From NCBI GenBank assembly GCA_016205145.1, contig JACQJH010000001.1, forward strand, positions 390,001 to 422,000: 32,000 nucleotides of DNA, given 5' to 3'. Below the pieces are notes generated by a model. That model did no database searches. It saw nothing but the letters and a program-made list of their open reading frames with translations, and was not told the origin of the DNA. Positions 1-32,000 of this stretch are shown in pieces (the stretch's first letter is position 1; the number at the start of each line of letters is the position of its first letter). The position numbers were made by a program, and so were the translations under genes. The stretch is from Candidatus Iainarchaeum sp. GTDB lineage: Archaea > Iainarchaeota > Iainarchaeia > Iainarchaeales > JACQJH01.

Positions 1-169
1 GCAATTGGGAGTTCAAGTTTTTTAAATATTTTGTTTTTTGTGTCCTCGCTACAAAATTCGAGCAAATTTATGAGTGATTTGGTGACATTATTTTCAATTT
101 GATAATCTATTTTGTTCTTATTAGATGACTGGCTGCGATAGTAAAAGAAGATGTTTTGGTGCGGATCTT

Positions 170-820
170 TCATTTTTTTATCATCATTGAATTTTCATTA
201 TTTTTCATGCGTATTTTTTTTGTATTTGGATATTTGCCGTTGTGGTCAAGAATATATTCGAATTCCTTGAACCACTGTGTTTCTTGTTGATTTCTCCAGA
301 GTTCTAGTTCCTTGTTTCTAATGTTGATTTTAGTGCCATTTACAAATTCTCTTAGCGCATGGCAGTATGCGATGTACTGCGTTTCATCATTAGTATTAGT
401 CAGCGTGTCTTGAAAGTAGGCAACTATTCTGAAGTCAAAAACAGCGTATTTGTCTGGCAATTTGAATGCAAGTATTGCAGATAGCATTGGCAGATTAATG
501 CCTTTGGCCCCTTCTCGTTTAAGTTCCAGAAGTGCCGCTTTTATTTTTTTACGTTCAATATCTGCGCTTAAATTAGATTCTTTTAGGTCGGCCAGTAATT
601 TATTCAATATGGTAGTGTGTTTATCTTTATCAAAATGACGGCGAATTCGTGGGGATTTCCAGTTTGCTATTGCCTTAAGCTGTATATGGGTAAGTTCGCT
701 ATTGACAATTTTTTTGGAGGCTTCTAACTGAGAGTCCCTCTTTTGAACGGGCTCTTTTAGACACACTAAAATTTTTTTGGTGATTTCTTGCAACTCGGCG
801 GGTTCGTCCATTTTGTTCAC
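170..820 (-). CDS. hypothetical protein, last gene of the CARF-nuclease operon; possible helix-hairpin-helix-like segment
   Basis: 216-aa ORF that starts 7 nt after the stop of the upstream gene on the same strand. It is the most AT-rich part of the window. The segment GINLPMLSAILAFKLPDKYAVFDFR resembles the KGIGQQTLSQFLVAKDPSKFPLI segment of the neighbouring protein. No catalytic motif recognised. Confidence 0.55.
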   Translation of the reverse strand: MNKMDEPAELQEITKKILVCLKEPVQKRDSQLEASKKIVNSELTHIQLKAIANWKSPRIRRHFDKDKHTTILNKLLADLKESNLSADIERKKIKAALLELKREGAKGINLPMLSAILAFKLPDKYAVFDFRIVAYFQDTLTNTNDETQYIAYCHALREFVNGTKINIRNKELELWRNQQETQWFKEFEYILDHNGKYPNTKKIRMKNNENSMMIKK

Positions 821-827
821 ATTCTTG

Positions 828-1892
828 CTATTTTTCCTGCGTTGTTTGGTTTGTGTGTTTGTCGTTTATTTCAAATTTGACTTTGTAGTATTTTAGGCTT
901 ATTTGGTTTTCCACCGGCATTATAGCATAGTCGAGCCTGTTGTCCGGCTCGTTTGTGATTATTATTGCCCTCGCGTTTTCTGATTTGTTCTTTTTTATCC
1001 AGCCCAGGTATCTGAGGGTTTGCCCGACGACTTCGTCGCTTGACCGGCCTTTTTTGAGTTCTATTATGACTTGTTTGCCTTTTTGGTCTTTGCATAGCAG
1101 GTCTATTTTTCCGACTTCTTTTGTGTTGAATTCTTTTTCCGTTAATTGCAGTCCTTTTTCTATCAAATGCGGGTTTTTTGCGAGGTATTCTTTCAGGTCT
1201 TTTTCCAATGAGATTGACGAGTAGTTTTCGAGGATTTCTTCCGGCATTTCAGGGTTTGCGGATTTTTTGCCAAACCATATGAGGTTGTTTACCGACGTGT
1301 ATTTTTCGGTTCCGAGCAGGTTTTTGATTTCTTCGAAAATTATGAAGTTTGTCAGGTAGTCTATTGTTCTGTCCAAGTACTTTGTCGGGTCATCAATGTT
1401 AAAGTGGCGCATTGCCAGTTCATAGGCTTTTTCTTCCTGTTGGGGGCCCAGGTTGAGGGCTTCGGTTGTTTGCCAGGTTATCAGGGGAAATTTTGACGGG
1501 TCTTTGGCGACCAAAAATTGGGAGAGCGTTTGCTGGCCAATTCCTTTGAGCTTAAAGAATTCGTTGACCCTGTTGACAAAGTCGGTTTCGTTTCCAAACA
1601 AAAGCGCGCGCAGTTTTTCGTTGAATTGTTCCAAGCCATTTTCCCGGTATAAAAGGTTTGAAAGCGCCCTGTTGTTGGAAAAATTTCTCATTAAATGAAA
1701 AATCGTGTCAAAATCTTCCGAAGCCAAGTTGTTTCCGGAATCAAAGTTTTTGTCATTGAATATTTTGCTTATTTCCTGTTCTGCCTTGTCTTCCTCGGCT
1801 TTCCACAGCATTGCCTTTTCGGTTTGAAGGCTTTCATTCCATGCCCGCAATTTGTCTATTTGCTCTTCGTAAAAAATTTCACTCACAACCAA
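828..1892 (-). CDS. NucS/DUF91-type PD-(D/E)xK nuclease domain protein with an unknown N-terminal domain of about 220 aa
   Basis: The C-terminal ~115 aa (about nt 873-1220) read SLEKDLKEYLAKNPHLIEKGLQL..EVGKIDLLCKDQKGKQVIIELKKGRSSDEVVGQTLRYLGWI..ARAIIITNE. This matches the hallmark G-x-iDLl...D..g..vviElK...QlxRY pattern of NucS C-terminal / DUF91 restriction-endonuclease-fold domains. It starts 12 nt after the stop of the CARF-wHTH gene. Confidence 0.7.
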   Translation of the reverse strand: MVVSEIFYEEQIDKLRAWNESLQTEKAMLWKAEEDKAEQEISKIFNDKNFDSGNNLASEDFDTIFHLMRNFSNNRALSNLLYRENGLEQFNEKLRALLFGNETDFVNRVNEFFKLKGIGQQTLSQFLVAKDPSKFPLITWQTTEALNLGPQQEEKAYELAMRHFNIDDPTKYLDRTIDYLTNFIIFEEIKNLLGTEKYTSVNNLIWFGKKSANPEMPEEILENYSSISLEKDLKEYLAKNPHLIEKGLQLTEKEFNTKEVGKIDLLCKDQKGKQVIIELKKGRSSDEVVGQTLRYLGWIKKNKSENARAIIITNEPDNRLDYAIMPVENQISLKYYKVKFEINDKHTNQTTQEK

Positions 1893-1904
1893 TCACCTGA
1901 AAGT

Positions 1905-2519
1905 TCACATTCTCGCAATCTTTCCCGCGTCCGTCAGCTTGAATCCTTTTCCGTCTTCTGTTTCTTCGATGAAGCCTCGTTGTTTCAGTTCTTTTAGGTT
2001 GCGGTAGACCATTGCCTTGCTTTGTTCGGTTTCTTTGGCGAGGTCTGCGGGGATGTCGTGTTTTTCGGCTTCTTCGAGGATTTCCTGTTGGCCTGTGGAG
2101 AGGTCGAAGTTGAGTGTGGGCAGGGTTATTATGTCTTTGAATTCGTTTGGCTTGGTTTGGTCTGCCACGTAGACGATTTTTTTTACGCGTGTGCTTCTTG
2201 CGTAGGCGCCGAATAGTGCGCCCAAAGCCTGTGTTTTGCGGCCGTGGGTCACATTCACAAAGATTTCGTCGGTGTTTGCGAGTGCGTCGATGATGTTTGC
2301 GGTGTCCTGTGCTACCGCGACGATGTCGAATAGTTCAACCCTTTTTTCCTTGATTTCGATGACTTTTTCGAATGTTTTTTTGAGGTCGTCGACGGCTTTT
2401 TGCTGTGTTTCATCGGGCTTTTTGTCGATTAGAAGGAACAGGCGGTCGATGGAGAATTTGGTTAAAAGGAGGACGATTGAGTCGGAGGAATAGGCCGTTG
2501 TTATGAGAACCCTTGCCAT
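1905..2519 (-). CDS. Csa3-like regulator: N-terminal CARF-type Rossmann-like domain plus C-terminal winged HTH
   Basis: The layout is MARVLITTAYSSDS..RLFLLIDKK (strand-loop-helix start), then IFVNVTHGRKTQALGALFGAYA (DxTHG-like motif followed by a helix), then a C-terminal wHTH (LSTGQQEILEEA..MVYRNLKELKQRGFIEETEDGKGFKLTDAGK). The ORF is open to 2582. I chose ATG 2519 because a T/A box (gaatttaaaagg, about 2538-2549) lies 20-30 nt upstream of it. Confidence 0.6.
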   Translation of the reverse strand: MARVLITTAYSSDSIVLLLTKFSIDRLFLLIDKKPDETQQKAVDDLKKTFEKVIEIKEKRVELFDIVAVAQDTANIIDALANTDEIFVNVTHGRKTQALGALFGAYARSTRVKKIVYVADQTKPNEFKDIITLPTLNFDLSTGQQEILEEAEKHDIPADLAKETEQSKAMVYRNLKELKQRGFIEETEDGKGFKLTDAGKIARM

Positions 2520-2586
2520 ATCAGGGTTAAAATCGGAAGAATTTAAAAGGTTGCCAGAACAATCCACTGCAATACCCGCCAATACA

Positions 2587-2610
2587 ATAGTATACTTTAT
2601 AGTATACTTT
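2587..2610. promoter_or_regulatory. tandem 12-bp direct repeat ATAGTATACTTT x2, each copy containing the 8-bp palindrome AGTATACT, in the divergent promoter; candidate operator
   Basis: Read directly: caATAGTATACTTTATAGTATACTTTtataagg. The palindromes are at 2589-2596 and 2601-2608. The repeat abuts a TATA-like ttTATAAgg box about 45 nt upstream of the AAA+ start codon. Confidence 0.4.
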
Positions 2611-2659
2611 TATAAGGTGTTTGCGACACGTTTTTTGTTTGTTTTTGTGGTGTTGCGTT

Positions 2660-3823
2660 ATGGTGTCGCAGTCGATGAAACCGCCTGAAGACCTTTTTGG
2701 CGGCGAGGAGATTTCGTGTGACTTGTGCGGGCGGATTATTCCGCCGAATGAGCGTTATTTTGCTTTTACTCTTGGCTTGGAGTATTATTCTTTGAACGGG
2801 GACGGGGCGGAAGTGGAGCCCGTTGACGTGTTTGCCGACAAGACTTTTTGTTTGAATTGTTCCAAGCGGAACGGCACCAATCGGAAATTTAACGCGCTTA
2901 AAAAAAATGCCGGTCCCGAGGTTTCGGTTAACGGGCCCAGTGACCCGCGTTTTGAAAGGCTTGGGGTTGACGGTGATGGCCTTGGCAATATTGGCGTTGA
3001 AGTTGTGCCGTCCAAGGGTTTGGATGACGTTGTTTTGACTCCGAACACGAGGAAAGGCGTTGAACTGGCTTTGGCGCATGTGAGGAATGCCGGAAAGCTC
3101 ATGGCGGATTGGGGTTTGGGTGAAAAATTTTCTTATGGCAATGCCTTGGCTTTGAGTTTTGTGGGATTGCCTGGAACGGGCAAAACTTTGTGCGCGGAGG
3201 CCTTGGCGAAAGAGGCCGGCAAGAAATTGCTGGTTGCCAATGCTTCGCAATTGTTGAATTGTTTTGTCGGCGGCACCGAGAAAAGGATTTCGGCGTTGTT
3301 TGAGCGGGCTTCCAAGTCGGATTGTGTCCTGTTTTTTGATGAGGCCGATTCTTTGGCTTCTACGCGTGTCAGCGTTCAACTGGGCAATGACAGGTATGCG
3401 AACAGTGAAACCAATGTTTTGTTGCAGGAGCTTGAAAAGTTCAGGGGCATAGTCGTTTTTTCGTCTAACATGGCGGGAAATTTTGACCCGGCCTTTGAGA
3501 GAAGGATTGGCTTGCATGTCTTGTTTGAGTTTCCGGGTAAAAGGGAGCGCGTGGAATTGTTCAAAAAACTGGTTCCAAAAAAAATGCCGTTGGCTAAAGG
3601 CGTTTGCTTTGAGGAACTGGCAAAGGAAAAGTTTTCGGGCGGCGACATCAAAAATGTTATAATCAATGCGGCGAGGCTGTGTGTGAGCAACTCAAAGTCC
3701 AAGGTTTCACAGGCCCATTTCGTGGAAGCCGTTGAAATCGTGAAAAATAACAGGAAAAACTCGGGTTTTTTGTTGGGCGCGGAACCTGAAGCAAAATTCA
3801 GGCGGCATTGTTTTGTGAGCTGA
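2660..3823 (+). CDS. AAA+ ATPase (classic clade, SpoVK/COG0464-like) with an N-terminal CxxC...CxxC zinc ribbon
   Basis: Walker A GLPGTGKT (nt 3164-3187), Walker B VLFFDEAD, sensor-1 VVFSSN and Arg finger FERR are present. The N-terminal part carries CDLC...CLNC (nt 2717-2860). The track ORF begins at 2621. ATG 2660 (MVSQSMKPPE) is preferred because it avoids a Cys/Leu/Phe-rich leader. Confidence 0.85.
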   Translation: MVSQSMKPPEDLFGGEEISCDLCGRIIPPNERYFAFTLGLEYYSLNGDGAEVEPVDVFADKTFCLNCSKRNGTNRKFNALKKNAGPEVSVNGPSDPRFERLGVDGDGLGNIGVEVVPSKGLDDVVLTPNTRKGVELALAHVRNAGKLMADWGLGEKFSYGNALALSFVGLPGTGKTLCAEALAKEAGKKLLVANASQLLNCFVGGTEKRISALFERASKSDCVLFFDEADSLASTRVSVQLGNDRYANSETNVLLQELEKFRGIVVFSSNMAGNFDPAFERRIGLHVLFEFPGKRERVELFKKLVPKKMPLAKGVCFEELAKEKFSGGDIKNVIINAARLCVSNSKSKVSQAHFVEAVEIVKNNRKNSGFLLGAEPEAKFRRHCFVS

Positions 3824-3833
3824 GGCGGTTTTT

Positions 3834-4109
3834 GTGGGCAAACGCTTGTTGGATTGCGTGAAAAAAGGCGAAGTCATTGAAATCAACAGCAAGCCTTACG
3901 GGTTCGGGCTTTACGGGTTCGTCAAGGATGAGCTGATAATGCTTGCCGATAAGGGTTTGGCAACCGAGCAGGAAGTCATGTCTGTGCGGATTGGCTTCGT
4001 TTGCGGGAATTGCAAAAGGCACGTCATTCGGAACGTGGCTGACATTCATTTGTTTTTGAGCCAGGCGTGCGGCGAAAAATGTTCCAAGGCGCTTGACAGA
4101 ATAAGGTAA
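3834..4109 (+). CDS. small hypothetical protein with a putative zinc-binding CxxC...CxxxC motif
   Basis: 91-aa ORF with a GTG start 8 nt after a GAGG Shine-Dalgarno-like element that overlaps the AAA+ stop codon. It contains CGNC...CGEKC. Its stop overlaps the next start as TAATG at 4107-4111. Confidence 0.45.
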   Translation: MGKRLLDCVKKGEVIEINSKPYGFGLYGFVKDELIMLADKGLATEQEVMSVRIGFVCGNCKRHVIRNVADIHLFLSQACGEKCSKALDRIR

Positions 4110-4498
4110 TGAGCACAATTGCGGCTAATGTTGCGGCAATCGCAGGGCGTGGTGGCAAAATGAAAAGAAAATTGAAGTCGCCTGAGGATGTGAGGGCTGA
4201 GTTGCAGCTGCTCAAATACCTGCTTGACGCGCTTAACCAGATAGGGGAATTGGAGGGCAGTTTGAGGCATTATAAGAATCACATTGACTTAGACGGCTAT
4301 CTTGCGGGGAAAAGCGAGGCGTCTGAACTGCGGTTTTTGCGGTTCGAGGATAACAAGGACACTCTTGAGCGGTTGTATGAGGAGGTTGAACTTGAATTGC
4401 GGGGCAGGCTGAGCGATTTTGTTGAAGCGCGCCTTGGCGAGTTGGCTGCACAGGAAAAGAAGTGGAAAAAAGTTCGTCGAACGAAAAAATCGGGGTGA
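4109..4498 (+). CDS. hypothetical charged, probably coiled-coil protein
   Basis: 129-aa ORF with an ATG start translationally coupled to the upstream ORF (TAATG). It is rich in E, L, K and R with heptad-like stretches. No recognised motif. Confidence 0.5.
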   Translation: MSTIAANVAAIAGRGGKMKRKLKSPEDVRAELQLLKYLLDALNQIGELEGSLRHYKNHIDLDGYLAGKSEASELRFLRFEDNKDTLERLYEEVELELRGRLSDFVEARLGELAAQEKKWKKVRRTKKSG

Positions 4499-4512
4499 AA
4501 TGCGTGCAACCA

Positions 4513-4662
4513 ATGTTTTCGTTTAAAGGCTCGAAAAGCCAGCGGAAGGCGTTTTGTCTGCTGGCCCAGGAATATGGTTTGTCCGGCAAAAAACTTGCCG
4601 AGTTCAGCGAACTGGATAAAATCGTTTTTCAGAATGTCAAGGTTTTTGCGAAAAGCATTTGA
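4513..4662 (+). CDS. possible small ORF (49 aa from ATG 4513, or 66 aa from ATG 4462)
   Basis: It fills the gap between neighbouring ORFs in the same operon. It is short, has no motif and its start is uncertain. Confidence 0.25.
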   Translation: MFSFKGSKSQRKAFCLLAQEYGLSGKKLAEFSELDKIVFQNVKVFAKSI

Positions 4663-4686
4663 GGTGATTTTACGGAAAAGGTCAAA

Positions 4687-5124
4687 GTGGCGTCAAAAAA
4701 GGAACTGAAAAAACTGAACGGGCGGCTTTTGAAGAGGGCGAAAAAGGCTGTAAACCAAAAAATGGTTTCCAAGTGGAGAAGTGAACTCAGGCCTGTTGCC
4801 AGGGGAATCGGAATGCATGTCATTGACCAATTTTATCTTGAAAACCTTGTTGACGAGTCTTTCGCCGCAGGGTTTCTCGAGGCTTTTCACGGAAACAAGA
4901 AATCGGCGGAAAAAGAGCTGCGGAAAAAGAGGATTATGCCAACCGCGGTTGAAACCGCAAAATACGGCATAGACGAAGACTATTGTGTGGAATTCGCCAA
5001 AAAGTTCAAAGGGAAAAGAAAGGATTTCATCAACGCTCTCAAAAAAGAGGGAAAACAGTCACTGGCAATCGCAATAGGACATTTTGAAAAGTACGGCGAA
5101 GCGCCGGACATGGAGTATGATTAA
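4687..5124 (+). CDS. hypothetical protein
   Basis: 145-aa ORF with a GTG start and a lysine-rich N-terminus followed by a globular-looking region. Same strand and tight spacing as the other operon genes. No recognised motif. Confidence 0.45.
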   Translation: MASKKELKKLNGRLLKRAKKAVNQKMVSKWRSELRPVARGIGMHVIDQFYLENLVDESFAAGFLEAFHGNKKSAEKELRKKRIMPTAVETAKYGIDEDYCVEFAKKFKGKRKDFINALKKEGKQSLAIAIGHFEKYGEAPDMEYD

Positions 5125-5135
5125 GAAACTCAATT

Positions 5136-5666
5136 GTGGGTGAAAGATTGGTGGAATTGTCGGAATTGGCAGTTGAACCGCCGAAGGACTGGACAGCCGA
5201 GTTTTTGACGCCTAAAAACAGCCTGGTTGCGGGCGCGGTTGGCTGGATGTGCAAAAATTGTGCAAAACCTTGGTGCGTGAAGTGCGGCGCATCCGTTCTT
5301 TGTCTTATCTGTCAGGGCGGGGATTACGTTCATTTGTGCGCGGATTGCGCGAAAAGCAGGCTTCACAAGTGCGTTCGTTGTAACGGCAAAGCCGAACCGT
5401 TCAAAATGTCCATACGGCCTTTTATGTGCGTCAATGCCGTGCTTTGCTCGAAGTGCAGGAAGGCTTTCAAAAACAAGTGCTATTCGTGCGGAACTAGGCT
5501 GCCAAGCAAATGCGGTTTTGTCATCCACGATTTTTTGAAAAAGGGCACAAAAATTTATCTGATGAAAGGCAAGTCCGGCAGAATCAAAAAACTGGCACAA
5601 AACGCGCTGCAGGTTTACAGTTGGAGAAGAACAATCTTCCCGCAGTTTCCAAAAAGTTCACATTAA
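5136..5666 (+). CDS. cysteine-rich multi-zinc-finger protein with seven CxxC pairs
   Basis: There are 16 Cys in total. Between nt 5250 and 5489 they form CKNC, CVKC, CLIC, CADC, CVRC, CSKC and CYSC. The C-terminus is basic. The start is GTG 5136, or alternatively ATG 5247 (MCKNC). Confidence 0.55.
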   Translation: MGERLVELSELAVEPPKDWTAEFLTPKNSLVAGAVGWMCKNCAKPWCVKCGASVLCLICQGGDYVHLCADCAKSRLHKCVRCNGKAEPFKMSIRPFMCVNAVLCSKCRKAFKNKCYSCGTRLPSKCGFVIHDFLKKGTKIYLMKGKSGRIKKLAQNALQVYSWRRTIFPQFPKSSH

Positions 5667-5701
5667 AAGTTTTGTTCCGCATTTGTGGCAGTAATTTTGT
5701 T

Positions 5702-7306
5702 TTAAATGTACCCGAACCCGGCAAGCCTGTTTTTCACGGCTTCCTCGCCTTCCTCGTCGAACGCGCTTTCCGTGGAATGCACTTTCGCCTTTCCTTCCCC
5801 CGCTTTTCCGGCTTTCGCCTGCTCCGCGTTTTCGAGTATCGGCAGGCATTTCCCGTCTATGCCATCCGGGACCGGAAGGCCGAACAACTGCAGGATTGTC
5901 GGCATGACGTCGAACAGCCTTGCCTTCGCCAATCCAGGGTTTTTCTTTATGCCGTGCCCTGCGGCAATGAAAATAGCGTCGCGCGTGTGGTTGCCTTCGA
6001 TTGGCCCGAGCTTTTCCTCGATTATGGGCACGTTGCCTGTTTTCATTGAAACAAGGTATGGCTTTTCAAATTCCACGAACAGGTCGGGGATGCTTTCAAG
6101 GAACGGCCCCCAGTACAGCTCTTCTTTCAAATGCACTTTTTTGACCTTGCCTTTCAGTTCCGGCGCGTTCATTATGGTTTCGCAAACCTTTTTCCTGAAC
6201 TCTTCGAATTCTTCCCTTGAAACCGTGCCCTGCGGTTCCCTGCCTTTGAGGTTCAAGCGCACTTCGCCTCCCCGCCCGGCGCAGAAAACCTTTGTCTTCG
6301 GCCAGTCGGCGTTCGAGGTTTCATAGCTTTTTTCGCGCAAAAACTTTTCCAGCTTTTTCGGCATCTTGAATGGCAGAATGTTCACGAGCTTCTGCGCCTT
6401 CGAGCGCAAACCGAGCCGTGCAATAGTCGTTATCAGGCTTCTGACCGGGTCGAACCTTTTCTTGGTTTTGAACAGCCCGTTTTTTTCGAACAGCCTGTTC
6501 AGGTAAACCATTCCGTATTGCGGGCCGAAGCCGTGGTCGGATACAATGAAAACAGCGGTGTTTTCGCCGCATTCGTCAACAAGCTTTTTGGTTTCGGCTT
6601 CAGCCTTCTGATAGAATTCAATCACTTTTTCCTCAAAGCCGGACTGGTAGTTGGGATGCTTTTTGTCGAGGAAGCTTGCATAATTGTGGTGCATTTCCTC
6701 GGTTTCGGTTATCGCCAGGAACAAAAAGTCCCAGTGGAACTGTTCAATGAAAATCTTCGCGGCCTCAAATCGTTTCAGCATTGTGTCGACGTTTTCCTCG
6801 AAAAAGCCGGCTTCTTTTCGGACGGTTTTTTCCGGCAGGATCTTGTAGCCGATTTTGTCAAGCTTTTCCCTGAAATTTTTCGGGTAAGTGTAATCGGCGA
6901 GCGGCGGAGTGAGGAAATCAGTGACCATTATTCCGTTGAGCTTGTGCGCCGGGTATGTGAGGGGCAGGTTTATGATTCCGACGACCTTGTTGTTTTCGGA
7001 CAGTATGTCGTACAGCTTTTCGCCGTGTATGTGCGTTGAATCCGGAATGAAGTTTTCGTAGCTGTTTGCTTTCTCGATTTGTATGCCGTAGATGCCGTGC
7101 TTTCCGGGGTTGTTGCCCGTAACAATCGAGGTCCATCCGTTCATGCTGTGCGGCGGAAAGTTCGCTTCGAGTTCGCAGAAAACGCCTTCATCGCAGAGCT
7201 TTTTGAAATACGGCAGTTTTCCCTCGGCAAACCATTTTTTCATCACCGAATGGCGCGCGCCATCCAGGCCGACAACTACAATTCTCTGCTTTTTCATTTC
7301 AACCAT
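5702..7306 (-). CDS. alkaline-phosphatase-superfamily enzyme, type I phosphodiesterase / nucleotide pyrophosphatase family
   Basis: It has IVVVGLDGARHSVM (metal-binding Asp region), FPPHSMNGWTSIVTGNNPGKHGIYG (nucleophile region), FIVSDHGFGP and GNHTRDAIFIAAGHG. No signal peptide or TM segment is visible. Confidence 0.8.
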   Translation of the reverse strand: MVEMKKQRIVVVGLDGARHSVMKKWFAEGKLPYFKKLCDEGVFCELEANFPPHSMNGWTSIVTGNNPGKHGIYGIQIEKANSYENFIPDSTHIHGEKLYDILSENNKVVGIINLPLTYPAHKLNGIMVTDFLTPPLADYTYPKNFREKLDKIGYKILPEKTVRKEAGFFEENVDTMLKRFEAAKIFIEQFHWDFLFLAITETEEMHHNYASFLDKKHPNYQSGFEEKVIEFYQKAEAETKKLVDECGENTAVFIVSDHGFGPQYGMVYLNRLFEKNGLFKTKKRFDPVRSLITTIARLGLRSKAQKLVNILPFKMPKKLEKFLREKSYETSNADWPKTKVFCAGRGGEVRLNLKGREPQGTVSREEFEEFRKKVCETIMNAPELKGKVKKVHLKEELYWGPFLESIPDLFVEFEKPYLVSMKTGNVPIIEEKLGPIEGNHTRDAIFIAAGHGIKKNPGLAKARLFDVMPTILQLFGLPVPDGIDGKCLPILENAEQAKAGKAGEGKAKVHSTESAFDEEGEEAVKNRLAGFGYI

Positions 7307-7351
7307 GGTTTTCGATTATTGAACCAACCGGCTTTTTTGCCTTTCCAAAAA

Positions 7352-8887
7352 ATGATTAATCCAAAGCTTTTTTTAGCTATGCAAAGTAAAGCTCTTCTGG
7401 TGCAGTCCGAAAAGTTACTGTTGAAAATCTTTGCGGCCGTTGCGGCTCTTGCCGTAATCGTCAGGCTGTTTTCGATCGCAATCGTTCCCGTTGCGGCTTA
7501 CAGCGATTCCGTTTTCCATTTGCAGCTGGCGCAGGCGATTGTTGCGGGAGCAGGCATAGACCAGGGCCTCGGTTTTCCACCGCCGTTCTTCCACGTCTTT
7601 GCCGCGGTCTTTTCGGTTGTTTCGGGTTTCAGCCTGAACTCGGAGGCGGTGAGGGTTATACCGCTTGTTTTCTCGCTTGCCTTCCTTCTTTCCGCTTTCG
7701 TTTTTTTCAGGCGCTTTTTTTCCTCTAAGCCATTGCTTTGCCTTGCGGCTTTTTCCTTTGTCGCAGCCCAGCCTTTGCTGGTGCGTTACGGTTCCATAAA
7801 CTATGTCGACGGGCCGGCCGCAATGTTCGTTCTGCTCTCGTTCTTTTTCCTTTTCGAATTCCAGAAAACCGGTTCCAAAAGTTTTTTGGCAATGCTTTTG
7901 CTTTCGTCCGTTGCATTGGCGGTGACGAAGCTTAACTCGGCTGTAATCCTGCCGGCGATTGTCATGGGCCTCGCATGGGCTGCATTTTCACGAAAGCGTG
8001 GCTTGGCTTCGCTTGCGGTTTTCGTTGTTCTGCTTGCATTTTTTTCCTCGGCCTGGTTTGCCCTGAATTTCGCAGAGACCGGCTCGTTTGACCCGCAGTT
8101 GCAGCGCAACATCGACCTCGCCGAACAGGGAACCATTGTGAGGGCGAACGCGTTCGAGCGCATTCTTTCATTGCCTGCTTTCCTCTGGGATTTTGTGCAG
8201 CCTGACGCGTTCGCAAGGCTCCCTTTTCCAGGCGCGACTTATGGAATGGCGTTTGCGTTGTTTTCTCTGCTTGCCCTTGCGTCGCTTTTGTTCATCGCTT
8301 TCGGTTTTTCCGGTCTTTTCCGCATGAAAAATGCGCTTTTCCTGCCGCTGCTTGCAGCGTTGGTGCTTGCAATTGTTCCGCTCGCCGGCCGCAACTTTGA
8401 CGCGCGCATCGCGATTCCCTTCCTGCCGCTGCTTGCCTTGCCTTTCGGTTTCGCGTTTGAAAAATTTTCAAGGCAAAAGGCCTTGCCTTTTTTTGCGCTC
8501 GCATTCGCCTTGCTTTCATTGTATGGCGTGGCTTATGCCGGCGCCACTTCGGTTTATTTCAAACAGGCGTATGATTCGGAAATGCCCGCGTATTCCTTCA
8601 TGAAAGGCCTGCCGGATGATGCCAAGGTTTATTCGTGGAACAGGCACCGCGCAGTCATGTTTTATTCGGGCAAAAACTCGGACTTCGACCTTGACAATGT
8701 CAACGAGAATGACCCGGAAGCGGTTTTTGCAGTGCTTTCCGGAAAAGGCTATTCGCACCTGTTCATCAGCTGTAATGAGCGCGCGTTTCCAGACCTAACC
8801 ATTTCGGCGCTGTCCGGCGGCGGCAAAATGGGCATTGTTTTCAGTGACGGATGTTCCAGAATATTTAAGATAAACTACGGGACATGA
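7352..8887 (+). CDS. polytopic membrane protein, probable GT-C fold glycosyltransferase (ArnT/PMT-like) with a C-terminal soluble domain
   Basis: More than 10 hydrophobic segments are followed by a soluble tail of about 110 aa. The first loop (AAYSDSVFHLQLAQAIVAGAGID) resembles PMT_2/ArnT-type proteins. The track ORF starts at 7079 but overlaps the phosphodiesterase gene. In-frame ATGs occur at 7352 and 7379. Confidence 0.55.
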   Translation: MINPKLFLAMQSKALLVQSEKLLLKIFAAVAALAVIVRLFSIAIVPVAAYSDSVFHLQLAQAIVAGAGIDQGLGFPPPFFHVFAAVFSVVSGFSLNSEAVRVIPLVFSLAFLLSAFVFFRRFFSSKPLLCLAAFSFVAAQPLLVRYGSINYVDGPAAMFVLLSFFFLFEFQKTGSKSFLAMLLLSSVALAVTKLNSAVILPAIVMGLAWAAFSRKRGLASLAVFVVLLAFFSSAWFALNFAETGSFDPQLQRNIDLAEQGTIVRANAFERILSLPAFLWDFVQPDAFARLPFPGATYGMAFALFSLLALASLLFIAFGFSGLFRMKNALFLPLLAALVLAIVPLAGRNFDARIAIPFLPLLALPFGFAFEKFSRQKALPFFALAFALLSLYGVAYAGATSVYFKQAYDSEMPAYSFMKGLPDDAKVYSWNRHRAVMFYSGKNSDFDLDNVNENDPEAVFAVLSGKGYSHLFISCNERAFPDLTISALSGGGKMGIVFSDGCSRIFKINYGT

Positions 8888-8917
8888 TTCTTAAAAGGAA
8901 AAATTTGGGGTTTGCGC

Positions 8918-9874
8918 ATGGACAAAAAGACGATTTTTTTGTACGCTGTCGGCCTGCTGTCATTGGCCGCGGTTTTTTCGGTTTTCAACGTCGACCTGAA
9001 GGTTTTTTTCTCAGTGAAGCCCGAATGGCTGGCTTTGCCGATACTGATTTCTGTGCTGCTTGTCGTTGTTTACGCGTGGCGCACGAAATTCCTGCTGCTT
9101 GCATTGGGCCACAAGGCGTTTTCGTTTGCCGACCTGGTGAAAATAGAGTTCGTGAACAAGCTTGTGCTGCAGACCGCGCCCGCAAAGCTGAACATTCCCG
9201 CGAAGGCGATAATGCTTGTCAAAAAATGCGGCATCCCGAGGAATGACGCGCTGTCGGTTTCGGCTTTCGAGCATTTTTTGGACCTGTTTGTCCTCCTGGC
9301 GCTGGGAGTCTTCGGTTTTTTTGTTTTTGCGCCGATTTCCTCGCATTACTCTGCCAACATCGGCATTGCCACGGCGGCACTTGTTTTTGTTTCAATGGGC
9401 TTTTTTGTTTTGCCTGCGGGGTTTTATGATTTTTTGACAGCCAAAACGGATTTCCTGCGCAAGCGCAGGTTTTTGGGCCTTGCCAACATTGCTTTGGTTT
9501 ACATCAGGGAAATGCGGCGCGCATGGCTTGACCTGGTTTTGCACAGGCACATGTTTATTGTGATTCCGATTGTGCTGGCTTACATTGCCCTGAACGCCAT
9601 CGCAATAAAGCTGCTTTTCCTTTCAATAGGCCACAACATCGCCTTCGGTTATATTGTGGCGGCTTTCGCGATAACGCGGCTTTTCAGCGGCATTTCTAAC
9701 ATTCCGGGCGGATTCGGCATAAGGGAGGCATCGTTCGTCATACTGTTCGGCTTTGTCGGCATTCCATCCGACGCGTCCTTTTTTGTAGCAATCGCATGGC
9801 GTGCAATTGGAACACTGCCGTTGCTTTTGTCTTATCCGATAATGCTTGAAATGGGCCTCAAGAAATTCGATTAG
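8918..9874 (+). CDS. flippase-like membrane protein (UPF0104 / lysyl-phosphatidylglycerol-synthase TM-region family)
   Basis: It has about 8 TM segments and the characteristic C-terminal motif IPGGFGIREASFVILFG. ATG is at 8918; the track uses TTG 8912. Confidence 0.7.
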   Translation: MDKKTIFLYAVGLLSLAAVFSVFNVDLKVFFSVKPEWLALPILISVLLVVVYAWRTKFLLLALGHKAFSFADLVKIEFVNKLVLQTAPAKLNIPAKAIMLVKKCGIPRNDALSVSAFEHFLDLFVLLALGVFGFFVFAPISSHYSANIGIATAALVFVSMGFFVLPAGFYDFLTAKTDFLRKRRFLGLANIALVYIREMRRAWLDLVLHRHMFIVIPIVLAYIALNAIAIKLLFLSIGHNIAFGYIVAAFAITRLFSGISNIPGGFGIREASFVILFGFVGIPSDASFFVAIAWRAIGTLPLLLSYPIMLEMGLKKFD

Positions 9875-11015
9875 GCCGTTGCGGGTGCTTTTTCTTTGCA
9901 ATGGCGGCGTAAACGGCAACTGTTTCTTTTGCCTTGATTTTCCACGAATTTTTTTTCGCGCGCCTTTTGCCTTCCGCGCCGAGCCTTTGCGCAAGCTTTT
10001 TGTCTTTGAGGGCCTTGATGACCAGTGATGCGAACCCTTCAATGTCATCCGGCTTTGCAAGCAACGCCGAATCTCCGAGAATTTTGCGCACTTCCGCAAA
10101 GTCAAAGCTCACGGTCGGCCTGCCGGCGGCCATGTATTCGAACAGCTTGACCGGGCACCACCAGAAGCCCAGCTGTTTCATCTGCGGGAAATTATTCAAT
10201 GAAAACGGCGCAATGCAGACATCGGCCGCTGAAAGCAGACGCGGAATTTTTTCATGCGCAACGCCTTTCATGAAGACAAAATTTTTTTGCAGGCCTTTCA
10301 TTTCAACCGCTTGGAGGGTTTTTTCACGTTCCCTTCCGTCGCCAGCCATCACAAAAACAGTTCCGGGGCATTCAGCAAGGACTTTTTCCGCTATTTCCGG
10401 CACGATGCCTGCTCCGTGCCATTCCCTGAAAGAGCCGGCGAATGCGACAATGTTTTTTGCGCGCCGGCCGATTTTTTTCCTCTCGCCTGCGGCCTTGCTT
10501 TTCGGAACCGCGAAGTCTTCCGGCTCGACGCCGTTTGAAACCACGAAAACCTGTTTTTTTGCCTGCTTTTGAAGGATTTTTTTCAGAGTTCCGGTCTGCG
10601 TGATGATGGCGTCGGCGGAATCCAGCTTTGCCGCAATCATCGGCGCGAACACGATCCTTTTCACGCCATTCCACGTTTCAATGCCAGGATCGTTGACTTC
10701 TAGCACGTGCACGGCTCCGGAGCCTTTTGTAAGAAGAAGCGTCTGCGGGTTCACAGAATAGCGTTCGTGTATGACATCGAAGCCCTGCAGAAATTTTTTG
10801 AGCTGCCGCAATTGCGCAATTCTTTTCAAGGGATTTTTGTGCAGGCGCAATTCGTGCACTTTGACTTTGTTGAGCGCGGTTTTTTTCCCGGCCTGCGTGA
10901 AAAGCTCGACTTCATTGCCTGCCGTGGAGAGCGCCTCGCACATTTTTGCGGAATGCGTGAAGCCCGCGTCTCTTCCGCCCAGACTTTCCGAGAGCGCAAG
11001 ATAGGCTATTCTCAT
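9858..11015 (-). CDS. glycosyltransferase, GT4 family (GT-B fold)
   Basis: It begins MRIAYLALSESLGGRDAGFTHS, and its C-terminal domain has a GT-B-type EX7E-like region (VKLFEYMAAGRPTV). It overlaps the upstream GT4 gene by 4 nt (ATGA). Confidence 0.85.
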   Translation of the reverse strand: MRIAYLALSESLGGRDAGFTHSAKMCEALSTAGNEVELFTQAGKKTALNKVKVHELRLHKNPLKRIAQLRQLKKFLQGFDVIHERYSVNPQTLLLTKGSGAVHVLEVNDPGIETWNGVKRIVFAPMIAAKLDSADAIITQTGTLKKILQKQAKKQVFVVSNGVEPEDFAVPKSKAAGERKKIGRRAKNIVAFAGSFREWHGAGIVPEIAEKVLAECPGTVFVMAGDGREREKTLQAVEMKGLQKNFVFMKGVAHEKIPRLLSAADVCIAPFSLNNFPQMKQLGFWWCPVKLFEYMAAGRPTVSFDFAEVRKILGDSALLAKPDDIEGFASLVIKALKDKKLAQRLGAEGKRRAKKNSWKIKAKETVAVYAAIAKKKHPQRPNRIS

Positions 11016-12136
11016 TCCGCCACTTCCGAATAAAGTTTCACAAGTTTGCCGATGTTTTTTTCTATTGAGTATTCTTGCGCCTTTTTTTCCGCGTTTTTCA
11101 CGATTTTTTGCTTTTCCATTGCGGGCTTGCGCGCAATTTCAGAGATTTTCCGCGCGGTTTTTTTTGCGTCCGAAAAATCCGCGATGAAACCGCTTTTCCC
11201 GTCTTCAACGATTTTTTCAAAGCTCGGAATCCTGTTGACTATAGGAATGCAGCCTGCCGCCATCGCCTCGGCAAGGGAAATGCCGAAGCCCTCGTATTCG
11301 GAGGCGGAAACGAAGAATTCTGATTTGCCGAGCCTTTGCAGCAGCTCTTTTTCGGAGAGGCTTCCGTCGAAGAAAACGTTTTTTTCAAGGCCGGCTTCAA
11401 CCGCCTGCCTGGCCAGCTTTTCCTGCAGGTCATCGAAATCGCCGCCGCACACGTGCAGGCTCAGGCCGGGAAGGCTTTTTTTTGCCTCGGCAAACGCTTC
11501 AAGCAGCCTGTCGACGCGCTTGTTTTTGGAGAGCCTGCCCACGAAAACGAAAGAGTTTTTCCTTTTCCGGCCGCTGAGCGCGAAAAACTTTTCAAGGCTC
11601 ACGCTGTTTTCGAGCAGGCGGATTTTTTTTGCGGGCACGATTTTTGAGAAAAGCCTTTCGTCGTTTTCGCTTACCGCAATGATTCTGCCGGCGCGCTTCA
11701 GCAGGATTTTCTGGAACGCGTTGAAATAAACCTTTTTTGCAATGCCCATGCTTTTGGTGTGGAATATGCCGCCGTGCGTTGAAACAACGACCGGCTTTTT
11801 GTGCAACGGCTTTGACAGCAATGCGAAATCCGAGAAGAAGCCGAGGCCGTGCACGTGCAAAATATCCGGGTTTTCCCTTTTGATTGCCTTGAGCAGGCCG
11901 AAAGCCGGCTTGTAGTATTTTAGGTCCGCAAACCCGAGCCTGATTATTTTTGTCCTGCCAAGCGTTTCCTCCGCTTTCAGTTTTTTCTTTTCTTTCGGGC
12001 ACCTGTTGAGGCAGGCCACAACGCATTCAATGCCGTTTTCCGCGAGCGCATTACATGTGTCCAGAACAACTTTTTCCACGCCGCCCGTGCAGGGCCAGAA
12101 ATGGTGCGTCAAATGCATTATTTTGAGCTTTTTCAT
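11012..12136 (-). CDS. glycosyltransferase, GT4 family
   Basis: It begins MKKLKIMHLTHHFWPCTGGVEKVV and has SEYEGFGISLAEAMAAGCIPIV, the EX7E motif of retaining GT-B enzymes. Confidence 0.85.
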   Translation of the reverse strand: MKKLKIMHLTHHFWPCTGGVEKVVLDTCNALAENGIECVVACLNRCPKEKKKLKAEETLGRTKIIRLGFADLKYYKPAFGLLKAIKRENPDILHVHGLGFFSDFALLSKPLHKKPVVVSTHGGIFHTKSMGIAKKVYFNAFQKILLKRAGRIIAVSENDERLFSKIVPAKKIRLLENSVSLEKFFALSGRKRKNSFVFVGRLSKNKRVDRLLEAFAEAKKSLPGLSLHVCGGDFDDLQEKLARQAVEAGLEKNVFFDGSLSEKELLQRLGKSEFFVSASEYEGFGISLAEAMAAGCIPIVNRIPSFEKIVEDGKSGFIADFSDAKKTARKISEIARKPAMEKQKIVKNAEKKAQEYSIEKNIGKLVKLYSEVAE

Positions 12137-12145
12137 GTGGCAGCC

Positions 12146-13159
12146 TCATGTCGGGCGCTTTAGCACCAGCCCGTAAAATCCGTAAAGCAGTCCAAGCGAG
12201 AAGACTATGCTGCGCAATGCGAGAAGGAACGGCGTGAGCACGCCAAGCATTGGATCCTTCGCCATCACTTTGCCCGTGAGCTTGACGCACGCCAGCAGGA
12301 ACGCCAATGCAAGAACAATCGAGAATTGTACCAACAGTTTTGCTTCCGCGCGAAACCCGAACGCCATCGCTAAAAAGAGCAATGCCAGCGCCGGAAAAGC
12401 CGCATATGCTATGATGATCTGCGCTTTCAGGCTCTGCCGCGTGTAGGAATCTTTCACCATCTTGATCCTGTGCTTCTTGTAAAGCAATATCCGCCAGTAG
12501 GCGCGGAAAAACTTTGTTTTCAGGTAATCTTTCAGGGTTTCCGGGTGTTTGTGGTAGACAACTGCCTTTGGCGCGAACACAAGCCTTTTGCCGAAAGAGG
12601 CGAGGCCGTATGAAAGGTCGGTGTCCTCGCCGGAGGATGTCCTGAACTCCTCGTTGAAGCCGCCGAATTCCAAAAAGATTTTTTTCCTGTACGCCGCGGA
12701 ATAGCTGCCAATGAAGTCAATGCTTTCCTTTTTAGCCATGAGGTCGTAGCGGTCCTCTATTTCAAGTTGCGTGAACCTCGCCATCAGGCTTTTCTGCCTT
12801 GTCCTGTACCTGCCCTGCACTCCCGCCACGCCCGGGTTGGAAAAGGGCTTCAGCATTTCATCGAGCCAGTTTTTTTCGGCAACGCAGTCAGCATCGACAA
12901 AAACCAGCACTTCCCCTTTCGCGTTCCTTGCGCCCATGTTTCTGGCAGCAGCCGGGCCGCGGTGCCTTTGCTCCAGGATGCGGACATTTTTTCCCAACGA
13001 TTTGGCAATTTCGATTGTCCTGTCCGTGCTCCCGTCGTCGGCGAGGATGACTTCAAAGCTTTTGCCGGTTTCCTGGCCAAGCAATGATTGAAGGCATTCC
13101 GCAATGCTTTTTTCCTCGTTGCATGCCGGCACTATGACGCTTGCGTCCATGGGAAACAT
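12146..13159 (-). CDS. membrane-anchored glycosyltransferase, GT2 family
   Basis: The GT-A signature is VIVPACNEEKSIAECLQSLLGQ..EVILADDGSTDRT..VFVDADC. Three to four C-terminal TM helices follow. Confidence 0.85.
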   Translation of the reverse strand: MFPMDASVIVPACNEEKSIAECLQSLLGQETGKSFEVILADDGSTDRTIEIAKSLGKNVRILEQRHRGPAAARNMGARNAKGEVLVFVDADCVAEKNWLDEMLKPFSNPGVAGVQGRYRTRQKSLMARFTQLEIEDRYDLMAKKESIDFIGSYSAAYRKKIFLEFGGFNEEFRTSSGEDTDLSYGLASFGKRLVFAPKAVVYHKHPETLKDYLKTKFFRAYWRILLYKKHRIKMVKDSYTRQSLKAQIIIAYAAFPALALLFLAMAFGFRAEAKLLVQFSIVLALAFLLACVKLTGKVMAKDPMLGVLTPFLLALRSIVFSLGLLYGFYGLVLKRPT

Positions 13160-13260
13160 TTAGGCATTTGCTTGTTTTAAATTGTATTTGTTTTCCGTTC
13201 CCGGCGTTGGTACAATTTCCGCTTTTACGTGTTTTTGGGCACTGCTGGCAAAAAATCAGG

Positions 13261-14772
13261 TCAGATGTTGTGCGCCTTTTCGAACATGCCTTCCGGCAGG
13301 GTCGTATCCCTGTTCAACAGATACTTGAAGAACGTCTGCCCGGACTTGAATAGCCTGGGGAATTCCTTCGGGTGCGTGATGCCCTGGATTATTTTTCGCG
13401 CAATGTAAGTTGGCCTCAAATAAAATTCCCTTCTCGCCTCGTCGCACGCCTTGACAAGCTCTTTCGCGCTCAATGCGGGCGTCGAAACGATCGTATTGTG
13501 CGAGCCGTCAGGCAAAAGCCATTCGTTCCAGTTTGTCGTGGTCAGGTAGCCGTTGTTCTTGGCCCACTCGTATGCTTCAGTTCCGGGATAAACCATGAGC
13601 GGGAAAAACTGCGCAGTATCGGGGTCCAGTTCTTTTGCGAACTGCACGGTCTTTTTGATTGTCTCCTTTGTCTCGCCGTGGTTGCCCATCATGAAGCAGC
13701 CGTGAACCAGGATGCCAGCCTTTTTCGAGTCCTTGACGAACTGCCTGATCTTCGGCACGACGGTGCCCTTCTTGATGTTGTTGAGTATCTGCTGTTCCGC
13801 GCTTTCAAAGCCCACGCACATGAGCCTGCATCCGGCTTTCTTCATCCAGTCAAGGGTTTCGAAATCGACATCCGCCCTCGAATTGCAGGTCCACGTCACT
13901 TTCAGGCCCCTGTTTACGATTTCCATGCACACTTCCTTTGTCCTCTGCGTGTCCTGCGTCAGGGTGTCGTCCTCGATCATTACGTCCTTTACCTGGGGCA
14001 GATTCTTTGTTATCCATTCGAGCTCGTCGACAAAGTTTTTCGGGCTCCTTGCCCTGTAATTGTGGCCTGTGAGTGTTTGCGGCCACTTGCAGAAAGTGCA
14101 CCTGTACTTGCAGCCCCTGCCGCTGACAATCGTCACTTCAGGGAAGAGCACTGAAGGGTAAAAATAATCCTCGATTTTCAAAAAGCGTTTGTAAATTTCG
14201 CTGACGAACGGCAGTCCGTCCAATTCTTCCGGCGTCATTTCCGGCATCGGCGCGTTGAGCCGGAATTCGCCTTTCTCCATGAATCCTATGCCCTTCACTG
14301 TTTTCCATTCCCCGGATTCCTTTCCGCCGTTTTCAAGCGCCCCCGCGATTTCGCGCGTGATGATGTCGAATTCGTTGGTTGAAACCGCGTCGATTGCCTT
14401 GCACGCCATCAGCGATTCTTTCGGCATGGCTGAAGTGTGCGTTCCCACCATGAGGATGAACGAGTCCGGGAATTCTTCGCGCATTTTTTCCGCCACTTTC
14501 GCGTCGTTGAAGAACGAGGCAGTGACCGTTTCAATGACAATCATGTTCGGCCTGAATTCCTTTGCGGCCGTGAGCACCTCTTCCGGCGATGTCGGCTTTG
14601 CGGGCGCGTCAATCAGCAGATAGTCTGTGCCGGCTTTTTCCAGAACGCAGGCAGTGTAACCGAGCCAGATGGGATAATAGACGCAGCCGCCCTTTGAGAC
14701 CGCGGGGCTGCGGCTGTCCTTGGAAAATTTCGGAAAGAACGGCGGGTTCAGCAAAAGCACTCTGGTTTTCAT
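13261..14772 (-). CDS. B12-binding-domain radical SAM enzyme (class B type)
   Basis: The N-terminal Rossmann-like cobalamin-binding region is VLLLNPPFF..YPIWLGYTACVLEKAG..MIVIETVT. The radical SAM cluster motif CKYRCTFC (CX3CX2C) lies at nt 14089-14112, which I verified by reverse-complementing the sequence. Confidence 0.85.
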   Translation of the reverse strand: MKTRVLLLNPPFFPKFSKDSRSPAVSKGGCVYYPIWLGYTACVLEKAGTDYLLIDAPAKPTSPEEVLTAAKEFRPNMIVIETVTASFFNDAKVAEKMREEFPDSFILMVGTHTSAMPKESLMACKAIDAVSTNEFDIITREIAGALENGGKESGEWKTVKGIGFMEKGEFRLNAPMPEMTPEELDGLPFVSEIYKRFLKIEDYFYPSVLFPEVTIVSGRGCKYRCTFCKWPQTLTGHNYRARSPKNFVDELEWITKNLPQVKDVMIEDDTLTQDTQRTKEVCMEIVNRGLKVTWTCNSRADVDFETLDWMKKAGCRLMCVGFESAEQQILNNIKKGTVVPKIRQFVKDSKKAGILVHGCFMMGNHGETKETIKKTVQFAKELDPDTAQFFPLMVYPGTEAYEWAKNNGYLTTTNWNEWLLPDGSHNTIVSTPALSAKELVKACDEARREFYLRPTYIARKIIQGITHPKEFPRLFKSGQTFFKYLLNRDTTLPEGMFEKAHNI

Positions 14773-14894
14773 CGCATCAGCCTTGACGGTAAATAATCAT
14801 GCTTTCTTTTTAACTGTTTTCTGGTGCAAAACCCAAATAAAATATGAAGCACAATTCATATAAAAGGTTTTGTCTTCCGTCTGCGGCTCATGGC

Positions 14895-15638
14895 TTATTG
14901 GCCTTTTCCGGCAAGCCTTTTTGTTTCAAGGTTCGCGTTCAATAAGTCCTCGAAGTCGCCGGCGTCAAGCCACTTGCCTTTAAGCCTGCTCGCCTTCAGG
15001 GTTCCCTTTTTCAGGAACTCGTTGTTTACCTCGGTTATTTCGGTTTCGCCGCGCGCCGAGGGCCTGAGTTTTCTTATCACGTCAAACACGCTGGGCGAGA
15101 ACATGTAAATGCCGATTGATATGAGCCTGCTTGGCGGCTCTTTCGGCTTTTCCACGAGCTTCACAACCTTGTCACCGTCCAGAACCGCGACGCCGGACTT
15201 GCGCGCTTCCTCAACCGTTCCCTCGAACAGCATTATGCGCGCCTCTTCCCTGCCTTTCTCGAATTCCCCGGCAAACTGCTTCAGCGGCTCGAAAATGATG
15301 TTGTCGCCGTTGATGGAAATGAACCTGTCCTTTCCGACGAAATCTTCCGCCAATGATATTGCGCTTGGAATGCCCCCCGCTTCATCCTGCACCCTGTAAG
15401 TGAACTTGACGCCGAAATCCTTTCCGCTTCCAAGCAAACCGAAAATGTCGCCGGCGTGGTTCGTCCCGGTTACGACCATTATGTCTTTTATGCCCGCGCT
15501 CTTCAGCGCTTCAATCGGATAATAAATCATGGGCTTGTCGTAAATTGGCAGCAAGTGCTTGTTGGTTACAAGCGTCAGGGGCCGCAGCCTGCTGCCCGTT
15601 CCTCCCGCCAGAATCACGCCTTTCAAAGCCATGTGCAA
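14895..15638 (-). CDS. sugar-1-phosphate nucleotidyltransferase, RmlA-like (glucose-1-phosphate thymidylyltransferase, short form)
   Basis: It has KGVILAGGTGSRLRPLTLVTNKHLLPIYDKPMIYYPIEAL, the G-x-G-x-R-L-x-P-L-T signature. An alternative ATG is at 15632. Confidence 0.85.
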   Translation of the reverse strand: MHMALKGVILAGGTGSRLRPLTLVTNKHLLPIYDKPMIYYPIEALKSAGIKDIMVVTGTNHAGDIFGLLGSGKDFGVKFTYRVQDEAGGIPSAISLAEDFVGKDRFISINGDNIIFEPLKQFAGEFEKGREEARIMLFEGTVEEARKSGVAVLDGDKVVKLVEKPKEPPSRLISIGIYMFSPSVFDVIRKLRPSARGETEITEVNNEFLKKGTLKASRLKGKWLDAGDFEDLLNANLETKRLAGKGQ

Positions 15639-16049
15639 AACCGCCTGCCATTTTATGCTTTTTTTGTCGTGCAGAGGAATATTGCAATAGCAATATCCGC
15701 CGTCGTTCCACGCAGCCGAAACCGCGTTTAATGATGTTTGCAGGCAAAAACTATTTTAAGAGATTTGCATTTGGTACAAAAACAGAATCAAGCAGCCTAT
15801 GAGAAAAAAAGATTACTCGGCATTCTGCAAACGCAGAATGCCTTAGTTTCGGTACACGCGCTCGAAAGCGCGTTTTAGCAGCAACCGTCGCCAACCATTT
15901 TGTCTCCCCCCAAAATAATTCCGGCGCGGCGGTTTAAATTCGTTGGCTTTAACACTTCAAAAAAAAATTGAAAGTGCCGGGGCTTTGCCTTGAACGCCGG
16001 AAAGCCGCGAACGTAGATTTTTTTAAAAGCGCGCAATAGAATTCTTGTC

Positions 16050-16682
16050 ATGTCACAGGTTCTTGTCACGGCTTTCGGCGAGGACATGGAAACAGTGTTC
16101 CCGATAATAAAGTCGTTCCAGCTTGAAAAAATCATTCTCCTGGCGACAAAGGATTCGCTTGAAAATGCGAACGCGTTTCTCAAGGAATTCGACAAGTTCG
16201 GCATCTCAGGCAAAACTTACGGGCTGAAGGACTGCTCGATTGAGGAAGTTTTCAGGGCAATCAAGTGGGTTGTGGGTTCCGAAAAGGGAAATGAAGTGAT
16301 AATCAGCGTCGCCTCCGGCAACAAGATTGTCGCCTGCCTCATGGTTTCCGCCGCCTTTGTGAACGGCCTCAAAGCGGTCGGGGTGCAGGACGGAAAAGTG
16401 GTTTTGCTGCCGATAATGAAATTCTCCTATTACAAGCTGCTTTCAGGGCAGAAACTGAAAATAATGGAATTCCTTGTCAGCATGCCGCAGTGCTGTTCCT
16501 CGATTGAAGAGCTTTCAAAGCAGATCGGCTTGAGCCTGCCATTGCTTTCATACCATTTGAACGGCACCCCCAAAGCGGAGGGCCTGAAACAGATGGGGCT
16601 TATTTTGACAGAAGAGAAGGGCAGGAAAACAAGGGTCGAACTGACGCCGTTGGGAAGAATGCTTGTCGCGGGCCATTTGTGA
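16050..16682 (+). CDS. second Csa3-like regulator: CARF-type Rossmann-like N-domain plus ArsR-like wHTH
   Basis: MSQVLVTAFGEDMETVFPIIKSFQLEKIILLATKDS and VIISVASGNKIVACLMVSAAFVNG match the Csa3 fold pattern. The C-terminal wHTH reads LSGQKLKIMEFLV..SIEELSKQIGLSLPLLSYHLNG..GLILTEEKGRKTRVELTPLGR. A T/A box (tttttttaaaag) lies about 20-30 nt upstream of the ATG. Confidence 0.6.
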   Translation: MSQVLVTAFGEDMETVFPIIKSFQLEKIILLATKDSLENANAFLKEFDKFGISGKTYGLKDCSIEEVFRAIKWVVGSEKGNEVIISVASGNKIVACLMVSAAFVNGLKAVGVQDGKVVLLPIMKFSYYKLLSGQKLKIMEFLVSMPQCCSSIEELSKQIGLSLPLLSYHLNGTPKAEGLKQMGLILTEEKGRKTRVELTPLGRMLVAGHL

Positions 16683-16702
16683 AACTGGCGAGTTTCAGAT
16701 TT

Positions 16703-17671
16703 TCATTTGATCAGCGGCTTCCACCATTTTTCGTTTGCCTTGTACCATTCGACTGTTTCCTTGAGGCCTTCCTCGAACGGCTTTTTCGGCTTCCATCCAA
16801 GCTCGTTTTTGATTTTTGAGAATCCGACGCTGTACCGCAAATCGTGGCCGGGCCTGTCCTGGACGCGTTCGATCATTTCCTCGCCCCTGCCCAGCAGAGA
16901 GAGTATTTTGCGCGTCAGTTCGATGTTTGTGGTCTTGTTGTCCGCACCGATGTTGTAGATTTCACCCGCTTTTCCTTTCCTAAGGACCAGGTCGACTGCC
17001 TCGCAGTTGTCTTTCACGAAAAGCCAGTCCCTGACATTCTTCCCGGGGCCGTACAACGGAACCTTTTTCCCGCGCAAAATGTTTGTTATGAAAAGCGGTA
17101 TGACTTTTTCCGGAAACTGGTATGGGCCGTAATTGTTGCTGCTCCGCGTAACCGAAACATTCAGGCCGAAAGTGTTGTGATACGATAGCGCCAGCAAATC
17201 CGATGCGGCTTTCGTTGCAGAATACGGGTTTCTCGGCTTGAGCGCGTCGCTTTCGCTTGACGAGCCCTTTTCCACGCTGCCGTAAACCTCGTCAGTGCCG
17301 ATCTGCACAAACCTTTCAATGCCCTGCTTTCCCGCTTGGTTCAGCAAAACCATTGTTCCCTTAACGTTCGTTTCCGCGAACACTGCCGGATTTTTGATTG
17401 AGTTGTCGACGTGCGATTCCGCGGCAAAGTTGACGACACCATCGCAGCCGTTCATCGCTTTTTCAACGTCTTTCTCGTTTGCGATGTCTCCGTGCACAAA
17501 AGAATAGCGCCCGTTGTTTTCCACGTCGGAAAGGCTTTCTTTCCTTCCGCAGTATGTCAGCTTGTCAAGATTGACGACCGACAAATCCGGGTATTTTTCC
17601 AGGACGAAATGCAAGAAATTGCCGCCGATGAAGCCGCAGCCGCCCGTGACAAGGATTTTTTTCAATTCCAT
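16703..17671 (-). CDS. rmlB: dTDP-glucose 4,6-dehydratase
   Basis: Textbook RmlB motifs are present: ILVTGGCGFIGGNF, AAESHVDNSI, GTDEVYGS, YSATKAASDLL, NNYGPYQFPEKVIPLF, GKNVRDWLFV, DRPGHDLRY and WYKANEKWW. I used ATG 17671 (MELKKILVTGG), which lies 10 nt after the upstream stop. Confidence 0.9.
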   Translation of the reverse strand: MELKKILVTGGCGFIGGNFLHFVLEKYPDLSVVNLDKLTYCGRKESLSDVENNGRYSFVHGDIANEKDVEKAMNGCDGVVNFAAESHVDNSIKNPAVFAETNVKGTMVLLNQAGKQGIERFVQIGTDEVYGSVEKGSSSESDALKPRNPYSATKAASDLLALSYHNTFGLNVSVTRSSNNYGPYQFPEKVIPLFITNILRGKKVPLYGPGKNVRDWLFVKDNCEAVDLVLRKGKAGEIYNIGADNKTTNIELTRKILSLLGRGEEMIERVQDRPGHDLRYSVGFSKIKNELGWKPKKPFEEGLKETVEWYKANEKWWKPLIK

Positions 17672-17681
17672 TCTGTTCACT

Positions 17682-18659
17682 TCAATGATTTTTGTCGGCG
17701 AAAACGCTTTTATACCATTCAACGGTCTGCCTTATGCCGTCCCCGAATGCAGTTTCGGCGCGCCAGCCGATTTTTTCCGCGGCCGCAACCGAAAAAACGC
17801 TTTCATCCTCTTCCCTGAATGCCGGCTCGACGAATTCCGGCTTCAGTTTGGAGCCGGTTTCCTTCAGGATTGCCTCGACAGCTTCAAGAATGGTTTTCTG
17901 CCTGCCGCTCGCGACATTGAACGCTTTGCCTTTCACTGCGCCAAAATCCGACAACGCCAGAATGTAAAATCCGGCGGTGTCTTTCACGAAAACGAAATCC
18001 CTTTTCGCCTTTCCGTGGCCGCGCAGGACGGGCGGCTTTCCGCCGAGCACGCGCATTACTGTGTTCGGCACAAGCCTGTTTGCATTCGGGTCTTTCGGCC
18101 CGTAGATGTTTCCGGCGCGCGTCACGCAGACATCCAAACCAGAGCTTTTTCCGAATGCGAGCGCGAGCCTGTCGGCATAAGCCTTGCTTTCGCCGTAAAC
18201 CGTTGCAGCGTTTAGCGGGGCGCCCTCATCAACTGTTCCAGCGCTTTTTTCGCCGTAAACCTTTCCGCTCGAGGCTACAACCACGCCTTTCACGTTGCTT
18301 TGCCTTGCCGATTCCAAAACATTCCACGTGCCCTGAACGTTGGCTCGGAAAGTTTCAAGGAATGCCTTCTCGCCTTTTCCGACGCTTGACTGCGCAGCCA
18401 GGTGAATGCAGTAATCAGGCTTTTCCGCGCCGAAAATTTTTTGCATGCCTTCAAAGCCGGTTATGCTGCCTTCAGCAAGCCTGACTTTTTTTTCAATTCC
18501 GTGCAATGCAAGCGAACCGGTTTTTTTCCCGTCGCGTGCCAGCACAACGACTTTCGCCTTTTCTTCAACCAGCGCCCTGCACAGCCACCCGCCCAGAAAG
18601 CCCGTGCCGCCCGTGACAAGGATTTTTTTTCCAGAAAGATTTCCGGCCATCGATAACAC
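17682..18659 (-). CDS. NAD-dependent sugar epimerase/dehydratase (extended SDR)
   Basis: It has GKKILVTGGTGFLGGWLCRAL (the Rossmann GxxGxxG motif) and the catalytic YGESK (YxxxK). Substrate is not assignable by eye. Confidence 0.8.
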   Translation of the reverse strand: MLSMAGNLSGKKILVTGGTGFLGGWLCRALVEEKAKVVVLARDGKKTGSLALHGIEKKVRLAEGSITGFEGMQKIFGAEKPDYCIHLAAQSSVGKGEKAFLETFRANVQGTWNVLESARQSNVKGVVVASSGKVYGEKSAGTVDEGAPLNAATVYGESKAYADRLALAFGKSSGLDVCVTRAGNIYGPKDPNANRLVPNTVMRVLGGKPPVLRGHGKAKRDFVFVKDTAGFYILALSDFGAVKGKAFNVASGRQKTILEAVEAILKETGSKLKPEFVEPAFREEDESVFSVAAAEKIGWRAETAFGDGIRQTVEWYKSVFADKNH

Positions 18660-18675
18660 CGCGTTTCATTTTTCA

Positions 18676-19572
18676 TTATAGCAATAGCTTTCCGTGCCTG
18701 ACGCTGCCAATAAGGCGCGAAAGCTTCAATGCAATAACAAAACCTATTCCCAAAAACACAATTAAAGCGGTATGCAACGGCGACCTGTTCTGGATGAATG
18801 TTATGCCGCGCGGGCTCGACAATGAAAAATTCGCTTTCGGATGCCAGCCTCCGGTCGCAATCCCGAAATCCTTCGCCGGATTCACGAGGAAACCGAATTT
18901 CACGTCCAAAAACTTTCCCGCAAGCTTCAGATGCTTTTTGTAAAGCAAAACGTCGTTCTGGTGGTAGGCAAGCCTTTTCAGAACATACCGCACAAGGTTC
19001 AGGAATCCCTTCGGCTTGGTTTCCACGTGGTCGTGGAAATAACGCGCCTTGACGGAAACGAATTCGTATCCAAGTTCCATTGTTTTGAAAGCCAAATCCG
19101 TGTCCTCGCGGTAATAAAAATAGTCCTCGTCATACCCGCCAACCCTGTCAAGCAAATCCTTCCTGAATGCAGTGCTCGTTCCGCCAAACCCGCCATAACC
19201 GGAAACCACTCCAACTTTCCGGTTTTCAAACGGCTTCACCAATTCGGCGAGCCAGTCCCTGTCCGGAACGCAGTCGTGGTCCATGTTCACGACAATTTTC
19301 CCTGAAGCCTTTGCAATGCCCGCATTTCTCGCTTTGCAAACGCCCTGGTTTTTTTCGAAATTGACAAAGGAAATTTTTTTGTTCCGGCTGAATTCCTCCG
19401 CCATCATTTCCCTTGTGCCGTCAGTGCTCCCGTCGCTGACGACAATGATTTCGTAAGGCGCACTGTAATCGAGCGAAAGCATCGCCTTCAAGACCCTGCG
19501 CAGGACCTTGGCGTTGTTGTACGTCGCAATGACGACTGAAACGCGCGGAAGATTTTTTTCATGCAAACTCAT
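18676..19572 (-). CDS. glycosyltransferase, GT2 family, with a C-terminal TM anchor
   Basis: It has VSVVIATYNNAKVLRRVLKAMLSL..EIIVVSDGSTDGT and NMDHDC (a DxD-like motif). It overlaps the upstream GT4 gene by 4 nt. Confidence 0.85.
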   Translation of the reverse strand: MSLHEKNLPRVSVVIATYNNAKVLRRVLKAMLSLDYSAPYEIIVVSDGSTDGTREMMAEEFSRNKKISFVNFEKNQGVCKARNAGIAKASGKIVVNMDHDCVPDRDWLAELVKPFENRKVGVVSGYGGFGGTSTAFRKDLLDRVGGYDEDYFYYREDTDLAFKTMELGYEFVSVKARYFHDHVETKPKGFLNLVRYVLKRLAYHQNDVLLYKKHLKLAGKFLDVKFGFLVNPAKDFGIATGGWHPKANFSLSSPRGITFIQNRSPLHTALIVFLGIGFVIALKLSRLIGSVRHGKLLL

Positions 19573-20708
19573 TTTTTCGCCTTCACAGAATATTCTTTCA
19601 CAAGAGCCGCAAAAGTTTTTTCAAGCATGTCGACCGTTGCGCCGATTGAATATTTTTTCAAAAACCTTTTTCCCGCCTTCCTTCCGAGTTCCCTGCGCAG
19701 CTCCGGGTTTTCAATCAGCCGGTTTATCGCCTCCGCAATCGCCTTTTCGTCTTCAGCCTTCACGGCCAATGCCGTGTTTCCGACCAATTCGCGCACGCTG
19801 CCGACGTCGGTTGCAATGCACGCATTGCCGGCGGCCATGTTTTCAAGCAGTGAAATGCTTGTCGAAAACTCGTAGACAAAGGAATGCGGGGAAATGTCGG
19901 TTGCTGCGAGAACGTCAAGCGCTTTTCCCGACACCACGTGCCCGCCGAACAGGGCGCTTTTCTGCAGGCCGAGCCTTTCAACCAGTCCGACAAGCCTGTG
20001 CCTGTCGTTGCCGTCGCCGAAAATGACGAGCTTCCAGCCGGGATGCTTTTCCGCGACAGCCCTCATTGCCTTCACTATGAATTCGATGCCCAGGACATTG
20101 GAACCCCAGAGCGTGCGGAAAACGATGATGAGGTTTTTTCCGTACCTGTCGCGCACCCATTTGCCCCTGCCTTTCACATTGTAGTTTTCCGCCTTCAGCG
20201 CCGCGCCCTGCACAATGATTTTCTTTTCCGGAATTCCCCAGGGCAAAAGGAATTTTTCCTTCATGTTCTGCGTCCATACAATGAGCTTGTCGTAATTGAG
20301 TTTTGGCAAAAGGAATTTTTCCGCGGCATGGATTGTTTTGGTGTGAAGCGTCTTGTTCTGCGAGCTAATCAGTTCAATTAGCAGGACGTGCGGAATGCCA
20401 AGCTTTTCCTTGACTCTGTGGCCGAGCCACCCCATCATGGAATTCGAATGGCTCATGACAATGTCCGGCCTGAATTCTTCCGCTTTTTTCAAAACCCTTC
20501 CGGCAAACAATGGCGCTTCGAACTTGTAAAACGCATGGTGCCCGAAGACCGGCAGATAAAGCATTTCCGCGCCCGCAACGTCGTGCCTCATCGTGCTGAC
20601 AACGCACGCATTGTGCCCGCGGGCGACAAGCTCTTTTATTATGTCCCTGCAGTAGATTTCGGAACCGCCTTTCGGGCCGAGAACGGACGTGATGTAGAGT
20701 ATTCTCAC
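19569..20708 (-). CDS. glycosyltransferase, GT4 family
   Basis: It begins (V)RILYITSVLGPKGGSEIYCRDIIKELVARGH, and its C-terminal domain has an EX7E-like region (YEFSTSISLLENMAAGNACI). I prefer GTG 20708 over the track TTG 20735 because a TTTAAA box at 20741-20746 lies about 35 nt upstream of it. Confidence 0.8.
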   Translation of the reverse strand: MRILYITSVLGPKGGSEIYCRDIIKELVARGHNACVVSTMRHDVAGAEMLYLPVFGHHAFYKFEAPLFAGRVLKKAEEFRPDIVMSHSNSMMGWLGHRVKEKLGIPHVLLIELISSQNKTLHTKTIHAAEKFLLPKLNYDKLIVWTQNMKEKFLLPWGIPEKKIIVQGAALKAENYNVKGRGKWVRDRYGKNLIIVFRTLWGSNVLGIEFIVKAMRAVAEKHPGWKLVIFGDGNDRHRLVGLVERLGLQKSALFGGHVVSGKALDVLAATDISPHSFVYEFSTSISLLENMAAGNACIATDVGSVRELVGNTALAVKAEDEKAIAEAINRLIENPELRRELGRKAGKRFLKKYSIGATVDMLEKTFAALVKEYSVKAKK

Positions 20709-20764
20709 CAAAACCAAAAATAAAAAACGCAACAAAAGGATTTAAAGCTGCGTTTTCCTGGTGC

Positions 20765-20831
20765 AAAAATCGAACGGCGGTTTCGTCCGCCGGGTTCGCC
20801 GACGGGTACTTTGCTACGCGCAGTACCCGTC
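20765..20831 (-). terminator. two stem-loops followed by T5 on the minus strand, downstream of the SDR gene
   Basis: One stem is GACGGGTACT/AGTACCCGTC (10 bp, 20801-20831). The other is CGGCGG/CCGCCG (6 bp, 20775-20792). An A-run on the plus strand at 20765-20769 gives TTTTT on the coding strand. Confidence 0.45.
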
Positions 20832-20842
20832 TGCGTTATAAT

Positions 20843-21967
20843 TCAGGCGAGGCCCTTGCGTTTGAGTTCTTCCGCCGCCTCGTCGAACCTGTCTTCGGCC
20901 TGCACCGAAGCGCTCCATTCAATGATTTCTTTCATGCCTTTCTCGAATGAAACGCCCGGCCTGAAGCCCAGCTTTGAGCGTATTTTTGAAATGTCGGCAA
21001 AGCAGTGGCGGATGTCGCCTTTCCTGAATTTTTTCGTTATTTCAGGTTTCAGGTCCGAGCCGTAAAGCGAGATTATGGTTTCAGCGACTTTTCTTATGCT
21101 CAATGCGCTGCCGCCGCCGACATTGAAGGTTTCATAGTTTGCTGCACTGGATTCCATTGCAAGCAGGTTCGCCTTTGCAACGTCGTGCACGCTTACAAAA
21201 TCGCGCGTCTGCAGGCCGTCCTCGTAGATGACCGGCGCCTTGCCGTTTTTCACGCGTGACATGAAAATCGCGCACACGCCGGTGTAAGGGTTGCTTAACG
21301 ATTGGCGCGGCCCGAAAACATTGAAATAGCGCAGCGCGACAGCCGGAATGCCATAAGCCTTTCCGACCATCAAGAGCATTTCCTCCTGGTCCTTTTTGGT
21401 GAGGGCGTAAACGCTTTCGCAGTTCTGCCTTTTGGTTTCCGGCGTCGGCATCGCAATAAGCTTGCCGTTGCACGCACTGCACTTGAACTCCCATCTGCCT
21501 TCCGCCATCTGCTTTTCGCTTCTCAGCGTCGGCTCGAAAAGCTTTCCGCATAACCCGCACTTGTACAGGCCTTCGCCGTACGAGCTCATGCTTGCCGCTA
21601 CAACCATTTTTTCGATTGGATAATGGCCGTTCACAACCGCTTCCAGCAGGTTTGAGGTGCCGAGGTTGTTTGTCCTGACGTAATAGTTGATTTCGTACAT
21701 GCTCTGCCCGACGCCGACTGCCGCGGCCTCGTGGAAAACGACCTGCACGTCCTGCAATGCCTTTTGCACGTCCTCTTTTTTTGTCACGTCGCCGAACAGG
21801 AATTCCGCCTGCGGGTTCAGCCAGGCCGGCTTTTCGCCATTCGGGTGCACCTGCCTGTCGAGATTGTCGAGAATTCTGACATCATGCCCTTTTTCGACAA
21901 GCGCGTCGACTATGTGCGAGCCGATGAAGCCAGCGCCGCCCGTGACAAGAACCTTTTTGGTTTCCAT
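20843..21967 (-). CDS. NAD-dependent sugar epimerase/dehydratase (extended SDR) with an inserted CxxC...CxxC zinc ribbon
   Basis: It has KKVLVTGGAGFIGSHIVDAL and the catalytic YALTK. The insert YKCGLCGKLFEPTLRSEKQMAEGRWEFKCSACNGKL lies between the conserved Ser region and the YxxxK motif. Confidence 0.85.
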   Translation of the reverse strand: METKKVLVTGGAGFIGSHIVDALVEKGHDVRILDNLDRQVHPNGEKPAWLNPQAEFLFGDVTKKEDVQKALQDVQVVFHEAAAVGVGQSMYEINYYVRTNNLGTSNLLEAVVNGHYPIEKMVVAASMSSYGEGLYKCGLCGKLFEPTLRSEKQMAEGRWEFKCSACNGKLIAMPTPETKRQNCESVYALTKKDQEEMLLMVGKAYGIPAVALRYFNVFGPRQSLSNPYTGVCAIFMSRVKNGKAPVIYEDGLQTRDFVSVHDVAKANLLAMESSAANYETFNVGGGSALSIRKVAETIISLYGSDLKPEITKKFRKGDIRHCFADISKIRSKLGFRPGVSFEKGMKEIIEWSASVQAEDRFDEAAEELKRKGLA

Positions 21968-22024
21968 TGAAAAACCTTAAACAAAAATCGGCTGGTTAGG
22001 AAATAAAAAAGAATCAGTTGGGCT

Positions 22025-23032
22025 TTAATGTTGTTCCGGCTTCTGCTGCCTTATCTTGCGCCGGATTTTTTTTATCAAATCCAACAGGGCCCTCCTTCGT
22101 TCGACAAGGTAATTATTTTCTGTTATTATTTGCATGATTTCCGGAGAATCTTCCGGTTCACCCCTGACAAGAAGCGCCCTCCGCCGCGCTTTTGCCGCTT
22201 TTATCCTGCGCTCGACGCTTGGAAGCATTATTTCATAGTCTGTCAAATAGTCCGGGAGTGTTTTTTGCCTTTTTGCGGCTTGTTCCTGCCCGGCCGTGGC
22301 TTGGCGTATGTTCGCGTTTTTGATTCTCCTCCTCCATTCGTCTTTTCTTTGTTCGAAAAGGGCTTTTGGAATGAAATAAAGGCTCCTTATTTCGGTGTCG
22401 AACAGCATCCCCTTTTCCAGCGTGATGAACGGAATCAGGCCGGTTTTTCTCCATTTGTTTGCGGCTTGAAGGCTTATCCCCATCTGTTCTGCAAATTCTG
22501 AGATTGTCATGTGGTCTTCTAGGAATTCCTTTGTAAACTGCTTTTTCCTTTCAAGCGCAATTATTGATTTAGCGTCCACGGCATATGCCTGGCCGGGGGT
22601 TCCCGTGTTGTGGCCGGAGAGGACACCGTCTTGAATCAACTGCCGGACCTGCCGTTCTTTTATGCCGAGTCTCCTTGCGGCTTCCGCAACTGTGATGCCA
22701 TGCCTTCGCTGCCTTAAATTTTCAACCGCCTGCCTGTCAAAGAAAAGCGATTCATGCGAGCCTCTGGCACCGTTCAGGCTTCGGTGCACAAGCACGCCTG
22801 CTCCGACGAGATTGTACACGCGTTCCCTGCTTATGCCAAGGTGTGCTGCAGCCATCTCCGGAGTCAGGATACTGCTGAGGTGATGAACAGTTTCAGGGCT
22901 GACATGCCAAACCCCGTTTATTTTCTCGCCCGGAATGATCCCCTGTTGCAACCACTGTTTCATCTGTTCTCTAGTCATCCAGTTTACGAACCCTGCAGCT
23001 TCTTTTATATTATAGCGCCTTGGTTCCGGCAT
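22025..23032 (-). CDS. DNA-binding protein with four tandem excisionase/MerR-type HTH domains and a basic coiled-coil tail
   Basis: The four repeats are YNIKEAAGFVNWMTREQMKQWLQQGIIPG, LTPEMAAAHLGISRERVYNLVGAGVLV, ITVAEAARRLGIKERQVRQLIQDGVLSG and MTISEFAEQMGISLQAANKWRKTGLIPF. It has its own T/A box (CTATAAAAAG on the minus strand) about 25-35 nt upstream. Confidence 0.7.
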   Translation of the reverse strand: MPEPRRYNIKEAAGFVNWMTREQMKQWLQQGIIPGEKINGVWHVSPETVHHLSSILTPEMAAAHLGISRERVYNLVGAGVLVHRSLNGARGSHESLFFDRQAVENLRQRRHGITVAEAARRLGIKERQVRQLIQDGVLSGHNTGTPGQAYAVDAKSIIALERKKQFTKEFLEDHMTISEFAEQMGISLQAANKWRKTGLIPFITLEKGMLFDTEIRSLYFIPKALFEQRKDEWRRRIKNANIRQATAGQEQAAKRQKTLPDYLTDYEIMLPSVERRIKAAKARRRALLVRGEPEDSPEIMQIITENNYLVERRRALLDLIKKIRRKIRQQKPEQH

Positions 23033-23071
23033 GGAAATAGGTTATGCGTTTGAACTTTTTATAGTTTTTTG

Positions 23072-24085
23072 CTATGCAAAAAGCCCTTTGTTGGCTTTCA
23101 CCCATTCAACAAGCCTTGCCACGCCTTCTTTCGCGCTTGTTTTCGGTTTCCAGCCGAATTCCTGCTCGGCCCTGCGAATGTCCGAAACGTAGCATGGCTG
23201 GTCGCCCGGGCGCCAGCCGGAAAAAGAGTAATCGATTTTTTTGCCAAACAGTTCTTCGAGATAATCCAAGAGTTCAAGCAATGACAGCGTGTTTTTCGGC
23301 CCGCCGCCGACATTGAAAATTTTTCCCCTGGTCTTGTCGGTTTTTGCTGCCGCGGCCTCGAATGCGTCCAGCAGATCCTGCACGTACAATACGTCGCGCA
23401 CCTGCTTTCCGTTGCCGTAAACCGTTATTTTTTTTCCGAGTTCCGCGGCAATCGCAAACCATGCGACCCAGCCCTGGTCCTCCACTCCGAACTGCCTTTC
23501 GCCGTAAATGCAGCTCTGCCTCAGCACGACAGTGTTCAAACCGTAAATGCGCGCGTAATCCCTCACATACTGGTCAGCCGAGCCTTTGCTGCAGCCGTAA
23601 GGCGAGTGGAAGTCAAGCAGGGCGCTTTCAGGTATGCCGTTGGGCAGATCCGCATACGAATACCTGGTTTTGCCTTCAACAACCCTTATAGTTTCCATTC
23701 CGCCGTAAACCTTGTTTGTCGAAGAAAAAATCAGCGGGGCAGTGGATTTTGCAGTGCGCATTGCCTCAAGCACGTTGAACGTCCCCAAAGCGTTGTCGTT
23801 GAAGTCCTGTCGCGGGTCCTGCACTGATGTGGTGACCGCAACCTGGCCAGCCAAATGGAATATCCTGTCGGCTTTTGCGATTTCCATGTCCAAAATCTTC
23901 TGGTCCTTTGAAACGTCGCATTTTTGGATGCGCACGTTTTTTTCCTGTTTAATCCATTTGGCGTTTTCGCCTGAGCCTTTCCTTGAAAGGTTGTCCAAGA
24001 CAACAACGCTTTCGCCTTTTTCAGCCAGCCTTTTCGCGAGGTTTGCGCCTATGAAGCCTGCGCCGCCCGTGATGACAGATTTCAT
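23072..24085 (-). CDS. NAD-dependent sugar epimerase, CDP-paratose/tyvelose 2-epimerase-like SDR
   Basis: It has MKSVITGGAGFIGANLAKRL, YGCSKGSADQY (YxxxK), GNGKQVRDVLYVQDL, NVGGGPKNTLSLLELLDYLEE and WRPGDQPCYVSDIRRAEQEFGWKPK. Its start overlaps the upstream stop (ATGA at 24082-24085). The track ORF extension to 24424 is an artefact. Confidence 0.75.
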   Translation of the reverse strand: MKSVITGGAGFIGANLAKRLAEKGESVVVLDNLSRKGSGENAKWIKQEKNVRIQKCDVSKDQKILDMEIAKADRIFHLAGQVAVTTSVQDPRQDFNDNALGTFNVLEAMRTAKSTAPLIFSSTNKVYGGMETIRVVEGKTRYSYADLPNGIPESALLDFHSPYGCSKGSADQYVRDYARIYGLNTVVLRQSCIYGERQFGVEDQGWVAWFAIAAELGKKITVYGNGKQVRDVLYVQDLLDAFEAAAAKTDKTRGKIFNVGGGPKNTLSLLELLDYLEELFGKKIDYSFSGWRPGDQPCYVSDIRRAEQEFGWKPKTSAKEGVARLVEWVKANKGLFA

Positions 24086-24951
24086 TTCATTTCTCCCCAG
24101 ATTTTTTTTGCGACAGTTCTGCGTTCCATGCGTTTTTGCATTATCCTGCCCATGATTTTGAAGTTGTTCCAGTAGCTTTTCAGCAGCAAGTGCAATCTGC
24201 CTTCCGGAATGCTCCGCAGGAAAATCAGGCAGAGCCCCGGCGCATGCCTCAGGAATTCCAGCGCTGAAAGGTTGAAAAGCATTGCCTTCAGGCGGTGCGT
24301 GTTCAAAAGCACATACTGCCATTCCCTTCCCGTCTGCCTTTTCGTGTCCCTGCTTCCGAGATGCTTTATCCTGCTGGAATCGGTTTCGACAATCCTGTAG
24401 CCGGCGTTTCTTGCACGGTAGCACCAGTCTGTTTCCTCGCCGTAAATCGGCGAAAATTCCTCTGCGTCAAGCGCGCCGATTTTGTCAATAACGCTTTTCC
24501 GCATCAGCATCGCGGCCCCGCAGGTTGTCAGCACGTCCCTGTCCTTCTCCGCAAATTTTGCGTTCCCCCAGTCCGGAAGGTCGATTAGCCTGCTTCCAAC
24601 CGCGGCAATCAGTTCATCCTTTTCGATCGCCTTCACGGCATTCGATAGCCAGCCTTTTGTGACTGTCGTGTCGTTGTTGAGCATGAAAAAATATCCGCCT
24701 GACGCAGCCGCAAAGCCCTGGTTGTTTGCGAAGGCAAAGCCTTTGTTTTCATTGTTGAAGAGTGCCTTGTGCACCAAACCGGATTTCTGCATTTTTTTTA
24801 TCTCTTCGGCGCTGCCGTCGCTGCTTCCGTTGTCGACGACAATGACTTCGTACTGCGCATAATCGGTATTCTGTTTTATGGATTCTATGCAGCCTTTCAG
24901 GTAGGCCCGGCCATTCCAGTTGAGGACGATTATTGAAACCTTTTTGCCCAT
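24082..24951 (-). CDS. glycosyltransferase, GT2 family
   Basis: It has VSIIVLNWNGRAYLKGCIESI..EVIVVDNGSSDGS, FFMLNNDT (DxD-like) and ETDWCYRARNAGYR. Confidence 0.85.
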   Translation of the reverse strand: MGKKVSIIVLNWNGRAYLKGCIESIKQNTDYAQYEVIVVDNGSSDGSAEEIKKMQKSGLVHKALFNNENKGFAFANNQGFAAASGGYFFMLNNDTTVTKGWLSNAVKAIEKDELIAAVGSRLIDLPDWGNAKFAEKDRDVLTTCGAAMLMRKSVIDKIGALDAEEFSPIYGEETDWCYRARNAGYRIVETDSSRIKHLGSRDTKRQTGREWQYVLLNTHRLKAMLFNLSALEFLRHAPGLCLIFLRSIPEGRLHLLLKSYWNNFKIMGRIMQKRMERRTVAKKIWGEMK

Positions 24952-24972
24952 GCTTTCACTTTTTTTTTCAAA

Positions 24973-25671
24973 TCAGTCAAAGAACCGGTATCTGAACAGC
25001 GCGATCCCGGACTTTATGCCGTCCCACACCGTTATTTTCTTGCCTTCCTCGAACGTGCGCGCCTCGAATGTTATGGGCACTTCCAGGATTTTGTTGCCGC
25101 GCTTCAGGATTTTGGCGGTTATTTCCGGCTCGAATTCGAACCTTCTTTCCCTCAGCCGCACGCCGTCAAGCGCCTCTTTCCTGAACATCTTGTACGCGGT
25201 TTCCATGTCCGTCATGCCGTGCAGGAAAAGCACGGTCGTCATGAGCGACAAAAACTTGTTGCCAAAAGTGTGTGAAAGCAGCTGCTTGCCGCGCATTGTG
25301 CCCAAAAACCTCGAGCCGTAAACAACGCTTGCTTTGCCGTCAAGAATCGGTTTCAGCAGCAACGGTATTTCTTCGGGAAAATATTCGAGGTCGGCGTCCT
25401 GGATCAGTATGATGCCGCCGGTCGCGTTTTTGATGCCGGCCTGCACCGCCCCGCCTTTTCCGAGGTTTTTTTTGTTGGAATAGAATTTTATGCCGGGAAT
25501 TTTTTTGGCTATTTCGGCTGTCCTGTCCCTGCTGCCGTCGTCGACCACGATTATTTCCTTTTCCGCGCCGAGGCCCGCGAGATTGACTTTCCTGACCTTT
25601 TCAACTATGCGCCCGATAGTGGCTTCCTCGTTGTACGCAGGAATGATTATGCTGAGCCTTTCTTTTTTCAT
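24973..25671 (-). CDS. GT2 glycosyltransferase, dolichyl-phosphate sugar synthase-like (Dpm1/Alg5-like)
   Basis: It has LSIIIPAYNEEATIGRIVEKV..IIVVDDGSRDRTAEIA, KNLGKGGAVQAGI and LIQDADLEYFPEEI. Confidence 0.75.
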   Translation of the reverse strand: MKKERLSIIIPAYNEEATIGRIVEKVRKVNLAGLGAEKEIIVVDDGSRDRTAEIAKKIPGIKFYSNKKNLGKGGAVQAGIKNATGGIILIQDADLEYFPEEIPLLLKPILDGKASVVYGSRFLGTMRGKQLLSHTFGNKFLSLMTTVLFLHGMTDMETAYKMFRKEALDGVRLRERRFEFEPEITAKILKRGNKILEVPITFEARTFEEGKKITVWDGIKSGIALFRYRFFD

Positions 25672-25677
25672 TTCATT

Positions 25678-26166
25678 TCACTTTTCCGCGCTTTCAAGAA
25701 AAGCGCTAATCCTTCTTATTAGTTTTTCCCTTGAACTTGAAAAATCCGGCTTGAAATGCCCGGCCGTTTCAATTGCGCCGGCCAGGCCAGAAATGTCCTC
25801 CACTGCAACGGCCTTTCCGTCTTTTTCAAGCGCCTTTGCCAGGTCAAGCTGGTGGTCGTTGGTGTGCTCGCCGAATTTTTTGAGCCGCGGCACTATTATG
25901 AGCTTTTTTTCCATCTGGAGCGCGCTGATGATCGTGCCAGCGCCGCCATGGCTGACTATTATGCCTGCGCCGCGGAATTTTTTTTCGTATTCCTTTCCTG
26001 ACAAAAATTTTTCGTGCGGAAAAGAAGGGGTGAAACCAGAGTTGCCCGTCTGCGCGAAAATGCGCAGGCTTTTGTCATTTTTTGCAAGGACGTCAAGCTC
26101 CTTCAGCAGCCTGTCGAACTGCTGCGGATGCGTTCCCACGCTTGCAAAAACCCTGGTTTCGGGCAT
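25678..26166 (-). CDS. Alg13-like protein (GT28 C-terminal domain; catalytic subunit of a split UDP-sugar transferase)
   Basis: It has VFASVGTHPQQFDRLL...IIVSHGGAGTIISALQMEKKLIIVPRLKKFGEHTNDHQLDLAKAL, which matches the Alg13 / EpsF / PssE pattern. Confidence 0.75.
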   Translation of the reverse strand: MPETRVFASVGTHPQQFDRLLKELDVLAKNDKSLRIFAQTGNSGFTPSFPHEKFLSGKEYEKKFRGAGIIVSHGGAGTIISALQMEKKLIIVPRLKKFGEHTNDHQLDLAKALEKDGKAVAVEDISGLAGAIETAGHFKPDFSSSREKLIRRISAFLESAEK

Positions 26167-26169
26167 GCC

Positions 26170-26616
26170 TTAGAACACGCTCCCGCAGAACTCGGCTTTC
26201 GGGAAAAATTTTTTGTTTTCTGCCCACTGCACCAGGAAAAGGTCTGCAAGCGGGTACATTATTTTTCCGGAAAGGCTCGGCTCCCTTATCCTGCAATAGC
26301 TTTCGATGAAAACGATTTTTTTTCCGAACAGTTTTGCGATCAGGCACGTCGGAACGGCCGTGTCGGCGCCCGTGCTTATCACGACATCGGGCTTCTCGCG
26401 AAAAAAAATTTTGAGTGACTGGAAAAAATTTTTGAGCAGTTTCACTGCATTCCTGCGCGGGCATTCGACGAAAAACGCCTTTTCGCCTGCAGGCAGCTGC
26501 GAAATGCCCTGCCGCCTGTCGACCACAAAATAATGGCTTTTGCCCTGAAACGCCTTTTCAAGGCGCAGGAGCTCGGTCAGGTGTCCGCCGGACGAACTGG
26601 CGCAGCAGATTTTCAT
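26170..26616 (-). CDS. Alg14-like protein (partner subunit of the Alg13-like protein)
   Basis: From ATG 26616 it reads MKICCASSSGGHLTELLRL..KPDVVISTGADTAVPTCLIAKLFGKKIVFIESYCRIREPSLSGKIMYPLADLFLVQW, the Alg14/PssD pattern. The upstream ORF extension to 26805 overlaps aglH and is an artefact. Confidence 0.75.
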   Translation of the reverse strand: MKICCASSSGGHLTELLRLEKAFQGKSHYFVVDRRQGISQLPAGEKAFFVECPRRNAVKLLKNFFQSLKIFFREKPDVVISTGADTAVPTCLIAKLFGKKIVFIESYCRIREPSLSGKIMYPLADLFLVQWAENKKFFPKAEFCGSVF

Positions 26617-26624
26617 TTCAACGC

Positions 26625-27653
26625 CTACAAGAGTTTCTGTGAAACAATCAACGTTACGGCAAGGCTCACAATCGCCTGCATTGCAAGGATTATGGTTACG
26701 ACCTGTTTTTCTGAAAACCTGCCGCGGCGCATCACAAACTGGGTTATCGAGCCGCCGTTCGGATCGGCCCTGAGAGTGCCGTCCTTCTGCGGCATGCCGA
26801 AGCACTCGGACCGGAATCTGTGCCTTGCCTTTATGGCCAATTCCATGAAATACAATGCCATGAGCAGTATGCCGACTTTTTCCATGTCGCCGATGATTGA
26901 AACAGCGGCAATTGAAGCTCCGACCGCCAAGGTCAGGGAATCGCCGCCGAAAATCCTCGCCGGATGCCAGTTGAACCGCAGGAATGCCAGGAGCGCGCCG
27001 AGCAATGCGAACGCGATTATTGCGGCCTCAAGCCTGCCCGTGAAAAACGCTATCATTCCGAGCGGCAATATGATGAGCACGCCGAGGCCGGCTTCAAGGC
27101 CGTTCAGGCCGGCAAGCATGTTTGTGGCATTGCTTGCGCCCGTCACGCCGATCGGCACGAGCACAAGCGAATAAAACAGGCCGAATGAAACCGCGCCGAA
27201 AACCGGCAGAATAATTTCGCTTGGGAACAATCCGATTACCGGCAGGTTTATTGGCGGATTGTGGATGTTGACCGCCATCAACGGCAACGCCGCAATGATC
27301 GGGAGCAGTGCATGCTGCCATTGCTCTATGCCCTTTTTCCATCCGACAAGGTCGTCGACTATTCCGATCAAGCCGACAAGCATTATTGTGGTGATGCCCG
27401 CGAACAATGCCGTAAGGTCGAGATTTGCCGGCGCCACGTATGTTGAAACCGACAGCGCGGCCATGACCGCAATGAAAAAACCGGCAATGACGGCAATGCC
27501 CCCCATTTCCGGCACTTCGGGCTTTCCGATCTTGTTGAGGTCTTTTCCAGTGAAACCGCGGCTGGAAAGCCGTTTTATGAGAAACGGGGTTATGGTTGCA
27601 GTTGCGGCGAAGCCGGCGAGAAAAGTCAATGCAATGGAAGCCTGGCTCATCAT
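26625..27653 (-). CDS. aglH: UDP-GlcNAc:dolichyl-phosphate GlcNAc-1-phosphate transferase (Alg7/GPT family)
   Basis: It is a polytopic membrane protein with GIVDDLVGW and GASNATNMLAGLNGLEAGLG, the archaeal/eukaryotic N-x-x-N-x-x-A-G-x-N-G-L-E signature of the GPT family. Confidence 0.85.
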   Translation of the reverse strand: MMSQASIALTFLAGFAATATITPFLIKRLSSRGFTGKDLNKIGKPEVPEMGGIAVIAGFFIAVMAALSVSTYVAPANLDLTALFAGITTIMLVGLIGIVDDLVGWKKGIEQWQHALLPIIAALPLMAVNIHNPPINLPVIGLFPSEIILPVFGAVSFGLFYSLVLVPIGVTGASNATNMLAGLNGLEAGLGVLIILPLGMIAFFTGRLEAAIIAFALLGALLAFLRFNWHPARIFGGDSLTLAVGASIAAVSIIGDMEKVGILLMALYFMELAIKARHRFRSECFGMPQKDGTLRADPNGGSITQFVMRRGRFSEKQVVTIILAMQAIVSLAVTLIVSQKLL

Positions 27654-27672
27654 AAAAAAACCAATTTGCGAA

Positions 27673-29856
27673 TCAGCTTGCCTGTTTCAGCGGCCTGAAA
27701 ATCTTGATGCCGTCCCTGTAATAAACTTCCTCGAAGTGCTTCATCGCCTCGCTTTCATGGAACCAGAGCCTTGCAAGCATTGACTTGTTCATCTGGGGCG
27801 CGAGAATGTACAGCCTTGAATTGTCGCCGTCCTTGTATGCGAACGACGGGATTGTCGCATTCCTTCCGGCCTCGGCCGGCACCTGCTGTGCAGTGTTCGG
27901 GCTTTCAATCCAGCCGGTTGGAATGCCATTCATCTGCCCTTCGCCGAGATTGTTGGCCGGACCGCACTGGAACCTTGTCTCGTTCTGCGTCTGCTGGGCC
28001 TGGCAGCCGTATGAAACGTTGTTGCCGATCCTGTAAGGGATTATCCTCTCGTCGTCGTAATTGGTTGTCCCGAAAGCGTAAATCGCGAAAGACGGGCCCT
28101 TCAGGAACATCTGGTCGTCCAACAGGATGTAATCCGGCTTGTATTTGGCAATTATGCCGTTTGCCTCGTCAAGGTCCGGCGTTATGGTGAACCTTGCGAA
28201 AGCCGATGAAGCGTCAAGGTCCGCGTTCCTGCCGTCGATTAGCGGAACCCTTTCGCCTATGAACGAAATCCAGTGGCCGTTGTCCCACCAGTTGAAAATC
28301 TTCGAATTCGCAGGAGTGCTGTCCCTCAGCCAGTACAACGCTTCCGTCCATCCGATATCGGTTTCAATGTTGGGAATCTTGTCCTGCACGAAAATGCCGG
28401 ACACTGCGACTGACGCAAGCAGCAGCAGAGCAACCGGCACAAGCACGGCTTTTTTGCCGTTCGGCGACCAGCCCTTCACGTAATGCATCAGTTCGACTGT
28501 CACGATGCCCGCCGAAAGGGCGATCGGCAGGCCGAACGAAAAAGTGTACTTGAGCTTGTAGACCGCCATGAACATTGTTATGAGTATCCAGAAAAACAGG
28601 ATTATCGACAAATGGCCCTCGCGTTTCCTGTAAAACCGCAATGGAATAAGCAGGAGCGCAAGCCCGGGCAGGAAAAGGTTGTTGCCCAACGGAATGGCCG
28701 CAAACAAAATCATTGCATTGAACTTTTCTCCGAAAAAGGGCTTGCCCACGTTTTCCTCGCCCACGGTCTGGTCGATTATGCCGGTGCCGCGGAAATCCTG
28801 CACTGTCAGGAAGACAAGCGAAAAAATCAGCAATACGACGACAAGCAGGGCGCTGGAACCAAGCTTTATCAGCTTTGCGGTCTTTTCGTCGACATGCTGT
28901 TTTTTGACTATGGCGTTCGCAATCATGAAAATGAAGCCGATCGTGATTGCGCCGAACAATGCGAGGACAAAAAAGTCGAACGGGTCCGGTATGACGCCGA
29001 CAACCTGGAAGTATGCGCGCTGAATCCAGTCCGGGTCAGCAAACGTCGCAATTGCGCCGAAAACCCCCATTGAAATCGCGAAATTCTTGATGAACCTTGC
29101 GAGCCCGTCAATCTTCCCGATTGCGAAAATCTTGAGGCTTGCAAAGAAAAAATATCCTGCCATAATTATGGGAACGAGCAGGAACATGTCCCACGTCAAT
29201 GCGAACAGGCCGAAAAACAGCCCGGCCAGAACCGAGTCGATTATTGTCTGCCTGTTGAATTCAAAGTGCTTCAGCGAACGCGCCAAAAAAACCATTGCAA
29301 TGGCCATCCACATGAAACCGAAAGCATCATCCTCCAAAGCGCCCGCCATCGTCCTGTAAACGAACGCGGGAACGGTTGCCGCAACCAACGCCATTGTGAT
29401 GCCGGCAGCATAGCCGTACGCCTCTCCCTTTTCCTCGAAAAACTCCTTGCCCAAAAAGAAGAATGCCGCTGCGGTTATCGCGCCCGCCAATGCGGGCAAC
29501 AGCTTGACGAAAAAAATCCAGGTTTCCTTGTCGTACGGCGCGTTGAGCGTGAAAACCTTGTAGATTACGCCCCAGGCCAGCCACAGGATTTTTCCCTGCG
29601 GGGGAAGGACAAAGCCTTTCGGCCAGAACTGGAAATACGCGCCCAAATCAGTTGCCGGCACCTGCAGGTTGTGCGTCAGCACGTATTCGCCCATGCGCGC
29701 GTGAAAGTACGGGTCGAAGCCCCAGAACAAATCGTATTTCATCAGGTGCGCCCTGACGCCGAACGCGAGCAGGAACAATAGCAGGACAAGAAACCATTTC
29801 TTCCAGTCAACTGCCTTCAGCCTTCCGGCAACCTTGTCAAGCATGCAATCAGACAC
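27673..29856 (-). CDS. aglB: oligosaccharyltransferase AglB (STT3 homologue)
   Basis: It has 13-ish TM segments. The first external loop motif is GFDPYFHAR, and the WWDxG motif reads FNWWDNGHWISF. A soluble C-terminal domain follows. The track start GTG 29856 is reported. ATG 29844 is equally plausible, with a TATTTAAT box on the minus strand at 29873-29880. Confidence 0.9.
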   Translation of the reverse strand: MSDCMLDKVAGRLKAVDWKKWFLVLLLFLLAFGVRAHLMKYDLFWGFDPYFHARMGEYVLTHNLQVPATDLGAYFQFWPKGFVLPPQGKILWLAWGVIYKVFTLNAPYDKETWIFFVKLLPALAGAITAAAFFFLGKEFFEEKGEAYGYAAGITMALVAATVPAFVYRTMAGALEDDAFGFMWMAIAMVFLARSLKHFEFNRQTIIDSVLAGLFFGLFALTWDMFLLVPIIMAGYFFFASLKIFAIGKIDGLARFIKNFAISMGVFGAIATFADPDWIQRAYFQVVGVIPDPFDFFVLALFGAITIGFIFMIANAIVKKQHVDEKTAKLIKLGSSALLVVVLLIFSLVFLTVQDFRGTGIIDQTVGEENVGKPFFGEKFNAMILFAAIPLGNNLFLPGLALLLIPLRFYRKREGHLSIILFFWILITMFMAVYKLKYTFSFGLPIALSAGIVTVELMHYVKGWSPNGKKAVLVPVALLLLASVAVSGIFVQDKIPNIETDIGWTEALYWLRDSTPANSKIFNWWDNGHWISFIGERVPLIDGRNADLDASSAFARFTITPDLDEANGIIAKYKPDYILLDDQMFLKGPSFAIYAFGTTNYDDERIIPYRIGNNVSYGCQAQQTQNETRFQCGPANNLGEGQMNGIPTGWIESPNTAQQVPAEAGRNATIPSFAYKDGDNSRLYILAPQMNKSMLARLWFHESEAMKHFEEVYYRDGIKIFRPLKQAS

Positions 29857-29921
29857 AATTTCGATTAAAAGAATTAAATAACTTATGCCACGCCGTCACC
29901 GCCCGGCGGGTGCGAAACTAA

Positions 29922-29999
29922 GGCGTATCATGGCAAAATCGCGATTTTGCCATGTGCCCGGAATCTTGGGATTCCGGGGCATGCTAATCGCAATACGCC
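29922..29999. promoter_or_regulatory. nested inverted-repeat element between the divergent aglB and 30105 promoters
   Basis: GGCGTAT (29922-29928) and ATACGCC (29993-29999) bracket two inner repeats. One is a perfect 26-bp palindrome, CATGGCAAAATCGCGATTTTGCCATG (29929-29954). The other is a near-perfect inverted repeat, TGCCCGGAATC-TTG-GGATTCCGGGGCA (29955-29981). Confidence 0.4.
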
Positions 30000-30104
30000 G
30001 AGTAAGCCTTTCATGAATTAAAATGATGTTTCGCCAGCACCCGCTTGCGGTTCCGATTTTTGTGCATGGAAAAGCTTTTTTACCGGTTAAACGTAATCTT
30101 GTGC

Positions 30105-30833
30105 ATGGCAAGAGAACCGCCACGACGGTCCAAGCAGCCTTGGCACAGAAAAGCCAGAAACTGGGTTGCGCTCGGCGTGGGGGCGCTTGGCTTTGGCTGG
30201 TTTGGCACAAAAACCGCCGGCCCGAGACAGCCGGTTGCTCCGCAGGCCCAAACTGGCCAGGTTGCGCCGGGGCAACAATCTGCACGGTCCCGCAGGCCGG
30301 CCCCGCGGCAACAGCCTGAACAGCCCCGCGGGCGTGCACCGCGATTTAGCCAAACGTTTGAGGCACCTTCAACTTCTGCTGAACCGGTCCGCCCGACAAT
30401 ATCTTATCCTGCCGGATCTGCCATGGATAAGGCGCAGAAAAGCGAGTATGCGGCAAGCCTTGAAAAAGCCTTCAAGGGCACCAAGGCAAGCAAGCCGTTC
30501 CGCGAGAATTTGATTGACATCTGCCATTTTGCTTACGGCACGGGAATCATGCCGGAGGATGCGGCCAAAGTCCTGCAATTCTGTGCAAAGCACAGCCTGC
30601 GCCCGCTTGACTTTTTCTGGGCGGCGGAACACGCAACCGCGGGAACGCCCGCGGCAGTCAAGGTCCATTCATTTCTAAGCGGCCCCGAGCAAAAACGCCT
30701 TGCCGACACCATAAAGCGAACTGAAGGCAGCGCAGCCAAAATCGATTCCCTGGTTAAAGGCGCACAGTACGAACGTGACCTGCAACGCTATATAGACGCG
30801 CACGGCGGCAACCTGCCGGCCGACCCGGAATAA
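30105..30833 (+). CDS. hypothetical membrane-anchored protein with a P/Q/R-rich linker and a C-terminal globular domain
   Basis: From ATG 30105 it has a basic N-terminus, one TM segment (WVALGVGALGFGWFG), about 70 aa of low-complexity P/Q/R/A sequence and about 150 aa of unknown domain. The ORF is open from 30045 and the start is uncertain (30066 or 30105). Confidence 0.5.
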   Translation: MAREPPRRSKQPWHRKARNWVALGVGALGFGWFGTKTAGPRQPVAPQAQTGQVAPGQQSARSRRPAPRQQPEQPRGRAPRFSQTFEAPSTSAEPVRPTISYPAGSAMDKAQKSEYAASLEKAFKGTKASKPFRENLIDICHFAYGTGIMPEDAAKVLQFCAKHSLRPLDFFWAAEHATAGTPAAVKVHSFLSGPEQKRLADTIKRTEGSAAKIDSLVKGAQYERDLQRYIDAHGGNLPADPE

Positions 30834-30914
30834 AACGGATAATTTGTAAACGTGCCTGTTTTTGAAATCAAAAAAAGCGCAAGGCAGCGATTCGTAAATT
30901 TGATTTTTGTTTTT

Positions 30915-30943
30915 CCAGCCTAATGGCTGGCTGGAGAAAAAAA
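30915..30943 (-). terminator. T7 run plus hairpin immediately 3' of the 5S rRNA
   Basis: The plus strand has A7 at 30937-30943, which gives TTTTTTT on the minus strand directly after the 5S 3' end. The CCAGCC-TAAT-GGCTGG hairpin follows at 30915-30930. Confidence 0.45.
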
Positions 30944-30944
30944 T

Positions 30945-31062
30945 GATTAGCAGCGTTCAGGCGGCTCCAAGCAGAAGCCCAGCGCCAACCTTTTCCCTGC
31001 AGGTCTTAACTTCCGGGTTCGAAACGAGTCCGGGTGTTTCCCCTGCGGTATGGCCGCTAATC
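30945..31062 (-). rRNA. rrf: 5S ribosomal RNA, stand-alone
   Basis: The reverse complement reads GATTAGCGGCCATACCGCAGGGGAAACACCCGGACTCGTTTCGAACCCGGAAGTTAAGACCTGCAGGG...GAACGCTGCTAATC. Helix I has 10 bp between the two ends. The conserved archaeal 5S core CCGAACCCGGAAGTTAAG is present. A T/A box (GTTTTTTAAAC on the minus strand, 31085-31095) is centred about 27 nt upstream. Confidence 0.88.
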
Positions 31063-31199
31063 ACAATCAATTGGATATTGAAAGGTTTAAAAAACTACTT
31101 TCGCCATTCGGCAGGCTCCGCCGGCCCAAACCCCTGCAGCATTTTTTTTGCATTTTGCAGGCCTTGCTTTTTTTTTGTCCGGGCGTTTGCTTTTTGCGG

Positions 31200-31757
31200 C
31201 TACTTTTTCTTTTTCCCCTTTGCCTTTCTGCCGAGAATCATTTCTTCCGCGACTTTCAGGCCTTTTCTCAGCAGGCTTTCCTTTTTCGCGCCAGCGCAGA
31301 TCATTTTTCCGTTCTTGAACAGGAGCAAAGTTATTTTCGGCTCGGCTATGCGCAGTATCGCGCCCGGGAATTGTTCCGGCTCGTATTCGACGTTGTCGAG
31401 GTTCATTGCAATGCTGAACAAGTCAAGGGTCTTGTCGAGGTTTGCCGTCGCAACCAGGTTCACGACCTGGTATTCGACTTTTCTCTGCACTTTTACGGAG
31501 GGCTGGATGTCGTGGATGAGCTTTGACGCTTTTTTTATCCCAAGTTCAATCTGCTCCTCGTTGCTTGCGCCTGAACAGATTATTTTTCCGTTCTTGAACA
31601 GGAGCATTGAAACCTTGGGCTCCTTCAATTTCAGTATCGCGCCCGGGAATTGTTCCGGCTCGTATTCGATGTTCGGAACCGTTACCGCCAAGTTGTACAA
31701 GTCAAGCGTCGCGTTAAGCGTTGCCGAAGCAACCAAGTTCACAATCTGATATTTCAT
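31200..31757 (-). CDS. tbp: TATA-box binding protein
   Basis: Two TBP repeats are present, with QIVNLVAS..LDL..EYEPEQFPGAIL..LLFKNGKIICSGA in the first and QVVNLVAT..EYEPEQFPGAIL..LLFKNGKMICAGA in the second. A lysine-rich C-terminal tail (GRKAKGKKKK) follows. Confidence 0.95.
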   Translation of the reverse strand: MKYQIVNLVASATLNATLDLYNLAVTVPNIEYEPEQFPGAILKLKEPKVSMLLFKNGKIICSGASNEEQIELGIKKASKLIHDIQPSVKVQRKVEYQVVNLVATANLDKTLDLFSIAMNLDNVEYEPEQFPGAILRIAEPKITLLLFKNGKMICAGAKKESLLRKGLKVAEEMILGRKAKGKKKK

Positions 31758-31772
31758 CCGTCCCAGACCCCC

Positions 31773-31826
31773 TTTAAAAAGGCTTGAACATTTAAAGCTT
31801 TAAAAGGGTTTAAAAAGGTATTTAAG
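31773..31826 (-). promoter_or_regulatory. cluster of five TTTAAA-type T/A boxes upstream of tbp
   Basis: The boxes are tttaaaaa at 31773-31780, tttaaa at 31791-31796, tttaaaa at 31799-31805, tttaaaaa at 31809-31816 and tatttaag at 31819-31826. The proximal box lies 16-23 nt from the tbp ATG (31757), which implies a leaderless or very short-leader mRNA. Confidence 0.4.
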
Positions 31827-31884
31827 CGCGGGGCCTTTCACGGCATTGCGGATTATAATTTGGCCAAGCAAATAGCTGACTGGT

Positions 31885-32000
31885 TCAGTGGGCGAACGGA
31901 TTGTCTTCTATGGCCGGCTGCGGCACTGCCTGCTTTTTGCGTTCGCGGTGGAATCTTTCGTATGCCTTGAGGGTTTCCTCGCCGGTTTTGCCGCGCAGTA
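31885..32000 (-). CDS. 3' end of an unidentified gene that runs off the window
   Basis: The minus-strand frame reads ...LRGKTGEETLKAYERFHRERKKQAVPQPAIEDNPFAH and stops with TGA at 31885-31887. It is too short to be identified. Confidence 0.3.
   Translation of the reverse strand, partial: LRGKTGEETLKAYERFHRERKKQAVPQPAIEDNPFAH

Follow-up and report, generated by a model that had tools for sequence, protein, structure and literature searches.

The question raised by this locus is whether a Csa3-type regulator with no CRISPR-Cas system found in its vicinity controls transcription of the nuclease gene directly behind it, and what such an arrangement would be for. The locus belongs to a metagenome-assembled genome of a tiny, symbiotic DPANN archaeon (Diapherotrites/Iainarchaeota), lies in a 32 kb stretch that was analyzed as a whole and is called the window below, and consists of three closely spaced minus-strand genes followed by a fourth that runs out of the window (Table 1). 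No CRISPR-like array was found in the 32 kb and no cas or cyclase family among the window ORFs scanned, which bears out, for the window, the statement of the initial annotation that CRISPR-Cas is not nearby. The gap between csa3 and the nuclease gene is 12 nt, as first reported; the 7 nt given for the next gap holds only with a GTG start for gene 3, whereas the annotated ATG start leaves 16 nt. The start of gene 4 and the stop codon of gene 3 overlap by 4 nt. A Shine-Dalgarno-like box (GGTGAT) stands 5 nt upstream of the TTG start of the nuclease gene. Other gene callers picked a different start codon for this gene. A scan for sigma-70 promoters and terminators was uninformative, the host being an archaeon.

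Table 1. Features of the locus, with positions counted from the first letter of the window
Feature	Position	Strand	Remarks
Gene 4, 5' part only	1-173	-	leaves the window; possible PD-(D/E)xK protein
Gene 3	170-811 (ATG, 213 aa) or 170-820 (GTG)	-	213-aa form identical to NCBI P0195
Gene 2, nuclease	828-1892	-	354 aa, TTG start
Nuclease C-domain, NucS_C-type PD-(D/E)xK	828-1229	-	residues 222-354
Nuclease N-domain, all-alpha, putatively Ogg-fold HhH-like	1257-1871	-	residues 8-212
Gene 1, csa3	1905-2519 (ATG, 204 aa) or 1905-2582 (TTG, 225 aa)	-	204-aa form 100% identical to NCBI P0094
Candidate Csa3 operator GTATAC-N6-GTATAC	2590-2607		inside tandem 12-mers; arms border a TATA-like spacer
AT-rich TATA-like element (CTTTTATAAGG region)	2608-2616		read from the sequence
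AAA+ ATPase, IetA-like, zinc-ribbon-like N-terminus	2660-3823 (alternative start 2621)	+	divergent from csa3

By profile comparison, gene 1 encodes a bona fide Csa3-family CARF-wHTH protein, as the initial annotation had proposed. Its product scored 83.8 bits against TIGR01884 (cut-off 60.2) and matched the PADLOC models CARF3 (PDLC01849, E=3e-60) and Csa3 (PDLC01044, 5e-14); from the PADLOC model names, we take CARF3 to be the Csa3 clade. The best Pfam family for the N-domain was HFX_2341_N (53 bits, cut-off 30), Csa3_N reaching only 23.8 bits and thus staying under its cut-off of 27. Residues 147-201 matched MarR-type HTH families (HVO_A0261_N, MarR_2, PadR and TrmB), and the profile of the Csa3 family matched AdcR/MarR-type structures. 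The N-domain is CARF-like, and the NVTHG motif noticed at the outset proved to be the CARF signature 'VNITxGRKTQ', that is VN(V/I)TxG(R/K)KTQ, kept by the family; in the family alignment (A2), the CARF motif N89/T91/K95/T96 and the wHTH are both retained. NCBI lists the identical protein as 'CRISPR locus-related DNA-binding protein' of a Candidatus Diapherotrites archaeon. The best structural relative of the CARF part of the family profile was a CARF-nuclease-type protein (8bao), and the profile matched no Sulfolobus Csa3 structure at E<=1, which makes the Csa3 of the window a distant branch of the family. The retention of the pocket motif hints at modulation of its control by a small nucleotide ligand.

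The C-domain of the nuclease carries the NucS-C/DUF91 core seen in the initial annotation. PF01939 matched at residues 230-314 with 62 bits (cut-off 24), PDB entry 2vld with E=5e-6, and in Foldseek the model of the nuclease matched EndoMS/NucS (5gke/2vld) with a probability of 1.0 and an r.m.s.d. of 2.1-2.5 Å. Asp-264, Glu-278 and Lys-280, together with Gln-291 and Tyr-295, are present and invariant across 37 homologues, so that the D-E-K triad is intact. Relatives in genome contigs came from a search with the family alignment, the single-sequence query giving 0 matches. The protein also matched the PADLOC candidate families PDC-S02 (7e-20) and PDC-S11 (7e-18). With NucS/EndoMS it shares the C-terminal catalytic fold and the D-E-K/Q-Y motif, but it differs in lacking the NucS N-domain, in showing no PCNA-binding tail and in its patchy phylogeny. 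The two NCBIfam NucS equivalogs matched only the C-domain and stayed under their cut-offs, one with 69 bits (cut-off 216) and the other with 46 bits (cut-off 252). Inspection revealed no PCNA-interacting C-terminal motif: the tail, which ends in KFEINDKHTNQTTQEK and is unconserved across the family, contains no Qxx(L/I/M)xx(F/Y)(F/Y)-like pattern. On the equivalog scores, the different N-domain and the inspected tail, we rejected an assignment as the NucS mismatch-repair enzyme.

The N-domain, first described as unknown, is indeed distinct from that of NucS and can now be read as an Ogg-fold HhH-like domain akin to gene 3. Its AF2 model (pLDDT 91, pTM 0.87) found SsOgg 3fhg (probability 0.87-0.93) and MjOgg 3knt as top PDB matches in Foldseek, followed by MutY and EndoIII, the Ogg matches being weak (E 0.04-0.15, TM about 0.37, r.m.s.d. 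about 12 Å), and its sequence profile gave zero matches in the PDB. Statistically weak on its own, the Ogg assignment therefore depends on a transitive link through the family of gene 3. A word-indexed search had shown gene 3 as an ORFan; its family, comprising only 30 relatives, all remote, emerged with an exhaustive HMMER search. The family profile matched archaeal 8-oxoG glycosylases (9o00 with E=4e-6, 3fhf/3fhg/3knt with about 2e-4, and also 3n0u), and members matched the Pfam families OGG (PF21790), Ogg-HhH and DUF6308. Aligned with the gene-3 family by hhalign, the nuclease N-domain gave 94.6% and E=7e-8 over 122 columns; the kinship of the two proteins claimed in the initial annotation thus stands, but the shared segment is not short.

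On this evidence gene 3 would be a stand-alone Ogg-fold HhH protein. Its family has six invariant residues (W51, K52, G104, S111, L114 and D126), the last of which, in the motif VFDFR, aligns with the catalytic Asp of Ogg; the catalytic Lys is missing. In the nuclease N-domain, both are replaced: through the transitive alignment, the Asp position holds Thr, Ser or Asn and the Lys position an invariant Gln in 37 of 37 homologues. We propose that this domain is a glycosylase-dead sensor of modified bases. The closest relative of gene 3 adjoins a type I R-M remnant, a PIN gene and a DUF4325 gene. Gene 4, extended to 157 aa by the Logan contig L170, carries a 'PDAVID...IVIESK' motif and reached only E=0.017 against PDDEXK_4, so that it is possibly another PD-(D/E)xK protein.

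This domain content has a published counterpart in END^Mag, in which a NucS-like PD-DExK nuclease, one of the END fusion partners, is joined to an inactivated Ogg/EndoIII sensor whose HHpred matches were Ogg structures (3FHG, Mj and Tm Ogg), and which, in E. coli and P. aeruginosa, conferred restriction of phages whose guanine is modified (PMC12191111). Compared by published architecture, the two proteins agree in domain content, with a putatively Ogg-like sensor in the window protein, in the predicted loss of the glycosylase residues and in the intact nuclease; like the END class, the nuclease family of the window is encoded by a single gene and stands at some loci beside R-M genes. With a sensor domain of its own and no constant partner at other loci, the nuclease has the look of a type IV-like 'END' restriction enzyme that is complete in itself. 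Unlike those of the END paper (PMC12191111), it is probably encoded in one operon with a CARF regulator and with another Ogg-fold protein, which stands free.

The family is patchy in distribution, with members in Bathyarchaeia, Nitrosopumilaceae, Thorarchaeota, Dehalococcoidia and Omnitrophota, and its neighbors are heterogeneous, at times type I R-M or Mrr genes and in some cases housekeeping genes; one homologue adjoins Mre11-Rad50-NurA-HerA. The last of these would suit a DNA-repair operon, in which Ogg-like and NucS-like proteins repair the host chromosome by base-excision or mismatch repair under a Csa3-type regulator. Both folds do come from repair enzymes, gene 3 keeps the Asp aligned with the catalytic one, and Csa3a of Sulfolobus is reported to regulate DNA-repair genes, which it activates (PMC8844856, PMC11434293). 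We nevertheless consider a repair operon improbable, given the loss of both Ogg catalytic residues from the N-domain in every homologue, equivalog scores far short of NucS, the want of a NucS N-domain and, by inspection, of a PIP-like C-terminal motif, the low GC and R-M neighbors of a family scattered over unrelated phyla, and the anti-phage activity that experiments have shown for a nuclease built in the same way.

The trio does not recur as a unit. Homologues of Csa3 and of gene 3 were absent from all 23 loci with full-length relatives of the nuclease, and this nuclease was absent from all 80 loci with Csa3 relatives. In tblastn searches with Csa3, gene 3, the AAA ATPase and the small ORFs against 85 nuclease loci, no synteny was seen beyond a single match, a 26-aa gene-3 fragment (L051), and the window genes found no synteny in the 80 Csa3 loci except for the AAA ATPase. 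The idea of a dedicated three-gene module with recurring synteny must therefore be given up, as must that of a conserved housekeeping repair locus, the trio not being conserved and the nuclease not being the NucS mismatch-repair enzyme. Given that the nuclease occurs without Csa3 in all 23 other full-length loci, it can do without this regulator. No CRISPR-like arrays were found around the 80 related Csa3 loci (flanks up to 6 kb). Viral contigs yielded a single Csa3 relative, which came from a giant-virus bin, and only C-domain relatives of the nuclease; on these grounds a viral origin was dropped.

What recurs instead is a layout, in which an operator, Csa3 and an operonic, lower-GC gene of variable kind follow one another, the variable gene repeatedly being a restriction or defense gene. 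The ORF following Csa3 was on the same strand in 57 of 59 distinct homologue loci, and within 30 nt in 44. Among 57 downstream proteins, Pfam recognized GmrSD_N (four), DUF4268 and SLFN_AlbA_2 (three each) and PDDEXK_1 (two), with single matches to UvrD-helicase, AAA_5, N6_N4_Mtase, GIY-YIG, PDDEXK_5, ORF6N, Bro-N and KilA-N, and PADLOC recognized PDC-S11, HEC-06 and Orf5 (three each) and HEC-05 and SspE (two each). Two long contigs showed whole islands behind Csa3, one (L186) with DUF8426/HNH, VRR_NUC, PDDEXK_1, an SNF2 helicase and a methylase, the other (L187) with MazE-PIN, PDDEXK_1, a PLD-helicase and an Eco57I/MmeI-type methylase. Along the string of the window, GC falls from 0.48 in csa3 to 0.41 in the nuclease gene, 0.37 in gene 3 and 0.31 in gene 4, the rest of the window having 0.51. 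Across loci, the downstream gene lay 6.8 points under csa3 (48 of 51 differences negative, p=6e-9); the genes at position -1 were also lower, by 2.9 points, and part of the contrast is accordingly due to csa3 itself. The low GC of the nuclease gene marks it as probable imported cargo behind a resident regulator.

The repeats at 2587-2610 pointed out in the initial annotation are real, being two identical tandem copies of the 12-mer ATAGTATACTTT (100% identity). The candidate operator inside them, GTATAC-N6-GTATAC, was the sole match in the 32 kb window even when two mismatches were allowed (0.06 expected). Its core, TAC-N6-GTA, occurred within 150 nt upstream of 24 of 70 distinct Csa3-homologue genes, against 2.9 in shuffles. 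In the remaining intergenic DNA of these loci (162 segments, 31.6 kb) it turned up a single time, which amounts to an enrichment upstream of Csa3 of about 70-fold. The csa3 and AAA ATPase genes diverge from a 140-nt intergenic region, which contains the adjoining TATA-like element; this element may serve as a bidirectional TATA box. The ATPase matched PF00004 (87 bits), PADLOC IetA (4e-32) and phrog_3757 (8e-44). An IetAS system was considered for it and rejected, since it scored 100.8 bits against NCBIfam IteA, far under the cut-off of 510, and no IetS-type protease follows it, four small ORFs without family matches standing there instead. A homologous ATPase gene adjoins the Csa3 homologue in L187 and in 15 metagenome loci, being divergent in 12 of the latter.

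The retention of both wHTH and operator bears on the way in which the regulator would act. The initial annotation had drawn an analogy to Can1, Can2 and Card1, in which CARF and nuclease form one polypeptide; here they are separate genes, and one could imagine a split effector whose CARF protein senses a cyclic oligoadenylate and activates the nuclease by protein contact. The conserved CARF motif and the relation to 8bao would fit such a complex, as would weak Foldseek matches of the nuclease model to Card1/Can2 (ranks 11-40). We hold it to be very improbable, however, since the conserved wHTH and operator point to DNA binding as the output of the CARF protein. Moreover, the nuclease has its own HhH sensor domain and stands without a CARF partner at all other loci, the genes behind Csa3 at the various loci are of diverse, unrelated types, and no cyclase family was seen among the window ORFs scanned; the analogy was thus abandoned.

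A more serious objection is that the adjacency is fortuitous, a low-GC block of the nuclease gene, gene 3 and gene 4 having landed behind a resident regulator of its own gene and of the AAA+ ATPase operon, with incidental read-through into the nuclease gene. The absence of a conserved trio, the stepwise fall of GC after csa3, the solitary occurrence of the nuclease family among heterogeneous neighbors elsewhere, the recurrence of the ATPase next to Csa3, and the position of the sole operator in the csa3-AAA intergenic region would all agree with this. Random insertion, however, is not expected to give a same-strand follower in 57 of 59 loci, mostly within 30 nt or overlapping, nor would it explain why the followers are repeatedly restriction or defense genes. 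In the window, the 12-nt gap is too small for a promoter of its own, and no TATA-like box was seen in the last 100 nt of csa3. We regard a chance neighborhood as unlikely, though well short of negligible. From the short gap, the csa3 3' end free of a TATA-like box and the conserved operator upstream, Csa3 very probably controls transcription of the string, and the control of the nuclease gene by the regulator that the initial annotation had suggested is thereby supported.

Taken together, these data are, in our judgment, somewhat better explained than not by a Csa3-type controller that regulates its own gene and heads an exchangeable slot for defense cargo, filled here with a horizontally acquired, restriction-type string. 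A defense role, also foreseen in the initial annotation, remains the best reading. In the mechanism that we propose, a resident DPANN Csa3 would stand at the 5' edge of co-directional, low-GC restriction-type genes, and its dimers would bind the operator GTATAC-N6-GTATAC, whose arms straddle a TATA-like element upstream of both csa3 and the divergent AAA+ ATPase gene. Autoregulation, presumably by repression, of a csa3-nuclease transcript would cap or time the synthesis of a potentially self-toxic nuclease, as the controller (C) proteins of R-M systems do, and a small nucleotide ligand at the CARF pocket may modulate this control. The first cargo protein would use its archaeal-Ogg-like HhH domain, itself catalytically dead, to search DNA for bases that are non-canonical or hypermodified, and would cut with its NucS-type PD-(D/E)xK domain; the second, an Asp-keeping stand-alone Ogg-fold paralogue, might act as a monofunctional glycosylase or provide another sensor; the third may be a further PD-(D/E)xK protein.

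The occurrence of the same regulator at the head of different defense genes in related archaea suggests a general switch for innate immunity. In a stronger form of this idea, which we think unlikely, the DPANN Csa3 clade would be a master switch gated by an infection signal, into which innate defense genes (type IV/END nucleases, GmrSD, Schlafen-like proteins, R-M and TA modules) are plugged by horizontal transfer. DPANN archaea are mostly without CRISPR-Cas, and the CARF ligand would in that case be a nucleotide signal with a source other than a type III CRISPR system of the same cell, conceivably an unrecognized cyclase, the products of RNA cleavage, or even the cyclic oligoadenylates of the cell to which the symbiont clings.

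The proposed autoregulated controller has several known relatives. The Csa3 proteins of Sulfolobales (Csa3, Csa3a and Csa3b) are cA4-binding CARF-wHTH regulators of type I-A CRISPR-Cas. With these the protein of the window, which passes TIGR01884 and keeps the CARF signature, shares the two-domain layout and an inverted-repeat operator near a TATA box; for CAPPa, the inverted-repeat operator likewise lies beside the promoter TATA box (PMC8699464). The operators differ, with GTATAC-N6-GTATAC in the window and TCCC-N8-GGGA for CAPPa, and so does the setting, as the Sulfolobales proteins are found at CRISPR-Cas loci whereas the Csa3 of the window heads innate restriction-type genes. HFX_2341 of Haloferax mediterranei is a Csa3a-like repressor kept even in species without CRISPR-Cas (PMC11434293), and its family (HFX_2341_N/DUF6293) is the one that best matched our N-domain. 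It is, however, vertically inherited, has 308 aa and is described as a global regulator, whereas the DPANN proteins have about 200 aa and head variable imported defense genes.

Outside the family, RtcR-like CARF-ATPase-HTH proteins head CoCoNuT/type IV and type I R-M superoperons (PMC11090510), and the WYL-wHTH proteins BrxR/CapW are ligand-sensing regulators at the head of defense operons (PMC9122601, PMC11662680). These and the C proteins resemble the present case in that a sensor-HTH gene, whose promoter carries palindromic operators, precedes restriction genes that run in the same direction, and in a common logic by which toxic defense genes are restrained until needed. C proteins have no ligand domain. 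The window differs from all of these in its CARF3-wHTH architecture without an ATPase or sigma-54, in its archaeal DPANN hosts and in a cargo that is swapped between genomes.

If this reading is true, the CARF-wHTH (Csa3) logic would reach from CRISPR-Cas to the innate restriction-type defense of archaea, where it would correspond to the bacterial defense-operon regulators of the WYL/BrxR and RtcR-like types. It would also give a practical anchor in the search for defense genes of DPANN archaea, in whose genomes few known systems occur, and sharpen the question of which signal a CARF domain perceives when the organism lacks a Cas10 cyclase. The nuclease would add an archaeal, regulator-linked case to END, a recently described class of nucleases that depend on DNA modification, and the free Ogg-fold protein encoded by gene 3 may point to a two-component variant of END.

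Three closely packed minus-strand ORFs occupy the leftmost 2.6 kb of the window, and the spacing claimed in the initial annotation was confirmed. The gap between csa3 (gene 1) and the nuclease gene (gene 2) is 12 nt, and that between the nuclease gene and gene 3 is 7 nt with the GTG start of gene 3 or 16 nt with its ATG start. A GGTGAT box lies ahead of the TTG start of the nuclease gene, and the stop codon of gene 3 is overlapped by 4 nt by a fourth gene, which carries a PDAVID...IVIESK motif and a weak match to PDDEXK_4 (E = 0.017). The GC content runs along this string from 0.48 in csa3 through 0.41 and 0.37 to 0.31, and is 0.51 in the remainder of the window; because the fourth gene, at 0.31, runs off the edge, the low-GC island extends beyond the window. 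Genes 1 and 3 encode proteins with 100% identity to NCBI entries from a "Candidatus Diapherotrites archaeon" MAG, where they lie on a 613-kb contig, the source lineage being Iainarchaeota of the kingdom Nanobdellati (DPANN).

Coordinates of features in the window
Feature	Coordinates	Strand	Remarks
csa3 (gene 1)	1905-2519 (ATG), alternative TTG start 2582	-	ORF
nuclease (gene 2)	828-1892 (TTG start)	-	ORF
gene 3	170-811 (ATG) or 170-820 (GTG)	-	ORF
fourth gene of string	starts 173, runs past window edge (1-173)	-	ORF; extended in metagenomic contig L170:1132-1602
csa3-ATPase intergenic region	csa3 ATG (2519) to ATPase ATG (2660)		140 nt
tandem operator copies	2587-2610		two perfect copies
AAA+ ATPase operon	2660-5666	+	divergent from csa3
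CARF-wHTH paralogue	16050-16682	+	210 aa
36-nt tandem repeat	30263-30343		2.2 copies, 73% matches
5S rRNA gene	30945-31061	-	67 bits

The remaining window is archaeal, with genes for a TATA-binding protein and the AglB oligosaccharyltransferase, a lone 5S rRNA gene and an N-glycosylation gene cluster of ~24 kb. The 5S rRNA gene adjoins the TATA-binding protein gene and lies near a 36-nt tandem repeat; the window has no 16S or 23S rRNA gene. All independent Logan assemblies retrieved for the source organism (contigs L086, L087, L088, L169 and L170 of SRR12113383-85) end within csa3 or the nuclease gene or span just 1.6-1.8 kb around the nuclease gene and gene 3; the flanking glycosylation cluster was assembled in contigs of 8-19 kb. 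These breaks could reflect strain-level presence or absence of the cargo, or simply low coverage of AT-rich DNA.

Profile searches identify gene 1 as a Csa3-family CARF-wHTH protein, in agreement with the initial annotation (TIGR01884, 83.8 bits with a cut-off of 60.2; PADLOC CARF3, 3e-60; Pfam HFX_2341_N, 53 bits), its C-terminal part matching MarR-type wHTH domains. About 100 homologues are 40-60% identical, those with names coming from Diapherotrites, Aenigmatarchaeota, Nanoarchaeota and Nanobdellota, and they keep the CARF signature VN(I/V)TxG(R/K)KTQ and the recognition-helix region. The family profile matches 8bao, a CARF-nuclease-type structure (1.4e-5), and MarR-type wHTH structures, with no match to Sulfolobus Csa3 structure entries; judged by these comparisons, the family is a distant branch of Csa3. 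Conservation of the CARF motif speaks in favor of a ligand, and the ligand question also arises with HFX_2341, a haloarchaeal Csa3-like regulator, in species without a Cas10 cyclase (PMC11434293). The description of this Csa3 as CRISPR-orphan also stood: no CRISPR-like array was found in the window or in the flanks examined of 80 metagenomic loci encoding regulator relatives, and no cas or cyclase family was found among the window ORFs scanned. A distant CARF-wHTH paralogue lies within the N-glycosylation cluster (HFX_2341_N, E = 1e-5; hhalign with the Csa3 family, 96.4%, E = 1.3e-9), so two or more Csa3-like regulators are encoded outside any CRISPR locus in this small genome.

The interval separating csa3 from the divergently transcribed AAA+ ATPase gene contains ATAGTATACTTT twice in perfect tandem, which creates GTATAC-N6-GTATAC around a TATA-like spacer. 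This is the sole such site in the 32-kb window (0.06 expected), and none lies upstream of the CARF-wHTH paralogue. Among the 80 regulator loci, 70 of them distinct, 24 of the 70 have the core TAC-N6-GTA in the 150 nt preceding the csa3 homologue (2.9 in shuffles); the other intergenic DNA of these loci, 162 segments amounting to 31.6 kb, contains it a single time. More distant relatives have a variant, TTCTAC-N6-GTAGAA/GTATAC. On comparative grounds this is good evidence for autoregulation of the Csa3 family by way of a conserved inverted repeat in the core promoter of csa3 itself; whether the control is negative or positive, and whether it extends to the divergent gene, is a matter of inference. 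Relatives of the ATPase adjoin Csa3 in 15 loci, divergently in 12, and the ATPase operon may itself be a defence module that shares this operator. The ATPase has a Cys-rich, zinc-ribbon-like N terminus, is IetA-like by PADLOC and matches phrog_3757 (8e-44). Its operon contains no IetS-type protease, and the four small ORFs downstream (91, 129, 145 and 176 aa) have no family matches, the last being dense in CxxC pairs.

The initial annotation had placed a NucS-type nuclease core in the second gene, and this was borne out. Residues 222-354 form a NucS_C PD-(D/E)xK domain in which D264, E278, K280, Q291 and Y295 are invariant, and the model superposes on EndoMS/NucS at 2.1-2.5 Å. That the protein is NucS itself was ruled out by sub-threshold scores to the NucS equivalog models (69 and 46 bits, with cut-offs of 216 and 252) and by its all-alpha N-terminal domain. 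This domain of 212 residues is confidently modelled (pLDDT 89-91), and its sequence profile gave no match in the PDB. Structure comparison ranks two archaeal 8-oxoguanine glycosylases, SsOgg and MjOgg, first and MutY and EndoIII after them, all as weak matches (probability 0.87-0.93, E = 0.04-0.15, TM ~0.37). Gene 3 at first appeared ORFan-like, and an exhaustive HMMER search yielded 30 remote relatives. Their profile matches archaeal Ogg structures (9o00, 4e-6; 3fhf, 3fhg and 3knt, ~2e-4; 3n0u, 7e-3), and some members match Pfam OGG (PF21790), Ogg-HhH or DUF6308. Because hhalign also pairs this profile with the nuclease family across 122 columns (94.6%, E = 7e-8), the HhH-like segment earlier noticed in genes 2 and 3 is indeed shared, not as a short stretch but as a whole domain, and both proteins contain what these alignments define as Ogg-fold HhH modules. 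The Ogg catalytic Lys is aligned with Pro in gene 3 and with an invariant Gln in the nuclease family, and the catalytic Asp is invariant in the gene 3 family (D126) and replaced by T, S or N in 37 of 37 nuclease homologues.

A dead Ogg-like sensor joined to a NucS-type nuclease is the architecture of END^Mag. END nucleases, described in a 2025 preprint, sense hypermodified bases with an inactivated EndoIII/Ogg domain and cut with a fused nuclease; END^Mag, the "NucS-like PD-DExK" version from a sediment metagenome, has a sensor for which HHpred gave those Ogg structures too, and in E. coli and P. aeruginosa this nuclease restricted phages whose guanine is modified (PMC12191111). From its domain content and the status of its catalytic residues, we tentatively assign the window nuclease to this class. 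A DNA-repair operon is an improbable reading given this precedent, the loss of the glycosylase residues, the sub-threshold NucS scores and the patchy distribution of the nuclease. Its full-length relatives (25-61% identical) are scattered over Bathyarchaeia, Nitrosopumilaceae, Thorarchaeota, Dehalococcoidia, Omnitrophota, Acidobacteria and others, with mixed neighbours, some being type I R-M, Mrr, HepT/nucleotidyltransferase or FtsK and others housekeeping genes. Several partial relatives (proteins P0081, P0085, P0087, P0092 and P0093) have Pfam DUF8426 (PF28530) fused to NucS_C, and cargo behind a Csa3 homologue on contig L186 has it fused to HNH (L186:9340-11202); DUF8426 may be a further sensor module exchanged among different kinds of nuclease. 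The nearest relative of gene 3 (P0196, L183:4321-4848) is encoded in a string that also has HARE-HTH, DUF4325 and PIN genes and a C-terminal fragment of a type I R-M HsdR, so that for the free Ogg-fold family the setting resembles a defence island.

We examined whether the trio recurs in related genomes, and it does not. Homologues of the window's Csa3 or gene 3 were absent from the 23 loci with full-length nuclease relatives, and the window nuclease and gene 3 were absent from all 80 Csa3-family loci, where a NucS_C-type neighbour and a weak gene-3-like neighbour occur once each (contigs L102 and L094). The csa3-nuclease-gene 3 trio is not a module. The initial interpretation survives as a CRISPR-orphan Csa3 upstream of a defence nuclease and fails as a dedicated sensor-nuclease module analogous to Can/Card1; a split effector pair of that kind is scarcely credible, since the CARF protein has a wHTH and an operator and the nuclease is autonomous elsewhere.

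What recurs is the position behind the regulator. Of 59 distinct Csa3-family loci, 57 have a following ORF in the orientation of the regulator gene, in 44 cases overlapping or at most 30 nt away, and the encoded proteins are mutually unrelated (6% mean column identity). They are repeatedly of restriction or defence families by profile: GmrSD_N (four), DUF4268 and Schlafen/AlbA_2 (three each), PDDEXK_1 (two) and single cases of UvrD-helicase, McrB-like AAA_5, N6_N4_Mtase, GIY-YIG, PDDEXK_5, ORF6N, Bro-N and KilA-N in Pfam, and PDC-S11, HEC-06 and Orf5 (three each), HEC-05 and SspE (two each) in PADLOC. Co-directional islands behind Csa3 contain DUF8426/HNH, VRR_NUC, PDDEXK_1, an SNF2 helicase with HNH repeats and a methylase in L186, and MazE-PIN, PDDEXK_1, a PLD-helicase and an Eco57I/MmeI-type methylase in contig L187, which also has divergent Fic and AAA ATPase genes. 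Both of these long contigs have, ahead of the Csa3 homologue and on the other strand, a gene of 117-118 aa with a faint or weak FtsZ_C match (L186:7575-7931 and L187:2346-2699, both minus), which may be a conserved flank of the cargo slot. The downstream gene averages 6.8 GC points under csa3 (48 of 51 negative, p = 6e-9) and the upstream gene 2.9 points; neither the Csa3 nor the nuclease family is typical of viral contigs. An inserted island could have come by chance to adjoin a regulator that in truth controls its own gene and the ATPase operon; we regard such incidental adjacency as rather unlikely, given the strand and spacing regularity after csa3 and the recurring defence cargo.

On balance we favor a resident, autoregulated Csa3-type factor that heads an exchangeable slot for defence cargo. 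The occupants of the slot in this genome would be a modification-dependent nuclease of the END type, a free Ogg-fold protein that may act as a monofunctional glycosylase or auxiliary sensor, and a possible PD-(D/E)xK protein. By binding the operator, which lies over the TATA-like element, Csa3 would determine how much csa3-nuclease transcript is made, the same control logic as in R-M controller proteins; co-transcription, repression, the ligand and substrate specificity we infer. Comparable regulators in bacteria are WYL/BrxR (PMC9122601) and, at the head of superoperons of type IV and type I restriction, the RtcR-like CARF-HTH proteins (PMC11090510). Each part taken singly is of a kind already known, from the Csa3/HFX_2341 family or from the type IV nucleases of END type, and we found no description of their arrangement in the literature searched. 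The new element is a recurrent DPANN arrangement in which a Csa3 clade with its own conserved operator stands before interchangeable defence genes.

Follow-up and report, generated by a model that had tools for sequence, protein, structure and literature searches.

In the IetAS system, which stabilises plasmids and acts against phage by a mechanism not yet established, IetA (IteA) is reported to be the antitoxin ATPase, and variants with a helicase exist (PMC13069673). Csa3 proteins have cA4 as a ligand, and their target promoters are marked by palindromic motifs (PMC8699464, PMC8844856); the in vitro binding of Sulfolobales Csa3a to its promoter DNA with such a palindrome was non-specific, and its affinity for that DNA was no higher with cA4 (PMC8699464). 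CARF/Csx3-AAA fusions (Shah et al. 2018, clusters 35 and 67) are accessory proteins of type III CRISPR-Cas (PMC6546367). DPANN archaea are generally poor in CRISPR-Cas (PMC12988326).

We analyzed a 32 kb stretch of DNA (the window) from a Candidatus Diapherotrites MAG (a small-genome archaeon of the DPANN), in which six tightly packed co-directional ORFs at 2660–5666 on the plus strand, headed by an AAA+ ATPase gene, are divergent from a gene for a Csa3-like regulator (Table 1). The ATPase resembles IetA in being a single-domain classic AAA+ protein in a mobile or defence context with fast-changing partners. Unlike IetAS, the window has no IetS subtilisin-like protease, the ATPase has a different N-terminus (a zinc ribbon), and the system is in an archaeal host and is paired with a Csa3-like regulator. 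The locus shares with the Sulfolobales Csa3a and Csa3b operons a CARF plus winged-HTH regulator, divergent placement and a palindromic promoter motif, but its genes encode an AAA+ ATPase and orphan small proteins rather than cas or DNA-repair functions, no CRISPR-Cas is seen in the window, and the host phylum is CRISPR-poor (PMC12988326). The common idea with the CARF/Csx3-AAA fusions is an AAA ATPase under CARF-type ligand control (PMC6546367). By description these are set apart, being fused, linked to type III cassettes and mainly cyanobacterial, whereas here control would be transcriptional and exerted through a separate Csa3-like protein.

Two other types of ATPase are informative. The AAA core has similarity of the 30–35% type to Cdc48/p97 D2, VAT, PAN and FtsH, with which it has in common the Walker A and B motifs, sensor 1, the SRH Arg fingers, an aromatic pore loop and an SGGDIKN lid motif. 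It differs from these in having only one AAA domain, in missing all of the curated cutoffs widely, in a tail that is not HbYX, and in that their N-domains were undetected by family scans. Relatives of the phrog_3757 type (33–39% identity) are present in Moraxella phage Mcat5 and on cyanobacterial, Lactobacillus and actinobacterial plasmids, often as the last gene in operons of small hypothetical genes. These lack the zinc ribbon of the window's ATPase and have no Csa3-like neighbour in the loci examined, and many of the bacterial members end in a hydrophobic tail resembling a membrane anchor.

We favour, with a probability of about 0.5, the explanation that the block is a ligand-gated AAA+ unfoldase module drawn from the accessory or defence genes of DPANN archaea, with partners that are lineage-specific and evolve fast. 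A Csa3-type regulator is the only recurring neighbour, and on this ground we prefer a conflict or defence module gated by a signal to a housekeeping gene or a recognisable provirus.

Organization of the operon

All six ORFs of the original prediction were located, with minimal spacing (10 nt, a 1-nt overlap, 24 nt and 11 nt). Both of the translational signals it had noted are present: a GAGG at 3822–3825 upstream of the o91 GTG start at 3834, and a TAATG at 4107–4111 in which the o91 stop overlaps the o129 start. Each ORF scores highest in its own frame by codon-usage log-likelihood, with the exception of o55 (o66 in its longest form), which is tied with the antisense frame. Five of the six are called by the independent gene callers PGAP and Logan, o55 being the one missed, and the operon of six genes is genuine. 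No protease or nuclease effector partner is recognisable within it, and this counts against a defence module.

Table 1. Features of the ATPase operon and the divergent unit (window coordinates).
Feature	Coordinates	Strand	Remarks
NucS_C / PD-(D/E)XK-domain protein	828..1892	-	Downstream of the Csa3-like gene; PF01939, E 6.9e-17
Csa3-family CARF + winged-HTH regulator, 204 aa	1905..2519	-	Divergent from the operon; TIGR01884
Divergent control region, 140 bp	2520..2659		Shared; read from sequence
Tandem 12-nt repeat, ATAGTATACTTT x2	2587..2610		Candidate operator over both TATA-like boxes
Zinc-ribbon classic AAA+ ATPase, 387 aa (from ATG)	2660..3823	+	PF00004, IetA and phrog_3757 profiles; p97 D2 PDB match
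N-terminal four-Cys zinc ribbon, C20xxC23 ... C64xxC67	2717..2860	+	Long beta-hairpin insert; Cys conservation
Pore-loop 1, C-F-V-G-G (aromatic-hydrophobic-Gly)	3260..3274	+	F-V-G = residues 202-204; sequence and alignment
C-terminal tail [FY]-[VI]-[SAG], here FVS	3806..3820	+	Conserved in archaeal relatives
o91, 91 aa (83 aa from GTG 3858), basic	3834..4109	+	C-terminal CxxC-x18-CxxxC, zinc-finger-like
o129, 129 aa (112 aa per PGAP), basic, Cys-free	4109..4498	+	Start overlaps o91 stop
o55, putative small basic protein	4495..4662 (alternative starts 4462, giving 66 aa, and 4513)	+	Homologue in L003
o145, 145 aa, Lys-rich, basic	4687..5124	+	ORF; no credible relatives
o176, 171–176 aa, basic, predicted multi-zinc protein	5136..5666	+	Seven CxxC

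The AAA+ ATPase

The AAA+ core is complete, as had been predicted, and follows the CxxC...CxxC ribbon. It includes Walker A (GLPGTGKT, residues 169–176), Walker B (VLFFDEAD, residues 223–230), sensor-1 (N270) and Arg fingers (R281/R282), which with the pore loop make up the full motif set of the classic clade; the lid motif is also present. The catalytic residues are invariant in an alignment of 10 homologues, throughout which the pore loop keeps an aromatic residue followed two positions on by Gly. PF00004 matches well above its cutoff (E 1.3e-24, 87.5 bits vs 21.2), and AAA_lid_3 is sub-threshold (25.3 bits vs 27.2). The best profile match overall is phrog_3757 (E 9e-44), the best-scoring defence profile is PADLOC IetA (E 4e-32), which like NCBIfam IteA (E 8e-29) covers residues of about 110–380, and the closest PDB structures are p97/Cdc48 D2 and VAT (E 1e-35). 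By sequence comparison, including a rough NJ tree without support values, the ATPase is nearest to IetA-like proteins, phage and plasmid "orphan" AAA proteins and p97 D2, and away from SpoVK. The SpoVK-type label given to it originally has to be dropped, as TIGR02881 gives it 18 bits where 423 are required, the poorest score among 14 AAA models.

Both knuckles of the ribbon are invariant in all five full-length relatives. The ribbon domain is free-standing or fused to RHH in two other loci (L003 and L010), and the ATPase of a Micrarchaeota locus (L040) bears an N-terminal ribbon of the same kind. An AF2 model of the domain has a pLDDT of 61.6 and gave no significant match in Foldseek. Full-length relatives come from about 5 lineages among 5.8 billion clusters, which is very few, and no ribbon-bearing ATPase was found among 185,579 species genomes by tblastn coverage. 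The C-termini of the archaeal relatives are FVS, FVA, FVA, YVG, YVG and YIG.

The NCBI name of the protein is '26S protease regulatory subunit', and together with the p97/Cdc48/VAT structural matches and the conserved aromatic tail it could point to a housekeeping proteostasis ATPase, either proteasome-associated or a PAN/Cdc48-like unfoldase, with unrelated small neighbours. A sister group of ATPases (P0007/P0011) does adjoin ribosomal-protein and repair genes; these housekeeping-like surroundings, which have no Csa3 gene, also count against the defence reading. We consider a housekeeping role very improbable, however, given that the PAN, Cdc48 and FtsH models score only 82–91 bits against cutoffs of 500–800, that a rare zinc ribbon occupies the N-terminus and neither coiled-coil/OB nor double-psi-barrel N-domains were detected by family scans, that full-length relatives are so few, and that the locus has atypical composition and is tightly coupled to small unrelated ORFs. 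The penultimate residue of the tail is V or I, and not the Y of HbYX. Identity as PAN or a 26S regulatory subunit was rejected on the TIGR01242 score (86.9 bits vs 500), the ribbon and the F-V-S tail, and identity as Pan1 or Pan2 on scores of 63–68 bits against cutoffs of 700–750.

The matches to IetA raise a different prospect, an addiction module of the IetAS type in which the ATPase, as antitoxin or chaperone, would constantly neutralise a small toxin (e.g. the multi-zinc o176) until infection or loss of the locus set it free. Its downstream genes are variable and fast-evolving, and UvrD-PDDEXK helicases accompany the archaeal homologues in three loci (L003, L004 and L040), although the window itself has no helicase. 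Protease and IetS models have no match in the five downstream and three upstream proteins, so that no S8 protease lies adjacent, and there is no recognisable toxin domain. The ATPase scores 100.8 bits against the IteA equivalog NF042959, far short of the cutoff of 510, the PADLOC IetA match is owed to the AAA core that the two have in common, and we regard an IetAS-like module as unlikely.

The divergent regulator and control region

The regulator passes the curated Csa3 cutoff (TIGR01884 cas_HTH, 83.3 bits vs 60.2), and also matches PADLOC CARF3 (E 4.5e-60) and Pfam HFX_2341_N (E 3.6e-14). An N-V-T-H-G-R-K motif (N-x-[TS]-x-G-R) and a winged HTH are common to it and the Csa3 proteins of a Woesearchaeota locus (L028), the Micrarchaeota locus and pMETHO01. 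The gene downstream of it encodes a NucS_C protein that matches the PADLOC models PDC-S02 (E 7e-20) and PDC-S11 (E 7e-18), and is a candidate single-gene defence family. The original prediction had described this unit as a CARF-nuclease operon; it is indeed divergent, but the two genes are those of a Csa3-like CARF-wHTH protein and a NucS_C/PD-(D/E)XK protein. The control region measures 140 bp, as described earlier, provided that 2519 is the start of the Csa3-like gene.

Within the control region there is a TATA-like TTTATAA at 2609–2615 for the operon and a TATAAA on the minus strand at about 2596–2601, and these are probably the promoters of the two divergent units. Each copy of the 12-nt repeat contains an 8 bp palindrome, AGTATACT. 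The motif is unique to this position, with four strand-matches in the window, all at 2587–2610, against 0.26 expected. The orthologous intergenic region of the Woesearchaeota locus has a perfect 16 bp palindrome, AGTATAATATTATACT, whose half-sites are shared with the window's repeat.

Some observations argue against a defence role. A remote Csa3-like paralogue lies elsewhere in the window within a housekeeping glycosylation cluster, so that in this genome such regulators are not confined to defence. The 32 kb show no CRISPR array, cas gene, cas10 or other cyclase and, DPANN being CRISPR-poor, there is no evident source of cOA.

Proposed mechanism

We infer the regulation, ligand, substrate and biological role of the module as follows. 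A dimer of the Csa3-like protein would bind the two AGTATACT palindromes, a candidate operator lying across the TATA-like boxes of the divergent promoters, and a nucleotide ligand on the CARF domain would alter expression of the ATPase operon, by analogy with cA4 and Sulfolobales Csa3. The model takes operator binding to be sequence-specific and ligand-gated, an assumption that goes beyond the published precedent. The ATPase ring would thread a protein through the pore by means of its F-V-G loops; the zinc ribbon would pick this substrate, or else an adaptor or a target bound to nucleic acid, and the C-terminal tail would dock a partner. Of the small basic proteins, o91 and o176 are predicted to bind zinc; all five may be lineage-specific adaptors, substrates or toxic effectors restrained by the ATPase, and would turn over fast, as is usual in conflict systems.

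Recurrence in other genomes

The divergent arrangement of Csa3-like and AAA genes recurs in two other DPANN phyla, with regulators that are 44% (Woesearchaeota) and 31% (Micrarchaeota) identical to that of the window. These are the only two of 80 genome loci with an ATPase relative to contain a Csa3-like gene, the remainder of the set being mostly bacterial. Type I RM S and M genes, AbiU/AIPR, a GajB-like UvrD-PDDEXK helicase and pAgo make the Micrarchaeota locus a defence island. In the Woesearchaeota locus the neighbours include a Cas4-like PDDEXK protein, a 469-aa protein that has a homologue in the L004 island and weakly matches a pAgo model, and a toxin-antitoxin pair predicted from the sequences.

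Departures are also apparent. The pairing of regulator and ATPase has only three independent cases in all, and the P0004/P0005 lineage has another kind of wHTH protein as its upstream regulator; both count against the preferred reading. The genes downstream of the ATPase are wholly different in five loci (L003, L004, L010, L028 and L040), with the sole exception of an o55 homologue in L003, so that the small ORFs are for the most part not conserved in relatives, which by the original prediction's own standard goes part of the way to refuting it. What recurs is the divergent Csa3-family regulator with this ATPase clade, and not the six-gene set. The original prediction of a novel system co-regulated with CARF is supported by this recurrence as regards the CARF link, and conservation of all six genes as one defence system was rejected. 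Judged from the sequence comparisons, the conserved core is the Csa3-family CARF-wHTH regulator and the divergent IetA-like classic AAA+ ATPase.

Composition and the search for an integrated element

Composition is atypical over about 1–5700, with a GC content of 0.36–0.49, lowered GC and GC3, and C3 depletion, and a strong G excess of the plus strand runs across both divergent units (a distinct GC skew). The codon-usage score of the block is below that of host genes, three assemblies break at 1275–1952, and the composition of the block is mildly foreign. The foreign composition is counted in favour of the preferred accessory-gene module, as is the occurrence of related AAA proteins beside small hypothetical genes on plasmids and phages. 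The composition, codon usage and assembly breaks also favour a reading that we hold to be possible but doubtful, in which an integrated DPANN plasmid or virus carried the block as cargo or left it as a remnant, the Csa3-like gene regulates the element itself, and the ATPase and the unrelated small zinc-finger proteins serve replication, remodelling or anti-defence. Archaeal mobile elements typically encode small proteins that are basic, rich in Cys and lacking relatives, and this is counted in its favour, as are the top match to phrog_3757 and an ATPase family that is common on plasmids and found in phages. Full-length ATPase relatives adjoin Bro-N, NikA-like RHH and UvrD-PDDEXK genes, and a PIN toxin gene with a small ORF read as its antitoxin. 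Set against these, the window has no tRNA and no att-like repeat bracketing the operon, and neither an integrase nor a hallmark viral or plasmid domain (capsid, replication, packaging) was recognised among the ORFs scanned. The best IMG/VR match to the ATPase has 34% identity and is confined to the AAA core, and the Micrarchaeota and Woesearchaeota homologues are in chromosomal defence-island contexts. The window thus gives no evidence of a provirus, and cargo of an integrated element whose integrase would lie left of the window, as suggested earlier, is a possible though less favoured reading.

The small proteins

Recognisable motifs had been reported in the first ORF alone, and all five small proteins, each of them basic, have no family match. 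The further claim that they match nothing recognised has one exception, o55, the sole small ORF with a homologue. This is a 56-aa gene (L003:1693-1863; 40% identity over 47 aa, blastp E 8.5e-7) that sits downstream of an ATPase homologue and is thus syntenic. The start of o55 is most likely GTG 4495, giving 55 aa, a choice favoured by the GTGA overlap with the o129 stop and by the size of the homologue. Neither o91 nor o129 has a match in Pfam, PHROG, PADLOC, NCBIfam or PDB, nor relatives in IMG/VR. A full HMMER search of 1.84 billion representatives with o145 returned itself and one other match, a eukaryote-like EF-hand repeat protein (E 4.9e-5) that we judged to be spurious. For o176 there is only a self-match among 5.8 billion clusters, and its AF2 single-sequence model is unusable (pLDDT 31.7). 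The shortage of relatives of the small ORFs counts against the favoured explanation. The Cys patterns read earlier as zinc-binding in two of the small ORFs are present in o91 and o176, the latter with 16 Cys residues comprising the seven CxxC and two single Cys. Seven CxxC are reached in only 7 of 100,000 composition-preserving shuffles of o176, and are non-random.

Organization and coding potential of the operon

We read the locus, with a probability of about 0.5, as a Csa3-gated, IetA-like AAA+ unfoldase module that belongs to the accessory and defence gene pool of DPANN archaea and carries fast-evolving, lineage-specific partner proteins. The operon consists of six plus-strand ORFs between 2660 and 5666 (see the table), with successive gaps of 10 and -1 nt, an overlap, and gaps of 24 and 11 nt, and the original prediction was correct in this respect; the GAGG ahead of the GTG start at 3834 and the TAATG stop-start overlap at 4107-4111 that it described are also there in the sequence. 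Five of the six ORFs are predicted by two independent gene-calling pipelines, with differing starts, and the fourth is uncalled; the small proteins (HY394_01905 to HY394_01920) are each named 'hypothetical protein'. The window is matched at 100% identity by three Logan assemblies.

When codon usage is scored as a log-likelihood, with the long host genes of the window as training set, the annotated frame comes out highest for each ORF, except that the 66-aa ORF ties with its antisense frame, and the values for the operon ORFs (0.13-0.31) are lower than those of the host genes (0.42-0.58), which are their own training set. The likely fourth gene is a 55-aa ORF (o55) that starts at GTG 4495 and overlaps the o129 stop as GTGA. 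Alone among the small ORFs it has a homologue; this is 56 aa long and is encoded in locus L003, where its gene is the second one after that of the ATPase relative (blastp E 8.5e-7, tblastn E 1.3e-6).

Coordinates of genes in the window and of related genes at other loci
Feature	Location	Strand
NucS_C/PD-(D/E)XK gene	window 828-1892	-
Csa3-like CARF-wHTH regulator	window 1905-2519	-
ATPase with N-terminal zinc ribbon	window 2660-3823	+
o91	window 3834-4109	+
o129	window 4109-4498	+
o66/o55	window 4462/4495-4662	+
o145	window 4687-5124	+
o176	window 5136-5666	+
Second, very divergent Csa3-like CARF-wHTH protein	window 16050-16682	+
AglB-like oligosaccharyltransferase	window 27673-29856	
Free-standing zinc-ribbon protein, about 120-130 aa	L003:6151-6519	-
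Free-standing zinc-ribbon protein, about 120-130 aa	L010:130-516	+
Zinc ribbon fused to NikA-like RHH domain	L003:6642-7067	+
ATPase with N-terminal zinc ribbon, then second Cys-rich ribbon-like stretch	L040:6359-7777	+
UvrD helicase + PD-(D/E)XK, GajB-like by PADLOC	L003:3459-6119	
UvrD helicase + PD-(D/E)XK, GajB-like by PADLOC	L004:6205-8412	
UvrD helicase + PD-(D/E)XK, GajB-like by PADLOC	L040:10444-13122	-

The ATPase and its zinc ribbon

The first ORF matches PF00004 (E 1.3e-24), with an AAA_lid_3 match just under the cutoff, and its catalytic set (Walker A, Walker B, sensor-1 N270 and R281/R282) is complete and invariant in ten homologues. It also has an aromatic-hydrophobic-Gly pore loop (F-V-G) and the lid motif SGGDIKN. 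Among solved structures it is closest to the p97/Cdc48 and VAT D2 modules (E about 1e-35). In profile searches it is matched best by phrog_3757, a family of unknown function (E 9e-44), followed by PADLOC IetA (E 4e-32) and NCBIfam IteA. The protein scores far under all curated equivalog cutoffs (IteA 101 vs 510, PAN 87 vs 500, Cdc48 82 vs 803), and on these comparisons it is a classic-clade AAA+ enzyme, probably substrate-threading, that falls outside every named family. The label 'SpoVK-type' in the original prediction is incorrect, the SpoVK model scoring 18 against a cutoff of 423. Both the IetA match and the shortfall against the IteA cutoff bear on the alternative of an IetAS-like addiction module, which we consider improbable. 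Archaeal relatives share the extreme C-terminus [FY]-[VI]-[SAG], a tail that does not qualify as an HbYX motif.

In the N-terminal domain the four cysteines, G24, I27, E31 and Y33 are invariant in all five full-length relatives. An AF2 model built from the shallow five-relative alignment (pLDDT 61.6) has two zinc knuckles linked by a long beta hairpin, and a Foldseek search of the PDB with it gave no significant neighbour, just weak ribosomal zinc-ribbon proteins (best E 0.045); at this confidence and with matches of this quality the predicted fold is assignable no further than 'zinc ribbon with a beta hairpin'. The ribbon, with the pattern C-x2-C-G-x2-I-x3-E-x-[YF] ... C-x2-C, is found in the ATPase, in free-standing proteins and in an RHH fusion, and defines a small uncharacterised domain family of such islands, apparently without earlier description. 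A zinc-ribbon HMM run on o91 and o176 detected neither.

Small partner proteins

The five small proteins are all basic (pI 8.9-9.7) and two are rich in cysteine motifs: o91 ends in CxxC-x18-CxxxC, and o176 has 16 cysteines arranged as seven CxxC and two single residues, a count reached in 7 of 100,000 shuffles. Searches of the five against Pfam (also with E up to 10), PHROGs, PADLOC and NCBIfam (E up to 0.01) gave no family matches, and the hits of o145 to TIR and Rx_N are at chance level. PDB sequence searches with o91, o129, o145 and o176 returned nothing below E 0.08, and the 90%-identity clusters of these four hold this locus alone. Among 5.8 billion protein clusters o176 matched itself only, leaving this multi-CxxC protein with no detected relative in the collections searched; a full HMMER pass with o145 over 1.84 billion representatives found itself and one other protein, a eukaryote-like EF-hand repeat protein (P0129) that we rejected as repeat-inflated chance similarity. 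IMG/VR scans with o91 and o129 were negative. The similarity of o91 to a 77-aa L003 protein, encoded at the corresponding place behind the ATPase gene, falls short of significance (E 0.24-8.7), and an AF2 model of o176 made without an alignment (pLDDT 31.7) was discarded.

Relatives of the ATPase and their neighborhoods

Full-length relatives that carry the ribbon are rare (P0002-P0005, 41-50% identity) and come from a few metagenomic contigs; when metagenomes were scanned with a segment specific to the ATPase, the matches were known loci only, L129 (equivalent to L003) and L130 (on the same contig as L009). The small ORFs downstream of the P0002-P0005 ATPases are unrelated to those of the window, with the o55 homologue as the exception, and the six genes are therefore not one conserved system. 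The original interpretation is supported in part, and its link between the ATPase operon and a CARF regulator is retained in our preferred reading. Neighbours of the full-length relatives include a PIN toxin gene, with a small ORF beside it that reads as a putative antitoxin, as well as Bro-N, a NikA-like RHH protein, GGACT proteins, a UDG-like protein and orthologous UvrD-PDDEXK helicase-nucleases. The helicase-nucleases are 48-55% identical and lie a few kb from an ATPase homologue in three lineages; the 32-kb window has no orthologue.

Scanning 185,579 species genomes yielded 80 loci with matches to the AAA core only (34-43% identity), mostly bacterial (many Myxococcota) and including two from DPANN archaea, L028 (Woesearchaeota) and L040 (Micrarchaeota). 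The zinc-ribbon region has a tblastn match in none of the 80, yet the L040 ATPase shows such ribbons on inspection. An NJ tree, which carries no support values, joins the ribbon clade with L028 and L040. Two further loci, L135 and L136, encode sister single-domain AAA ATPases (P0007 and P0011; about 390-400 aa) with a different N-domain and a C-terminal NYIG. The contigs carry ribosomal-protein genes of archaeal type, and the genes of these ATPases adjoin those for ribosomal proteins, EndoV and KsgA; part of the ATPase clade may therefore be chromosomal and housekeeping-like. For the window's locus, a role in housekeeping proteostasis is very unlikely.

The Csa3-like regulator and the control region

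In both DPANN loci a Csa3-like gene lies divergently upstream of the ATPase-containing operon, encoding a protein with 44% (L028) or 31% (L040) identity to the window's regulator. There is no Csa3-like gene in the rest of the 80-locus set, and the pairing of regulator and ATPase occurs in three lineages in all. The upstream regulator of the P0004/P0005 lineage is a different wHTH protein, and those of L004 and L138 are not Csa3-like. The L040 region (Micrarchaeota WY4.bin88, 1184-15716) is a compact, textbook DPANN defence island, containing type I RM S and M subunits, the Csa3-like gene, two AAA+ genes, AbiU/AIPR, a GajB-like UvrD-PDDEXK, a 209-aa unknown gene and a PIWI/pAgo gene. L028 encodes a Cas4-like PDDEXK protein and a 469-aa protein that is homologous to an L004-island gene and weakly matches a pAgo model; by eye its 280-aa ORF resembles Bro-N, and it has a predicted toxin-antitoxin pair. 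In the window, the NucS_C/PD-(D/E)XK protein encoded after the Csa3-like gene matches the candidate defence models PDC-S02 and PDC-S11.

The Methanomethylovorans plasmid pMETHO01 has a Csa3 homologue (40.5% identity) divergent from a hypothetical-TPR-UvrD/PDDEXK operon, which suggests that this regulator subfamily governs varied conflict-type cargo. The UvrD/PDDEXK protein there follows the Csa3 gene and is more distant from the L003, L004 and L040 orthologues. The second Csa3-like protein of the window, a remote paralogue (97% and E 4.6e-11 when compared by hhalign with the Csa3-like alignment; 26 bits to Pfam HFX_2341_N, whose cutoff is 30), is encoded within the cell-surface glycosylation cluster, so CARF-type regulators are not defence-specific here.

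Within the 140 bp between the divergent genes, ATAGTATACTTT is repeated perfectly in tandem (two copies, 2587-2610), and each copy includes the palindrome AGTATACT, a motif that the window has at no other place. By our own reading, each direction has a TATA-like box that the repeats touch or overlap (TTTATAA at 2609-2615; on the minus strand TATAAA), and it is a reasonable inference that this candidate site represses or activates both divergent units. The orthologous region of L028 has AGTATAATATTATACT, a perfect palindrome of 16 bp that shares these half-sites, and the more distant L040 has GTCTA-N9-TAGAC. In Sulfolobales, Csa3 proteins bind cA4 and their target promoters are marked by palindromic motifs (PMC8699464, PMC8844856); Csa3a in vitro binds palindromic promoter DNA non-specifically, with an affinity that cA4 does not raise (PMC8699464).

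If the recurrent pairing of Csa3-family regulators with IetA-like AAA+ proteins is real, it would represent a new output of CARF signalling, protein unfolding as opposed to nucleic-acid cleavage or cas-gene control, and would offer a handle on the mechanism of IetA-type ATPases; if it is coincidental, the locus is one more accessory island of genes without relatives. A more specific and rather unlikely version is an undescribed signal-gated DPANN defence or abortive module, in which a nucleotide-sensing Csa3-type CARF regulator would turn on the zinc-ribbon AAA+ unfoldase, and this, with lineage-specific zinc-finger partners, would dismantle viral or host protein or nucleoprotein targets. The CARF output would then be a protein-remodelling machine and not a nuclease. 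DPANN archaea have small genomes. They are CRISPR-Cas-poor; few defence systems are recognised in them, and many of their candidate genes are uncharacterised (PMC12988326).

Composition and flanks

GC content is 0.36 over 1-1000, 0.42-0.49 over 1001-6000 and 0.49-0.55 in the remaining window, and GC skew is +0.23 to +0.29 over 2001-5000 and about 0 elsewhere. Third codon positions of the operon are depleted in C, and the plus-strand G excess extends to the oppositely oriented Csa3-like and NucS-like genes, so the effect is strand-wide and not transcription-linked; it is not seen in neighbouring host genes. Over 1905-5666, C3 greatly exceeds G3 in the minus-strand genes and G3 exceeds C3 in most plus-strand genes. 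The entire left block therefore looks compositionally foreign. This composition bears on whether the locus is cargo of an integrated element, as do the lack of any tRNA or operon-bracketing repeat found within the window, of an integrase among the scanned ORFs, and of an IMG/VR match above 34% identity; we regard that reading as possible but doubtful.

A 28-nt direct repeat (86% identical, 815-842 and 1903-1930) exactly flanks the NucS_C/PD-(D/E)XK gene, each copy straddling a gene junction. The three assemblies that match the window at 100% identity, which are independent, all stop within this gene or at it (window positions 1275, 1463 and 1952), and GC falls to 0.36-0.42 around it. The gene may have been inserted as a cassette, or it may be polymorphic in the population for presence/absence.

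The left block is bounded by a convergent phosphodiesterase gene, with the host N-glycosylation cluster beyond. This glycan cluster (5702-29856) encodes a type I phosphodiesterase, LPG_synthase_TM, several GT1/GT2/GT4 glycosyltransferases, a B12-binding radical SAM protein, a nucleotidyl transferase, two epimerase/dehydratases, a GT4-family (PF00953) transferase and the AglB-like oligosaccharyltransferase. ORF 30045-30833, which has no Pfam match, contains a tandem repeat with a unit of 36 nt at 30263-30343 (2.2 copies, 73% matches). A 5S rRNA gene is present at 30945-31061 on the minus strand (Rfam 67 bits), and the mechanically called plus-strand ORF that overlaps it (30907-31749) is probably spurious at that end.
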